Positions 1 through 64,000 of a DNA stretch of 64,000 nucleotides are shown here, piece by piece (position 1 is the stretch's first letter; each line of letters starts with the position of its first letter). Both the position numbers and the translations under genes were made by a program. The notes under the pieces are model-generated. The model did not search any database. It saw only the letters and a list, made by a program, of their open reading frames with translations, and was not told the origin of the DNA. The stretch is taken from positions 70,680,001 through 70,744,000 of the forward strand of contig NC_134471.1 in the NCBI RefSeq assembly GCF_964194025.1. The letters are read 5' to 3'. Origin of the DNA: Convolutriloba macropyga. Taxonomy: Eukaryota.

Positions 1-349
1 CCCCTTAAGTGGACTGTAGAATGAAACGTTTGTCGAGTCCTAGAATGATCACAACTAGTTATTAGTGTCTAGGGTCATTCATAAGTATTTCTTAGTCAAA
101 GCTGAGGTTATGTATTTAATGGAGAAAGAACTCGTAACTATTTACAACCTCAGAATTACAGGTGTTCGGTGCTTAGGTTCGGGAAGAAGCAATTCCTTTC
201 GAGAACATTTTTTCTAATTTACGAGGATATAACCGTGATTAAAACTTATTAATGAATAAGGCGGACCAAAATCATGCTTAACTTCAACTAAAAGTTATGT
301 GAGAGTTGGGTCGGCTAATGTTTTAAACAACTTTGCAAACCTGTTTCAG

Positions 350-875
350 TGCATCAACAAGAACCCAAAACCTGTGCAGATGGTCTTTGGCATCAATAAA
401 CGCAATAGTAACTCTATACTTAAGCATCACTCACCAATCAGGCTCAATATTTGCAGCTCATTACCTCAACATCAGATTGAAATCCATCGAGTCCCCATCA
501 GTTGCAATTTTGACTCCGTGCTACACATTACCCGGACGAACTCACATGCATATCTCGAACTTAACTATCAGGTCCCTGGATTGCTGGCCGAATTTGTCAA
601 ATAAGCCAAATTATTACACTGAAACTCAGCTGTTTTTGGAGGACCCTCATAATTGGGTTTTGGAGAATTTCGGAAATGAACGGACGTTTGCGAATTTTTC
701 GTATGTGGTTATGTTTGACTATGTCCATTCACATCTGAAAGATGTATTATCAAGAGATGATATGTATTTGGATAAAACTTTTCATTATTCACATTTCGCA
801 GATAGAAATGATGGTCAAAGTAAGAATATTTTGGTGTTTGCGAACAAAAATTTAACGTCCAAGTTTGAACTGTAG
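350..875 (+). CDS. PIGB: GPI mannosyltransferase 3 (PIG-B), last coding exon; upstream exons lie outside the window
   Basis: Acceptor ctgtttcag ends at 349. The translation LASINAIVTLYLSITHQSG...LTPCYTLPGRTHMH...IRSLDCWPNL...NYYTETQLFLEDPHNW...FHYSHF matches the PIG-B C-terminus (HQRG, MPCHSTP..SHVH, FLQCPPDL, YLDEADVFYLNPLNW, FFHTH). Stop TAG ends at 875. Confidence 0.85.
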
Positions 876-1159
876 CTTTGCTTTGCTTTTTAAATTTTTC
901 CTTTGAAAATTTTTAGTAAAGTATAGTTAATGTGCAATATATATAAATATGCTTTTCTTGTAATTGCTTTTTAAATTGAATTTTTTTCAACATTTGTGTG
1001 CGTTAAAACTTTATTTCCATTTATGTGGTGTAGCTTATTAGGCGTAAAATTGAAAATTATAGTACTCCGCCTCTTAATCTAGAAAGGAGAGGCTGCAATT
1101 AATTACGATTTTAAACTGAGTGTATTAAAAACCTGCTGTAATTGATGTAGTTTTTATAT

Positions 1160-2482
1160 CCATGAGCTGAGCGTAGCTATATTGCGGTGTTCTTGGTGTT
1201 TTTAACAATCCAAAGGATTTGATCTGTATTGGTGCGGTCTTAAGATCTTTTCACAATTTTTTGACTTTGTCATATAGTGATGAATTCAATCACACGGGTA
1301 GAAAAGGGAGCGAAAACCGCGCAGGTTATAAGCGTGATTTTTTCAAAGTACCTTTAAAGTTAGCGAGCAATTGGTGTTTAAACAAATTTTCAATTTTTTG
1401 AAGTTTTACTGTGCGGCCTTTTGACCTCCGTTTTTGCCGTTTTTCTCCTGATGTTCTTAACTAATGGTTTCCAAAGGTCAAAGATGTGTTCTATTACTTC
1501 CTAACTATCTTTTTTGAATTCATTGAAGGGCAGTTATTAGTTTACATGACCTCGACACTGTTTTTGTTTTAATAAAATATGAGTGATTGTACTGCCCAAG
1601 TTTTCTGTACTGTTTAGTGTCATTATTAACTGGTGGCATTGGCTCAAGATTGAGTAGTATTAGAAGTTACATAATACTGGTATAATTTTCAAGTGATGCT
1701 TTTTCAAGTGTTGAATAATTTTCAGTTAGTGTCATCAACTAAATGAGTTCTAAATTCTATACATACAATATTTTTGAAAATGGTGAGGCAATGATTTTGA
1801 TACCTTCAATGTATACCCCAATGGAAAAAATAATTCAAAGGTTAAATGTTTTTCCGATTGTGCATGGATGTCAGAGTAGACTGGTTTTTGAAAGTTCTGA
1901 AACATTTTTATGCTCGAATTTTTCAAGAAGCCAATGAAGTTAACATGTTTTTTTCCCAATACTTTGAACCGATCAGTGTTTCAATTACTCTCAGGCAAAT
2001 TTTGTATTAGTAATTTTGGTCAGCTTTATAATGCGTTTTCTTTGACCTGTTTTAGTTCTCGAGAAGTTCCCATTTGTGGCTTCTGAGATTTTTCTACCGC
2101 TCTCATTCAATTTTGTTTTCAAAAGTTGACAATTGAAGTTCAAATCACAAGAGCGCCGAATTGAGTGTAACAAATGAATTCAAGTTAGTTTTTGTAATTG
2201 CTTATGGATGAAACTCGACGCAATTATTGTGGTCGTGTCTTTTTATGCAAACTTTCTGCTTCAAATTTTTCTCTGTACGAGTCACATTTATCATGTTTGA
2301 CTTCTGGTAATTTCTATGTGATCTAAAATTTCTCCCACTAAATCAAAAGAAAAACAAGCCAAAGTTGTTTTTATGTTTTTTTTCTTCTGAAGCTAAATTC
2401 TGAATAATTATTTTATATTGTTCTGAATAATTATTTTGTATTAAATATTGCTTTCAATAATTAGATATTTTAGAGTAGATGA

Positions 2483-2524
<42 letters not shown>

Positions 2525-4612
2525 GTGTGTGTGTGTGTGTGTTTATGCGTGTTTGTTGATGATTGCTATTTTGGAGAGAAAATTTTCTTTACGTTTTCCT
2601 GAAGGACCTCAGTTATTTTTCTCGTATGTATGTATATACCTAGTTCATGACGATAAAAGTTTTGCAAAAATTTTGTTAGTTTTATTTACATTAATTTCTT
2701 TGAGTTACATGCTCGTATCCGTGGTTTCTTGAAACCGGTTTTTCTTTAAAAACTTACGGGTTTCTGGTAGACGATATATTTCAATTCAAGTATCATTTTC
2801 CATTTCTATGAGGTATTTTTTTGAGAATTTGTTGCACGAGAATCTAACTGTCAGAGTTATCTTGAGACGCAATTGATCAGTATTGCGTAAAATAGGTTAA
2901 GTTTTCTAATAATTATCTTAATCAATCAAGTACTTCTTCTTCTACAATCAAGTAATTATCTTAATCAATTAAGCTGAAACTTTTTATCTCATCTTCCAAA
3001 ACTCCCTAATTGTTTTTTTTTTATCTTTTTTGTATTGTGAATTCTCAACTTGCCTATTTGAATTTTCCAATCCTTTGCGCAGCTATTGTTTTGAGTGTTT
3101 TTTGGTTCTTTACATCAAGTTTTCTACGGAAGTGTTTTATTTTTTTTCAAAGTTGATCACTCTTATCTACCGAAAAGCCCGAAAATTTGTCTCGCTAGTG
3201 CATGCTTACTTCTTTCACAAAGTAACCTTATTTCAACAATTTAAATGGAGAACCTCTAAAGATCAGCGATTTGATATAGAGCAATCATAGTAGGGCTAAT
3301 CAACTATCACCAGAGTTTGCCTCAAATATTTGTGTCCTGGTGTTCTTTTAATGCAAACTTATACTAGTTTATTTTGTTCTGAGTGATTAGATTTTTTCAG
3401 CGATAGAATTGGGATAAACGGATAAAACTCGGTTTCAGGAAGCTACAGTGCGCTGCTTTTTGAAATTTTGTAGGCACTAAGTGTTTCGTTCATCGAAACT
3501 GCTGAGGCTACATAAGTTCATTGAGTGAAAGGCTAATATGGTAGGCTATGACCATTACTATCCAGTTAGCCCAGTTTTTGCTAGCCTAAGACAGCCAAAG
3601 CCATCTAGACGCAAGTTATTGACCGGCGTTAGTTTCTTATATTTCACTCTATTGAGTTTGGATTTTGGGTTTGCTATAATTTTTTTGTGAGATATTCTCA
3701 CGTTTTTCCGATTACTTTGAGCTTTCGAAACGTGATAAACAGGTAAAACATAGAAGGTTTTAGTTTGCACTATAGGCCTAAACGGAGTTTTTTAATTTCA
3801 AGTGCTAAATGTGCCGAGTTGCTGAGAAGACCTGAATTGTAGCTGAGAACGTCAATATTTGAACTTTTAAGGCCAAGATGGCGCACTTTTTCGTGATTTT
3901 GCTGCTTAATTTTTGTTAATTGTTGTTGACTGAGGTCTTCAATCGGCGTTGAATGCAGTTAATAGACATCTTGTGAAAGCAAAATGTCTTTTATGTTTTT
4001 ATAGAGGCATATGTAATGTGATAACAATATTTACAGCTATTTTATTTTTGAAATATTTTGCACAGTAGAGGCTGATGTTTTAATTAGCGGCGGTCATTTT
4101 CAAATTTTTGACAGAACGAGATTGGGTTGGAAGACACTAGCTACGAAAAATTAAATAAGCATTGAGTTTTGCTACTGTTTTGAACATTTTTGAGTATGTG
4201 TTTGCCTTATACGTCGAGCCAGTTATCTGCTAACTTGGTGGTAATCCATTCTGTAGCTTTTACCGGCTAAAACTTTGTTTAGAAGACAGCAGAAAAAAAA
4301 TAAAGCAAATCAGTTTGCTGTTTTCCAGCTCCTCGAAAATTTTACCCTTCCTGCTTTTTTTCTTGGGGTCAAGTTGTCAATATAAGTTGCTGCAGACCAC
4401 TAACAGTCAAATGAAAATGGCGCCAAATTTGGTGTTAATTTTTCACTTCAATTTTTAGTAGTTATACACGATAATTATTAACCTTTATTGACACCTCAAA
4501 GTAATTTGAAGCACCTAAAAGTGATTTTAATTCCCTCCCGTCAAACTGCTGTGGACTGTAATAGTTTCGAGCTGCCAATTGTCATTGGTTGCGCAATTTT
4601 TCCGACGTTAGT
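1160..4612 (+). mobile_element. Long non-coding dispersed repeat, Helentron-associated (HINE/DINE-1-like), copy A
   Basis: Colinear similarity to 5212-7650 (e.g. 2100-2720 vs 5860-6350; 3240-4610 vs 6380-7640). Its 5' motif gagc.agctatattgcggtg recurs at about 15070. It has an internal (GT)n tract and a 3' motif gcaatt..ccgacgttagt that recurs at 7624 and 21818. No credible ORF. Confidence 0.55.
2482..2550. repeat. (GT)n microsatellite
   Basis: Long gtgtgt tract seen directly; a shorter equivalent lies at about 6172-6190 in copy B. Confidence 0.95.
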
Positions 4613-5211
4613 AGTGTGGTCTGCAACCATGTAAAACGTATGAACTGATTCTCGGTTTACTTGGATGTTATTCGGAAACATTTGTAATATTTGATTTGAT
4701 GAACGAACTGGCGAACCGCGCGTGTCTATTTTACTATTTTATTTTATTTGGATCGAGCACTCAAATATATTTTACTTTTATCGAGCAATGAAAATTATTT
4801 TCATTTATTTCTTTTTTTCTAATTGCTCTCAAACGAAGTTTGTAGCAATTATATTAGTCCTGTCGGTCTTTTTTTATGCGATTTTCGCTTGACCGATTTT
4901 TCGTCTGACGCTTTTGACTTTTCGTCCTCAAAAACGGGATAAACAGGTACCGCCCAGCGGGCATTAAGTGCTTTTAGAGCCTTTCAGCTCTGTTTCAGCT
5001 CAAACTGTTTTTGGAGACTTATACTTATGGTATGAAGGGCGGTTCTTAGAGGTTGACACCCCCCCACCCTCACTATTGCTGCCACCCCCCACCGCGCTGT
5101 TGCCCCCCCCCCCCAACCCAGTGTCCCCCCAATCAGCCTCCGGTGCTCATTTTTTTCAGTCCCGTATCTTTGGTATTGTCAATAGATGTTCTATTAATTT
5201 TTAGATTATAA

Positions 5212-7650
5212 TGGATGCTTTTCAATTGTTCAGCAGTTTGCAGTTTAATTTTCATCATTCCCGGTTGTTTCTGAGGTTCTAAGTTCTAAAGGCGATATAA
5301 AAATTGTAACGCAATGCTGATTTTGATACCTTAGTTGTAAAACTCAACTAAATAAATAACTGGGTATATGTTTTTCCGATTATATTTGCATGTAAGAGAA
5401 GACTAGTTTGAAAATTTATGAAACACATGGAAGCCCGAAGTTATCCAAGAGGTCAATGAAGTTAGCTTGGGTTTTTTTTTCCAATAATTTTTGAAAAGCT
5501 GCGTGTTAACAAAACTTCTCTAAAAGCACCTAATTGAGTAAGTTTCAAACTTTAGGGTAATTCTGTATTAAATAGTCCGCTTGTTGAAATTCAGACTTAA
5601 TAGCGCCATAATAATATATTTCAGTTCAAAAGTCTAAAATGTTTATTTTCGAATCGCTGGATGTAAGCAAAACTCGTTGTAAAAACACCTATATTTGTAT
5701 TTTTTCTGTATTAGAAAGTAGGGTCAACACGATATAGTTATACCCTATAAATACAAGTAGGGTTTCAATGACCTTATGCGCTTTGTTTGATCGAATTTAT
5801 TTCTCGATGTTTTTCCATGTATGGCCTCATTTTTTACCGCTTATTTATTTTTTTTTCGAATTTTGACTTTGATATTCAAATTAAAAGACTGCCGAATTAA
5901 GTGTGACATCTGAAATGAATTCAGTTTTTGTAATTGCTTATGGAAACGCCAAGCACTTATTGTGTTGTATCTTTCCGCTTCAGATTTTTCTCTGTTCAGG
6001 TCGCATTTATCTTGACTTCTCACAATTTCAATGTTATCTAAACTTTTGCCCACTAAAGCTAGGTGAAAAACAAGCCAAAGTTTGTGTCATGTTTTTTTTG
6101 CGCGTGGAACTCAATTCTAAAATTTTATTCTCTGTTGTTGTCAATTATTAGATATTTTAGAGAGTAGACGGGAGTGTGTGCGTGTGTGTTTTTATGCCTG
6201 TTTGGTTGTAATTGCTATTTTGGAGAGAATCTTTCTTAAGAAGTTTTTTTGCAGGAAGGACCTCAATTATTTTTAATCAAATGTATAAATGTTCATGACG
6301 ATAGAAGATTTTTAGATTTACATTAACTTCTTTTGAGTTACATGCTCGTATTTATCGTTTCTTATTTTAACAATTTAGATGGGGAATTTCTAAGGAGCAG
6401 CGGGTTACATATAGAGCAATCGTAAAATCGAAGGTTAATTAACTATCAACAAAATTTGCCTCAATTATTTGCGCCCTGGTGGTCTTTTAATGACAACTTT
6501 TGCTGGATATTTTTTTCTGAGCGATTCAATTTCGCATCGACAGAAACGAGTTAAATGGATGAAACTCAAGGTAGCAAGTTACAGTGCGCTGCTTTCGGTG
6601 ATTTAGTAGTCCCCAAGTGTTTCGTTCACCGAAGCTGCTGAGGATGCATTAGTTCATTGAGTGAAAGGCGAATGTGGTAGGTTATGACGCCTCTTATCCA
6701 GTCAGGCTAGTCTTCGCTGACTCAAGACAGCCAACTCGTCGCCAGTTCTTTGAGACTAATTCGACCGGCATTAGTTTCTTACATTTTATATTAATCTAAA
6801 GAATTTGGATTTCAGTATTGATGTCTTTATTTTTCCAATTGCTTTGGGCTTTGGAAACGGGATAAACATGTAAGGCAGTATAGGCTCTAAACTGGGTATG
6901 GTAATCTTTTTGACTTCAAGTGCTGAGTGTGTAGAAGTTGTTGAAAAGGTTTAAATTGCACCTGAAAAACCAATGTTTGTAGATTTTTAGCCCAAAATGG
7001 CGCAGTTTTCGTTTTGTTTTTTGGACTGTGGTCTTCAATCGTCTTTGAGCACAGTTAATAGACATCTTGTGAAAGCAAAAATGTCATCTCATGTTATTTT
7101 ATGTTTTGATTTTTTGCACAGTAAAGGCTGATCAATGGTTCAAATTCCGGCGGACTTCGCGTAATTTTTCAGCTTCGAGAAATTGGAAAACTTGCATTTT
7201 TGAGTGTTTTCTTTGTGTTTTTGCTTGTTTGTCCTTTTTACGTCGTGCAGGGTTTTTGCTAACCTGGTTGCAAGCCATTTTGTAGATTTTAGCAGGTAAA
7301 GCTTTGTTCAGAAGACCTAAGCAGTATAAAAATCAAGCAAATCAGATTGCTGTTTTTCCAGTTCCTCGAAAGTTTTGCCCTTCCTGCTCTTTTTTTGTTC
7401 AAGTTGTCAGTAAAACTCAAGTGGGTATAGATGCTTAACTAAAAGTGAAATGAAAGGGGGTGCCAAACGTTGTGTAATTTTTGTCATTTACATTTTTAGA
7501 GTTTATACACGGTATATAATAACCTCTTATGACGTCATGTTGAGCCTTCTGAATGGATTTAGTTAACTCCCTCTCAGACTGGAGAGGACTGTAATAAAAT
7601 CGAGCTACCAATCGTCGTTGAAGAGCAATTCCTCCGACGTTAGTCGGTTA
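5212..7650 (+). mobile_element. Second diverged copy (B) of the long non-coding repeat
   Basis: Colinear with 1690-4612. Ends in the hairpin ccgac-gtta-gtcgg followed by ttattttt. Confidence 0.6.
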
Positions 7651-8254
7651 TTTTTATCGAATCTTTTTATCGTAATTTTTTTTGACAATTTCTGTTGTTT
7701 TTGCCTGCCACTTCTTTTCTAGATTTCTCTTCCAACACCAACTGTTCAAATGCTTAACGTTTAATTGGTCTGATAATGAAGTCAAAGATTTTCAAGTTCT
7801 TCCTTTAATTACTCTTCTTTGGTGTGTTGCTCTGGACTTGTCCTGCTGTATTTTTTTGTTTTTGTTTATTAAAGATTATAAATTACTTGAAACAAAATAT
7901 TTTTACGATAGGTGTCAGTCTAGAAGATTGAGTAGGTTTTCTGCGTATCAATGTTTGTATAAGTTTTTAAGTTGGAACGAATCTTCGGAGTCGTGCGTTC
8001 AATTTTTCAGTTGTCCTACATGATTGGTTTTTTGACCGCTTAACCTAACGAAGGAAAATGTCATGATGATCACACATTACTTACTTAGCTTACGTTCAAC
8101 TGAAATGAGTTTTACGTTCAACTTTTGTTTATTTGGTGACATTATGTTTAAGGGAAGGTTTTTGCTAATTTTTCTCTTATAAGCACTTATAAGCCTCAAC
8201 ATGTTTGTTTTTCAGGGGATAGATGTAGAGAGTTTAGCATCTCGTAGTTGTGAA

Positions 8255-10354
8255 ATGTTAAAGTTGCGGAAACGGCCTCCGCCAACCGCAAGTTTAGCAG
8301 AGCAGAAGAGGAAACATCGCAAGAACATTGCCAAACTGCTTCAGAAATCGCGTGAGTCACTGAACGAGTCAGAATTAAAGCTTCTAGAATCATCTGCAGA
8401 TACAATCAAAATTATCAACCAATCAAAACGTTCCAAACAACTCAGCATATCAAGGCAGAATATCGTTGTCGATGACGAAGAGCTATTGACTGAGAAAGTC
8501 GACCAATTAGCAGCTTTAATTCGCAATAGGGATTTGTTTCCTTTCATTGGGCTGAATTAGTAACCAATAGACCAAACAGAGTGCATGGACAGCCAAGTTG
8601 TATAGATATTGCGACCCAAATCCAAAAGTTGAAGAAATTAAAATTTTTTGGCTAGTGAAATTTTTGACGCATTTTCACCCGAGATACATTTTTCTCTTAC
8701 TCATTGAGCAATTGGTTATATTTCTGCCATAGGCCAGCTGTTTGAATTATCTTCAAATACTAATTCATCAAAAGTACACTGAGTTTTGCGTTACCTGTCG
8801 TTTTAAATCAACTTTTTCAGTATAATTACTATTATTTTATCCCTTTTCATGAAAATTCCTCAAAAATTTGTAGAAATAACGTTTTTGTCACAGTTTTTGA
8901 TCTAAACGTGCACCGTTAGTTTCAACTCTAGATCAATTCTCGCTTGAGTGCGACGCGGATTGGCTAAATTCTCAATAAAAGGAAACATTTCATATTTAAT
9001 TTACAGCAATTGCTGTCTGTTCTACACTGGTGCTGGCATTTCGACCTCATGTGGTCTGCCCGACTTCCGTTCACGTGAGTGGGGTGCGTGGACAAATACT
9101 GACAGTGTGAAGGAGTATTTGTCCAACTCAGAGAGGTCGCCATTTGCTATGATGAGGCCAGCTGCCTCACACATGTGCATTCAGGTTCTTTTAAAATTTT
9201 CAAAGCTTTTGAAACCATTTTTAGTGTCGGTAATTGAGTGATTGCCGTCAATTCAGGATGCTACATACCTTTTGAGTGCGTGTGCCAATGTACGTTGGGT
9301 TAGTCAATTGACAGCTAAGCCATCGAGACTGCTCCCTTCATTGCAGGCTTTCTATCATGAGAAATTTTAGTCTTTGAATTTTTAGCCAGAATTTTGAGTA
9401 GAAACTTGTGATTTGATAGGAATTTTCGCTTCTTCTAGGAATTGTCGCGAAAGAATCAATGAGGTACCATTTATTGGAGCATTAGTCATTTATCAAATAT
9501 CGTCTAATTCTTCACAAAGTTTATAATTTTGTGAGCTCACCATTTAAATTCATTTTGATCGATTGCGTTTCGTTGTTCGCGGGTGTTCGCCAAGATTTTG
9601 TTCATTTCGCACTTTTTGATGCCTGTTATAATGTGTTTAGGCCTTAGTATCTCAGGGACTTATCCAACACGTGGTATCACAGAACTGTGATGGCTTGCAT
9701 CTTCGCTCGGGTATTCCTCCCCAACGCCTCTCAGAAATCCATGGAAACATGTTTGCAGAAGCTTGTACCGAGTGCCAACCTCAATGTGTTTTCTACAGAC
9801 GCTTCGACGTAACTGAATCCACGAGTTTCAGGAAACATTTCACGAGTCGCGTCTGCCCCGAGTGCAATAGTCGGTTACGCGACACTGTCGTGCATCGTGA
9901 CGAGTACAACACCACCGATTACCCACAAAATTGGGTTACAATTGACCCGTTAGCCCAAAAAGCAGACCTAGTTGTGTGTATGGGTTCTCGTATGGATATT
10001 ATCAAGTGCTACAAGCGGTTATGGCGAAGTCCTGGAGTTGAAAAGAAACGTCTTGTCATCATCAATCTTGGCTGGACGACAAAAGATAAAATTTGTCGTC
10101 TGAAAATCAACGGTGACTGTGATGAAGTCATGAACATGCTATGCAATAAGCTCAATATCAAACCCGTTGAGTATAACAAGGAAAACGATTTGTTACTTCA
10201 AATTGCTGATAGAACCCTGAAGGGTTTTAATGGTGGTAGTGGTGAACCAAAGACACCTGATATTTATAATGAAGATGAAATATCAAACTCAAAGGGTTAC
10301 ATTCCTGGTTGGATGCGAGTGATTTTGAATCGCGTCCATAACTCGAAAAAGTAG
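8255..10354 (+). CDS. SIRT7: NAD-dependent deacylase, sirtuin-7-like (class IV); coding exons 8255-8529 (or 8535), 9007-9184 and 9641-10354
   Basis: The N-terminal helix (VVDDEELLTEKVDQLAALIRN, cf. SIRT7 VCDDPEELRGKVRELASAVRN), YTGAGISTS, QHVVSQNCDGLHLRSG, SEIHGNMF, two CxxC zinc motifs, RRFDVTE, KCYKRLW and LKINGDCDEVM all match SIRT7. Acceptors ttacag (9006) and tttag (9640), donor gttctt (9185); splice phases are compatible. An upstream acceptor ends at 8215. Confidence 0.9.
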
Positions 10355-10633
10355 ATGCGATAATATGTTTCTGCCTCCCTCACTTGAACCTATTCATCAT
10401 TGATCTTAGATTTGACGCCCTTGAGATAGTAGTGTTCTAACTTTGTGTGCGTCTATCATGTAACGCATGTACTTGACACATAACCATCATTAGTGAAAAA
10501 AACTTGAAATTTGTGCATAATATGGAGGAGGAAGAAACATGTCTTTGAGGTTTTCAGTTTCGTATTATCGACGATTTCAGTTAATTTGCTACCATTTATT
10601 ACGATCAGTAATTTAATATTTGTACGTGGGAAT

Positions 10634-11440
10634 GTTTTTAGCAGCCACGAAGCGATAGCGGCTATTATAGGGGACATCGTTGTGTCTTTTTAAGATCTGT
10701 TCACACCTCAGGATTTTTGAAGTAAATTTGGAGTAGTGATTTTGTTCACGCCGAAACAGGAAGTGGAGCGAAAAAGCTAGTGGTCTTGCGGCGTGAAATG
10801 TTGTCACTCACATGCGGCAATTTCATTTTGATTTTAAATGTTTTTCGATGTTTTGGATCGGATTTTTTTCTAAATGGTTTTCCAATCCATGCATAGGTCA
10901 TTATAGGCCTAGTTGTTTGTTTGAACCAAATTGCCCTTTCTCGCTAGTGGTTTTTTGTTCACGTGCGGCAATTTCACTTTGACTTTTTCTGATATATCGG
11001 TTTTTTGGATCTGATTTTTCTTAGAAATGGTTTTCTCAATTCACTCAAAGTCCATTCTAGGTGTAGTTTTTTGTTTAGTCAATGAAAATTCTTTGAATTG
11101 TACGTCGAGACTTGTCCTGCTATATTTTTGTATTTCGTCAAGATTTTTGTTACGACCATATGACTTACCTCACTCTCAAAAATGACTTCCTCTTTTTGAA
11201 ATTGACCTTTATTTTCTTTAATTCAAAGAGATAAGGTCAAATGGGTGTGTGTCACTTTAATTGAAGGGTATCTGAGAGCAGATAATAGAGGCAGCAAAAA
11301 CTTACAGATTTTTAATCAAAATATAACATATGAGCCTTTAATGAAAAGACGAGTTTTTTTGGGCTGTCTTTTTTGCTTTTTTTGAGGCTGCAGATCTACG
11401 AAGCTGTTGCGGCTATTTTCTGGCAATCTGCCAGCTCTGT
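10634..11440 (+). mobile_element. HINE/DINE-1-like non-autonomous element (family 2)
   Basis: 5' end ttttagcagcc...atagcggctatt; 3' end gcggctatttt followed by the hairpin ctggc-aatct-gccag. The body is similar to 50440-51362, 11445-12400, 16250-16830 and 22380-22740. Confidence 0.6.
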
Positions 11441-11444
11441 TTGT

Positions 11445-12400
11445 AATTTTTTGATCTGATTTTTATTAGAAATGGTTTTTTCCAATTCTCTCTTTTTTTT
11501 CAATTCTCTTTTTGTTTAGTCAATGAAAATTCTTTGAATTGTACGTCAGGACTTGTCCTGCTATGTTTTTTTTATTTCGTCGTCAAGATTTTTGTTACGG
11601 CGATATGACGTCACAACCTCATCAAATCTGCTTTTTGTTCATTCGTTCATGCAATTTCCACTGAAGTGCGTGCGTGACGTCATTTTTCACTCTTAGTGGA
11701 GCGAGTTTTTTTGTTCGTTCGCGCGATTAAATTTTTGATCACACTTGACTTGCTCACTTTAAGACTGACTGTTTCGACTTTAATTCAAGGAGATAAGGCC
11801 AAGTGAGTGTATGTGTAACTGTACATGAAGGTTTTTTAAGAGCAGCTAATAGGGACAGCAATAACTTAGATATTGGAGTTGCGATGTTTTTTTTAGTTCG
11901 TTGTCTCTATCGATGATTCTTGTGACCTGACTTCTTGGAATTGACTTTTTCATGACCTCAGTAGTTTAGACTGCTTTGAAGTTAAAATTTGTGTGCGTGA
12001 CGTCATTTTTTCTGCTTTAAGGTCAATTGCATGACCTACCTCATTCAAAAAAATGACTTCTGAACCCGCTCAATGAACTTTAAATTTTGTGCACATTTAC
12101 TAGTTAAAGGTCAATAGTGTAATTTTAAGTAGTGCCAAACGTATATGCCCTAATTTTTGAGTATTAGAGTCTTGAGTTTTGGATTTCAAGTATTAATTTC
12201 GAAATAGCTTCATTAGGGCTTTTTCCTTATAGAGCGCAGGTGTCTCATAAAAATGACAGTCAGAATCTAATCAAAAAGTCCAGTGGCCGATTAAAGGACT
12301 GGCCGTCATTCTGTCTATCTTATTTCTTTCGTTGTTTCAATTCATACAAGGCCACAAGCGTCTATCGGGGCTATTTCCCGGCAATCTGCCGGCTATGTTC
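11445..12400 (+). mobile_element. Adjacent partial copy of HINE-like family 2
   Basis: Repeats 11005-11170 (gtcaatgaaaattctttgaattgtacgtc..gacttgtcctgctat) and ends in ggctatttc-ccggc-aatct-gccgg-ctatgtt. Confidence 0.55.
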
Positions 12401-14242
12401 TTTAGATTGGCTTCATTATGAATGAATCTTTCATTTTTTCTGTATAAAAAATAAAACTTTGAATTCATTAAAGCTAAGAGCTAATTCTTAAACAAACGTA
12501 ACATTTTCTTCGTCCGGATTTAACACAGACAACTTTGAGAAAATATGGATTGAGTTCAAAACTTAGTCAACCTAAATTTAATTTTGATATACATATAACC
12601 CTAACAAAATCTCGCTATTTGCAGCCAACATTGACAAAACTGTTTCCGATAAACATACTTTTTCTCTTGATCGAATGTTTGTTTTGAGTGCAATCATAGT
12701 TGCGCTGAGAATCTAGCTGGTTTTGATATTGATTCACAAAAATGGAGAGAAAAAGCAGGTCTTGATGCTTTTCAGTTAACCTTTTCAAATCAAGAGAGCT
12801 TGAGTCGTTCTGCTTGCTTTGTTTTATGTGGAATTAGTAGGCGACTATTCCTTAGCATCAAAGAGTTGTATTGGTGTTTTATAGACGGGAAGCGAAAGCG
12901 AGGCTTAGTGATCTCATCGTAGACTTTGGACGATACGACGATGACAGTTTGTTCTACGGTTTTTTTTTGCGTGAAGTACTGTCTTGCGCTGAGAGGAAGA
13001 TTTACTTCATACGATACTCTGAGTTCACTTGGAGAAGCTGACTTTTGGACTTAGAGAGATTCCGACATAGATTTAATCGTTTATAGTAAGTTTTCATTTG
13101 GCTCATTTGTGTTCATGTAGTTATGTTTTTAGGTTAAAATAGTTATCTATAGAAGTTGCCGTGGTATGTATTTTCAACAATTTGTTTTAAGGGCACATAT
13201 TTTTAAATATTTGAGTTTTTGGCTTTTTCAATAACTACCGTTTTTTTGTGGATAGGATGGCTGGTGTATTTGGCTTCAATAGGGTTTGATTTTGGTTCTC
13301 CGGATGATCAATTTTTGCTTTTTGTTCTTTACTAAATTACGAATAAAAAATAAATCATGGTCAGTTTATTTGGGGGAGTTCCTTGCAGATGTTTAATATA
13401 GTTTGTTCTTGAGGTTCTTGTGCTTCGAGTCGCTACTGAAATTCCCCCTGCATGCTTTTTTCGATCTATTCTGTTTTAGGCCCCCAACTTAGAAGGCATA
13501 TAAATTGCGCACAGGAGTGCGTACTATTATTTACGTAGTAACGTGTTCTATCCCTAAATCATGCAAGCAATTTTCTCGATTTTTGTCGCTCCCCATAGCT
13601 CTAAACTACTAAGAATGGAGAAATTTTTTCCAAAAATCAGCTTTTCCGCGATTGACGATTTTTTTTCTCGGATATTACCGAATGGTCTAATGATGATGTA
13701 AATTGTTGAAAAAAGTTCACTCATTTTCGTGTTAGGGACATTTGCGTACTTTGTAGCGTTAAGCAGCCACAAAATGATAATTAAAAATTTTCGCTTGTGG
13801 CTACAAAAATTGCGCCAAATTGAGTTTTCGCCTAATATTGCATGCCCCTTATTGTCTTATTTGTTTCAATTATCCAATATAAGCTTCTATTTGGCTGTAT
13901 AAACTGAAATTTATTGTTCTGTTTTCATATTTGCTTTTCTGATCACACTTCTAAGAATTTTCTGTTCAGCAAACTACTGAATGGATTTGATCAGTGAATT
14001 AGTGAATGGTCGAATGAGCGTTTTGTTTTGAGCTCACAATTTTTGCCCGAATATCGATACAAAGTTTTCCAGAAGCTAATATTCACTGACTTGAAGATCA
14101 GCATAGCTTTTTTTCTTCCAGATTTGATGTTAAACGTGGAAATATTTGATTCACAACGAATTGCCGAAATCTCGTAGTTGATGGGAAATGTCATCTTTTA
14201 ATTTCCTTCAACTATTCCCCAATTTTTTGCAAATGTGCTCAT

Positions 14243-14452
14243 TAAAAACTGATTCCATCCAATTACTCCAATACGAAGCCTATGGGTCTCAAAAATAACT
14301 CTGAAATTTGCTCATTTATAGTTTTTCCAGGAGTGTTATGAAAAAGTTAGTTGTTTTTGTTTTTACTCTTTTCCTTTGATCAAAGCGGAAGGGAAAAGTT
14401 ATCAGCGGGCTTGTTCGAGCTGAGTGGAGTAATTGGATGGAATCAGTTTTTA
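14243..14452. mobile_element. MITE-like element with perfect 28-bp terminal inverted repeats
   Basis: taaaaactgattccatccaattactcca (14243-14270) is the exact reverse complement of 14425-14452. The terminal TA could be a target-site duplication. Confidence 0.7.
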
Positions 14453-15049
14453 TAGCTCTGATAGTCTTCTTTCACCATAATGATGATTGATGACATATCT
14501 GCATTCTCGGTAACAAAACCATTACAATTATTCACGCCTCATATTGTTGACATCAGGCATCCAGTTGTAAATTTTTAACTTCTAACCATATCAAAACTTG
14601 AACCCCGTATTAAGTTAAATAAGATTGTCGGTTTCAGTGTGATGCGGTGTTTATTTTCTGGCTGTTAAATAGATTTCGTGATAGCTTAATTTAGCGCTGT
14701 CGTAACTTAAAATTTTTCCCTTCAAAGCTAATTTGAACACGTTCTTGTGCATTTATTGGTTGCTCTCTTCAACGACATTTACTGTCCACGAATCCGACTT
14801 TACTTGACAATTAAGTAAAACTGCACCGACGAGGGGACAGAAATTTGTCTTAATACCAATTTTTGTTATAGATCGCAATTATAAGGGAGCTTTTTTCTCA
14901 CTCGCAAGAAACCATTAAAAACTGTAACTTTTGCGACTTTAAACCAACAATTTTTCACATTTATCGCATATGCATTTACTGTAAGACTGTTTTGCTGATC
15001 AGAGTAATATGAGAATATCTAATTTGGTCGAAGAAGTGCTTAGTTTTTT

Positions 15050-16830
15050 CACAGCTGCGAAGCTGTAACCCGAGCGGAGCTATATTGCGGTGCTGTTGGT
15101 TTTTTTTTACAATTCAAAGAATTTGAATTGCATTGGGGCGCTGTGTTTTTTAAGATGTATTCACACATTTTTCAATGACTTTGAGCTTTCAAAACGCAAT
15201 AAACAAGTAAAGCCCAGGGGGCATTAAGTTTCATTAGAGGCCCAAGGTAGACTTTACTAATCCTTCAAGTGCTTAGAGTGGTGCAGCTGCTGGGATGGCC
15301 TTAATTTACGGTTAAAAGATCGTGTTTAGGATTTTTGGGCTCAAAATGGTGCAAGTTTTCATGTTTTTTTTTATTTTTTGAGTTTTTTTGTTTGATTAGT
15401 CTTAGTTTGAAGTTTTTAAAAGGTGATGAAAGCCTTTTGCGAGAACAAATTGCTTGTTATGACCATTTTATGAGCTATCTTTTTTAGTACTACAAACACA
15501 AAAACGCAAAATGATACTAATTTTTTGCAATTTTTTTCAAGTTTTTTGATATTTTTTCTCATTTTTTGAGTTTTCCAACTTCAGGGACCATGGAATCTCC
15601 TTTGAGGTTTGATAATAGAGCATTGCATAGTTTCTAGTTGTAATGGATTGGTTTTCAACATTTTAATGTCTCGAATTTTAGCGTTTTTTAAATGAAATCT
15701 GCAAACCTATTCCATGGTCTGATAAAAAGTTACTGCATGACTGTTCCAATGGATTTGTTTTCAAAAATTTAGCGTTTCGAATTTAATTTTTTTAATAAAA
15801 TTTGCAATTTTCAAGTTTTTTCAAAATATTTGTATTTTAGTCAGTTTTTCTTGCCTCAGTGGTCAGGTAACGTTATCCTTTTTTGTATGTTATTAAATAG
15901 TTGCTATGGGGCAACATTTTAATCGAACGAATTTATATTTTTTTTAAATTTGAAGTTTTTTTAATAAAAATTTTGTCTATCGATCTTTGAGCCAATTGCC
16001 ATTTTCATTAAGATTTCTGTAAAATTGCAATTGGTTTCCTTTTTTAAATTTTTTGTTCATTTCCGAGTTAATCGATCTTCAAGGGCCAATGAATTTTTTC
16101 AGGTCATGCAGATATAATACTGGACCAATTTCAGAAAAAAATTGGTCTTGAACATATTTTTGAAATATGTACATTTAAGCGGATCAAATTTTGCCTAAGG
16201 GATAAAAGCTTTAATAGTTTTAGCAATGAGTATATTTTTGTTTAGTTTGTTTGTTTCTCAATTTTTTAGATGATTTTGTTTGTGTTTTGGCTTGCATTGT
16301 TCAATTGATCTGCTCGTCAGATAAAGTACTTCTAAGTTTTTCATTCGTTTCTTTGAATGGTATTTCAGGATTTGTCCTGTTATGTTTTTTTTGTTTCGTC
16401 TTCTGACGCTCTTTTTTCGTTTTACATTTGTTCACGTTCTGAATGACTTCTTCTTCTCACTAACTGCTTTTGCGCGCCTGACGTCATTTCTCACTCTCTC
16501 TAGCAAAAGTTTTTTGCGTGATTAGATTTTGATCATAATTGACTTACCTCACTCAATAAAATTATTTTTGTGCACTTTAAAATTAAAGTTTATTTTGAAT
16601 TAGTTTAAGGTCAAAGGAACTCATATGTGTAATAAGGGTCCCTAATGAAAAGGCTTCTGCGCAATGAATTTTAACAAGCTTCATTAATTTATCGTTTATT
16701 TTTTTACATAGCTTTTTGAGCGGCTTCGATAACTTTTTCAACTTATATTTGTATTTGTTTCTATCTCTATCATACGGCAAGCAAGTCTTTTCTTTCGCAG
16801 CTATTCCGGCAATCTGCCGGCTATGTTTTT
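15050..16830 (+). mobile_element. Composite or degraded HINE-like repeat(s)
   Basis: Its 5' motif at about 15060-15140 is shared with 1160-1240. Its 3' motif gcagctatt-ccggc-aatct-gccgg-ctatgttttt lies at 16797-16830. Confidence 0.45.
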
Positions 16831-18122
16831 GTATATTAAAGTCTTTTCGGCATCTTCTAGATATTTTGCTCCATATTGAGTGGTCAATTAATATAAATTC
16901 TTTGCCGTTAAATTTTTGTGGTCGTTCAAATGGGTTAAATCAGTTGCTTTTCAACGTTGTCTCAAAAAACGAATATATAGCTCTTAATTGCTCTCAGACC
17001 AAGTTTCTAGCTATTATAGTAGTCCTTTTTAGGAGGATGCGATATTAGGCTAAAGCTCGAATCGGCGAAAAGCCTTTTTTTGTAGCCATTAGGCTAACAT
17101 GTTTGTTACATTTTGTGGAAGTTGGGTGATAACCAACTAAAAAAGCTTGGACGGTGCTTCAGACTGTACATGAAGCTTTAAAATTATCAATTGTTCCTTG
17201 CATAATAATAGCTTGCAAGAGCACAGTCGACAATTGCAGCATTTTTGTTCGAGTTCATCTCCTAATTACGCCTAATTTTTTTTGCACCCAGTAGCTTGTA
17301 AATTTTCCCTGATATTTCCGGGGGTTGTAGAAATAATGTATTAACTCATTTTTATGTAAAGGCAATTGTATGTGACACTTGCTTATATTATATTGTCAAT
17401 TGGATTGTGAAGTACCATAAACATATGTTGTAATTCGCCAAATTTCTACAAAATTTGTAGTTAAAATTGTCGCCTAATAGCTACCAAAATTAGTTCCGCA
17501 TGATCGAGCGTTGGCCTAATGTCCTACTTCACCATTTTTATGCGGTTGTTTTGCCTAATTGCTTTTTTGTTCGATGCTTTGACTTTTTGAGTAACTTTTT
17601 CACGCTTGACTTCTTTATCTTGGCTTGATCTAAACTGTTCTTTCCGAATTTAAGTTGCAAACTTACTCTGCGGCAGGTTACTATTGGGTCCACTGAGAAG
17701 TGCGCCAATTCGTTTTGTTTCAGTTAAAATCATAGCAGTGGTCTTTAATAAGCTCTAAAACCATCATTTGAAAAGCCTTAGCGATATTATACCCCCTCAC
17801 CGGCTATATTAAGGCTCAATTGACCCCCCGCGTGTCGTTTTGAGTGAAATTATGTTACTGTTTGCAGCCCCTCCGTTGTACTCGCCCACGCACGAACATA
17901 CATACACACACAAACGCTCGTATTAACACAGGTGCAAATATCCACGCGTAATAGGCAGGTCTCGAAAGAAACGCCATCTAATTAACAATGAAGAATGTAT
18001 GTCGATGAAGCACCAGTGTTTTGAGGTATTGTTTTGAGTTTAGAGACCTACAATGAGACCTAAAGTAAGACTTAAGTCTCGTTCTCAATTCATAAAATGA
18101 TTTTTTTGCTTATTTATTTCAG

Positions 18123-18276
18123 ATGCTGGTTCGATGCAGAGTTCCAATCAATTCAACTAGATTATTCAGCTAATATATTCAACATTCCAAATAATCCAAC
18201 TGTTTTACAATCTTCCAAATAATCCAACTGCAATATTCAATCAACTTCTACAAACAACAATTGTACTGCTTTTTCA
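18123..18276 (+). other. Probable 5'-UTR exon of the retropepsin-RNase H gene
   Basis: Acceptor ttatttatttcag (18122) and donor gtaagt (18277). Upstream donors at 18026 and 18065; next acceptor tacag at 18815. An in-frame TAA sits directly before the ATG at 18821. Confidence 0.45.
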
Positions 18277-18820
18277 GTAAGTTAACTACATACAATTTTA
18301 TCCAATGACAATCTAGCAATTTAGTCTCTTTCAAATTCAATCAAATATATTCAGGGAGGAATTGTGTAATAATTTTTATCCATGACACTGTGCCTCTTTA
18401 ATAATTTTGACAGCAAGGTTGAGTGTAACAAAAAATTTGACGCGAATTTTGGGGAAAATGTTTTATTTGTTTCTATTACGAAAAGAACTAATTATCAGAG
18501 AAAGCTTATACTTTTTTATACGGTAGTGCAATTTTTACTAGTTTTTTGAACGTGTGAAACAGCGAGAAGAACCATGATAAATTCTTAAAAAATTTAAAAA
18601 ATTATTATAAATCTGCCCTAAGTAATAAACATTTTTGACGTCCAACCCTTGTTAACAATACAAAGATCTGTTGAAAACTATTTGATCAGCTTAGATCTGC
18701 TTAATTTGAAGCAATATTTTCTAGAAGATATATGTAGGGCATCTGTTTTGCATTCCATAATCTTTCAACAGCTCAGCAATAGAAGCAATCTATCGATTGG
18801 GATTTAAAATTACAGATTAA

Positions 18821-19164
18821 ATGGAATTCGACGGGGAAATTGAGGGTAGTGGGGTGACGGTGAAGGCATCCGACTACACCGATTCGGAGAGCATCATATC
18901 ACGCGATTTGTTCCACCATCTAAATTATTCCTACAATTGCCTGATTCCCATCAACGGTTATTTCATCAGGAAGGATCTGAGCCATAATTCGAAGGCGTGC
19001 AAGCTGAGTATCTTGGGAATCATGGATTTTGAAATTGACATGTGTTTGTACGACACCAGAGGGAGGAGATTCACTGTTAGATTGAGACCCTATGTCGTTG
19101 AGAGTGACTTCGATGATGTGGTGATTGGAAGAAATTTGATAAGCAACGTGTCAAGTAGAGGGGG
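18821..19164 (+). CDS. Coding exon 1 of a retropepsin-like/RNase H1 fusion gene: retroviral-type aspartic protease fold with a degenerate active site
   Basis: GEIEGSGVTVKAS-DYT-DSESIISRDLFHHL ... SILGIMDFEIDM ... FTVRLRPYVVESDFDDVVIGRNLIS follows the retropepsin pattern (g.i.g..v..l.D[ST]G....is..l...l ... dvilGr.fL). Strong donor GTGAGT at 19165, phase 2. Confidence 0.7.
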
Positions 19165-19416
19165 GTGAGTTTTATCTAAACTGCCCGATATCGGTCAAAT
19201 TAATGGTGATATCAAAGAAGTCGCTCGTACAGCAGTCAAATCTGACGTATCGGAACTACGTGCCATCGCAATTGTCTTCTGATGATAATTAATCCATAAT
19301 GTTTTGAAAGTTGGCATAAGATATGTGGAGAAATTAGGCTGATCAGTCAATTGCGCATGCGGAAAAAGTGCAGGCTATTGCTTAAATCTGAAATTGTTGC
19401 TAGCCCTAAACAGCAA

Positions 19417-19537
19417 TAAAATACTCACGTGCACCTTTTAAAATGCCGAAAGTCTGCAGTGCCAGAAGTTGCTACTTAGCCAGAATCTCAATTTCGTTGC
19501 CTTTCGTCATTTTAAAAAGTGCGCGTTTCGTGTTTTA
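19417..19537. repeat. Imperfect inverted repeat with about 37-bp arms (MITE-like)
   Basis: taaaatactcacgtgcaccttttaaaatgccgaaag pairs with ctttcgtcattttaaaaagtgcgcgtttcgtgtttta. Confidence 0.6.
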
Positions 19538-19540
19538 AAC

Positions 19541-19659
19541 ATGGTTAAGTGACTCTGCAGAAGTCACTTCGAAATTCTGACTTGATATCTCGAACCGCTT
19601 CGCGGTTCTCGATAAACGCCAGAAGTTCTCAGTGACTTCAAGCAGAGTCACTTAACCAT
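19541..19659. repeat. 119-bp near-complete palindrome (hairpin)
   Basis: Perfect 18-bp outer arms atggttaagtgactctgc ... gcagagtcacttaaccat; pairing continues inward to an apical gaaccgc-ttc-gcggttc. Confidence 0.75.
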
Positions 19660-22600
19660 TACTTCCATCTTTGAAAGTTTCTCAAATTGGCAATAAACTC
19701 GGGTTACTCGCTTGCATTAAACTGGTATCTGCCTTTTATGCTGTCAATTGTATTAGAGAGTTTTAGAAGTTAAATTTTCTGATCGTCACATTGCTACCAT
19801 TTGATTGATGGGCAGCTTATAACATTCAATTGTTTTAGTGCTGGGGCATGGTAAGTCGTACGATGGTAAAGTCCGATGTAATTATGCCCAGTGGCAATGA
19901 TTCGAAAATGCGGATCTCTTCCGTTTGTTTGTCCCCCCCCCCCTTCGCGTCTACGTCCCCCCCCCCCCCCCCACCAGTTCCCGCAGTTACCAGCGTATAA
20001 TAAAGTAAACCATTATGTACAAATATGGCATGTGCTATAGGTGGGGGGGGGGGTGCAAAACATCCCAAAAATGCTTTGGAAGTGCTAATTTTTCTGCATC
20101 TTTTCCGTTTGTAATACGTTACATATTGACGCATGATTTTTTGCTCTATGATTAATCATACTGTAACTGGAGACGCATACCGCACTTCGGCTCAATGACG
20201 GAAGAGACCCAATTTTTTTAGTATCAGCTTAAAAAGGAGCCAAATTTACATTTCTCTACATAAAAACATTAACCTTGATCGGATTGTCATTTGCCTTCAG
20301 CTCATACAGTTGCTTTCTTACAGAAATGAACAATGGCTTTCTAACAAACTGTGCTAGAGGCACCGTTAAATTCACTTTAATACAATTATGAGACATGAAT
20401 TCGCTACTAATTATGGCCTTCTTATTTTCAAATAAAAAATAGTTGTTGGGCGTAATTACAGTCGCGTTACTAGAAATCAGTTCTCTGAATGATAGGCTTT
20501 GATTTGATTTCTCACTTTTATGAGCACTATCTAATGCTTGTAATTAATCGTGGTCTAATCTTCAAATGTTTGACTTGTCCAAAGAAAATATTGGAACTGT
20601 TTCTTTGTCTGACGGTACAAATTGACCATCTAAAATCGAAACTTTAACAACTTTGTTATGGTATCACATAAATCGTTATTGATAGACATAGAACAAAAAC
20701 ACGCGTCAGTTTGTCCACACTGACTAATGGAAACAAAAAAGAGTGGGAGGTGCCAAGGAAACAGTTCCAAAGTGTGATCACTGTTGAGCTCAACTTGCAT
20801 TTACTTCTGTAGTTAATGGATATGGGGATGATGTGTTGTTTTTGCAGCTGCTGTTAACCATATATCTTCAGATCAAAAACATTTCTGCGAAAGAGTATTG
20901 TTCTATTTTGGCTTACGAAAAAAACTGTCTTTTCGCTGTGACAACTTTAATAGCTTTTTTGTTTTACGGAATTAGTATTTGTTCAGGTAGCGTTTTGGCC
21001 TAAAAGCGAAATCGAGGAAACGACATCGTGAACAAATTTTTCCTGGCCTAGAGGTTAATTTTTATTTATGCAGTGCTTTTAGTCGATGACTTATCAAATA
21101 GAAACGTGCTTACGGTTAAGCATTTTTAGCCGTTTTTTATCCTTAGGTCAATTTTTTTTTGGTATTAGTTAATAGTCGACGTCAGCCCCTCATCGGATTT
21201 TCTTACTTGCTCTCGAAGAGGAGTAATGGTGATCTATTTTTCAAATCCGTGAATTCTATATTAGGTGATGTTTTAGAGGAAGTCAAATGCCGCACAAGAA
21301 ACGAACTGTTTATGCCAATCTGCTGAACAACACTCAAAGGCAGATAGAGAATTTGGAGTTATTTTGTTGATCTTTTATTGTGAGATGGAGCGATCCAACT
21401 TGGTACGCTCAGCGAGCAAATAGCAATTTTTTATTACGTTCGGGTTTTGCGACGCAGTTTTTTTAGTTTTATTTCAACTTTATTGGAAAAAGGTTTGTGT
21501 CAATTATCTGAACTAGTTTTAATGCGTTTGGAAGCCCTTTTGACCATTGGACAAAAATATTAGACCTCTAGACTGTTTTGAGCTGTTTTTGCCAATTGGA
21601 CCCTTAGTTACCGTTTTTTTAAATTATTCTTCCATGTCTTATTGCTTCTAGGGAGTTTTTTAGTTGAACTTAAGTGCTCAAATGATTGAAGTGATCTTTC
21701 CATTTGATAGATTTTAGTTTTTTTTGTTTTTATTATAGAAAATGGGGGTAATTTTAATCATCTTTAGCCACCCGTTGCACGTGTTGTAAACGTGTTGCAC
21801 CCGCCTGTCATTCGCGAGCAATTCCTCGACATTAGTCGGTTTATGTTTTATTTCTGAATTTGAGCTTTGGGCTATAGTTTTTCTTGGTCACTATCTATGT
21901 CATATAGGTATCTGTTTTCATATAGATATCTGCTATTTGATTGTACAAAATTTTTTCCGGTTTTTAGTTGTCTTTTGCTGTTTAGTAATTATTTTACTAA
22001 CATTATATAGTTTACTGATTGAGCAAAAATTTTTTTACAGGTTTTCCGGAACAATTTTTAGGAGGTAGCGTTTTAAAATTTTTAAGGAACTTTGAGACAA
22101 TGTTTTTTTCTCTTTCCTTGGTTTTCTCTCTGTACTGTTCCTAATTTTTTTACATCACATGCAAGTCTTTCTTGAAGAAAGGCTATTTGTATTGCAAGTT
22201 GTTTTGCCATTAGTTATTTCAGAGTTGTAACGTGTTAAGAAATTTTATCAGATATTTTTACAGAAATCAATTTTGGGCATTCATCTTTTTTCATGTTTTT
22301 GTTTTAAATTGATAGAGTTATTCAGTAGGCTCATAATTATCTTTGATTTGGCGATTGGCAATGATTACTTCGGGTTTACTTCGCTTGGGTGCAGGAATCG
22401 TCGGCTATTTTTTAAAGATCTGTTCACACATTTTGATAATTTTTCTAGCCAATTTGAAGTGATTCTTTGGTCACGCCGAAGCAGGAAGTGTGGAGCAAAG
22501 AACCGGATGGTTTGGTGGTGTTGTTTTTTTTAAATTCTACAGTAGAGTGGGAATACGGTGTTTGAACAAAAATCGCTGTTGGTTTTTGTCAACATGCGGT

Positions 22601-25600
22601 AGTTAACTGTTTTTTCGATATTTTTGGTCAGATATTTCTGGCTGTTTCACCAATCAGTTCGTAGTGCCTTCTAATTTAGTCAATAACAATTCATCGAATT
22701 GCCGGTCAGTATTTGTCCTGCTACGGTTTTTACAGTCCAAATATTTGGATCGGATTGGTGCGCTTTCTTAAGATCTGTTCAGATTTTTCCGACTTTTTAA
22801 TGTGAATAAGTAAAATTTGAGTATTGATTCTAGTCCCGCTGTAGAAGTAAAGCACTGGAGAAGTGTAACTGCAATTTTGGTTTGAAGCTTAATTTAATTT
22901 AATCAATCGTTACAGTGGGGTGAATATTTGGTGTCTTGACTAATTTTTGGTTTTTGAGATAACATTTTTCACGTGCCTAAAATATGACTTCGGTTTACGA
23001 TGTTTTGAATATAGTGCAGAAATATATTAAAAACTTATTATAAACTTTCACACGTGGTTTAATTGCGTCTATTTGAACCTGCAGCTGCTGCTTTTCTGCC
23101 CGTGTTATAAAATATTAGTGAATTCTGTTTGCGTCTTTTTTACTCCTGTTGGCTTATCAGTCAGTCTTATTACTGGCAACCTCTTCGGTTTACCATTGAA
23201 AAAATTTTCTCAATTCTCATGTTGGAAGCAGTTAAATTATTTTTCTTTGTTTTGCATTTTTTTTGCTTAGAGGACACTAATTTTGAAAAAAATTCTGATA
23301 TTTGCGAAACGTTCTTTGTTTCATGGATTTATCCAAGGTTTTTGTAGGGTGAACTTAAGCTATAGTCAGTAGTTATATAAATTGTTGTTGTTTTTGGTGA
23401 TTTTTACGACAGTATTTTTGGAAAAATAAATTATTAAAACTAGCTGCCAGATTTTTTTTATTTGCGCATTTATAGACATATGCTTTGCTGACTGACAAAA
23501 TTTGATTTTTCTGGAAAAATGTTGATGTTCCGGTCATAGGTTAATCCAATTAATTAGGTTTTATTCCAGGGCTATGTTTCATATTAATTCGCTTTTACGT
23601 TTGATAACGTTTTTTGTTTTACATAAGTCACGATTTTGCTCAGACTTACCTCACTCACTTTTTCAATTGGATCAATTTTAGATGCTTTTATTCATTGAAT
23701 TACGCAATGTAGTGAATGTGGTGAAAATCAAGAGAGCAAAATCAAAGAAACGGGATAATCCAATAATCCCGGTCATTAAGTCATTAGGTTACCAAAGTTC
23801 AATGGAACGATTGCTAGCTGGCATCGGTACTAAGCAGAATAGCCTTCATTTTAGAAGCTGAATTAAGTATAATTTTCGAGCCTATCTGAAATTGTGCGCT
23901 CAATTAGAACAGTTTTTGACACTTTCGGTTAATTACGATATCCTCTTTTTTTGTGTTTCAATCCTTAATTGCGTAAAAGGAGGTTAACTGCGGCTATTTT
24001 TCGCGACATTGGCTGGCTATAGTGAAATTGATTTTGATCGAGGCAGCAGCTCTATTGAATTTTTATTAATGATTATTCATTAATCTTTGAATTGATTTGT
24101 TGTCAGTATATATGGCGAGGATGCTTTTGAGCTTTTTCTTTCTTTTTGAGCGTTTGAAGTGTTTTTTCTGAATGTTTGCTTGCAGTTCTGGTCGATCAAT
24201 TTGTTGCGTAATTTGTTTTGGTTCATTTAGTTGAGATATTTTATGATCATTAGATTTTTTGGCTATTCATAGCTAAATGTTTTTGACCGTAAGTGCATGA
24301 AAATTAAAGGCAAATTGGTTTAAATGACAGCTTCGTCTGTTATTCAACGTTACCTTTTATTTCAAAGAAGACTGCTTCATTTATAAGACAAATCGGCAAA
24401 ATCAAAATTTCAATTTTTTTGATTGACTTTTATTTACACTTAATTCATTTGCTTGTCGGTTATTAATTTTTCCAGGAGTCAGTTTTTTTTCTGACGAATG
24501 TAATGAATTTTCAAATAGGTTTCAACTGATTGAATAATTTTTGTTGCTCAGTTGTGTAAAAGCACTTTGATTGATTAAGATCTAATTTTATAACTGACTT
24601 TTTTTGCATTTTGTGATCCTAAAATTTAAACTTTTTGAGTTCCGGATTTTATAGTTTGTGATTATCGGCCCTAATTTTGCTAATGAACTACGTGTCTAGA
24701 TCTCTAAGGACAGTGTTGAGATCTGGATTCTCTCACCATGATTATTACCCGGGCGGTTTTCTTGAGTTTGCAAGTGTTTGTCCGTTTTAAAATTTTGACC
24801 ACTTCTGCTTCACCAGATAGTTTGTTTCTGTTTTTGTTACAAAAATTGAATAATTGCCTAAGATTTGATTTTGTTATTGTTTATCAATTTGTGTAATTTA
24901 TGAAATTTTCGATCATACATGACCTACCTCGCTAAATGACTTCTGCACTCGTTTTACTTATAATTTGAGAATTTAAACTCTAACTGAACTTCGATAAAGA
25001 TAGGATCGCGTGAAACAGATAGTTAACATGCTATATTGCTTGAAAGACATTTGTGTTTGTAATTAAGTTCGAAAATAATGATATAATTAAAAATCTGATT
25101 GTAATTTTTGATTGGCTTTTTGCCTTTGGTCTGGATAGTTTTTTTTTTAACTAGGAATCTTTTTCGTGGCTTATATTCTGGCAATCTGCCAGCTATGTTT
25201 CTTGAAGTTAGAGAGTTTCAATGCAAATTGGTCTTTTTGGCACCTGCTCTCAAAGTTTAGCATTTATGTCAGTCTGTTGGCATTCCCTTTTTCAGTTTTC
25301 GTCTAATCATTTTCCTTCCTAGTGGTTCCGTAAGATTAATTTAGCTACCCTGAAAGGTAATCACTTGAATGTCGTTTAAGAGAAAATAGTCAGCGACGTT
25401 TGATACTTATGTTTTTATTTACGACTAAAGGTGTTATAATTTGGTGTCCTTTAGATGTTCCAACTAACTGGGTTATCATCTCTAAACCATAAACACTATT
25501 TGTTTTCTAGCATTCATTAGCTTTCATATGACCTCTCACTCATGACGTAATCCTTTTTGAGGCGTTAGTGTATTTTCTTTCCCCATTTCATTATTTTTGG

Positions 25601-25612
25601 TAATATTTTCAG

Positions 25613-25761
25613 AGTCGAGGTTCTCGGACGCCGAGTGACGTTTGAAAGTGACCGGAGCGACGAGTTGATCAAATTGACTCTGTACCAGGACTCGTTCTCT
25701 TTCATCAGAAGTGGGTATCGCAATAAATACGTCGTCGTATATGTAGATGGATCGTGTTTTG
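25613..25761 (+). CDS. Coding exon 2 of the fusion gene: linker plus the first RNase H motif (VVVYVDGSCF)
   Basis: Acceptor taatattttcag (25612) and donor GTAAGT (25762). Phase 2 in and phase 1 out, matching both neighbouring exons. Translation VEVLGRRVTFESDRSDELIKLTLYQDSFSFIRSGYRNKYVVVYVDGSCFG. Absent from the ORF track. Confidence 0.85.
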
Positions 25762-27099
25762 GTAAGTTGGGATTATTATTAACTTGGTTTTAAGTTGCAA
25801 ATTTAAGCTTGAATGAAAACAAAGCGATATGGCTATTAATTTACTCTTAATTTAAAAAACTATATAGCCATTAAGGAATCAAGTTAATAAAAAGACTCAG
25901 CCACATAAACCTCAAGGCAGCTCAACTTTAAACCCAGCATTGGGACACTGGCGTCCCCGTGTCAGAGCAGTACGTACCTCGGGTGACTACGATTTATGTT
26001 CGAATAGATATACTTAGACAATTACCGGTGCATGCACTTCATCTCAATCATCTGAATGCCTTCATGCAATTTTTACACTGTTTTTTCCTTCCTATTTTGA
26101 CTGGATGCGTGCTATTTTGACGCACAGTCTGATTGCTGAATCATGCATTCACTGTGCGTGATCACGCTAGCTCGGTGTTTTGAGATCTAAAATTTTTATA
26201 GTTGAGCTGATTATCCGACTGCTCATTTTTTTTACCACAGGTGAATTTGTACCGCATTTTTCATCAGATGTTTAATATGTTCAAGCAGCCTTTTAGCTAA
26301 AATTGAAAATGACTAAAATTGACGTTTATTCGTTTATTGTTAAATTTTTTTGTTCTCTCCGGTTTTTGTCAACAATTTTTGGATTTGGACTTAAAGAAAT
26401 AACGCCCTCTACAGTTGATTTGAATGAGCAGATTTGGCTATTTGGAATTATGCATTTTTTAAGAAAAAGCTTTTTATCAGCCTCCAGATGTTGTATGTAG
26501 TTGACAGTTCAATTGTTTCTTAGGGTTTAGTTTTCAAACTTAGAAAAAGTTTGTTCCTAATGTCATTGTTTGCTCTCGCCTTTTGCTATTCTGGCAATAC
26601 TTTCTAACGGTTTTAGTGTGTGAATCCATTTTCAGCTTTTTTTGCAGCCAAAGTCTAATGATGCTAACGAATTTCTATTAAAAATGGAATTTTTAATTGT
26701 TTCCAATATACTGTTTTTTTTTGCTTTTTGTCCCGAGCTTCTGTTTATCTTATGATCAAAAGCAAAGTCATTATTGAGCAAAATTTATTTGACTTAATCA
26801 TTTAAATTGATTGAATGAAATTGGTTTTCAGAAGCCTAGTAAATGTTGTGCACTCAGCACAAACTCATCCCTCAGTTCCAGCAGGTCATCAATATGCTTC
26901 AAAGAAGCCTAGTCTAGTGATGCCTTTAAGCAGTTTAAAGGCACTTGGCCAGAAATCCTTAAACAAAATTGCGCTCTTTGGCAAAAAAATGGATTTAAAA
27001 AACCAATAAAATTTCAAAAAAATAAAGGTTCAGTAAATTTTTGGAAGTAGTTCAGCATTGCCATGAATGGAACATTAGACGCACAAAAATAAAATTTGC

Positions 27100-27832
27100 C
27101 AATTTGTTTCTATTTATTGCTTTTATACTTGTTGTAAAGTTGAGATTGTAGTTGAGCATGATGAGCAAATTCCTTACCCTTACACCAATAGATTTAGAAC
27201 TACAGCTAGTTGCGTCATTGGGTTGTTTCGATGGATCTACATGTACTTCTCGCTTTTCGTACCTTCTCAAGATCAACTTAAGTTATTATTGATTTAATTT
27301 CCTCCAATGGGCTCTCGTTCCTCAACTATGATTAATAACGTTAAGATTTCTTTCAATTTCAGTTCCTTTACAGCTTAGATCTGATTGCCTTCTCTCACAG
27401 TACGAATTGAAGCGTATTTTCTCAAACCGCATATACTTCTAACCAAATGACACAGTTTAGATTCCAGGGGCTCTTGGGCTGTTTTGCTTGCCGTTGCATA
27501 CAAAAGTTCAGCAATTTTTTGAGCAATAGTGAAGCGATTAAGTATTGAGAATCGGTAATTTTATAATGGTTATCAATAAAAAGGAACTTTGCATAAGGTT
27601 TTGGTTTAATAATTTCCTCATTTTTCACAGGGTGAACAGTAAAGCTTCCACTATTTCTTTTTACAATTTTTTGTCTTGGATTTTTAATTTTACCAACCGA
27701 CAACGTAGTTTACGCGTTCTTGATAATGTATACTACTGTTCATTTTGTTTTGCAGAACTCTTTCATCGGCAAATATTATAATCCAAAGATGATTGAAAAT
27801 TGGGTGATCTCAATTTTGCCAAAAATGAGAAT
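27100..27832 (-). mobile_element. 3' part of a decayed CR1/L2-type LINE (RT C-terminus and 3' end)
   Basis: The minus strand reads LIF.. then IFADERVL (YADD-equivalent), continuing the motif broken at about 33380. AATAAA on the minus strand near 27115. Confidence 0.6.
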
Positions 27833-28195
27833 TCTTGAACGTATATTTTTAATTGTTTGAATATGAAAAAAGTATGCTCACTTGCTGATTTACATCTGTG
27901 TTGTCCAGAAATCAATTCTAACTTCACGTGCAGTACTTACTGATGTTTTCCAGTACTATTCCTTTTTTACATGTAAATTGATAAAACTTGATGTTGACGT
28001 GTGATTGATACCTACGATAAAATGCTAGTAAACATCACATGTCACCGAAAGTTATTTTTATGTAATATAAAAGGGCGCTTATAACTGGGTATATAATTCG
28101 ATCAAGTTTTGGGCCTATTGCCACTGTTGTCAAACATCAATTCTAATTGAATTATTTGACTACACGATTTGTCTCTGTGTTCCCCTTAACCGATA
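27833..28195 (+). repeat. Copia 5' LTR
   Basis: Aligns with 33025-33378 and is followed by the PBS. Confidence 0.85.
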
Positions 28196-28217
28196 GGTTA
28201 TGGGGCCAGAGCTTTTA

Positions 28218-29020
28218 TGAGATAAGTAATCAGCCCGCTCTAAAAATAACACTATGCTGTTTTGTCTCTGCGCTGCTTTAGAGGATTGTTGACGTCAGTT
28301 GGAAAACGAACGAGAGGACAAGACTTGTAGTCAAGCAGTGGTCAAGAGTCAGAAGGAAAGCAAGTGGGACTGAAGCTCCAGTGTGCTCTAATTACGTTGG
28401 AGAACGAGTTTGTGTAGCTGATTGGAGGACTGCTGCTGGTAGAGAACGAGCTTGTGTATCTGATTGGAGACTCTGTTTGGATGGAGGGGGTTCTGTAGCT
28501 GATTAGATGACTCTGTTGGTGGAGAGAGAGCATCTGTAGCCGATTGTGGACTCTGTTTTTGGAGAGGGAGCATCTCTTGCTGCTTGTGGACTCTGTTTGT
28601 GTGGAGGAGATTGTGTATCCAATTTGAGGACTCTGTTTGTGGAGAGGGAGCATCTGTAGCCAATTGTTGGACTCTGTTTGTGGCGAAGCTTGTGTAGCAG
28701 ACTGGGTAACTCTGTTTGTGGACACGGAAGTTGTGTAACTGTGTGTGTGGCTTTGTTTGTGGAAGCTTGTGGGGGTGTTTTGTGTTCGAGTAGATGTTTG
28801 TGTAGCAGAACTTTCTAGGAGGACTTCTCCGGCTTACTTAGTATTGCTGAGAACAGCTCAGTTTAAACAACTGTTTTTTTAGCCTCATTTCTCATTGTGC
28901 TATCCTCACTGTGCTCATAGTGCTATCTTGTTGCATTCTCAATGTGCTAAAAGCATTTTTGGCTAATACAGCGACACACCGATTCGTCGCTTAATAACGA
29001 GGCCACCAACAGGCAACACA
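28218..29020. mobile_element. Putative solo LTR (803 bp) inserted just downstream of the Copia PBS
   Basis: Begins TG (28218), ends CA (29020) and is flanked by ttta on both sides (28214-28217; 29021-29024). Contains an internal tandem array. Confidence 0.5.
28390..28810. repeat. Degenerate tandem repeat with units of about 40 bp (gactctgtttgtggagaggg.gcatctgtagc..att)
   Basis: The ctctgttt motif recurs about every 40 bp. This explains the spurious ORFs 28342-28725 and 28388-28663. Confidence 0.85.
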
Positions 29021-29239
29021 TTTATCTAAACGCTAAAAAAACACTTAGGAGTTTTGCTCTAAGGCCGATTATTTTCAACTCATCCTATAGCAAAAGAGCA
29101 AAATCTTACGTAGAACAGTTTTAGCTTTCGAGTAAACCACAGTAACACAGGGTATATAGGCTAAACGAATAAAGTTTGAGTTATAACTAGGTAAAAAGGA
29201 AAAACTATAAAAAAGAATTTAAAACAGACAGGTAAAAAT

Positions 29240-32200
29240 TGAGTTCGAAGTCAGAGAGAATAATTTTTAGTGGGCGTGAGGATGATTTCCTATATTTTGC
29301 GGAACAGTTTGAAGCTCGTATGCACTCGTTGATATTAGGAAAAAGCTTTAACTGGCGATGCCACGCATGAAGATATGCCTACTGTTAAAAATGGCGCATC
29401 AGAGGAACAAAGAGCACACGCTGTAAAAAAAAAGGAAGAAAAGAACTAGAAGAGAGGAAAGGACTTTATGGTACGAACTTGTTCGAGCTTTAGATAAAAA
29501 GTCAGTTCTGTTTCTGAGACCACATAAAGGTGATGGTACTGAAGCTTGGGATATATTTTGCAAATGGTTGAAGAGTTTCGAGAGACCGCAATTATATAAA
29601 CTAATATCAGAATTAACTAGCCTTAAAAAGAGCTTGAATGAAAGCAGAGTAGACTACTTAACGAGAGCAGACGACATGAATTACAATTTGACACTGGGGA
29701 ACGAAGGCAAGAGCGAGAAAATGTTTATTTCAATAATTGTGAATGGACTACCTAAAGAATACGAGAGCTTCACCACACTCGTAAAATTGAGTAAAAAAGA
29801 GAAGAGTTTAGAAGAAATTCAGCGGGACCTTACCAATTTGGATAATGAGAATGTTCAAAAGAAAAGTGAGAGTATTTTCTACACTAAAGAACGAAAATGC
29901 TTCAAGTGTCAAAAGGTTGGACACATATCTAAGGATTGTCTACTTAAGAAGGCAAATACAGAACAAACAAGGGGGCAACCAATAAAGTGATTTAAATGTG
30001 GCGAGCAGGGTCACATCTCCAAGTTTTTAAGAAACAGAAACCAGAGAAAAAGTTTGTAAGCCAGAGCAGAAAGTTTAATCAAAACAATCAATCGGGGTCT
30101 CAGAGTTTAGTTGAAAAACCAAAAACGGAGTGTGAAGAATACTTCTCATTCTTTCAAACCGCAATCAATAATCCTTCGTGTGAACTAGTGTTAGACTCTG
30201 GAGCAACAAGTCATATGAATAAGGATGAAAGCTTTTTTTTTGGGATTGACAAAGAATATATAGGGACAATAACTAACGCAAATAATTGCAAAAGTTCAAT
30301 TGAAGGACGAGAGACAATTGAGATAAGAACAGAGGATTCAAAAGGGTGCCAGCGGAAATTAAGATTGTCAAATGCAATATTTGTTTCTGATAACTCGAAA
30401 AATTTGGTCTGTGTCGAAACTTAGAGCGGCTGATAATGAGGTTTTGTTCGGCAAGGACTTAGAGATCAGAACTAAAAACGGAACGATTTTCCCATTTGAG
30501 GAACATGACAATCTTTTCCTCTTGAAAACAGTGAATTCAACAGGTACAGAAAACTAACTTAGTCAGTGGAGACCGGCTAAGTTTATGGCACAAATGTCTA
30601 GTACATAATATTGAAGATCTTTTGAAATTAAAGGATCATGCCGTAGGACTCAGAATAAGTAAACTTGACGTAGGGAATTGTGAAATATGTCAATTGAAAA
30701 AGTCAATGAAGCCTCTCGTTCCGAAAGATTCCGGGACAAGAGCTAAAGATGTCTTAGAAATATTCCAAACTGATATTTTAGGGCCAAGTTCCTAAAGACA
30801 AGAGATGATGCAATAGAAAAGGTCCGGCGATTCTTTGCAGATATACGAAAACCAGGAACGTTGGTGTGCAATGGTGCTGGCAAATTCAGTTCGAACGAGA
30901 TGGCAATTATGTATAAAGCAAGGCGTATGACTAGGGTTTTCCGCACCTTATACATCAGAAGACAAAGGCGAAGTTGAACGTAATTGGCGAACAATAACAC
31001 AATGGCGAGATGTCTAATCGAGCAATCAGGACTTGATAAGACATACTGGTCTTGTGCAATAAACATGTCAAGTGACATTAAGAACTTTCGTTACCATTCG
31101 GGGATCAAAAGAATACCATTCGAAGCAATGTATGGGCAAAAGCCGAATTTTGAAGCACTGAAACTTTTTAGTTGTACTGCTTAGGTTCATATTGAGAAAT
31201 CATTCCGAAGGAAAGTAGATCGGACTTCACAAAAAGGTATGTTCTTGGGATCATCAAATAACAGCAAAACATATCTTATAGGACTAAGGGATGAAAAAGG
31301 CACATTTAAAGTTAGTCTAGAAACGTAACTTTAAACGAACAGAAAATGTTCAATAATAACTCGTTGAGTGGAGGTCAAAAACGGTTAGAATAGGAAGCAG
31401 ATCTGAATCCAGTAGCATTCTTAAATGACTTGATAAATTATAATGTGATACCTAAATAAACAGAAGAAGCAATAAAAGACAAAAATTGGTACGAAGCAAT
31501 GAAAATTCATATAATTCAGAGTATAATTCATTAGTTGAAAACAACGTGTGGGAACTTGAAGATAATCAGGAAATCAAACCTATTGATAGCCGTTGGCATT
31601 GTGCTCTGAAGTGGGGGCCTAGCGGAGAAATAGTGAGATATAAAACCAGATTGGTAGCTAAAGGTTTTAGCCAAGTACCAAGCAGAGTCTACAACGAGAC
31701 CTATTCACCGACAACGCGCCTCTCAATTTTCAGGATACTTTTTAGCTATGCACTCTGTAACGGTTCTGAGCTCAAATAAATGGACATTATAACTGCATAC
31801 TTAAATGCTGACATTGGTGAAGAGATCTTTTAGCAGTAACCTGAGGGTTTGAAAAGTTCAATGAGCATAGAAATCTATTAGTCTATAAGCTTAATAAAAG
31901 TTTATATTGAGTGAAACAATCTGGTAGGAATTGGTACCTTTCAATAAAAGTTTTCTTGGGGGTTTGGGTTTTGTTCAATCTGTTCAAGTTGAGTGCCTCT
32001 TTATAAAAAAGACAAAGGAGATATAGAGGGAATGATCTGTCCTTGGGTACATGATATGGTTATGTTAGGAACTCTACAAAAACTTTTGCGAAAACTTCAA
32101 AAGAAGGCAGTGAAAAGTTTAAAGTAAGTAGCTATGGTAACCTGAGTTGGTTCTCAAACATTAAAATAGAATGGATAGAAAACAAAATAATGCTAAGCCA

Positions 32201-33015
32201 AGAGGATTATATAGAATAACTAATAGAGTTTAAAATGAGTGACTGTAGGACACTGGAAAAATGTCTAGATGTTAGTTCAAAACTTTCAAAACTTGATTCA
32301 CCAAAAATAGGAAGCAAAGAATATCAAGATATGCAGTCTTGTGATTATAGGGGAAAAGTAGGATGTTTAAAATATTTAGCGTTGAGTACCAGACCAAATA
32401 TTGCACAAAAAGCTAATTTTTTGAGTTCGTTAGAAGAAATTCCGGGGAACAAGCATCGGAACGCCGCAAAATCTTGCCTACGCTACTTGAAGGGTACAAA
32501 GTCTGAAAAGCTTATATATACATAGGAAGTGTGATCAATTGGATCTAAAAGTTTTTTCGGATTCTGACTGGGCTGGTAACCTAGATAGCAGAAAAAGTAC
32601 GAACGGTTTGTTTCAAGCTTGACAATAGTTCAGGAGCAATTAGCTGGGCTAGTAAGTTACAATAGTGCGTATCAACCTCCACAGCTGAAGCTGAACTGAA
32701 TGCAGTAGAAGAGGCAACAAAGAGGCGGCACACTTAGCAAACCTTTTGAAGGAAAGGAACATAGAAGTTGAAGAACCTTTACAAGTGTTTGTAGATAATC
32801 AAGCATGTAGTGCTCTTAGTAAGATTTCCATGAACCATGGCAAGACTAAGCGCTTTGCGTTGAAAGTGAACTTCATTCGGAACTTAGTCGAGAACAGACT
32901 ATTAGAGCTGAACTACTTGCCTACCGATCGCCTGCCGGCAGATACCCTAACAAAGGCTTTGGGGAGAACAAAAATATCACTTCCGTGATTTTCTCCTAGG
33001 TTCAAACACTTATGA
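29240..33015 (+). pseudogene. Copia gag-pol, disrupted
   Basis: Fragmented ORFs 29568-29990, 29996-30424, 30984-31184, 31486-31779, 32235-32525 and 32746-32988 carry Copia motifs in Copia order. Confidence 0.9.
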
Positions 33016-33024
33016 TAGGAGGGC

Positions 33025-33378
33025 TATTAAATGTATAATATTAATTGTTTGAATATGAAAAAGTATACTCACTTGCTGATTTACATCTTTGTTGAGAAAA
33101 CAGTGCTTATTTCACGTGCAGTTTATATTGATGCTTTCGAGTACTATTCCGTTTTTATATGTGAATTGATAACACTTGGTGTTGACGTTTGATTGATGCC
33201 TTTGATAAAATGCTAGTTAACATCACATGTCACCGAAAGTCATTTGTATGTTATATAAAAGGGCGGTAATAACTGGGTATATAATGCGATCAAGATTTGT
33301 GCCTATTGCCACTTTTGTCACACATCAATTCTAATTGAATTATTTGACTACACGATTTGTGTTTGCGTTCCCTTAAAA
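33025..33378 (+). repeat. Copia 3' LTR
   Basis: Follows the polypurine tract and aligns with the 5' LTR with many substitutions, indicating an old insertion. Confidence 0.85.
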
Positions 33379-33379
33379 A

Positions 33380-36300
33380 GTAGAGGCCCCAGAACTGAAC
33401 CATGCGGCACTCCAACTCCAATTGTTTTCCTTGATGATAGTTGAATACGCATTCTAAATCTGTGACTTTTGTTCGATAGATAAGAAGACATGAGTTATTG
33501 TATCGGCCCTCGGAAGCCCAGATCAAGAAGTAAGTTAACCAGGTGTTTATGGTTCACTGTACCAAAAGCTTTTCGTTAACCCGAAGAATGTAGCTCTTTT
33601 TTTGATGAAGTCTTTATTTCACATGTCTTTTGTTTTTAATACGTTAGCTGGACTAGAGTGCTACCTGTGAACATTTTTCTTATGAAGCCTTACTGTTTTT
33701 GAAACAGAACATTGTTTTTGTTGTGAAAACTGCTGTATTTGAACGAATAAGATTTTTTCAATTGTGTTGCTGATTGTAGGTAGGATAAAAATATGCCTAA
33801 ATTTGTTCGGATCAACAAAGTGTTCCAATTTATGGAGGGGAATAACTATTGCCTCTTTCAAACATTCTGGGAATACGCGCTTCTTGTTGTAGTCATCAAA
33901 TGGTACTGTTTCTACAGGAACAAGCACAAATTTAGTCTTTGACAGTGAAAATGTTCACACAGTGATGATCTTGTGAAAACATAATACCAATTTGTTTTTT
34001 TTTGTTCTATTCGATCTCATTATTTGTTTTTGACTTTGAAAGTAGGCGTCATTTTAGATGCAACTGCAAAAAAATTATCGAACAATCCGACACAGCTTAT
34101 TGCCTTATGGAAGCTTCCATTTTTTTTGTGTTGGAATTAAATTTTCTTTGATAAAAATTGCGTAACTTTTTCCATTTAGTTTTTGCAACTTGTTTTTTTC
34201 TATTGTACTTTAGTTTACTTCATGCAGTTTTGTCTCGTAAGCAAGTTTGATAGAGGTTATTTGTCAGTGAAGCTAAATTTCTGAACTTCGTTATCCACCC
34301 AAACTTGTTAGACGTTAACTTGTTTGGATACTTTTGTTGGAATAAACTGATTCTGGTAGCGTCCACGAGCCCATGAAACTTCATAAAATCTGCTTTTAAA
34401 TAATCATCGCCGTAGCGCTTTTTAAGAACTCAGCCAAAAACCTAACTTAGCTTGAAATCCATGTTTGGCAAAATTGAGGAATAATTAATTTTTTTCCAGA
34501 GTCTCGCAGTAAAGGGTTGATCTGTATCTAATTGTAGTTTGCAAGGAATTAAATCCGTGTAATGTTGAATCAGTAGTCTTGATGGTAGAGGTCTCAATTT
34601 CATATGTTAATACGCTACATCAATACTGCTTTTATGGGTGGTTTCCCTTGTGCTGCAAATTTTATGACAGTTACGGAAGTCAAACTCGTAGGGAACGTTT
34701 TTTTTAAGCTATTAATTGTCACCATGGTTTCCTTATGTCGATATTCAGATCACCACATAGGAAATGGATATCGCCAGGTTTTTTCAACATCTTCGAGATA
34801 GTCTTGAAATACTTCTGTAAAATTTTTTTAGGATGCAATTGGTTTCATTTACGTGTCTGTGATTAAAACACTCTTTTTGTGACTTTTAGTTATACCGAAA
34901 AAAAATCTGACAGAAATTATTTTGTATGTAGACACTTCATGCCTTCTAATTTTTTTTGAAAATTGGTTGCAACTCCTTTCGTTTCTGTTACATGCAATTA
35001 GTTTCTGATCGCCATGTTTTTCAAAACAGTGTGTGTCGCAATGTCATTGAGCCATGTTTCAGTGAAACATATTTAAATAGGTTTAATGTCTAATGCTGAT
35101 TGATACTCGTGCAACCAGTTCATCAATTTTTTTTACGTATTGATCTAATATTTTGATGATTTATTGTTTCATTTGCGCTCATAATTATGTTTTTGGACAT
35201 CAAGACAATGATTCTGTTGTTTTACCTGTTCTCTTGGTTTTGCGAATTAAACATGGTCAAAAACTCCTCATTTTGCCTATTAGAATCCCAACCAAAACAA
35301 AACTGTTTATTGACAGAACAGACATAACAAACTAACTTTTTTCTTTCCCGAAATTTATTTGCGAGTCTTTCAAGGAAAGGGGTTTCATGAGGATTTTCTA
35401 TCAAAGTTAGCAGTTCTATATTCAATAATTGGTTTTGGATTCTGAAGGTATTAGTGCGCTTAGTCTCATTGGAATCTTGTTACTATTTCTCTGTTAAATG
35501 TTTCAGCGGTTGATGAGATTGGTGCGAAGTTTACTGGATTAGTGCCTAATGCTTTCGTTTTTGGTTGGTACTGTTGATGGAGGTGCCGACGCTACATTCA
35601 TGAGTTCATCCGGCTGTGTCTTGTTTTTGTTCCTCACAGAAATGCTTTTGTTCCGCTAGTAATCTGAGTGGGAAAAGAGACGTATTGAGAAATTTTAACC
35701 CTTAATTGTTTCTGATTCATGTATTGCGTTTCGAGTAGCTTTTGACGCCCAGAAGATTTTTTAACGGAATTTTGCCTTGCTGTGTTAGTTTGGCCTATTT
35801 TTGCTTCAACTGTTTTAATTGGAGATACAGATTGGTATCATTTGTCGTTTTTTTCTGTCTGTTAAAATTTGAAGTTTTTTTCGTCAACATTTTTGTGGAA
35901 AAACTTTGATCTTTGTGCTTTTTGGCTAATAGATCGAATGTGTTGTATCTGAATGATATCTGGGATGCGTTTGTTTTCCTGTTTCTGTTTGAAACAATTT
36001 AAGTTTCAGCCTTTTTTTCGTACAATTTGTCTTGAAATTTATTTTTCGTTTGGCTTGTTGATTTTCATGTTAGTAACTTTAGCTTTGATTGACTTTTGCT
36101 TCTCACTTACGGTATTCAAACGCATAGTTTTTTTCTCGATATCTCAAGCAACGGTTTGAAGTGCATTTGCACGATTAAATTTTCATCATCCGTGGCTTAG
36201 TTGACTTAATAAAATGACCTCCACACCTTGTAGCTTATTTTTGTTTAAAATTAGTTTGACCGAAGAAAATCATTTGTATAATAAACGTCACTGTTAGAAA
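33380..36300 (-). mobile_element. 5' part of a decayed CR1/L2-type LINE (ORF1 remnant, APE endonuclease, RT N-terminal half)
   Basis: Minus strand: ISETWLND-like APE motif (about 35050-35075), VFPECLKEAIVIPLHK...ILPTISNTIEKIL (33661-33927) and GVPHGSVLGPLLF (about 33375-33415). The 5' boundary is approximate. Confidence 0.75.
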
Positions 36301-36674
36301 GACTGTGGAATTAAATCAAAGAAAAAAATAGCATTTTAGCTGTCGATGAATTCAACTCGGTTCCTTATCTATTTCTAGCTAATTGCTTCGGCAGCAATTC
36401 TATTTGGCAGCTATATTCGGTAGTCTGCTGGCTATGTCTATACAACATTAACGAAGAAAGAAGCAATCTGGTTAGGCTGAAACAATCTGGTCTTGTTGTT
36501 TTGGAGAATATGGTCTAATCTAAATCTTTTTTCGTGAAATGTTGGTCGAACTAGTTGCCTAGTTTATTTTTATTTTTCAAATCCCAGAGCCTTACGTTGA
36601 TTCGAATTTCCTTGTGCCAAATATGTATTTGAGAACTTCAGATCATTTGGCATCGTATTTGGCTGTCCGTTTAG

Positions 36675-37108
36675 GTAACGGAAGGTCCAATCCAGCGCCA
36701 GGAATTGGACTTTACTGGGGGAATCATCACCCGTTAAACATCATCCGATCTGGAGATCTTCGGTCCACGAATAATGGAGCAGAACTGGAAGCCGTTATTC
36801 TGGCTCTGAAGACTGCTCTAGCGAACAACGAAATCCAAAATTTGATAATCAGAACGGATTCCCTTTTGACCGTAAATAGCGCTACCAAATGGATTCGGAA
36901 ATGGAGGCGAAACGATTGGCGAAGTTACAATGGCTCCCCTGTCAAAAACCAGAGTCTTTTGAAGACAATAGATGATCTGCTTTATGACGCACGATGCTGC
37001 AATATTGATGTTCAATTCGTTCACATCCCAGGCCATAAAGGAGAGTATGGCAACGAAATGGCGAATAAATTTGCACAGTGGGGCGCTAAAAAATTTCGAC
37101 ACTGTTAA
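36675..37108 (+). CDS. Coding exon 3 of the fusion gene: eukaryotic RNase H1-type catalytic domain
   Basis: Acceptor ccgtttag (36674). NGRSNPAPGIGLYWGNHHPLNI, TNNGAELEA, IRTDS, KWIRKWRRNDWRSYNGSPVKN and HIPGHKGEYGNEMANKFA match RNase H1 motifs. Confidence 0.9.
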
Positions 37109-38156
37109 CAGAGCAGATTACGAGCAACTGCCTGGTGTTATAAGTATGGCTCCAGATACATAAAAAACTGACTTTATTTTGAGCCGAGTACAGATCAATT
37201 GAAATGTGCTCAAGATTAGTGCAGTGTTTGTAATTATTTGAGTAAAGTATTTTATTACATTTTTAGTAATATATTTTTAGTAATATATTTATAAATATAA
37301 AACATATATTTTAGTAAAATAATTTATTACTTTATAAATTTTAAAAATGCTGTCTATTTGCGCTGAAAAATTTTGCGTATCATTCATAACGATTAGAAAC
37401 TTTTTGTCCTTTGTTTTTAACAACTATTTGAAATGAGTACTGACCAATTAGCCGACTAAAAGTTTCTTGTATGGACTTTCTTCATACATTCAATAAATTC
37501 TTATTATTTTGTAACTATAATAGTTGGGGTTCAGGGGTATTTTCGGGCTGACAAATTTTTGATTTAATTTTTAGGTGAGCAATATGCGGCTTTTAGAAAA
37601 CGGTGGCCATTTAGAAAATAGGCGACAGATATTACAAAGAGTTGATAGATTTTTTTAAGACATATACATGAGATGTATATCAAAGATGGTTGTTCAAATT
37701 CGAAAAATGAACATAAAAAGAGTTGAAATGGAGCTATTTGGAAAGGCCGCTAACCTTAAAATGATTATAATTATGCTCAATTTCATCTTTTATCAGTTTT
37801 TGAAACTTCGTTTTTATCAAATTTATGGTTCAGACTTTGAATGATCGCTAGAAGTCTTAATGAAAACTTTTTTTCGTCTGCATAGGGCCTAGAACGTTTT
37901 CCATCTTAACTTGGAGAGCATGTGATGTCCTTCAATTCAATTTTACAGCGCAGCTTTTGGATTTTTTTCGGCAAGTAAGCTTCCAAGTGCCTCTGAGATG
38001 CCAAAAATGCTGCTTTGATTGTACTTTTAAATGAATACTTTGAGATTACCGGCTTTTTTGTATGCATTTTTTGCTCATGATCTTTGTCAGCTTCTTTCAG
38101 AGAGAACCGTTAATTGCTATAAGTATTAAGCTATTGAAATTATTTTTTTGAAATTG

Positions 38157-41100
38157 AGTTCACTTTAATTATCAAATTCCTTTAAAACTAACGCAGCCAA
38201 TTAACCCACGGTTTAACTTGTATTCAAAAATCAAGCCATTGCCAACACTTTTTCTCCGCCAGCTTTGATCCAAATTGATATCAGGGCTGCTCACTTCCGC
38301 CATTTCCGGTGATGGCTGTTTTTCCTTTGGCTGTCATCCTTCGGCTGTTTTTCTTTCCCAGATAGTTATATTGCGTTTCTAGCACAATTTGTGTAAAATT
38401 CTTGCACAATTTGGAGTTAGAAACAATTGGACTCGCACACGGACTCGGTCAGTTGTTTGTTAAGATGATGGGAAGGCCAATTGTGCACCTGGAATTGGGT
38501 GTTTTGGACTACTATTAACTTCTGAACACCCATCGTTGTAGGGAGTGATTTTCTATTATGGACGCTGAAATTAGCAAACCGATTATCAAAACTGGCTGAA
38601 TATTTACGATCAGTGGTACCACTGACTGAATCAGGCATTGGAAGAAAAATAACCGGAGGATGTGGGTGGGAACTCCCGTTGTGAACCGTGATTCAATGTA
38701 GACCTTTGATGAGATTTTAGTTCGGGCTGAAGATTTTGCCGTTAACTGAAGATTCGTTCACGTTACGGGGCATAAAGGGGATTTCGAAACGAAATGGCCG
38801 CTAGGTTTGACGTAGTGGAGTCAAAAACTTTTAGACATGCAAAAAATGTGGCTGATAGGTTTGGACAGATGAGGTTGGGAGTCAATACAGTTTTAATCTT
38901 GAACCCATTAATTAGTTATTAATGGATATTTTGAAGTTCACTTTAATTATCAAATTCCTTTAAAACTAACGCAGCCAATTAACCCACGGTTTAACTTGTA
39001 TTCAAAAATCAAGCCATTGCCAACACTTTTTCTCCGCCAGCTTTGATCCAAATTGAGATCAGGGCTGCTCACTTCCGCCATTTCCGGTGATGGCTATTTT
39101 TCCTTTGGCTGTCTTCCTTCGGCTGTTTTGCTTTCCCAGATAGTTATATTGCGTTTCTAGCACAATTTGTGTAAAATTCTTGCACAATTTGGAGTTAGAA
39201 ACAATTGGACTCGCACACGGACTCGGTCAGTTGTTTGTTAAGATGACGGGAAGGCCAATTGTGCACCTGGAATTGGGTGTTTTGGACTACTATTAACTTC
39301 TGAACACCCATCGTTGTAGGGAGTGATTTTCTATTATGGACGCTGAAATTAGCAAACCGATTATCAAAACTGGCTGAATATTTACGATCAGTGGTACCAC
39401 TGACTGAATCAGGCATTGGAAGAAAAATAACCGGAGGACGTGGGTGGGAACTCCCGTTGTGAACCGTGATTCAATGTAGACCTTTGATGAGATTTTAGTT
39501 CGGGCTGAAGATTTTGCCGTTAACTGAAGATTCGTTCACGTTACGGGGCATAAAGGGGATTTCGAAACGAAATGGCCGCTAGGTTTGACGTAGTGGAGTC
39601 AAAAACTTTTAGACATGCAAAAAATGTGGCTGATAGGTTCGGACAGATGAGGTTGGGAGTCAATACAGTTTTAATCTTGAACCCATTAATTAGTTATTAA
39701 TGGATATTTTGAAGTTCACTTTAATTATCAAATTCCTTTAAAACTAACGCAGCCAATTAACCCACGGTTTAACTTGTATTCAAAAATCAAGCCATTGCCA
39801 ACACTTTTTCTCCGCCAGCTTTGATCCAAATTGAGATCAGGGCTGCTCACTTCCGCCATTTCCGGTGATGGCTATTTTTCCTTTGGCTGTCTTCCTTCGG
39901 CTGTTTTGCTTTCCCAGATAGTTATATTGCGTTTCTAGCACAATTTGTGTAAAATTCTTGCACAATTTGGAGTTAGAAACAATTGGACTCGCACACGGAC
40001 TCGGTCAGTTGTTTGTTAAGATGACGGGAAGGCCAATTGTGCACCTGGAATTGGGTGTTTTGGACTACTATTAACTTCTGAACACCCATCGTTGTAGGGA
40101 GTGATTTTCTATTATGGACGCTGAAATTAGCAAACCGATTATCAAAACTGGCTGAATATTTACGATCAGTGGTACCACTGACTGAATCAGGCATTGGAAG
40201 AAAAATAACCGGAGGATGTGGGTGGGAACTCCCGTTGTGAAACGTGATTCAATGTAGACCTTTGATGAGATTTTAGTTCGGGCTGAAGATTTTGCCGTTA
40301 ACTGAAGATTCGTTCACGTTACGGGGCATAAAGGGGATTTCGAAACGAAATGGCCGCTAGGTTTGACGTAGTGGAGTCAAAAACTTTTAGACATGCAAAA
40401 AATGTGGCTGATAGGTTTGGACAGATGAGGTTGGGAGTCAATACAGTTTTAATCTTGAACCCATTAATTAGTTATTAATGGATATTTTGAAGTTCACTTT
40501 AATTATCAAATTCCTTTAAAACTAACGCAGCCAATTAACCCACGGTTTAACTTGTATTCAAAAATCAAGCCATTGCCAACACTTTTTCTCCGCCAGCTTT
40601 GATCCAAATTGAGATCAGGGCTGCTCACTTCCGCCATTTCCGGTGATGGCTATTTTTCCTTTGGCTGTCTTCCTTCGGCTGTTTTGCTTTCCCAGATAGT
40701 TATATTGCGTTTCTAGCACAATTTGTGTAAAATTCTTGCACAATTTGGAGTTAGAAACAATTGGACTCGCACACGGACTCGGTCAGTTGTTTGTTAAGAT
40801 GACGGGAAGGCCAATTGTGCACCTGGAATTTGGTTTTTTGGACTACTATTAACTTCTGAACACCCATCGTTGTAGGGAGTGATTCTTGTTCGTTTTAGGG
40901 AGTGATTTTCTATTATGGACGCTGAAATTAGCAAACCGATTATCAAAACTGGCTGAATATTTACGATCAGTGGTACCACTGACTGAATCAGGCATTGGAA
41001 GAAAAATAACCGGAGGATGTGGGTGGGAACTCCCGTTGTGAACCGTGATTCAATGTAGACCTTTGATGAGATTTTAGTTCGGGCTGAAGATTTTGCCGTT

Positions 41101-41295
41101 AACTGAAGATTCGTTCACGTTACGGGGCATAAAGGGGATTTCGAAACGAAATGGCCGCTAGGTTTGACGTAGTGGAGTCAAAAACTTTTAGACATGCAAA
41201 AAATGTGGCTGATAGGTTCGGACAGATGAGGTTGGGAGTCAATACACAGTTTTAATCTTGAACCCATTAATTAGTTATTAATGGATATTTTGAAG
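38157..41295 (+). repeat. Four-copy tandem array with a 778-bp unit and near-identical copies
   Basis: Units start at 38157, 38935, 39713 and 40491 and differ by a few substitutions. Copy 4 has an extra 23 bp (cttgttcgttttagggagtgatt) and an extra ac. Confidence 0.98.
38465..38840 (+). pseudogene. Decayed paralogue of the RNase H exon; repeated at 39243-39618, 40021-40396 and 40799-41197
   Basis: After the acceptor ttgttaag it reads DGKANCAPGIG.., EISKPIIKTG*IFTISGTT, *IRHWKKNNRRMWVGTPVVNRDSM*TFDEIL, RFVHVTGHKGDF/NEMAARF..KTFRH. This is colinear with exon 36675-37108, with stops, frameshifts and loss of the TNNxAE helix. Confidence 0.85.
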
Positions 41296-43148
41296 GATAA
41301 GCTGATGGTTGCTCCGATTTATAAATCTTGATTGTCCACCTGGTGTTGTGTGTAGTTGTTTTGAGCACGATGAAAAGCTATTTAAATATACCTAATAATA
41401 AAGGTAGTAAATGCAAATTTCGGTTTATTTTCCCTTCGGTTAATATTAAGGTCGCAGAATATTGCAGTAGTTATTAGGTTCTGATTATTAGAGTGAAGTT
41501 TCGAGTCATCTAGCGTCGAGCTTCCTTGCCATCAGAGCGTGGCTTGAGCAATATAAGTTTTGTGCCTTACCGCCACTTTTGAGTTTGTTATTGCAAAACT
41601 ATTAGTGAGGAGAGTTGTTTTAGATTTATAAGTTTCTACAAGGACAAATGTCATGCAAAAACCAAAGCCATAGGAAAATGTTTTTGTTCAATAGAGGAAG
41701 GTTTTTTGGCTTTTCAAATTTGGTGCGCTGTGTATTGTCTTTGGGCATGGATCCTTTGCTCAGATTTAATTTAAAAGCTATTTTCTAATTGTGTTCCTTA
41801 TTGGACCTTTGGTTACTTTTTTGTCGATGTTCAATGTGAAAATGTGTAGTGATGTGTGTGATGGTTCATATTATCTGCTTAAAAACAAAATTCGTCATAT
41901 CTATTTTGTTTATATTAAGTTTCATTTTTCTTTCACTTGCCACTCGCACGGTTAGGTAACTCATGATAACTTGGAACATGACATGACTTACTGTCTGAAT
42001 CGGTGTAGGCGAGAGAAGGGGGATCAGAATAAGAATAGATCTCAATTTCAGGGAGGCGACGAAATTTTCGGACTTCGAAAATCACTTGTTTCCTCTTCAT
42101 TATTCGTATACTGCTTAGTCCAATTAAGAGTCACAACGCAAGCAAAGGTTCTGAAAGTTAGTGTGGTACTGAGGTCAGAAGTCATGATTCACATCTGAAA
42201 TATGACAAAGATTTTGCTAAATAAATCGTGAACTATAATTGATCCTATTGAAGCTCATTTGCAAGTTCAGCCTTTTTCGAACGTTCGCTTTCGATTTAAT
42301 TTTATGGGACCGACTACAGAATTGTGCATTTTCTTTTATAGACACCAAATCAATTCTAATCAAATGGTTCTAAATGGTTCTTCAAATGGTTCTAAAAAAT
42401 CAAATTCTAAGCAAATTGAGAGTAAAAAGTTATGTCTTTTCAAAATGACTTACAGAATGAGGCACGTTAAGTGAGCTGGTCTAAATTTGACAAAATATGT
42501 GTGCTGGTAGTGAAATGATCTTTGACGATGGACAATAAAAGTACGCTTTTGCATTTTTCAAACCAGGCCTCCTGGCTGTCAATTTCATCACAGCTTTTGT
42601 TCTCTCCTTGTTGTAGCTTGATGGATTCTTGTATGGTCCTGCTCATGTATTGCTTGTTTAGAGCTATCTCTTATTAGTGCGAACGAGGGGAGGTGGGGGG
42701 GTATTATCTACCGAGTGCATACAGCGTTGTTGATTGTTTTTATTTCCCCTAATCCTCCCCTCGTACGTCCTTTGTTGCGTGCTCCAACACGCAATCATTA
42801 GAGCTCTTATCAATAAAATGAGATATAGTTCACAGTATGGACTCCTAAAGCACTTTCGACGTAAAGGAACTCTAATAAAATGTGTAACTTGACTAGAATT
42901 CAGTCAAATCTTTAGCTAAGCTAATTTTGATATTTCTTAGCTGGTTGACCAAAAGGTACCCAACTCCCCGTTTTTATCGGTTGTTTTTGCACGAGTTGAT
43001 TCTGGTTCCATATAAGGAACTAGAAACATGACGATTGAATGCAATAGTTGACCCGGTAATTGTGACAAAGGAGGTGTTTTTGTTGACGTTGCTGGTTCCA
43101 GTGGCTACTGTTGGAATCCTCAAATATTGTACCGGATTCTATGTCGAC

Positions 43149-43179
43149 ATCGCTTCTCGGCCTTTTGGCTAAGATCATG
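43149..43179 (+). ncRNA. U2: U2 snRNA 5' fragment (3'-truncated pseudogene)
   Basis: atcgcttctcggccttttggctaagatca equals the conserved first 29 nt of metazoan U2. The branch-point recognition sequence and the rest of U2 are absent. Confidence 0.9.
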
Positions 43180-43190
43180 CAAATTATCCT

Positions 43191-44684
43191 ACAATTATCC
43201 TCCCGGATGCCAACTATGCCCAAGCGGTTGTGGACAACATCACCAAAACCGCCTCTTCCCTCCATATGACCTTTAACATCAAAAAATGCGGGGTCATGAA
43301 TGTAAACCACGATGTTTTCATGAACATGGAACCGATCCCCGCCACGCCAAACTACAAGTACCTCGGCGCCTGGGCTAACAACGAAAAGCTTGTGGGCTTG
43401 AACGATGCCTTCAATTTAGTAAAAGCCGACTGCGATCTGATCCTAAACAGCGACTTGACCCCAATGCAAAAGTTGCACGCAGTCAGGACGCACGTTCTGC
43501 CAAAGCTCTATCATTTAATTCAAAACACGTCTCCCCTACAATCTCATCTGAAGAAGATTAATGCATATATGAGGAAAGTGGTCAAAATAATCTGCTTCCT
43601 ACCTGAAAAGGCAACTTCAAGCTATTGCCACCTTAGCAGGATACATGGGGGGCCAGGAATACCTGACGTCGTTTGGCTGCGGCGCACGAATATAATTACG
43701 TCCCTTATCGCCTGCATGAATCAGGAACCAGAATTCACAGAAATAGCACGGGAGATTCTGGGAGTCGAGAACCTCCATGCAATTGTTGATAAAATAAACT
43801 CCGGTGAACGAGCTGGCTTGCACCCTGTCCTGAAAGAAGTTTCTTCGGCTTTAAAAGCGTTTAGCAGTGAAAATGAGGCGGAATACCAACTCAAAGCAAA
43901 TGACAGAAACCATCTAATCCTGACGAAAGATGGAAAGTTCATACCCTTCTACTCCACTCACTTGAAAGCTGTGTCCAACATGTTACCTCTCCGTCAGCTT
44001 TTAAAATGCAAGAACCAAGGACGGTTCTTTGAAACATTGCAACACTCACCTGCGGCAACAAGATCAATCTACAATTTCCATACAAAGATGTGCGATTGGC
44101 GTTTTGCTCACAAAGCAAGACTAAATCTAAGCCCCTTGAAAGGTTCAATAACGTGGACAGATCAAATAAATAAAAACTGCAGACGTTGCCAACTAGGCGA
44201 CGAAACCCTGAACCACGTGTTGAATTCATGTCCAGCCCAAAAGAAAGAAATTGTAGGACGACACAATAAAGTACGCGACCACATTGAAAAGTGGATACCT
44301 GACCATGTCACCTTTTTTTCGGAACAGCGTTTTGGCGACTGCCAACCCGATTTCGTCATCGAAACGGACACTCAATACATTATTGCAGATGTGAAGATCT
44401 CAAATGAAAACCCATCCTTATGGAATCGAATTCATAGCAATAATGCAACCAAATACGAAAAATTAAAAAACTACTTTGCCAACCGAGGAAAGCCAACAAG
44501 TGTTGAGACACTTCAGTTTGGATGCTTGGGATCGGCCTCGATGTCGTGCGCTAAAACCTTGAAAAAGATCATGCAAAGTCAACGGAAAACAAACGCCACA
44601 CTTCGAGCAATCTCAAATATACTTGTCCACCAGGCACGTAATCAAACTGTTACCCACCTTACCGGGAAGCACCAAAATGAGTGA
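43191..44684 (+). CDS. C-terminal part of the RT-RLE polyprotein (open frame, truncated just after the YADD position)
   Basis: TIILPD..MTFNIKKC, YKYLG, GGPGIP, CRRCQLGDETLNHVLNSC, RHNKV and QPDFVIETDTQYIIADVK. Confidence 0.88.
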   Translation, partial: TIILPDANYAQAVVDNITKTASSLHMTFNIKKCGVMNVNHDVFMNMEPIPATPNYKYLGAWANNEKLVGLNDAFNLVKADCDLILNSDLTPMQKLHAVRTHVLPKLYHLIQNTSPLQSHLKKINAYMRKVVKIICFLPEKATSSYCHLSRIHGGPGIPDVVWLRRTNIITSLIACMNQEPEFTEIAREILGVENLHAIVDKINSGERAGLHPVLKEVSSALKAFSSENEAEYQLKANDRNHLILTKDGKFIPFYSTHLKAVSNMLPLRQLLKCKNQGRFFETLQHSPAATRSIYNFHTKMCDWRFAHKARLNLSPLKGSITWTDQINKNCRRCQLGDETLNHVLNSCPAQKKEIVGRHNKVRDHIEKWIPDHVTFFSEQRFGDCQPDFVIETDTQYIIADVKISNENPSLWNRIHSNNATKYEKLKNYFANRGKPTSVETLQFGCLGSASMSCAKTLKKIMQSQRKTNATLRAISNILVHQARNQTVTHLTGKHQNE

Positions 44685-46678
44685 AAAACTCCGAAAGTTT
44701 AACAATTTCCGCTGAACTCCTTATCCTTTACTTTTGTACTAAACTTATTTCCCTTTTGTTTTGTTCTTTTTCTCTTGACTCAAATATCATCGGATGATTT
44801 TGTGCTATTCAAATCTGTAAACAATAATTATCTGTATTATTCTGTGATATTAATTCAATATTCTATCTGTTCTTGTCAGCTTAATATCTGGCATGTCGGG
44901 CATTGCCTGGCACCAATATTAAACTGCTTTTTGATCCTCGGATCCGACAAAGAAGCTTGCTTCAGTCGGTCCACGGATCGTCCCGGTCCTACACTACCGC
45001 CGGGTACGGTCCATCAAAATAAAGAAATATTGGAGTCTCAGCTTTGAAGCATGCTGGATTAACGCTACCAGAATAGAATCATGATGTTTGTTGCGTTCCA
45101 GAAGCTTTGCCGAGTCTGTTGAGGTACTGTTTCCTTATTGTTCGTTTCCTCAGCTTCATCTATTTAATGGTCCTCTGCCCCCATTAATTTCAAATTGAGA
45201 TTTTCTCCTCTGAATTTGAGGATTGACATTTATCTATTGCCAATTCCATTATGTTCATCTACACAATTTCCGAGTGCATGAAGATCATATTGAGCGTGCC
45301 AGAAGATCTTTCCTACTGCTAACATCTTGAAATCGTTGGCAAAAATTAATAGACGGGGCAAAAGCAGAACATTGGACAGGTCATTTGTGAAGATGAATAA
45401 CAAAAAAGACCTATTAAGGATCCATATGCAAGCCCGCTTGTGATTTTTAGTACATTAGCTTCTTTTCTCAACACGTGTAGACTGCTTTTGGTTATGTATA
45501 TATGTTTAGAAGTCTGTCCCTTTTTCGTGAATGGGGGTAACAGTTTTGATTTTCCAACTGTCTGGAATTTTCTGGAGCCTCTTGTTTTTTTTTCGGAACA
45601 ATGTACTATATTCGTAATATTTCGACTAGTATGTCGGTCGAAGCCCGGGTATTCCATTTGGGCCTTGAGGTTTTTGGACTGCTAATGACTGAATTATACT
45701 TCGTATTTTTTGGTTTCCGTATACCGAAGTTTGTGCTCACCGGAGTATGAAAGTCTATTTTGCTAAAATTAATTTTTGGTGAGAAAACGAAGTGAAAGAA
45801 CTGATTTAACATATTGGATTGTTGATACAGAACTTTACGTTGTTTCTCTCCATGATATAAGACATTTGGAAGGTTGGAAGGCTAGAATACCTATTTAGGC
45901 TTTTAGTTGTTTGAAAATTATATCGGTATCCTTTGTGTTCATGAGTGTTTTGGTATCCCTTGATTTCAATCCTCACTCGAAGTGTCTCATTGCTAAATAC
46001 ACTGAAATCTTTATTCCTTTTGAGGACTCGAGTCGTGACTAAGAAAGTAAGCCCAATTGTTTTCTTCAAACATGTTTCAAATGACGTAGTTTTTTCTCAC
46101 AACAGAGAGCAATTAACATTTTTATGGAGCTGTACGCGAATTCCGATAGTCATAAGATTAAACACTGGTTTCTTCTTACAAATCTGATTACGTAATTATC
46201 GGATTTGATATATGGTGTTCGTTTGTGTTGAGATTAGACAAAACTTTGATAAAGTTGCCGCCCACAGTCGACTTTTTCAACGATTGTTATTTATTTTATG
46301 ATGAGCTAAGAGAGAGGAAATTTTTTCGAATTGTAGAAAATCTTTTTATATACGCATTTCTTTAAACTCATTTATTTTTTAGTTATTTGTTGCAGCTTTG
46401 GCTCTAAAAGAAACTACAGAGAAGCAAATTCGATTCGAGTTTTTTTCGTGGTCAAGGGATCTGCTAGGCCAGCAGCGCGAGTTTTTAAACAGGTCAACTG
46501 AGCTGGAATAGGGAATTTTTGGAACTAATTTTGTGACTTCAAAATTGGTCGATAAACACCACAGTTTTTACTACACTCCAGTTCTCAAAATTTATTGTTC
46601 ATTTCGGCTGTTTTGTTCCTCTACGTGCGTCATTTAGATACTTATGATAATAAGTTATCATTAACAGATCTTTGGATC

Positions 46679-46709
46679 ATAGCTTCTCGGCTTTTTGGCT
46701 AAGAGCATG
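46679..46709 (+). ncRNA. U2: Second, older U2 snRNA 5' fragment
   Basis: atagcttctcggctttttggctaagagcatg has 3 mismatches to 43149-43179 and the same 3' end point. Confidence 0.8.
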
Positions 46710-49275
46710 ACCTAACTTGAGGGCCTTCTGCGTTTTGAGAAGTTTTTTTGCTTTGAACATGTGTTTTCAGGTTGCTGTGTTAAATTACTCCCGTTGATTA
46801 GCGGTTTGGATTCTGATTTGGTTTCCCCTCGTTTTAATTCGTTTATAAACAAATGAAATGCGCGCGTATTTGCATTTGCCTCAACAAATATGCTGAGCGC
46901 TTGTATTACCCTGCAGTAGTTGGTTTTTAATAAACTCTGAAGTAATTTGCCCTTTGTAGTTTTGACATTATCATCGATAGGTCTCTTAGGTTCTTAATAG
47001 AATGCAAGCTGATTGAATTAATGTTTTCGGTTTAAAGCTTTTTATTTCTTTGACTGTGAAACTAACTGTTTCCAAGAAAGTTTGGCGATTTTTTTTAGTT
47101 TTGTCTAGAAATGTTGATTTTGTTGTCTGATCTCTTAGTCTCATTAATTTCACGTGTCATCAGTTGCTAAGGATGTCTAAATCAATCAATTTAATCGTTT
47201 CAGGACATAGATTTTGCTTTCTCTCAATTGAATGCTGTTCGTTTTCAAAAAATTTTAGTGAGTATTTGAGTTTTTGCATGTATTTGTCATACTTATTGTT
47301 GTCTTATCACTTATTCTGTATGATGACGAGTCTTTTCGGTTGCTAATGAAGAATAAATCACTTATTCTGAATAATGACAATTCTCTTTGGCTGCTAATGA
47401 AGATCTTTATTTCTTTGAAAAATTCTTTCAGTGCATAGCTAATGATTTTGCTGACTTTTATACTACTATTGTTTAAAAACTATACGCCAATTCCTTATTT
47501 TTGGAAAATCTGTTGTTTTTTCGTTGTCTTAATTTTATTCTCATTTATGACAAGTTTGATTGGTTACTAATGAGGAAAGTGCATCTAATAGGGTGCTTTT
47601 GTCCATAGGAATTGATTTTTTGATTTTGACACTTCCCTTGAAACATTGAAGTTAATGTTTTAATCTTACTTTGTTTTTCCTGGGGTCCTGCCGCTCACTC
47701 TCTAAAAAAGAAACAGTTATTGGCCTTGTAGTGCGGCGTCATTGACTGAGATACCGTTTGTTTTCGAATTGTTTAAATGAATTTGTGTATCTTCATTTGT
47801 AGTTCTATTGTCCCTTTTTCAGCCGTGGAAAAAGAACTGGTAAAAGGTATTTTACGGCTTTGAAATTTTTTTTGCTACGCTGTGGTTTTAGATTCTGGAA
47901 TGCAGTTATGTGTTTATTTTACTTTGAATCCTGATTTTCAAAAATTTTCTAACTTCTAATTGCCTTAAACCTGGTAAGAGCAAATTAGCTCTCTGCATGA
48001 TCAGCGCACTAAGAGGCAACAGATACGTTATACCGCAGTATTATAAAGTGTGCTCTACGCTCCTGCTTTTAACGGTTGACTTTTTTAAATCGAACTGTGA
48101 CAATGATTTTTGGCTTCCTTTAACATCGTCACAGTCGTTAGGCTAACTTGACGTTTGGCTGAAATTTCCAGGAAAAACATAAAATTGCAACTTATTAAAT
48201 CGTCCTCATAATATGTTCTATATAAAGTGTCCTTTTGTTGCCAGATTACATTCTTTTGCACAGATTTGGTGGGTTTTCTTAAAAAGTCTGAAGTCTGCTC
48301 TCTGGACTTAAGTTGCTTTATGTCAGAGTTACTTTAAACAGTAAATAAAAGTTTTTAATGTGAGCAAAGGCTGTAAGTTTTTTAACCACGGCTCTGTTTA
48401 AAATGGCAGTACCAGTATTTTTTGGTTGGTTGAATACAATTCATGATCACTAACGCATTTTCTGCCGAGTGAGAGAAAATGATCCAGAAATTTGTTACGT
48501 TGCTTAGAATTCAAATAATGGCTTGACCTATGAGCAGTTTTTACCTATAAAGTGTTCTGTGGAAAGTTGAGTACATGGTCCCATGCACCAGAAAATCTTC
48601 TTTATCCTGAAAATCGCTTCGTTGACTTAGGATTCAAAGAGCTACAGGAATACCAACAAGGTGATCAAAAGCTGATGAGCTTATGGCCAATTGCATTGGC
48701 AAATGTCAACTAGCATTTTCTTACATCCATCTTTGCATCAGCTGGTTGATTTCATTACCGTGATCGGCGATTTTTTTCAGAATGCCTTAAATACTGAGAT
48801 TGTAAAGTTCTTTCTGTAATGTATGCAATTATTATAATGTTAGGAAGAGGGTCACCAGTGGTTATCTTCACTGAAATTTGAAAGACTCCTCAAGCTATTC
48901 AGTAAGATTATCGCGACAATTAGGTTAATGAATAGATCAATTTAACTTAAAGCAATCTCAAATGAATGCATCAGCAACGTATATTTTTTTTCTTTCATTC
49001 GTCAAAATCTGCAGAAATAGGCCTAAAACTTACACTTCAAAGTTCTGATAAAAACGCTACTTTACTGAAATTAAGTTAGATTGAGTTATGCCTTTTGTTT
49101 GCATGTCTGGTTTTGATCATTTATGGTTGATTTTTGGATGTTTTTAACCGTTTACCATGTTCTTTTTCAGATAATGTAAATATCTGATTTAATTTTCTCT
49201 TTCCGTTCATCTTGCATGAATTGCGTTGCGTGCGTCCGCTTCTAGTGAAGAAATAAAATAAACATGATCTAATCA

Positions 49276-52200
49276 ATGGCTGCCTACTTCAACTCTTCAG
49301 CTAATCGCAGGTCAACTGCTTCCCTATCCTCATCCTCCTCAACTGGTGGGTCTGGGACTTCACCAATCGCAACTTCGGCTATGTCCATTCCCCACAGTCC
49401 CTCAGCTCCTCCAACTGTCAGCTTCTCAAGTATTCTTTTGGCTGAAAACGAAGAAGATGATGAACTGTCCACTAGGCTGATCACTTCAGCAGCAGGTCAG
49501 TAAAAATTAACGAGCTATGGAAGTCTGGAAAAAGAAGTCTTTCAGGAAGTCAATAGGAGTAAGACGTTTAGGCGTTTTCAAGGGGCGCGAAACGGTGTTG
49601 AGAGGAGCCCAGATCGGCGACATGATTGGTTTTTTGCCATCGAAATGGAGGTCATAAGGTAGTCGATAAGTAACAAAAGAACAGCTGTTATAATCACCGA
49701 ATTTTTCTCAACTTTTTGCAATTTCCCGCCAAATCGCTACCAAGTTTTGCAACAAGTGATTAGTTGGATTCATTGTTTGAAGGAAGGAGCCAGTTAACCA
49801 CACTAAAAGATAATTCGAAATATTCAGAGGCCCCACCATTTTTTTGATAATTTTTCACTCTTTTCCCAAAACTTCAACATTTAAACTATTGCAAAACCTG
49901 TAACAATTTTGTTTTGGTTGAGACAGGGTCCCAGTTTCCAGAGCTTTTAAGGCAAAAGTTGCTCGAACTACAAAAATAATTTATCGTACACAAATCGTTC
50001 AGTGGCGCGTTCTGGGTATATATAGCTTTGTTTGTATCTGGCCTCTAAGTTTCCGCTGTGATTTTTAAGTGCTCTAGAACAAAAGTTTTAGCAACTAAAT
50101 TAGTCCTATATTCTTTTAATGCTATTTGTGACCGATTTTTCATCTGATGCTCTTAACTTTTGTCTTGAAAAATGCAGGATAAACAGGTAAAGCCGGAGGA
50201 CATTAAGTGGCTGAACACCTCTCTTAGAGCTCCACTAGTCTAAGTGTAGAATTCATCGAAGCTGCTGCTTAGAATACATAAAATCGTAGTGTAAAAGGCA
50301 GTTTTTGACCGGCTTGGACCCCCTGACTCTGTCCTCATTTTACCAGCTGTTGTCGGCCTTTGCCACATATTGCTTAAATTTCTTTCCTTGAAGTTTTCTC
50401 ATTCAGTTGATTATGAAAAGTGAATGTTTTTATAGTGCATCTTTTAATAGCTGAACAGCGATGGCTGGGGCCTTCTCTATTATTTGCTTTCTCTTGGTTT
50501 TCTACAATTCAATGAATTGTATTGGGGCGCTGTATTTTTTGATCTGTTCACACATTTTCATGATTTTTGAAGTCAAATTGGAGTAGTGATTTTGGTCACG
50601 CCGAAACAGGAAGTGGAGCGAAAATGCGAGTGATTTTTTGCGACGTGATTTTTTTGCTCGAATTTTAAAGTAGAGCGAAAAATTTGTGTTTGAATAAAAA
50701 TTCATTTTCTCGATTGTGATTTTTTGTTCGGATGCGGCAATTTCACTTCAATTTTATCCGTTTTTTTGGATTTTTGCATCACATTTTTTTCTTAATGGTG
50801 TTTTCAATCCAATTGCTGTCCAATCATGGTCTAGACTTGAGTTTACTCAATGAAAATTCCTTGAATTGTTTCAGGACTTGTCCTGCTATGTTCATTTCGT
50901 TGTCAAGATTTTTGTTACGAGTATATGACATCACAATCACTTCTAATCTGCTTTTTGTTCAGTCGTTCATGCAATTTCAACTGCGTGCGTGACGTAGTTT
51001 TTCACTCTTTTTGGAGAGTTGGAGAGAGAGTTTTTCTGTTCATTTGCGTGATTCAGTTTTTGGTCACGCGTGACTTACCTCGCTCTCAAAAATGACTTCC
51101 TGACTCTGTAACTGACTTTTCTTTACTTTAATCCAAAGATATGAGGACAAGTGAGTGCGTGCCACTCTAATTGAAAGTTTTTTGGAGAGTAGCTAATAGA
51201 AGCAGCAATAACTTATACGATTTCGTAATCGAAATATAACATTTCAGTATTTAACAAAAAATATAAAAAATTTCTCTTTGGTCTGTTTCTGTTGCTATCT
51301 TTTTGAGACTGCAGCTCTGTAAAGCTATTGCGGCTTTTTTTCTGGTAATCTGCCAGCTATATTGTTTTTTTTAGGTAGTGGATCGATTTCTTCTGAACCC
51401 GATGATCTTTCGCACAGCCAGACGTCAGTAGACGCAACACCGAAGGCCAGTATTGTCAGATCTTCTCAAAAGCGCAACGAGTTGAGGTAACAATTATTGT
51501 ATCGATTTTGAGATATTGAACAGTAGAGTAATAGTTCTCTAGAATCCGATGCTGTCAAGAATACTAAGTTTTGAGATCCTTGGAATTTACTCTGGTCGAT
51601 TGATAATTACTGATGTAAAAATTACCGATTGTAAATTGTCATATTCAACCAAGAGAAGGCGTGGAAGCTATTTCAGATATGGCATTATGCTTTTTAATAT
51701 ACTCATGAAAGTGATTTTGAGTTCGTTAATGCTGTCTCAAAGTTCGAGAGTCCAATAATCTATCCCATATCGGGCTCTAAGATTACGTATTTTCAGTTTA
51801 AGCACATTAGACCACTAATTACACAATGATTTCATTTTATGGCCTGCTGACCTCGTTTCGGTCCATTAGTTACTTGATACGTCAAAATTAACGTAAGTAT
51901 ACCATAACGGGGTTAAAATTTTCCCGGGCAGGGGCTATAATGGGAAAGACCCAAATTTTTTTTGCGTTTAGAAGTCGCCGTTCATTGTCTTGCGAAGTCC
52001 AGCAATTAGATCTTTCCCAGAGTAACGACGGAAATTTGGCCGTCAATTCTCGCAATCAACAGGCGAGGAGACACTCGTTTTCACCTGTGCAAAGTGGAGA
52101 TGAACAGATCATGCCTACAACTGCTGCCATGAGTGAAACGGGGCCTACGTCACGTGAAAAGGTAAATAGAGAATTGTTGGTCCGTTTAAGGAGGAACAAT

Positions 52201-52892
52201 TTGGTAGAACTTGCGTCTTTTTTGAAGATCTTTTCGAAATCAAGTAATAAATTCTCTGGGTATAAAGTTCTGAAGACAGCATAACATTTTGTAAGGTATA
52301 TATTTTCCTCAATCTCGTCGAATCCTGGTTTAAATAATCAACGGTAATGAGTTAAATAAGTTAATGGTTGGGATTTGGGGCTGAACTTGCTATGTGTAAA
52401 CTGTTATAACTGGAACGTCTCATCTGTAAGATTAAATGAAGTTTTATGAGCCTATTAAGCTCGAAAAAAATGACAAAAAATTGAGACAAAATATAGTTGG
52501 ACGAAGTCAGGTCTGTTGCATTAAAAGCAGCAAATAACGTGAAGATATAAGCAAACTTAGTTCTTCTTAAATTTGTCTTTTTTTGCATATATCCTCTATA
52601 TTGGTGTAATGGATCATTGGCATTTCGACAGGTGCTGAATTTTGTCATCATATCAATTGGGGTGTCTCTCTTGCTCTGCTCGCTGCCATTGCCCTCTGTC
52701 ATCAATGGATTCCTCCTCGGGATCTTCATCTCCTGTTACCTGTGCTATTTCCTGGTCGTCACCCTGACCTACCCAATGGTGATCAGTGCAGCCTCCTCTG
52801 CTAGTGGTGGAACTGCTGCCGTGAACAAAGCCATAGTACCGCCATCTGTCGCCAGGCTAGATCACAAGGAAGACGCTATTCTCAAACATGAG
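49276..52892 (+). CDS. TEX2: TEX2-like ER membrane lipid-transfer protein, first four coding exons (49276-49495, 51375-51486, 51972-52161, 52632-52892); continues beyond the window
   Basis: All introns are GT-AG with consistent phases (1, 2, 0). Ser-rich N-terminus with TVSFSSILLAENEEDDE; transmembrane hairpin LPLPSVINGFLLGI (cf. TEX2 LPLPHYVSGLFLGI) followed by LDHKEDAILK (cf. LDIKEPEILK). The PH and SMP exons are not in the window. Confidence 0.75.
50440..51362 (+). mobile_element. HINE-like family 2 copy in TEX2 intron 1
   Basis: Colinear with 10690-11440 and 11520-11870. Ends gcggcttttttt-ctggt-aatct-gccag-ctat. Confidence 0.65.
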
Positions 52893-54673
52893 GTGAGAAA
52901 ATGAGTCTAGGAGGCATTTTGAGAACTTAAAGGTTAATTGCCGCTGTTTATTCGGCTTACCGCAGTGACTTGCGAACTGTTATCGTGTAAGATGTTGCAA
53001 ATTTCTTACAAAATGTCTTATCAGCACTTATAAGATTATGCATCGCCTAACTTAGACTTAGTAAGACTTCGTATAAGTTCTTGTACAATAAAAAATTTTA
53101 GTTAGGTCATACACTAAAATTCAAATTTGTCAGATCTGACACGGTAAAAATTCGACCTCATAAATCTTACACGGTACAACTCTGCCCTACAGACTAATTT
53201 TCATCGTGAAAGATCTGATAATAAAAATTTAATTATAATTTAACTCGTTTTGAAGATATGCTGATACAAACAAATTATCAATATTTATAAAGTCATTCAA
53301 GACTACACCGGGCGGAAGGCCTGCTGGCCAATATTTCAAATTCACAGAGACAACTAATCAACAGACAAAATGAACAGAAGAAAAAGTTTTAATGAAAATG
53401 AACAAATCTCCCTATTGGAATTAACAAATGTCAAAAATGTGAAACGCAGTCCGACAGCCCCAAGACTATGGGAAATACCCTCGCTGCGCATGAGGATGAT
53501 TAGTCTATGTACAGTTCTTAAATGATCAGAATGACTTTCGAATGCTAAGTAATAGCCCTACAACAGCAGTTACTTTCACATCTTCAGTACCAAAGGGCAT
53601 CACGCCCAATCAAGGAACTCTCCAAGACTGCAGCATCAAGTTGAAAAAGCAAAATAGGAGGCAAAATTCAACACAGATTATCAGATTTATTTAAATATAT
53701 TATTAGCCAGTCAGGGAAAAGTTATGTTACGAAATTAACTAGGTGTGCCAACAGATTAAATCAAAATCCAATTGGGTGCCAAAGTTCAATTCATAAGTTA
53801 AATATTACTTAGCAGCTGTGCATAAGTTAGTTGAAAATTTTGTTTTCTAACTCAGGCAAATTTTAGGACGACAGTTTTAAATTCTTTGAAGGCTGTGTGG
53901 AGGCTAATTCAACCCGCCATTAGTGTATCAAAGAACTTTTCTGGGGCAAGGTAACAAGGAATGCTTATTCTGTTTGGCAACTGTACTGAAGTGTGCTACA
54001 CTCAGTAACACTATTTGATAATCAAAGTGCGATTCTGAGAATTTACGTTATAGTGCGTGAAGCACAAACTTGATTTGGACAAAGTCCATTTTAACGTGTG
54101 AACAAATTACTAAGTAGTTTTGAATAAACTACTATTTTAAGATCACTAACTCAAACTAAAACTACCATGACGTGATATTATCACGCCACACAGATAACAC
54201 CAAGTTAACCTTGGTAACTCTGTCGACACTGTTATCTTTATCCAATAGGATACTAGATAACCACGTGTCCGCAAGTAGAAAAGGAGCTTGCACGCTCAAC
54301 CATCAACACTTTTTGGTCCCTGATAACTTCTGATTTAAAATCATACTCCCGTATTGCTCCCTTGCTCAACCTCAACTTACTTGAGATATTTTTTAACTTA
54401 GATTATTTCGTGACTTGTTCTTAACTGAGAACTTTCTAAGTCATAACATATTAACTTAGCACAATTTTGGAAATCAGGTAAGTTTAACTAAACTTCTCTA
54501 AGTTATAATTTAACATCTCTTAAACTCTATCTAAGTTACAAGTCAACTTAGAATAATTCAACCTGTGCTATCTAGTGCTATCTCAGTCTTAATAACTTTA
54601 ACTATTCTATCCCTTCATGCTCGGTTCATATTTGATGCTGTTTAACATAACTTATTAATTCATATTTGCATTT

Positions 54674-55631
54674 AACTTTCTTTAACACTTAACTATATAC
54701 CAAGAGTAGAACTAGGGGTTGAACTCTCAAGTTATACATGTGGTCCCGCGATTAACCCCGTCGCTTAAGTATTTAATGTACCGACCAGCAGTATAAATGG
54801 TGGTCCCAGAGAGGCTACTTCAGTTTAACTTGTTCAATTAATACAGAGAGGCTACTTCAGTTTAACTTGTTCAATTAATACAGAGAGGCTACTTCAGTTT
54901 AACTTGTTCAATTAATACAGAGAGGCTACTTCAGTTTAACTTGTTCAATTAATACAGAGAGACTACTTTGATTTAACTTGTTCATTTAATACAGAAAAGG
55001 CAATCTCAATTTAACTTGTTCATTTAAACTATCAGAGAAGCCTGCCTAAATTTATTTTGTTCACTTATTATAGAGAAGCCATTAAATTAACTTGTGTAAT
55101 TTAACTATTCAAAGGGCTTCTCACTTAAATTTTTATTTGAATTAGAATTAAACTTTCTTTAACACTTAACTATATACCAAGAGTAGAACTAGGGGTTGAA
55201 CTCTCAAGTTATACATGTGGTCCCGCGATTTACCCCGTCGTTTAAGTATTTAATGTACGGACCAGCAGTATAAATGGTGGTCCCAGAGAGGCTACTTCAG
55301 TTTAACTTGTTCAATTAATACAGAGAGGCTACTTCAGTTTAACTTGTTCAATTAATACAGAGAGGCTACTTCAGTTTAACTTGTTCAATTAATTCAGAGA
55401 GGCTACTTCAGTTTAACTTGTTCAATTAATACAGAGAGACTGCTTTAATTTAACTTGTTCATTTAATACAGAAAAGGCAATCTCAATTTAACTTGTTCAT
55501 TTAAACTATCAGAGAAGCCTGCCTAAATTTAACTTGTTCACTTATTATAGAGAAGCCATTAAATTAACTTGTGTAATTTAACTATTCAAAGGGCTTCTCA
55601 CTTAAATTCTTATTTGAATTAGAATTAAACT
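54674..55631 (+). repeat. Direct duplication of a 477-bp unit, each holding a 37-bp minisatellite, in the Gypsy 5' leader
   Basis: cagagaggctacttcagtttaacttgttcaattaata at 54807, 54844, 54881 and 54918 followed by decaying copies; the whole block repeats from 55151. Confidence 0.95.
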
Positions 55632-55681
55632 ATTCCTCTGTCCTAAATAGTTTTAATACAATAACTTCAGTCCTTTAAACA

Positions 55682-57029
55682 ATGACCAGTCCTGGTGGTA
55701 GTACTCCTCCACCTGCCGTTACGCCCCCACCTGAAACTCCCATAACACATCCAAATCTTTCACTTGTATCTTTTTCAGGCAATGATCCTAATCAGGATGC
55801 CACTTCTTTTTGGAACTGTAGAAAACAAAATACTCTTTTCACTAGGAACTAGGCCTACAGCACCCGCTGCACAAACTAGCTATGATAAAAGGCAACAATC
55901 CTTATTCGGCTCACTTTTAACTGATACAGCACTAGAATGGTTTGAAAGTGAAGTCACAGATGCTACAGATTGGAATACTTTAAAAGATGAATTTATAAAA
56001 AGAGTCACAGACGGTAGAGACCAATTTAGATTTAGACTTGAGGTTGAGAACACATTCAGGCAGGAAGGAGAATTAATAAAGAACTATCTACATAGAATAA
56101 AGAGTGGAGTTGATAGATGTTGGCCAGAAAAGATACCAACAAGTATTGAAGATGATGACAATATAAGAAGGGAGAAAGAAAGACAACGAAGTCAGAAATA
56201 CATAGATTTTGCTATAAGAGGACTAAGACCACAAGGTTTAAAACGCAAAGCGCACGAGATACTTATTGAGAATCCTTCAATAACTTGGACACAGTTTGTT
56301 GATCACTTAGTCGTAAAGGACTTAACATTTTCTGTAACAACAGAACCTAATGGAGCTACAGGACTAGATAAACTTAAAACACTAGAGAGCAAAATTAATG
56401 ATTTAACCAGTCTTTTCAAAAGCAACGAAGTAAACGCTATAGATACTTCTAGGCCAAGAGACCCTAATATAAAAGGCAGTCCTAACAGTACTAGATTTTG
56501 TGATTATTGCAGAAGCAATGGTCATTCCATCTCTAGATGCACAAAGAAACATAGATGATAGTGTTAACAAATTGAGAAAGGAACTAGTTGAACCAAGAAG
56601 GCCAAATATAACATTCTCTAATGATTATAGAAAGAATAACCGAGGCAATACAAGATTCAATGTTCCTAGAAACCAAGGCTATCAACCAAGAGGTGGCTAC
56701 TCAAACTATAATCCTAGGTTCAACAAGCCTAACTATCAGCAACAAAATACATCATTTAGCAGTTATGGCAATAGATTCACTCAACCATACGAACAAACCT
56801 TCCCAAAAACACATATAGAAATAATGAACCAAATCTTGAACAACAATCACCATCACAACAGCAACAGCCACAAGGTGCTAGCTTCTATACACCAAGTAGA
56901 AATAACAATCTACAACAAAGACAATCAAAACCTAACAATATTCAGCAACAACCAAATCAAATAAGTTTCGTTGAAGGTGACGATGACTACGTAAATGCTA
57001 TAACAGACTTCTTTCCTTTAAACTTTTGA
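55682..57029 (+). pseudogene. Gypsy gag with frameshifts
   Basis: ATG at 55682 (MTSPGGSTPPPAVTPPP..FSGNDPNQDATSFW), retrotransposon gag core (ALEWFE..WNTLKDEFIKR), a CCHC knuckle and an N/Q-rich tail ending DFFPLNF*. Confidence 0.85.
57017..57023 (+). promoter_or_regulatory. -1 ribosomal frameshift slippery site T TTA AAC at the gag/pol junction
   Basis: X XXY YYZ heptamer in the gag frame, one codon before the gag stop; the -1 frame is open into the protease motif. Confidence 0.75.
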
Positions 57030-57926
57030 AGTCTCCGAACGCTACTAAAGAAAGTAGTACTAAGTCAAGAATTTACCTCAACTTATATCACTTTGCCACC
57101 GGAAATAATAGTGGTTTAGAAGTAGAGTTCATGATTGACCCAGGATCAGCTTGAACTATCATCAATCATCCTACATACCTTGCACTAGTAAACCTTGGAC
57201 AAAATTTGCATCTACAAAATACTAATTGCGATTCAAAAACATATACTGGTTCATCAATCAGAATGCTTGGCTACACAACTATCCAATCTAGTTTCGAAAC
57301 TGACGGAAAATATACAGTCTCTCATAAAGTGTTTGTCACTTAGGAACAGAGACAGAACATAATAGATATTGATTTCTGCCATTTGTTTCTAAAAGCACTT
57401 CACTTTGATATAGCCGCAGTAGAATTAAAAACTGAAAGGAATTTAATTTTCTACGGCTCACTCAACAATGAGAAAGATTATCCGTACATAACTAAAATGA
57501 CTGCTTTAAACATAAATCAACCGATCTTTCTGCAACAGAAAAGTACCCAACTGTACAAGCAAAAGCACCCCAGTCAAACCTTATTTACACCAGGAACATA
57601 TTTCATGCCCCATATTAATGTTGCAAAAACTGACCTAGTCTTTGTGAACACACTTTGTCCACAACCTGAAGAATTTCTACCCATGTTCATGGAGAATCAA
57701 ACGAATCACCCAATACAAATAAATAGAGGAGTAATAGGTTATGCTATGTGTGATATAAACGACAAACCTATACAAAGATACAATATCAGATACTGTACCG
57801 AATTTACAAGTACAATACTAAACGAAAGTGAGGATATATTACAGTTGCTTACATAACAGTTGCTTCATACTGAACACAGTAGTAAACAATTTACAAGAAG
57901 GACAGCAAATTCAAACTAATTCTTGC

Positions 57927-58343
57927 ATTAGATATGTAGATTTTCGTACCCAATCTATATTTGACTCTAATATGCCTATAGCGCACACGATATCCTCAGA
58001 TGCAGAAATGAGAGAAGGTTTTGCTAACACAATCTCCAGAAGAATACCCTTATTAAAGGACTACTGTAAAAGTAGAAACTGTGATATAGGTCACATAATA
58101 AGTTTCAGAGCAGATAATAACTTAGTATATAATCTCATCACTAAGGCTAATCATTATGAAAAGCCAACAATTGATACAATCAAAATAACGCTACTTGCTA
58201 TGAGAGATCATGCACTAGGACTAAATTTACGCTGTATAGCGATGCCAAAAATAGCTTGTGGTTTAGACGGAATGGATTGGAGAGAGATATCTTCTCTAAT
58301 TGAACAAACATTTAAGAATTCAGGAATAACTATCTATGTGTAT
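57927..58343 (+). other. TARG1/OARD1 (Poa1p-like) macrodomain, in frame with RT
   Basis: IAHTISSDAEMREGFA, VYNLITK..YEKPT and IAMPKIACGLDGMDW..IEQTF...ITIYVY match TARG1 (LAHCISEDCRMGAGIA, YYLITK..SHKPT, MPRIGCGLDRLQW..IEEVF..IKITVY). Confidence 0.9.
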
Positions 58344-61300
58344 ACAAGCAAAGATGATATTGATAAACTACAAAAAGTAGAAACCAATACACTAGATCGG
58401 GAAGAGGCGCTCGAAATTATTGAGAGTGAGTTATTAGAAAAATGCAAAGAAGATGAGAGAGAACTAGCCACAGACTTCTCTACCGAAGCCAAAGAGTTAT
58501 GTAGATCTAAACTCAACGACCAGTTTCCTAAGTTTAGAGATAAACTACAAAGCAACCCAATCATAACTAAAGCAGTTAGTGACTTTGTAATTAAGCAAAA
58601 TAGAAATACAGTTCAAGACATAGAGCATCTAGAAAGGTTCTTAGATAATTTTGATTTCACGCAAAGTGATTTGACTGATGATGAATTGTTTGAGTTGATA
58701 GAAATAATACTTCAGGATAATGATGTCTATTCACATCATAAGTATGATATTGGCAGAACTAAGCATAAGTTTCATTTACCCCTAAAGAAAGACGCAACCT
58801 TTAAAAAGCAACGACCAAGCAAAATACCCATTCATCTCAGAGATAAATTAGAAAAACTTATGGATGAATTAATTCAAGCAGGAATAATCAGAGAGCTCAA
58901 TGAAAACGATGATATGAATAGTTGGTTTGTCAATCCCGTTATCATATTACCTAAGAAGGATTATGTAAAACTAGTCATTGATGCTAGATACCTAAACTCT
59001 ATAACTGAGACAAGTAATTCTAGTTGGCCACTCGAACCACTAAACGTTCTAATGACAAGAATAACCGGAACTATATTTACAAGTAGTGATTTATCATCAG
59101 CTTATAATCAAGTACCACTAACTGAAGATACACAGAAGGTTACAAGTTTTATTGTAGGAGGCAGACAATACACCTATCAAGTAGGATTTTATGGTCTTAA
59201 GCCATTACCCAGTTTCTTTAGCAAACTAATGCGTTATGCATTTGGACCTCTTATAAAGCGTAAACAAGCCATAACATACATAGACGATACTTTATTACAA
59301 GCTAAAGATAAGCGAGAAATGTTCACAATAGTAAAAGAGTATCACTCTTTGCTTCGAAAGGCAAACCTTAAAGCAGCACCCGATAAAACAATGTTTTTCT
59401 TTCGCAAAGTAAGATTTCTAGGGCATGTTATATCTAAAGACGGACTATCGCCTATTGCTTCGCGCATAGATGATATTAGAAACCTAAAAACGCCAGAATC
59501 AAAAAACAGAGTTTTAGTAATGATGGGTTTCTATCACACCTATATTTTGAACTTTCACAAAACCTCTATATGACTTAACTAAAGATTCAACATTATTCAA
59601 GTGGTTACCAGAACACGAAAAGGTATTCACAGACCTTAAACAAAGATTCTGTCACGACATTTCTAACGCATTCCCTTCTAATGACTATCCCTTTCATGTA
59701 CATGCTGATTCATCTAATTTAGGAACAGGTTGTGTTCTTATACAAGATTTTCCTGATAGAAAACGTATGATATCAGCAAACTCGAGAGTATTTGATAAAG
59801 CTGAACAAAAGATGTCCCCTCAACATAGAGAACTATGCGGAATAATATCTGCATTACAAACATATGAATTTTATGTTATTGGATCCCCTTTTCCAATTTA
59901 CCTATATTGTGATCACAGGCCAATTCTATTTCTTTGGTCACGGCGAGGACAAATGTCACATCGTTTCTTTAAGTATCAAGTTGTAATAACTAAGTTCCAA
60001 AACTTGCAAATTATATACACTGAAGGCAAAAACTTAGCGTTCCCTGATATTCTTAGCCGAAACGTTTCTTTAGCAGATGCTAAACTTTATCAACTAGAAC
60101 TCAAAGTAATACCTAAAGATATAAAGTTTCATATTAACGTAAAAGAAGTTAACTATTCTGTATTGCATCAAGACGATAAGGACGCAACAGCTAACGACTG
60201 TTATCCACTTATTGCTCAAGTCAAAGTCGAAAGAAAAAAACTTATTAATATAAATGATGAAGGTGACTTTAGCGTAGATGATGCACCAGACTACATAAAT
60301 GAACACTGTAATGCTATACACAGTTTCTCTGATTGTTTTCGTTACGGCCCACAAATAAATCAAATAATGAAATTAACTTCAGAACTAACTAGCGAGTATG
60401 ATAATCACTACTATTCCGAGATAGAAGAAATAGCTGAAATAAGCGATGATCGAGAAGGTTACGATGATCAAGACTGGTTAGACTTAGTAGAAGGTAATAT
60501 TGAAAACTCACTTATTGAACAATTAGAATCTGCTAAAGCCGACTATATTAGACGGAAAAAATTTAAGAAACTTATTGAACCAGAAGCTTTTCAAAACATC
60601 TCAGAAAAAGATGTCCACACAGATACATTAGATTTAATAGCTAAAGTTACAGATTTTGCAAAAACGCTAATCTTGACTCTGATAATGTTCTTGAAGAACA
60701 AGTAAACGACTCCGTGATAGATAAAGTTAGAGATTGGTTAAAAGTAGGCAAAGCTCCAGAAAAGCACTACATTATTAAACAATCTAAAGCACTACAAACT
60801 TATAGAAATAATTTCAACTTGTTGTTTCTAGAGAGTCAATATGATTTACTCTGTTATTCCGAATCTTGTGAAGACGGCTTGTTTGACGTTGGGATATGTG
60901 CACCACTTTCACTATTTCTAAAAATATTCGAAGTCGCACATACGCATGAACTTAGTGGTCATAGAGCAGAAAGCACAACTTACAATAGAGTTAAGCGATA
61001 TTTCTATTGGCCCGGTATGGTTAAATGGATTGAAATGTTAATGTTAGATTGCTTAAGTTGCCAAACAAATAAGTCAGCACGCAAAGACTTGAACCATTGG
61101 GACAATTGGAAGCTATACCCCTACATACACTTCATATTGATCATAAAGGTCCTTAACGACCACTTAGTAAAGGAAATAGATTTTGTCTTGTAATAGTAGA
61201 CGCTTTCTCTAGATTTATACAAGTATACCCTAGCAAGAATGCTGAAGCTCTCGAAACAGTAAATCAACTAGAGAATTTTATAACTACATTTGGTATACCG

Positions 61301-63008
61301 CAACAAATAGTACATGATAACGGCTATGCCTTTATTAGTAATGATTTCGTTCACTACACAAACGAAATGGGAATTACACTATGCCCCCGAACTGCATATT
61401 CACCGTGGACTAACGGCAAAGTAGAAGTACAAAATAAACATTTCACTAATTACCTAAGACATTTTATTAGTAAAAGTGGATCTAATTGGTCCGAGTACAC
61501 TAGTAAATTTGCATTTTCGCACAATACTGCAGTAAACTACAGTACAGGATATACCACTTATGAAATACTATTCGGAACAAAACCGCAAATACCCCTATCA
61601 CTAAAGTTAGGACTACTACGAGATAATCAAAAGAAATGCACATCAGAGTATTGTAGTAATCTACCGCCACACTCACATAGTGAAGGAACTTGTAATAACA
61701 AAAAGATAGAGAAATTGTCACAAAACAGATTATCTAACGAAATGTTAAAACGTGAAAATACATTTAGAACTATATACTCGAATACCTACACTAAATGTAG
61801 ACAAACTACGAATAAAGCACACAAGTATAGAAATATATTTAAACTCGGAAAGCCTATACCTGAAGGTAGAAAAGTACTATTAGAAAATCACTCTAAAGGA
61901 CTACTTAAGTCTAAAAAGCTACAAGAGCTACGCTCAGGCCCTTACACTGTGCAACGAATGCTAACTAATACTACATATGAAATACAGCATGATAAAACAA
62001 ATGAAAAGAAAACAGTGCATAGAAATCATATAGTACCTTATTACCCGAAAGAAGAGAAAATACAACAAGTAGTCGAGAACTATGTAGTCCCAGACGACAC
62101 GGATGATTATTATACTCAATATAATAAGCATAATATATCCAAATCTAATGCTTATAGAGGCGCACAACATATTGCTATTTCACAGTGGCCTTTAGTAGAA
62201 ACACAATATACTGTTAATCCTAGTTTAACGTTGAGGCTACCCCAACAAAAGATTCAGGCTTAGAATCGCTACAAAAACGAGCAGATAATACTACGCATAT
62301 ACAAGGCACAAGCTCTTCTAACTTTCTACCCCCACGCATTTCAACCCCCTACCCTATACAAAATATATATTCACCTATTAGCCCACAGCAAGAAAATTTT
62401 TCTACCCCACCTGATAATACTAGTAAGTTTAAAGCTACACGCAAATTATTCCCCCAAGCATCGCATAATAGCCCCACATCATCACCTCATAATTCTACAC
62501 CTACAGCTTCACCTAATGTTTCTAATTTACCAGACGCAAATGAAGTATTGAGCAGACCTCAGCGTAATAGAAAAGCACCTACATTCTTTGGTGAACCTAT
62601 TCCCTCTGACTTGCTACGTAAACTCAAAAAGAAATAGAGACACAAAATTTCTTTTAAATAATAACTTTATAGTAAAAAGCACCACTACGCACAAAAATCA
62701 TAAAAAAGCTAATATATGCAAAAATCAAAAGAAAAAGCTTGATTATAAACCAATAATAGACACCAAATACTACATCAATCAGTTTTCTCTCCCCTTCTCA
62801 CCTACATATGAGGCTCTAAGAGACTCCTCACAGTGGCAGCCAACAACGTCTTCTCCTCAAATACCAGGCATTCCTTATAGTTGAGTTCCCTCAACATTTT
62901 GTAACACCGCTCAAGGAATCGTTTGAAGAACTAAAATTGTTGCCTCCTTAACATTCTATTTCACAATTTCTTTATGTAAAGCCTATCCCCACCGTTTTCT
63001 CTCCCTTA

Positions 63009-63422
63009 TCATCCATTGACAACCCTAATAAAACAAGATAGTTTTATTCGGTGTAAACTTACATCTTTTCCTAAGAAAAATTCGATTAGTTCAGTGGTCC
63101 ACTTTGAAACACATCTTGTTTCCCTCATTGACCACGGATTGAACCTGTTCCTCACTCGACATATTCCTAAGACTTCCTCGTCCCATAACGCAAGATGTGG
63201 ATAACAAAATGCCGTGGACATGAAAAATAAAAAGCTGAGGGCATCTAAGCCGAATACCCCTGTTTTAAGGAACGCCTTATAAGTATAACGGCGCACCGTT
63301 TTCTTACGACCAATGACTGGAGTAAACTCCAATCCATCAACAGTTAGTTGATAGTTCGCAGTCTCCAACTCCTCCTTCATTTCATCATTAGGGCACGTAT
63401 AGTCAAAAGGATAACAACTCAT
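63009..63422 (-). CDS. Antisense accessory ORF of unknown function in the Gypsy 3' region
   Basis: ATG at 63422 sits just after an acceptor-like tttatcttcag|aa on the minus strand. About 137 codons of globular-looking sequence; no recognisable family. Confidence 0.4.
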   Translation of the reverse strand: MSCYPFDYTCPNDEMKEELETANYQLTVDGLEFTPVIGRKKTVRRYTYKAFLKTGVFGLDALSFLFFMSTAFCYPHLALWDEEVLGICRVRNRFNPWSMRETRCVSKWTTELIEFFLGKDVSLHRIKLSCFIRVVNG

Positions 63423-64000
63423 TTCTGAAGATAAATATATATAACCGGGAATAAAGAAGATACAAATTAAAGAAGGAACAAAAATTAAAAATAAACTAAA
63501 AGAAAGAAGAAAGTCTAAAAGAAAATTCAAATTAACGGCGAGGAAAGAAATAAAGTTTTGGAAATTAATAGTCAAGAGAGATCAACTGTATAGTATGAAC
63601 GTTTAAAGCAAAAAGCAAATAGCCCACTCAACACAAATCCTACATAAAGTGCGCAATTAATCGCCACTGCAAGCTGTTACGCACACATAACTTCTATACA
63701 TGTTCAACACTCATACGCTTTTAACATTTACGCATACCTTTTATTGCAAACTAACGCTGAAAACACATGTTACCCAAAGCAAAGCTAAGTAGAATTAAGT
63801 CCCCCATGAGCAAATACCTAATCTAAGTTAAATACCTTAAGTACAGAAATTTGTCCCTTGCAAACTAATCAAACCACAAACCACGTAAAATCGAATTTAG
63901 CCAGGAAACGCACATTTAAGCAATATACATAGTCAACAAATAGAGCTTACCTTACTAGTTTAAGGACCCATGGAATGTTTAAAATAAACATTAGAGCACT

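What the first reader, a model, noticed from the sequence alone, without database searches (positions are those of the whole stretch)
18821..37108. Hidden spliced host gene fusing a retropepsin-like pseudo-protease to a cellular-type RNase H1 domain
Seen in the sequence: three exons (18821-19164, 25613-25761, 36675-37108) with canonical GT-AG sites and matching phases join into an uninterrupted 308-aa ORF across 18 kb, although the surrounding retroelements are heavily decayed. Established: eukaryotic RNase H1 normally has an N-terminal hybrid-binding domain, and retropepsins (retroviral PR, DDI1, ASPRV1) are obligate dimers with a D[ST]G motif. Here the hybrid-binding domain is absent. In its place is a retropepsin-pattern domain whose catalytic triplet reads DYT but which keeps DVVIGRNL and C-terminal strands like those of the dimer interface. 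The RNase H part is of the cellular type (GIGLYWG..HPLN, basic protrusion, HIPGH loop), not the reduced LTR-element type, and there is no RT between the two domains. Inference: this is a domesticated or exon-shuffled gene. The dead protease fold could dimerise the nuclease, or could bind retroelement protease/Gag-Pol and deliver RNase H into particles, which would make it a candidate retrotransposon restriction factor. I know of no described protein with this architecture.
Basis: partly seen in the sequence, partly recalled or inferred. Interest (0 to 1): 0.92.

Follow-up and report, generated by a model that had tools for sequence, protein, structure and literature searches.

The report
Acoel RNase H1-like gene, orphan N-terminus
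The three exons form a real gene, already in RefSeq, of the acoel worm Convolutriloba macropyga: a cellular-type RNase H1 nuclease whose usual N-terminal hybrid-binding domain is replaced by a conserved domain with no detectable relatives, and no test here supports calling that domain a dead retroviral-type protease.

Summary
Exons 18821-19164, 25613-25761 and 36675-37108 have GT-AG borders and join into a 308-aa ORF. The gene is not hidden: the product is identical to RefSeq XP_075243587.1, "ribonuclease H1-like [Convolutriloba macropyga]", on chromosome OZ077302.1.

Residues 153-302 are a cellular-type RNase H. Pfam gives E 6.5e-31 and the best solved relative is human RNase H1 at E 1.9e-27. 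Three of the four catalytic carboxylates and the histidine are kept; the fourth position is Asn.

Exon 1 is real coding sequence. Against a second divergent copy it has 23 substitutions, no indels and dN/dS of about 0.13-0.15, and the ATG and donor are conserved.

No hybrid-binding domain was found.

The retropepsin reading has no support. There are no Pfam, NCBIfam or PDB hits and no hits among 1.84 billion representative proteins. Comparisons with the window's own retroelement pieces were not significant, and the structure models were too poor to use.

Best reading: a host RNase H1-like gene with a lineage-restricted N-terminal domain of unknown fold. Interest is moderate to low.

The parts
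18810..18815 (+). Acceptor-like TTACAG five bases before the start codon, suggesting that an untranslated exon is spliced on upstream (inference)
   Evidence: Read. The equivalent TTTCAG is present at the same place in the second copy, L003. An in-frame TAA lies directly before the ATG in the window.
18821..19164 (+). Coding exon 1: ATG plus residues 1-114 and two bases of codon 115; the orphan N-terminal domain
   Evidence: Identical to the start of XP_075243587.1. dN/dS is 0.13-0.15 against the second copy, with no indels and with ATG and GTGAGT conserved. No family, PDB or database relatives.
19165..25612 (+). Intron 1 (6448 nt), GT...AG
   Evidence: No other conserved coding block in the part covered by the second copy, which reaches 23506. 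No Pfam hit on its longest open stretches.
25613..25761 (+). Coding exon 2: linker plus the first strand of the RNase H domain, with catalytic Asp160 (25746-25748)
25762..36674 (+). Intron 2 (10913 nt), inflated by a decayed Copia-like LTR element at 27901-33377 in the same orientation
   Evidence: The LTR-like direct repeats are 87% alike. Copia gag, beta-barrel, pre-integrase and RVT_2 pieces are.
36675..37108 (+). Coding exon 3: the rest of the RNase H domain and the stop codon. Glu201 is at 36782-36784, Asp226 at 36857-36859 and Asn295 (in place of the fourth Asp) at 37064-37066
   Evidence: The second copy has 6.5 synonymous against 3.5 non-synonymous changes.
25725..37087 (+). RNase H domain (Pfam PF00075, residues 153-302), split by intron 2 into 25725-25761 and 36675-37087
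   Evidence: E 6.5e-31, 107.8 bits, cut-off 25.8; human RNase H1 2qk9, E 1.9e-27.

Best explanation
This is a single-copy, intron-containing host gene of the acoel Convolutriloba macropyga, annotated by NCBI as 'ribonuclease H1-like'. Its C-terminal half is a cellular-type RNase H1 catalytic domain, which most likely still binds RNA:DNA hybrids and probably cuts their RNA strand. It keeps Asp160, Glu201, Asp226, His285 and the basic protrusion, but the fourth metal-site carboxylate is Asn295, so activity may be reduced. The usual N-terminal hybrid-binding domain is missing. In its place is a lineage-restricted, apparently beta-rich domain of about 115-150 residues that is under purifying selection. 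Its fold and partners are unknown. By inference it supplies the targeting or substrate-holding role that the hybrid-binding domain normally plays. Shown here: the gene model, the domain identity, the selection on exons 1 and 3, and the absence of a detectable HBD. Inferred: the exon 1-exon 2 splice in vivo, catalytic competence, and the role of the N-terminal domain.
For: The ORF joins cleanly with GT-AG borders. It is identical to XP_075243587.1 over the same genomic span. The RNase_H Pfam match is E 6.5e-31 and human RNase H1 is the best solved relative, aligned through the basic-protrusion region. Exon 1 has dN/dS 0.13-0.15 with no indel, while its flanks carry many indels and are 77-87% identical. 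Exon 3 has dN/dS of about 0.15. Exon 1 is the only conserved coding block in the upstream stretch that could be compared, 11-23.5 kb. It is single-copy in the window, with no flanking LTR-like repeats. It has no relatives in 1.84 billion representative proteins; the 15-billion-protein collection behind that library includes gene calls from a whole assembly of this animal. The neighbouring gene is an ordinary sirtuin-7-like host gene.
Against: No transcript evidence could be examined. Exon 1 on its own also ends in a stop codon if the donor is not used, giving a 115-aa ORF. The HBD search used two bacterial proteins and a narrow bacterial profile, plus Pfam on the model and on only the longest upstream open stretches, so a short or split HBD exon could have been missed. 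The last 2.1 kb of intron 1 has no second copy to compare. Asn295 may mean the nuclease is weakened. Whether a separate canonical RNase H1 exists in this genome could not be checked.
Confidence: 0.8

Rival explanations
1. One reading: the N-terminal domain is a degenerate retropepsin fold, a domesticated retroelement protease that has lost its catalytic triplet. It would dimerise the nuclease or dock onto retroelement proteins.
For: Seen directly in the sequence: a D-x-T triplet at residues 18-20 followed by a Ser/Ile-rich stretch, an I-G-R-N motif at 102-105 about 85 residues later, and mostly beta-strand predictions. The best weak alignment, though not significant, is to the beta-barrel (protease-region) piece of the window's own Copia element, in the expected relative position (P 0.074, 40 columns, 35% identity).
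Against: No retropepsin family (or any other) matches residues 1-152 or either allele of exon 1 in Pfam at E up to 10. NCBIfam gives nothing related. PDB gives nothing by sequence or by profile. The exhaustive phmmer search found 0 hits. hhalign probability is 0.8% or lower against the Copia and Gypsy pieces. Foldseek shows no retropepsin in the top 50 and nothing at E <= 0.001, on a low-confidence model. The defining D-[ST]-G is absent. The motif spacing of 85 residues is longer than I recall for retropepsins (own knowledge).
Confidence: 0.13
2. Exon 1 belongs to a separate small gene or transcript (the 115-aa ORF ending at the TGA inside the donor). The RNase H exons would then use another, unrecognised first exon, possibly one that encodes a hybrid-binding domain.
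For: The unspliced ORF is closed at 19166-19168. No RNA evidence was available. The 6.4-kb intron is long beside the roughly 450-nt introns of the neighbouring sirtuin gene. The 2.1 kb just upstream of exon 2 could not be compared between copies.
Against: Exon 1 ends at a strong donor that is conserved in both copies and is in the phase exon 2 requires. No other conserved coding block and no HBD signal were found upstream. NCBI's pipeline arrived at the same join.
Confidence: 0.1
3. The whole thing is a decayed transposon-derived ORF or a pseudogene that joins up by chance.
For: The gene sits among decayed Copia-, Gypsy- and non-LTR-type elements. RNase H domains also occur in retroelements.
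Against: Both exon 1 and exon 3 are under purifying selection. The RNase H domain matches human RNase H1 at 99 bits against 38-46 bits for retroviral RNase H chains. No RT, LTR or extra copies are present. An intron splits the RNase H domain itself.
Confidence: 0.03

Closest known systems
Eukaryotic RNase H1 (human RNASEH1; PDB 2qk9, 6vrd)
   Same: The catalytic domain is of the same type: about 37% identical over 139 residues at E 1.9e-27, with no gap through the basic-protrusion segment. The G-I-G-x-Y-W-G and H-P-L-N motifs, the catalytic D, E, D and the His of the P-G-H loop are kept.
   Different: There is no N-terminal hybrid-binding domain (PF01693) and instead an unrelated orphan domain. 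The fourth catalytic Asp is Asn295. The N-terminus is acidic, unlike a mitochondrial presequence (read; inference).
Bacterial RNase HI with or without an HBD (E. coli RNase HI, PDB 1rnh and others; Chloroflexota HBD-RNase HI, P0001-P0121)
   Same: Same fold family and catalytic core.
   Different: The matches are much weaker (about 50 bits) than to human RNase H1. 118 of 120 bacterial relatives have Asp where this protein has Asn295.
   Same: Only a size of about 110-135 residues, a beta-rich prediction and two short motif resemblances (D-x-T and I-G-R-N).
   Different: No statistical similarity in any search, and the catalytic D-[ST]-G is absent. None of these proteins came back as a hit when the finding's own protein was the query.
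HBD-less RNase H1 paralogues of other animals (I recall such genes, rnh-1.1 to rnh-1.3, in Caenorhabditis elegans; own knowledge, not checked here)
   Same: A cellular RNase H1 catalytic domain without the hybrid-binding domain.
   Different: The protein here carries a conserved extra N-terminal domain rather than simply lacking one. The relationship was not tested.

Membership tests
Type 1 cellular RNase H (RNase H1 / HI) | RNase H catalytic domain matching PF00075 above the curated cut-off | tested here: met
   107.8 bits against a cut-off of 25.8, residues 153-302, profile 2-140 of 141; human RNase H1 at E 1.9e-27.
Type 1 cellular RNase H (RNase H1 / HI) | First three catalytic carboxylates (D, E, D) and the conserved His | tested here: met
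   D160, E201, D226 and H285 sit in columns where 117-119 of 120 relatives have the same residue.
Type 1 cellular RNase H (RNase H1 / HI) | Fourth catalytic carboxylate (the position of human D274, as aligned) | tested here: not met
   Asn295, where 118 of 120 relatives and human RNase H1 have Asp. It is the same in the second copy.
Type 1 cellular RNase H (RNase H1 / HI) | Basic protrusion (handle), which distinguishes the cellular type from reduced LTR-element RNase H | tested here: met
   ungapped alignment to human RNase H1 through the W-x-x-x-W-K/R-rich segment.
Canonical eukaryotic RNase H1 architecture | N-terminal hybrid-binding domain (PF01693) | tested here: not met
   no PF01693 on the 308-aa product; no HBD-coding stretch anywhere in the window by tblastn or by a local profile (bacterial comparators, so limited sensitivity); none on the longest upstream open stretches.
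Canonical eukaryotic RNase H1 architecture | Mitochondrial targeting presequence on the longest isoform | not tested
   No predictor was available. The N-terminus is acidic, which argues against one (inference).
Retropepsin (clan AA aspartic protease fold) | Significant match to a retropepsin-family profile or to a solved retropepsin | tested here: not met
   Pfam, E up to 10, both alleles and the full protein; NCBIfam; PDB by sequence and by profile; 0 of 1.84e9 representatives; hhalign probability 0.8% or lower.
Retropepsin (clan AA aspartic protease fold) | Catalytic D-[ST]-G triplet | tested here: not met
   the candidate triplet reads D-Y-T in the window. It is invariant in the second allele.
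Retropepsin (clan AA aspartic protease fold) | Retropepsin three-dimensional fold and dimer interface | tested here: inconclusive
   AlphaFold2 without an alignment gave pLDDT 36 and 34, and even the known RNase H domain failed. Foldseek found nothing at E <= 0.001. No orthologues were available to build an alignment.
LTR-retroelement Pol ORF | RT domain, flanking LTRs, multiple dispersed copies | tested here: not met
   no RT; no LTR-like repeats around exon 1; no other copy in the window or among the representative proteins.

The most novel reading that the evidence does not exclude
The conserved N-terminal domain is a domesticated, catalytically dead retropepsin (or another retroelement-derived beta-barrel) fused directly to a cellular RNase H1 domain. 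That architecture is not described anywhere, and it could mean acoels have re-targeted RNase H1 towards retroelement replication intermediates.
Probability: 0.12. Interest if true: 0.7.

Novelty: new variant of a known kind. Interest (0 to 1): 0.3.

Why it matters
RNase H1 removes RNA:DNA hybrids, and its hybrid-binding domain is the usual way the enzyme finds and holds its substrate. An animal RNase H1-like protein that has swapped that domain for a selected, lineage-specific one, and carries Asn at one metal-binding position, is a modest but genuine variation. It would be useful for asking how RNase H1 is targeted and how new domains arise in Xenacoelomorpha.

Tried and rejected
1. Word-indexed protein searches. 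The whole model found only two bacterial HBD-RNase HI proteins. Exon 3 alone found only the second copy of the same gene.

2. Exhaustive phmmer of the exon-1 ORF gave 0 hits, not even itself. The probable reason is that its cluster is represented by the 161-aa exon-3 ORF. Relatives hidden inside that cluster are therefore covered only.

3. A JGI metagenome scan for exon-1 relatives found none.

4. AlphaFold2 on exon 1 and on the full protein without an alignment gave pLDDT 36 and 34.

5. A Pfam scan of all 142 upstream open stretches of 30 aa or more was not run, to avoid sending a very long list of references. Instead I used a local HBD profile over all six frames, a comparative exon scan against the second copy and Pfam on nine long upstream open stretches.

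6. The window's Gypsy element gave no Pfam-recognisable protease piece, so it was a poor comparator. The Copia beta-barrel piece was used.

7. A literature search for the effect of Asn at the fourth carboxylate found nothing usable. My recollection that E. coli RNase HI tolerates Asn at Asp134 is unverified.

8. Exon 2 of the second copy lies in neither L001 nor L003, so it could not be compared.

Full report
**1. Checking the observation**

The three stretches 18821-19164, 25613-25761 and 36675-37108 total 344 + 149 + 434 = 927 nt. Joined as they stand they read as 308 codons plus TAA with no internal stop.

The borders are canonical: donor GTGAGT after 19164, acceptor TTTTCAG before 25613, donor GTAAGT after 25761 and acceptor TTTAG before 36675.

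Exon 2 cannot stand alone. It has no ATG, and its frame is closed by a stop 45 nt upstream of the acceptor (read). It therefore needs an upstream exon that ends in phase 2, which exon 1 does.

The exon 2/3 junction lies inside the RNase H domain and restores a continuous match to known RNase H1.

**2. Source of the window, and the gene is not hidden**

An exact look-up placed the exon-1 ORF and the exon-3 ORF in one protein cluster together with a 308-aa NCBI protein. That protein is XP_075243587.1, "ribonuclease H1-like [Convolutriloba macropyga]".

Its gene occupies exactly the same 18,288-bp span on chromosome OZ077302.1 of assembly GCA_964194025.3.

The organism is an acoel worm. Its genome note reports a 1.18-Gb assembly, 40% repeats, 3.65% heterozygosity and one RNA-seq run, ERR13669978 (PMC13650328).

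The upstream neighbour is an ordinary sirtuin-7-like gene with introns of about 450 nt.

XP_ records are computed models, and I could not see transcript data. The RefSeq model is therefore agreement from an independent pipeline, not proof of the splice.

**3. The nuclease half**

- **Family match.** Residues 153-302 match Pfam RNase_H at E 6.5e-31 and the NCBIfam ribonuclease HI models.
- **Closest solved relatives.** Human RNase H1 comes first (2qk9, 99 bits, E 1.9e-27, about 37% identity over 139 residues). E. coli RNase HI follows at about 50 bits, and retroviral RNase H chains at 38-46 bits or lower.
- **Basic protrusion.** The alignment to the human enzyme runs ungapped through that segment.
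- **Catalytic positions.** In an alignment with 120 bacterial relatives, Asp160, Glu201, Asp226 and His285 sit in near-invariant columns. Position 295 is Asn where 118 of 120 relatives, and the human enzyme, have Asp. The second copy has the same Asn.
- **Effect on activity.** From memory, and unverified here, E. coli RNase HI tolerates Asn at the equivalent Asp134, so I treat the domain as probably active but possibly weakened.

**4. Is exon 1 a real coding exon?**

Yes.

- **Composition.** GC is 0.45 against 0.29 just upstream, GC3 is 0.59 and 69% of first codon positions are purines. No other open stretch between the sirtuin gene and exon 2 shows this pattern.
- **A second copy.** A second, divergent copy of the locus exists in an independent assembly of the same animal (ENA ERZ25071359). 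Exon 1 is on one contig (L003, protein P0125) and exon 3 on another (L001, protein P0003).
- **Flanks against exon.** The flanking DNA of the two copies is 77-87% identical and full of indels. Exon 1 has 23 substitutions in 345 nt, no indel and an open frame in both copies.
- **Selection.** There are 14.5 synonymous against 8.5 non-synonymous changes, so dN/dS is 0.13-0.15. The binomial P for the synonymous excess is about 3e-5.
- **Conserved signals.** The ATG, the GTGAGT donor and an acceptor-like CAG five bases before the ATG are all conserved.
- **Exon 3.** The divergent part shows the same pattern, 6.5 synonymous against 3.5 non-synonymous changes.
- **Nothing else upstream.** I scanned every indel-free stretch that is stop-free in both copies between 11 and 23.5 kb. 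Exon 1 was the only long block with low dN/dS.

I cannot say whether the second copy is the alternate haplotype or a recent paralogue. Either way the comparison shows purifying selection.

**5. Transposon or host gene?**

- Exon 1 occurs once in the window and has no LTR-like repeats around it.
- There is no RT in the product.
- Exon 1 has no relative at E <= 0.001 among 1.84 billion representative proteins. The 15-billion-protein collection from which those representatives are drawn includes gene calls from a whole assembly of this animal. It also has no relative in JGI metagenomes.
- The 90% cluster holds only the five pieces of this gene and its second copy.
A decayed Copia-like element with 87%-identical LTR-like repeats lies inside intron 2, in the same orientation. 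A Gypsy-like element and a non-LTR ORF lie downstream of the gene.

**6. Is the hybrid-binding domain really absent?**

- The 308-aa product has no PF01693 match.
- tblastn with two HBD-carrying RNase HI proteins found no HBD-coding stretch anywhere in the window.
- A local profile built from 119 bacterial HBDs, run over all six frames with filters off, also found none.
- Pfam on nine long upstream open stretches found nothing.

These comparators are bacterial, and short or split exons could escape. Absence is well supported for the annotated isoform and only moderately supported for the locus as a whole.

**7. Is the N-terminal domain a retropepsin?**

Nothing I could run says so.

| Test | Result |
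|---|---|
| Pfam, full protein and both exon-1 alleles, E up to 10 | no family on residues 1-152 |
| NCBIfam | nothing relevant |
| PHROGs | nothing relevant |
| PDB by sequence and by two-allele profile | no protease; only chance hits to ribosomal protein uL4, E 0.36 or worse |
| hhalign vs the window's Copia beta-barrel piece | P 0.074, probability 0.8%, 40 columns |
| hhalign vs the two Gypsy pieces where a protease would lie | nothing |
| AlphaFold2 without an alignment | pLDDT 36 (exon 1) and 34 (full protein) |
| Foldseek against PDB, on the exon-1 model | nothing at E <= 0.001; no retropepsin in the top 50 |

The known RNase H domain also failed to fold in AlphaFold2. The poor models therefore say nothing either way about the N-terminal domain.

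- a D-Y-T triplet followed by a Ser/Ile-rich stretch;
- an I-G-R-N motif 85 residues later;
- a beta-rich prediction.

The defining D-[ST]-G is absent in both alleles. I rate the retropepsin reading at about 0.13: not excluded, not supported.

**8. Best explanation**

This is a host RNase H1-like gene. A lineage-restricted N-terminal domain, selected and of unknown fold, stands where the hybrid-binding domain normally is, and the catalytic domain keeps all but one of its catalytic residues.

- **Shown:** the gene model and its identity to RefSeq, the domain identity, selection on both ends of the protein, single-copy status, and no detectable HBD.
- **Inferred:** that exon 1 is spliced to exon 2 in vivo, that the nuclease is active, and that the new domain takes over targeting or substrate holding.

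The acidic N-terminus does not look like a mitochondrial presequence (inference).

**9. Novelty and verdict**

The gene is already annotated, and the nuclease domain is ordinary. The replaced N-terminal domain and Asn295 make it a new variant of a known kind. The restriction-factor idea has no evidence behind it.

Interest is 0.3. If a fold-level test later shows a dead retropepsin fused directly to a cellular RNase H1, interest would rise to about 0.7; I put that at roughly 0.12.

**10. Slip declared**

Twice in my reasoning I began recalling letters of known proteins from memory: the human RNase H1 hybrid-binding domain, and a copia protease stretch. None of those letters entered any call, script, note or conclusion.

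The 308-aa sequence typed into searches was copied from the output.

Noticed in passing
window 44830-45019 (+), next to ORF 43173-44684 (+): A complete U2 spliceosomal snRNA gene (Rfam RF00004, 107 bits, model 1-192 of 192) starts 146 nt after the end of a roughly 500-aa ORF. That ORF has only a weak zinc-binding-in-RT match and is listed as a called gene of 462 aa in the NCBI-sourced locus. It could be a U2-associated non-LTR element or a coincidence.
   Followed up: no
window 27901-33377 (+), inside intron 2: A decayed Copia-like LTR element in the same orientation as the gene, with LTR-like direct repeats of 289 nt that are 87% alike. Pieces matching gag, zinc knuckle, Pol beta-barrel, pre-integrase and RVT_2 are recognisable but lie in three different frames (at least three interruptions). 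No integrase core was detected.
   Followed up: partly
window about 55746-62260 (+): A Gypsy-like element: gag, RT, RNase H-like, integrase zinc-binding domain, integrase core and C-terminal domain. Its pol pieces are spread over three frames (at least three frame changes). No Pfam-recognisable protease was found. There is a weak Macro-domain match below cut-off (E 5.8e-4) ahead of the RT. A 477-nt two-copy repeat and a 37-nt satellite lie just upstream at 54670-55631.
   Followed up: no
window 38154-41295: A tandem array of about four units of roughly 778 bp, 96-98% alike, present in both copies of the locus. It is beyond the period limit of the tandem-repeat tool.
   Followed up: no
window 11001-11874 versus L003 1-4700: A repeat unit of about 780 bp, present about once in the window, is expanded to six or more tandem copies in the second copy of the locus. 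This is a copy-number difference between the two copies.
   Followed up: no
window 11-23.5 kb and 35.9-37 kb versus L003 and L001: The two copies of this locus differ by 13-23% in non-coding DNA, with many indels. Downstream of the middle of exon 3 they are 99.5% identical over 10.6 kb, with a sharp switch inside exon 3. This is far above the 3.65% genome-wide heterozygosity reported in PMC13650328. Possible causes are old alleles, a recombination or gene-conversion boundary, or a paralogue.
   Followed up: partly
window 17780-18050 (+): A GC-richer island (up to 0.49) about 0.8-1 kb upstream of the start codon. It has a TATA-like TATATTAAG and a possible GT donor, and is 82% conserved in the second copy. 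It is a candidate promoter and untranslated first exon of the RNase H1-like gene.
   Followed up: no
window 8255-10354 (+): A sirtuin-7-like gene (XP_075244603/4, 388 aa) in three coding exons with introns of about 450 nt. It marks the upstream limit of the RNase H1-like locus.
   Followed up: partly

What the first reader, a model, noticed from the sequence alone, without database searches (positions are those of the whole stretch)
38157..41295. The 778-bp tandem array is four copies of a dead RNase H exon lying just behind the live one
Seen: each unit holds a colinear but strongly diverged copy of exon 3 on the same strand, beginning after an acceptor at the equivalent position and phase (ttgttaag|at gat ggg vs gtttag|gt aac gga). 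All four copies share the same stops and frameshifts yet are nearly identical to each other. Inference: an ancient local duplication of the gene decayed and was then amplified very recently. This points to a birth-and-death gene family, a pattern common in defence genes. The units might act as alternative terminal exons giving a nuclease-less isoform, or as a small-RNA source.
Basis: partly seen in the sequence, partly recalled or inferred. Interest (0 to 1): 0.7.

Follow-up and report, generated by a model that had tools for sequence, protein, structure and literature searches.

The report
Dead RNase H exon, tandemly amplified
Just downstream of a working RNase H1-like gene in the acoel worm Convolutriloba macropyga lies a very old, thoroughly broken copy of that gene's last exon that was recently multiplied into a short tandem array; it looks like ordinary genomic debris, not a working part.

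Summary
Window 38157-41295 holds four head-to-tail units (778, 778, 778 and 803 bp) that differ by only 3-8 substitutions. Each carries a colinear, same-strand relic of the RNase H exon at 36675-37108 (tblastn E 2e-12 to 2e-14).

The relic is dead. It has six stops and two frameshifts. About 20 codons, including the catalytic Glu, are lost, and a catalytic Asp is replaced by Gly.

In a tree it is sister to the neighbouring live exon (support 97/93), not to the canonical RNase H1 on another chromosome or to transposon RNase H. Almost all change sits on its own branch (1.47 against 0.08). The unit occurs nowhere else in the 1.18-Gb genome.

Contigs from independent read sets break exactly at the unit borders, so the tandem structure is real. 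Different samples show different unit forms.

RNA-derived contigs confirm exon 2-exon 3 splicing. They cover the array only weakly and run unspliced through the proposed acceptor. The longest exact match to the live exon is 11 nt.

Verdict: an old local partial duplication, dead almost from birth, with recent and probably polymorphic amplification. The birth-and-death family, alternative-exon and small-RNA ideas find no support. Interest is low.

The parts
36675..37108 (+). Live exon 3 (RNase H domain from beta2 to the stop) of the RNase H1-like gene. This is the parent of the relic.
   Evidence: Pfam RNase_H E 2e-25. Acceptor AG at 36673-36674. An RNA contig carries the end of exon 2 joined here (loose end at 36669).
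37109..38156 (+). 3'UTR (RNA contig reaches about 37318) and the spacer between the live gene and the array.
   Evidence: X5 contig 36860-37318 at depth about 100, then contigs at depth about 10 through the spacer. No homology to the unit.
38157..38934 (+). Unit 1 (778 bp). It carries five private substitutions in its 5' part (38279, 38318, 38336, 38352, 38469).
38935..39712 (+). Unit 2 (778 bp)
39713..40490 (+). Unit 3 (778 bp)
40491..41295 (+). Unit 4 (803 bp) plus a terminal AG. It has a 23-bp internal duplication at 40873-40895 and a 2-bp insertion at 41244-41245.
   Evidence: The same insertions are seen in contigs of runs X2 and X5.
38464..38538 (+). Relic segment A in unit 1. It is 25 codons aligned to the start of live exon 3 (the APGIG stretch) and is followed by TAG at 38539-38541. 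The same segment lies at +778, +1556 and +2334 in the other units.
38552..38785 (+). Relic segment B in unit 1, in a +1 frame relative to A. It is 78 codons with in-frame stops at 38597, 38627, 38699 and 38747. The catalytic Asp position reads Gly, and the GHKG motif is kept. Between A and B about 20 codons of the live exon, including the catalytic Glu helix, have no counterpart.
38788..38841 (+). Relic segment C in unit 1, after a 1-nt deletion. It matches the live C-terminal tail up to the last residues (NEMA...FRH). The stop at the homologous place is lost.
38463..38464 (+). AG at the position equivalent to the live acceptor. Its use was not observed.
   Evidence: RNA contig 38396-38934 runs through it unspliced.

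Best explanation
The array is a non-functional relic. My reading has three steps.

1. Long ago a DNA segment holding only the last exon of the RNase H1-like gene was duplicated about 1.4 kb downstream of the gene. The copy had no promoter and no upstream exons, so it was dead from the start or soon after. It decayed to about 40% residue identity and 53% nucleotide identity over the alignable codons, gaining stops, frameshifts and a deletion of the catalytic-Glu helix.

2. Much later a 778-bp piece containing the relic was duplicated in tandem at a 2-nt AG microhomology. Unequal exchange or replication slippage then expanded it to the four units of this assembly.

3. The expansion is younger than typical allelic divergence in this species and appears to differ between individuals.

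The array is transcribed weakly, most simply as read-through from the live gene.

Shown: the homology, the breaks, the sister relation to the neighbour, uniqueness in the genome, the tandem structure in independent reads, and unspliced low-level RNA contigs.

Inferred: the order and mechanism of events, neutrality, and read-through as the source of the RNA.
For: Homology and placement:
- Translated similarity E 2e-14 to 2e-12.
- Read with X at each break, the relic scores 82.8 bits against the live exon, 43 against canonical RNase H1 and 17 or less against transposon RNase H.
- ML tree: relic plus live exon at 97/93 inside a 100/100 cellular-type clade. Terminal branches are 1.47 (relic) and 0.08 (live).

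Decay:
- Codon-position distances 0.68, 0.46 and 1.23. This is roughly K, K and 2K, as expected if one copy drifted freely while the other was constrained.
- Six stops, two frameshifts, loss of the Glu helix and Asp to Gly.

Extent of the duplication:
- No copy of exon 1 or exon 2.
- No flank homology.
- The unit is found only at this locus in the genome.

Recent amplification:
- Units differ by 3-8 substitutions in 778 bp, below the 3.65% heterozygosity reported for the species (PMC13650328).

Independent reads:
- DNA contigs of X1 and X2 end at 38186 and start or end at 38157 and 38934. X2 has one 805-letter contig equal to a whole unit-4-type unit, which is a cycle in the assembly graph.
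- Unit forms with and without the 23-bp insertion occur in different runs.
- X5, which behaves as RNA, shows the exon 2-3 junction, depth 100-300 on exon 3, and only about 10-12 over the spacer and unit, unspliced at 38465.

Other checks:
- No Rfam family in 37100-41800.
- No Pfam family for the antisense ORF.
Against: - Neutrality is inferred, not measured. Only contigs were available, not raw reads, so rare splice forms, strand, true copy number and absence of variants cannot be judged.
- The AG with a T-rich tract at the exact equivalent of the live acceptor is kept in all units.
- Segment B keeps one frame over 78 codons without indels, which is somewhat tidy for DNA this diverged.
- High identity between units could come from homogenisation rather than youth.
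Confidence: 0.8

Rival explanations
1. The array is old, and its units look alike because of concerted evolution (gene conversion or unequal exchange), not because the amplification is recent.
For: The private differences sit in the outer parts of the edge units: the 5' part of unit 1, and the insertions of unit 4. Edge units are the ones that escape homogenisation in arrays.
Against: - Samples carry different unit forms.
- Unit divergence is below the species' allelic divergence, which fits a young, polymorphic expansion.
- With four units the two models cannot be separated rigorously.
Confidence: 0.12
2. The tandem repeat is real, but the count of four is particular to the assembled haplotype or is over-assembled. 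Other individuals carry about two units.
For: In X2 the unit contig has a mean word depth of 92 against 45 for the flank. In X1 the figures are 126 and 71 against 72. In X5 a contig crosses the left border (38096-38335) without a break.
Against: - The tool warns that contig depth is not copy number and that contigs drop variants.
- A 3.1-kb array lies well inside single HiFi reads of about 10 kb at 64x coverage.
- The four units carry distinct markers.
Confidence: 0.2
3. The units serve as alternative terminal exons. Exon 2 spliced to 38465 would add 25 residues and a stop, giving an isoform with the orphan N-terminal domain but no nuclease.
For: AG at the equivalent position and phase, with a T-rich tract, in all four units. 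The region is present in RNA-derived contigs.
Against: - The RNA contig 38396-38934 runs through the site unspliced.
- RNA contigs tile continuously from the 3'UTR through the spacer.
- No loose end at 38465 was listed, while the exon 2-3 junction was seen.
- An AG at one fixed place has a 1-in-16 chance.
Confidence: 0.04
4. The array is a source of small RNAs that regulate the parent gene.
For: It is a tandem, transcribed, pseudogene-derived sequence next to its parent. From general knowledge, pseudogene-derived endo-siRNAs exist in animals.
Against: - The longest exact match to the live exon plus 3'UTR is 11 nt on either strand, too short for siRNA- or piRNA-type targeting.
- No inverted arrangement was seen.
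- No small-RNA data were available.
Confidence: 0.03
5. The relic stems from an intron-less copy (a retrocopy, or a duplicate made before the intron arose), and the AG is a coincidence.
For: Just upstream of 38465 another frame reads a TD..SC motif that recalls the beta1 strand encoded by the end of exon 2. The canonical paralogue on chromosome 5 is intron-less.
Against: - A profile of the N-terminal block scores the real upstream sequence no better than shuffles: 89 of 500 reach it.
- There is no exon 1 or exon 2 homology.
- There is no poly(A) tract after the relic.
Confidence: 0.08

Closest known systems
Unprocessed (duplicated) partial pseudogene or exon relic next to its parent gene
   Same: It is a DNA-level local copy of part of a gene, on the same strand and close to the parent. 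It lacks a promoter and upstream exons and is riddled with stops and frameshifts.
   Different: Here the relic was later amplified into a tandem array, and it is far more diverged (about 47% nucleotide differences) than most recognisable relics.
Macrosatellite or minisatellite arrays whose unit holds a gene or gene fragment (from general knowledge: human D4Z4 with DUX4, RS447 with USP17)
   Same: The units are kilobase-scale and head-to-tail, each carrying a gene-derived sequence. The units are very similar, and there are signs of variation between individuals.
   Different: There are only four units. The embedded sequence is a dead single exon, not an open reading frame. The unit is confined to one locus.
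Cellular RNase H1 (Pfam RNase_H, PF00075)
   Same: The relic descends from a cellular-type RNase H domain. It keeps the GHxG and NExA motif region and the order of the secondary-structure elements.
   Different: It has no intact frame, and the catalytic residues are lost. It is a descendant of the family, not a working member.

Membership tests
RNase H domain (PF00075), as a working member | Significant sequence similarity to the domain | tested here: met
   tblastn E 2e-14 to 2e-12 against the live exon, which itself matches PF00075 at 2e-25. A profile of cellular-type RNase H scores the X-joined reading at 55.6 bits. The stop-free pieces alone are too short for Pfam, and the units did not appear in the whole-genome PF00075 scan.
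RNase H domain (PF00075), as a working member | Open reading frame and the four acidic catalytic residues (D-E-D-D) | tested here: not met
   Six stops and two frameshifts. The first Asp is not present because exon 2 is not copied. The Glu helix is deleted. The second Asp reads Gly. The last position reads Ala.
Local duplicate of the neighbouring gene (unprocessed pseudogene) | Closest relative is the neighbouring gene rather than other paralogues or transposon copies | tested here: met
   Bit scores 82.8 against 43, 38 and 17 or less. Sister grouping at 97/93. Similarity extends into the gene-specific C-terminal tail.
Processed pseudogene (retrocopy) | Upstream exons joined without an intron, and a poly(A) tract | tested here: not met
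   No exon 1 or exon 2 similarity. The upstream beta1 motif is no better than shuffles, 89 of 500. No A-run after the relic. Decay could have erased such signs, so this is weak evidence.
Dispersed repeat, satellite or transposon | Copies at other loci | tested here: not met
   A whole-genome DNA search finds the unit only at this locus.
Birth-and-death multigene family | Many paralogues, live and dead, in clusters | tested here: not met
   Only the live gene, one canonical RNase H1 on chromosome 5 and this relic are of the cellular type. The other 40-odd RNase H matches group apart in the tree and mostly lie in long ORFs typical of transposons.
Alternative terminal exon | Splice junction from exon 2 to the unit in RNA | tested here: inconclusive
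   Not seen in RNA-derived contigs, which cross the site unspliced. Contigs can miss rare forms, and no raw RNA reads were available.
Tandem array real in the DNA (not an assembly artefact) | Unit-to-unit junction supported by independent reads | tested here: met
   Contigs of two DNA runs break exactly at the unit borders, and one 805-letter contig equals one whole unit. The number of units could not be verified.

The most novel reading that the evidence does not exclude
The copy-number-variable array, transcribed by read-through from the live gene, is used. It might act as an alternative 3' end that yields a nuclease-less isoform carrying only the orphan N-terminal domain. Or it might act as a cis element whose unit number tunes 3'-end formation and expression of the RNase H1-like gene.
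Probability: 0.05. Interest if true: 0.5.

Novelty: new member of a known kind. Interest (0 to 1): 0.2.

Why it matters
It matters mainly as a clean worked example. A single-exon duplicate stayed recognisable after roughly 0.5 substitutions per site of apparently free drift. It then became the seed of a young tandem array that seems to vary between cultured individuals of a species with 3.65% heterozygosity.

It is a useful marker for haplotype and clonality studies in Convolutriloba. It is also a caution for gene annotators, because the units could be mis-called as RNase H exons. It does not open a new biological question.

Tried and rejected
- TRF missed the array because its longest period is 500. 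The repeat finder found it.
- I searched exons 1 and 2 for copies near the array and found only noise.
- I tested whether the relic continues upstream into an exon-2-like beta1 strand, which would mean an intron-less origin. A whole-domain profile never reached that region. An N-terminal mini-profile gave no gain over shuffles.
- I looked for homology between the flanks of the live exon and of the relic and found none.
- Pfam on the stop-free pieces (21-25 aa) and on the 72-aa antisense ORF gave nothing usable. One call failed on a stop codon and was corrected.
- Rfam found nothing.
- The search for homologous proteins gave only three hits. One is a 98% allele on a 128.8-kb ENA contig.
- tblastn with the canonical domain was too insensitive for the transposon copies, so a small HMM was used instead.
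- The spliced exon 2 + exon 3 model was never joined. Exons were searched apart by reference.
- The large representative-protein search was not used, as nothing here rests on absence of relatives.

Full report
**Where we are.** The window is G000:C4:70680001-70744000 of an assembly of 1,175,981,408 bases in 4,694 sequences. That equals the published chromosomal assembly of the acoel Convolutriloba macropyga: 1,175.98 Mb, 4,694 scaffolds, PacBio HiFi at about 64x from one cultured specimen, heterozygosity 3.65% (PMC13650328). It described a three-exon RNase H1-like gene at 18821-37108 with an orphan N-terminal domain. I used that gene model and checked parts of it.

**The observation.**
- The repeat finder shows four direct copies spaced 778, 778 and 778/801 bp apart.
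- Aligned, the units are 38157-38934, 38935-39712, 39713-40490 and 40491-41293.
- They differ pairwise by only 3-8 substitutions.
- Unit 4 also has a 23-bp internal duplication and a 2-bp insertion.
- The array is followed by AG, the first two bases of a unit. This is a 2-nt microhomology at the junction.
- The last exon of the live gene (36675-37108; Pfam RNase_H E 2e-25) finds every unit by tblastn at E 2e-14 to 2e-12. Against the whole genome the values are 4e-12 to 7e-11.

**Anatomy of the relic (unit 1 coordinates).**
- Segment A (38464-38538) aligns with the start of the live exon, including the APGIG stretch. It ends in TAG.
- About 20 codons of the live exon then have no counterpart. 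They include the helix with the catalytic Glu.
- Segment B (38552-38785) is in another frame. It aligns over 78 codons without indels but has four stops. The catalytic Asp position reads Gly, and the GHKG motif survives.
- After a 1-nt deletion, segment C (38788-38841) matches the live C-terminal tail to its last residues. The stop is gone.
- All units share these defects. Unit 4's 23-bp insertion merely brings A and B into one frame.
- An AG sits exactly where the live acceptor AG sits relative to the aligned codons.
- At the DNA level only the motif region is alignable: 79% over 48 nt.
- Neither the intron side nor the 3' side shows similarity.

**Origin.**
- The genome has only one other cellular-type RNase H1, an intron-less 281-aa gene on chromosome 5 with a typical hybrid-binding domain.
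- It also has some 40 RNase H matches that mostly lie in long transposon-like ORFs.
- Read with X at each break, the relic scores 82.8 bits against the neighbouring exon, 43 against the canonical gene and 17 or less against the transposon copies.
- In an ML tree the relic and the live exon are sisters (97/93) inside a 100/100 cellular-type clade. They share a stem of 0.83. Their terminal branches are 1.47 (relic) and 0.08 (live).

The relic therefore descends from this gene's own lineage, after that lineage had diverged from canonical RNase H1. Nearly all later change fell on the relic.

**Age and mode of decay.** Over 114 alignable codons the nucleotide distance is 0.73 (JC). By codon position it is 0.68, 0.46 and 1.23. 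That is roughly what one expects if one copy drifted freely and the other kept its protein. This reading is soft, because the alignment was protein-guided and third positions are near saturation.

**Extent of the duplication.** Exons 1 and 2 have no copy nearby. A hint that the end of exon 2 might lie directly upstream of the relic (a TD..SC motif in another frame) did not survive a shuffle test: 89 of 500 shuffles score as well. Homology thus starts at the exon border as far as can be seen.

**Timing of the amplification.**
- Units differ by 0.4-1%, about a hundredth of the relic-to-parent distance.
- That is also less than the species' allelic divergence.
- The unit occurs nowhere else in the genome, so it is neither a satellite nor part of a mobile element.

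**Independent reads (all as Logan contigs, so presence only).**

Runs X1 and X2 cover intron, exon and spacer continuously, so they are DNA.
- Their contigs stop at 38186 and start or end at 38157 and 38934.
- X2 has one 805-letter contig that equals a complete unit of the unit-4 type. That is the signature of a cycle in the assembly graph, that is, a tandem repeat.
- X1 shows the form without the 23-bp insertion. X2 and X5 show the form with it.
- Contig depths over the unit are only about one to two times those of the flanks. The tool warns that this is not a copy number. I take it only as a hint that four units may not be universal.

Run X5 (2016, another study) is labelled 'DNA?' but behaves as RNA.
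- It has no intron cover.
- It has a loose end at 36669 that spells the end of exon 2.
- Its depth is 100-300 on exon 3.
- There is a drop after about 37318, then about 10-12 in contigs tiling the spacer and one unit.
- One of these contigs crosses the left border without a break. Another runs through 38465 unspliced.

Run X6 (another organism label, very low depth) holds a 151-nt piece of the unit.

**Function.**
- Nothing points to one.
- No exon 2-to-unit junction was seen.
- The weak RNA signal is most simply read-through.
- The longest exact match between the array and the live exon plus 3'UTR is 11 nt on either strand, too short for small-RNA targeting of the parent.
- Rfam and Pfam find nothing else in the units.

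**Verdict.**
- The extensions do not hold: birth-and-death defence family, alternative exon, small-RNA source.
- This is a new instance of a known kind of thing, of low interest beyond its use as a polymorphic marker and as an annotation pitfall.

**Limits.**
- Only contigs, not raw reads, were available. Copy number, strand and rare splice forms remain open.
- The spliced exon 2 + exon 3 model was not joined for any search.

Noticed in passing
window 37034-37068 (inside live exon 3); L042:1490-1540: A 35-bp stretch of the live exon (the GHKG..NEMA coding region) matches at least 40 dispersed loci at 92-97% identity. It has a word depth above 3000 in DNA contigs. The repeat's flanks do not code for RNase H. 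It may be a dispersed element carrying a fragment of this exon, or the reverse.
   Followed up: partly
window 37064-37066: The live gene has Asn where RNase H1 has its last catalytic Asp (NEMANKF instead of NExAD). The canonical paralogue on chromosome 5 keeps Asp.
   Followed up: no
window 36585-36890: Two alleles of exon 3 are present in runs X1 and X5. The second allele corresponds to protein P0001 (98% identity, ENA contig of 128.8 kb), probably the alternate haplotype.
   Followed up: partly
window 37259-37290: A 14-bp microsatellite in the 3'UTR or spacer lacks one repeat in runs X2 and X5.
   Followed up: no
window 28413-28722 and 29568-33000: Intron 2 of the RNase H1-like gene holds a 40-bp tandem repeat (7.7 copies). 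Next to it is a run of ORFs that looks like a copia-type retrotransposon (zinc-knuckle gag, integrase-like and RT-like ORFs, several stops).
   Followed up: no
G000 small contigs C4007:14528-14929, C1707, C4596, C333, C2229 (loci L020-L023, L034): RNase H domains lie inside uninterrupted open frames of 2,487-5,061 aa on small unplaced contigs. They form their own clade in the tree. They could be giant polyproteins or sequence from another organism such as the algal symbiont.
   Followed up: no
window 38417-38638, 39195-39416, 39973-40194 (minus strand): Each of units 1-3 has a 73-aa ATG ORF antisense to the relic. It has no Pfam family (best E 0.065) and is probably chance.
   Followed up: partly

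Follow-up and report, generated by a model that had tools for sequence, protein, structure and literature searches.

A probably young, 5'-truncated Utopia insertion in a U2 snRNA gene of Convolutriloba macropyga

The window analyzed here is a stretch of 64,000 nucleotides of Convolutriloba macropyga DNA (assembly GCF_964194025.1, contig NC_134471.1, positions 70,680,001 to 70,744,000). At the locus under study, U2 snRNA nt 1-31 is followed by a 12-nt filler, a 5'-truncated element of the restriction-like endonuclease (RLE) type, and U2 nt 37-192, with U2 nt 32-36 (up to 38) missing. This is the published Utopia insertion site. The features, in coordinates of the window, are as follows.

43093..43104, + strand: promoter-like motif at -56 from U2 +1, which we take to be PSE-like (p=0.041 vs random window positions); outside the proposed duplication
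43122..43129, + strand: left AAATATTG, aligning with the equivalent stretch upstream of the dispersed U2 genes L085 and L070
43130..43148, + strand: 19 nt between the left 8-mer and U2 +1, likely the end of the gene's own upstream flank
43149..43179, + strand: U2 snRNA nt 1-31, 31/31 identical to U2 of the same genome; end point common to sister insertions
43180..43191, + strand: filler of 12 nt at the junction, repeating the element's opening bases by slippage (compare the truncated sister L052)
43192..44863, + strand: Utopia family A copy, 5'-truncated to its last 1672 of 3834 nt; it retains the end of the RT, the CCHC knuckle, the RLE, and the 3' UTR
44684, + strand: stop codon of this copy
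44864..45019, + strand: U2 snRNA nt 37-192, 156/156 identical to the intact gene L002; junction ambiguous over nt 37-39 (microhomology)
45016..45029, + strand: U2-type 3' flank (profile p=1e-4) that shares bases with the right 8-mer; its GAA, at 45024-45026, stands at +9
45025..45032, + strand: right AAATATTG, joined to the U2 interior by contigs in 3/4 runs
~45174..45930, - strand: old CR1-type LINE RT fragment, a neighbour and not the target
46679..46709, + strand: older piece of U2 nt 1-31, now decayed (28/31 identical), preceded by an upstream flank of U2 type that resembles L085 (p=0.001)
48633..48740, + strand: decayed scrap of Utopia RT, matching family A at 59% across 37 aa (E 9e-6)

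The initial annotation had described a U2-retrotransposon chimera inserted outside a U2 gene, with no U2 3' part following. Its U2 nt 1-31 piece and the imperfect duplication at the 5' junction are both borne out, the latter as the filler that repeats the first bases of the element. The downstream half of U2, however, is present (Rfam match at 44830-45019, 107 bits). Since the element occupies the Utopia site within U2 and is bordered by both halves of the gene, the headline claim is not supported, and the window copy gives no sign of the relaxed target specificity that had been suggested.

The window copy begins at position 2162 of family A and differs from the full-length copy L051 at 7 of 1672 alignment columns (99.6% identity). 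The break falls directly after the YMDDL codons, the frame is open for 503 codons, and the CCHC and PD..DxK motifs were found in it, which agrees with the earlier description of an RLE-type element cut just past the RT catalytic motif with an intact frame. With its zinc fingers and the greater part of the RT missing, this copy cannot move itself. The U2 gene at this locus is destroyed by the insertion.

The genome carries three full-length U2-targeting families. Their full-length copies (L051, L057, and L062: 1074, 1093, and 1095 codons) each have a single ORF with two finger motifs and RVT_1, and families A, B, and C share only 39-47% protein identity with one another; all three are intact and recently active. 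Comparison of both flanks of the genomic copies showed that U2 stops at nt 30/31 in 11/12 5' junctions, and that 17 of 24 distinct RLE 3' ends run into U2 nt 37-45 (13 of the 17 at 37/38). The remaining 3' ends continue into a whole decayed U2 (three), a partial U2 piece (one), or sequence without U2 (three). Together with the RLE and the domain layout, these junctions fit Utopia, as the initial annotation had guessed. The truncated sister L052 has the same nt 31 junction as the window copy and a 14-nt filler, and sits in a clustered gene whose upstream motif is strong. Utopia also occupies the U2 target site at further dispersed U2 loci (C6, C8, and C16).

The junctions suggest that the top strand is cut after U2 nt 30/31. 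Under the TPRT model, the protein of a full-length family A copy would have nicked the bottom strand at U2 nt 37-39, and approximately 1.7 kb would have been reverse-transcribed before synthesis ended shortly beyond the YMDD codons. Top-strand cleavage would have fallen behind U2 nt 31, and a single slip in second-strand priming may have produced the 12-nt filler.

The flanks of the U2 gene bear on whether it was resident before the insertion. The last 60 nt upstream of the window U2 match best to L085 (p=0.01 for the best of 16), with the similarity crossing the left 8-mer, and similarity to other U2 flanks is p 0.01-0.04 overall. The promoter evidence is modest, with p=0.18 for the part outside the 8-mer and p=0.12 for the part inside when this stretch is split. 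The 19 nt that had been described as of unknown origin are indeed found at 43130-43148, but they are likely the gene's own upstream flank, given the match to L085. A 17-mer from them occurs once in the genome, a genome-wide search for their source returned only the window itself, and the only DNA relative of the left flank was itself. Using an upstream motif profile derived from the U2 genes of this genome (12/16 training genes reach p<0.05 in leave-one-out), the dispersed genes L070 and L085 score like the window gene (0.064 and 0.057). U1 flanks were not useful as an independent promoter set, with only 2/20 at p<0.05 under the U2 profile. By eye, the old window piece shares a stretch near -200 with the genes of C6 and C8, and this stretch is less clear upstream of the window gene.

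On the downstream side, GAA stands at +9/+10 in 16/26 other U2 loci (background 4%), although copying of a precursor RNA would account for this signal as well. Contigs bridge the U2 3' end into the right flank in the same three of four runs noted above, from both studies (sample S1 may be the assembly source), and left-flank letters occurred on no loose contig end among those listed. The older U2/Utopia remnant lies 1.6-3.7 kb away, and a random landing that near has a probability of ~1e-4.

Both copies of the 8-bp duplication proposed earlier are present, and AAATATTG has 13 matches in the window (7.7 expected). The pair is probably a coincidence and not a target-site duplication, the left copy probably being part of the U2 upstream flank: among 19 other U2 genes, such pseudo-duplications of 8 nt flank one and of 7 nt flank four more. 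An empty site was not found among the CR1 LINE relatives, 16 pattern matches at chance level, or the loose contig ends listed, and a search for a paralogue or empty site with the right flank gave 17 pattern matches (14 for the control), none extending.

An old LINE had also been named as the target. CR1 homology is present on the right side only and ends 141 nt short of the right 8-mer, and none was detected in the left flank (p 0.73 and 0.47; modelled empty junction p 0.32; positive control 0/200 random stretches), so that this claim is not supported. Blastn, tblastx, DNA profiles, protein profiles, and local alignment revealed no LINE continuity over the site, although a decayed continuation could be missed, since even the nearest relatives in CR1 reach only 60-69% identity. 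A by-eye impression of translated frames continuing CR1 over the junction was rejected by alignment and profile tests.

We consider the locus to be a resident, dispersed U2 gene that had its own promoter and into which a young Utopia copy inserted dead on arrival (probability about 0.87). Because the U2 gene was likely there beforehand, this is probably an ordinary insertion and not a chimera outside U2. An improbable alternative is that a U2::Utopia::U2 unit was transcribed from a disrupted U2 elsewhere and copied in trans with a true 8-bp duplication. The exact 8-mer at both ends (chance of 1.2-2.9% for a pair within 30-40 nt on both sides), the A-rich 3' end, U2 parts unchanged relative to L001/L002, and the existence of U2-headed retroposons (SINEU, in the available text of PMC4494074) are compatible with such a retrocopy. 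Against it, no source copy with the truncation point of the window copy was present among 18 DNA matches, RNA from U2 +1 leaves 19 extra nt of U2-upstream-like DNA unexplained, a poly(A) tail is absent, the LINE fails to span the site, and an old U2 remnant lies nearby. Less probable still is a two-step origin, in which an intact U2 first landed between 8-bp duplications by retrocopying or DNA capture and Utopia then entered its normal site; this accounts for the 8-mer pair and the canonical junctions together, but it requires two recent events, the promoter-like motif lies outside the left 8-mer, and ordinary U2 genes show pseudo-duplications. A jump of the RT onto U2 RNA, giving a U2-headed chimera at an unrelated site, would explain a U2 piece that starts exactly at +1 and is followed by filler, but is close to refuted by the U2 3' half resuming at the canonical nucleotide, and is unneeded because sister copies in ordinary U2 genes, full-length and truncated alike, have this U2 1-30/31 piece too (11/12 insertions).

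The locus of this young insertion is ordinary in itself. It matters as a way into three intact families whose 5' junctions are clean, and a duplicated U2 leader and a conserved 5'-UTR fold make the origin of Utopia RNA testable. The duplicated U2 1-30 leader carried by L057 hints at transcription from the U2 promoter, which lends the co-transcription proposed in the initial annotation some support at other copies. The fold, a ~45-nt three-way junction in the 5' UTR, is nearly unchanged in all three families and is not in Rfam. Tentatively, the elements may have no promoter of their own and take their RNA from U2 +1, the fold may be a new functional RNA (in processing, translation, or protein binding), and the truncated copies may mark the top-strand cut after nt 31. 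Rfam detected no ribozyme (HDV-like or other) in four 5' regions, and default ARAGORN no tRNA in the 5' UTRs of six loci; relaxed ARAGORN gave antisense tRNA-like matches in 2/8 loci. The 5'-UTR motif had 0 exact matches in metagenome contigs. None of the sequencing runs considered was listed as RNA; a contig of run X5 (44930-45419) is ~40-100x deeper than neighbouring contigs, which we do not take as expression evidence. Our literature searches listed nothing on Utopia RNA production, and 'promoter' and 'ribozyme' have 0 occurrences in the available text of PMC4640811. For R2, RNA is processed from a host co-transcript and leftover target sequence on it shapes 5' junctions (accessible portion of PMC3774820). 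According to the available part of PMC13580325, site-specific RLE elements are being mined as insertion tools.

Motif and Pfam searches identified a PD..DxK restriction-like endonuclease with a C-terminal CCHC knuckle and no APE, and Pfam detected no RNase H or protease domain. In the RT tree, which holds no named references, families A, B, and C form one clade with 11 unnamed proteins (100/100). The best distant match carries Ulp1 + RT, the NeSL layout, and the ESM Atlas returned nothing beyond generic RVT_1 clusters. Among solved structures, those of R2 (PDB 9nl2, 9nl3, 9dou, and 8gh6) match the full-length ORF best (E 1e-29), with residues 110-239 skipped in the R2 alignment. An R2 identity was rejected, since the junctions are in U2 and not in 28S rDNA, the R2 target, and no Myb domain (R2-type) was matched in Pfam at E<=0.1, a threshold that a weak Myb could escape.

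U6-L1 chimeras are known. In SINEU (as far as the available text of PMC4494074 describes it) and snRNA-LINE chimeras, a U2 5' piece precedes retroelement sequence as it does here, but no 3' half of the snRNA follows there at a fixed cut site, whereas at this locus the two U2 halves stand in register and the 5' piece belongs to the target DNA; with the U2 3' half present, the locus probably does not belong to the chimera or processed retrocopy class. The absence of an R2-type Myb domain is used as a criterion in the accessible part of PMC13188248. Keno, an APE-type, U2-specific element in the available text of PMC4640811, has the same U2 3' junction, but it carries an AP endonuclease and the element here a C-terminal PD..DxK nuclease instead, and this identity was rejected. 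Utopia (NeSL clade, RLE; Kojima and Jurka 2015) corresponds most fully: in the portion of PMC4640811 available, it has one ORF with N-terminal zinc fingers (1-3), a central RT, CCHC, and RLE, inserts in the same orientation with downstream U2 from nt 38/39, and is maintained as several families in a small U2 gene family. Clean 5' junctions are given there for only 11/65 families. Its text describes arthropod insertions without duplication, reptile insertions with duplications of 20 bp, and oomycete insertions that have lost the 5' fragment; the 5' junction here differs from these in having a short target deletion after nt 30/31.

We found every piece that the initial annotation had named, i.e., an identical pair of 8-mers (43122..43129 and 45025..45032), 19 nt, U2 nt 1-31, a slipped repeat, and an open frame. 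Its statement that no U2 3′ part follows was incorrect, given that Rfam places U2 at 44830-45019, and 44864-45019 matches nt 37-192 of one of this genome's intact U2 genes without a single difference. Because U2 lies on both sides, the element interrupts a U2 gene, from which nt 32-36 (up to 38, with microhomology) are absent. The copy (43192..44863, forward strand) represents the final 1672 nt of Utopia family A and is young because just 7 columns differ from the full-length family A element L051, as the annotation had proposed for the insertion. Its open frame (503 codons) encodes the RT end, a CCHC knuckle, and a PD..DxK nuclease, but the element is cut directly past YMDDL and cannot encode a working RT. 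The U2 halves show no changes compared to two intact genes (L001 and L002), whereas the other 12 intact genes show 1-5 changes, which is consistent with, but does not prove, function of the interrupted gene into the recent past.

Across the 1.18 Gb genome (window on contig C4), there are at least 44 U2 matches (48 candidates scored), most of them in a C7 cluster, with dispersed loci on C4, C6, C8, C12, and C16. The element returned 18 matches as a DNA query, and full-length copies came to light for three families (A: L051, 1074 codons; B: L057, 1093 codons; C: L062, 1095 codons) that are 39-47% identical to one another. The annotation had suggested examining full-length copies for U2 association and tabulating both flanks of genomic copies. 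The full-length B element is preceded by a U2 5′ piece. From 36 RLE-region matches (30 retrieved; one row kept per element), we obtained 24 elements, of which 17 are followed by U2 from nt 37-45 (13 of these at 37/38), three by a whole decayed U2, one by a partial U2 piece, and three by no U2. On the 5′ side, 17 rows among the loci examined reduced to 14 sites (Utopia body at 12, no recognised element at two); the U2 piece stops at nt 30 or 31 in 11/12 Utopia-bodied sites and reaches nt 36 or beyond in one. Kojima and Jurka (PMC4640811) report that U2 restarts at nt 39 after Utopia. The junctions shared by sister copies and their match to this published site thus identify the U2 head as target DNA, and the earlier alternative of captured RNA was not borne out. 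U2 nt 30, which sits at the elements' 5′ junction, is T in intact U2 genes here (e.g., L001-L016) and A in the U2 genes of the PMC4640811 supplement.

Tandem arrangements were also present. At L057:772-6706 (C6), a family B element stands in tandem with a truncated copy from family A, both followed by a U2 3′ half with a near-identical downstream flank. L060 (C3413:823-5209) repeats one arrangement three times in tandem, namely the 3′ part of a decayed Utopia and then a whole decayed U2. Several U1 genes lack their first bases and have one upstream sequence in common, a pattern repeated in two U2 genes (L102-L105, L078, and L088); these are possibly insertions at snRNA 5′ ends.

The anatomy, junctions, and family of the copy are observed, and its insertion steps are inferred from the standard TPRT model. 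Under this model, the bottom strand would be nicked at U2 nt 37-39, a full-length family A protein would reverse-transcribe incompletely, the top strand would be cut after nt 31, and priming would slip once, with 5-7 bp of target lost. L052, the one other 5′-truncated copy whose junction can be seen, likewise has U2 1-31 and a filler; since a cDNA that stops short cannot include a U2 leader, we infer from these two copies a top-strand cut after nt 31. At L057:772-836 (C6:6915772 onward), U2 1-31 is followed by four other bases, a second U2 1-30 from the exact +1, and then the full-length B element; repeated U2 5′ pieces also occur at L054 and L055. By analogy with the co-transcripts of R2 (PMC3774820), the doubled leader is what would remain if the RNA template began at U2 +1. 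This one clean case suggests the co-transcription from U2 that had been proposed, with DNA-level slippage as a possible rival.

Families A, B, and C have in common a near-invariant 5′-UTR motif of roughly 45 nt, absent from the window copy:

C7:6150271-6150294, motif in family A (L051)
C6:6915975-6915998, motif in family B (L057)
C8:19224211-19224234, motif in family C (L062)

At ≤2 mismatches it occurs eight times in the genome, all at U2/Utopia loci by position, and it has no Rfam match. It is predicted to fold into a three-way junction whose basal stem covaries; given this structure, 92% of cells pair. Two-sided changes affect 5/11 basal pairs (mostly between families, hence few independent events) and neither inner stem, and RNAalifold's own consensus retains just the basal stem. 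An antisense tRNA-like stretch lies inside family B 5′ UTRs (L057 and L063; relaxed ARAGORN only, 2/8), and L062 has a similar stretch.

We consider it very probable (about 0.87) that the U2 gene was resident before Utopia arrived. Alternatively, the 8-mers would be a real duplication between which the U2 gene was delivered; chance yields such an 8-mer in just 1.2-2.9% of flank pairs. Several observations argue against this alternative. Matches of similar length also arise between the two flanks of other U2 genes, with 8 nt in one of the 19 compared and 7 nt in four. The old LINE named as target is not supported, because CR1-type homology (about 45174-45930) ends 141 nt short of the right 8-mer, and the left flank and modelled empty junction score as random DNA for LINE homology (the positive control beat all 200 random stretches). 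Over its last 60 nt, the sequence ahead of U2 is most similar to flanks of dispersed C8 and C6 genes (p = 0.01) in an alignment passing through the left 8-mer, although neither half is significant alone (p = 0.18 and 0.12). Outside this 8-mer, a motif at -56 fits the U2 flank profile (p = 0.041; 16 non-redundant flanks, 20 before near-duplicates were removed, with four more, including both window loci, excluded from training), a profile that U1 flanks did not validate (2/20 matched). The right 8-mer overlaps a GAA that is found at +9/+10 in 16/26 other U2 loci. The region is an old U2 site, as shown by a degraded remnant of U2 1-31 carrying a U2-type flank at 46679-46709 and a fragment of Utopia at 48633-48740. 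Among read contigs from four runs (three samples, two studies), those of X1, X3, and X5 join the U2 3′ end to the right flank; the X4 contig, beginning just 18 letters ahead of the right 8-mer, was not counted. Left-flank letters were on none of the loose ends listed for these runs. An empty allele was not observed, and one sample may be the assembly source. One 492-nt X5 contig (44930-45419) has a depth of 648 (6-16 for other X5 contigs) and five differences, all within 45021-45053.

Elsewhere in the window, a repeat at 50498-50892 has further copies close to several U2 genes (72-78% identical to L057, L013, and L004). Open frames with Sir2-family and RNase H domains lie at 9641-10351 and 36563-37105, and a broken Ty3/gypsy-type LTR element at 55746-62260 has a weak Macro domain match ahead of RT in Pol (E = 6e-4, below the Pfam cut-off).

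The host may be a new group for Utopia, because nematodes are the sole worm phylum in the host table of the founding paper (PMC4640811), against which alone this is judged. The RT tree contained no named reference elements. Every testable sequence-level feature of Utopia is present in these families, whereas defining features of Keno, R2, and snRNA-LINE chimeras are absent.
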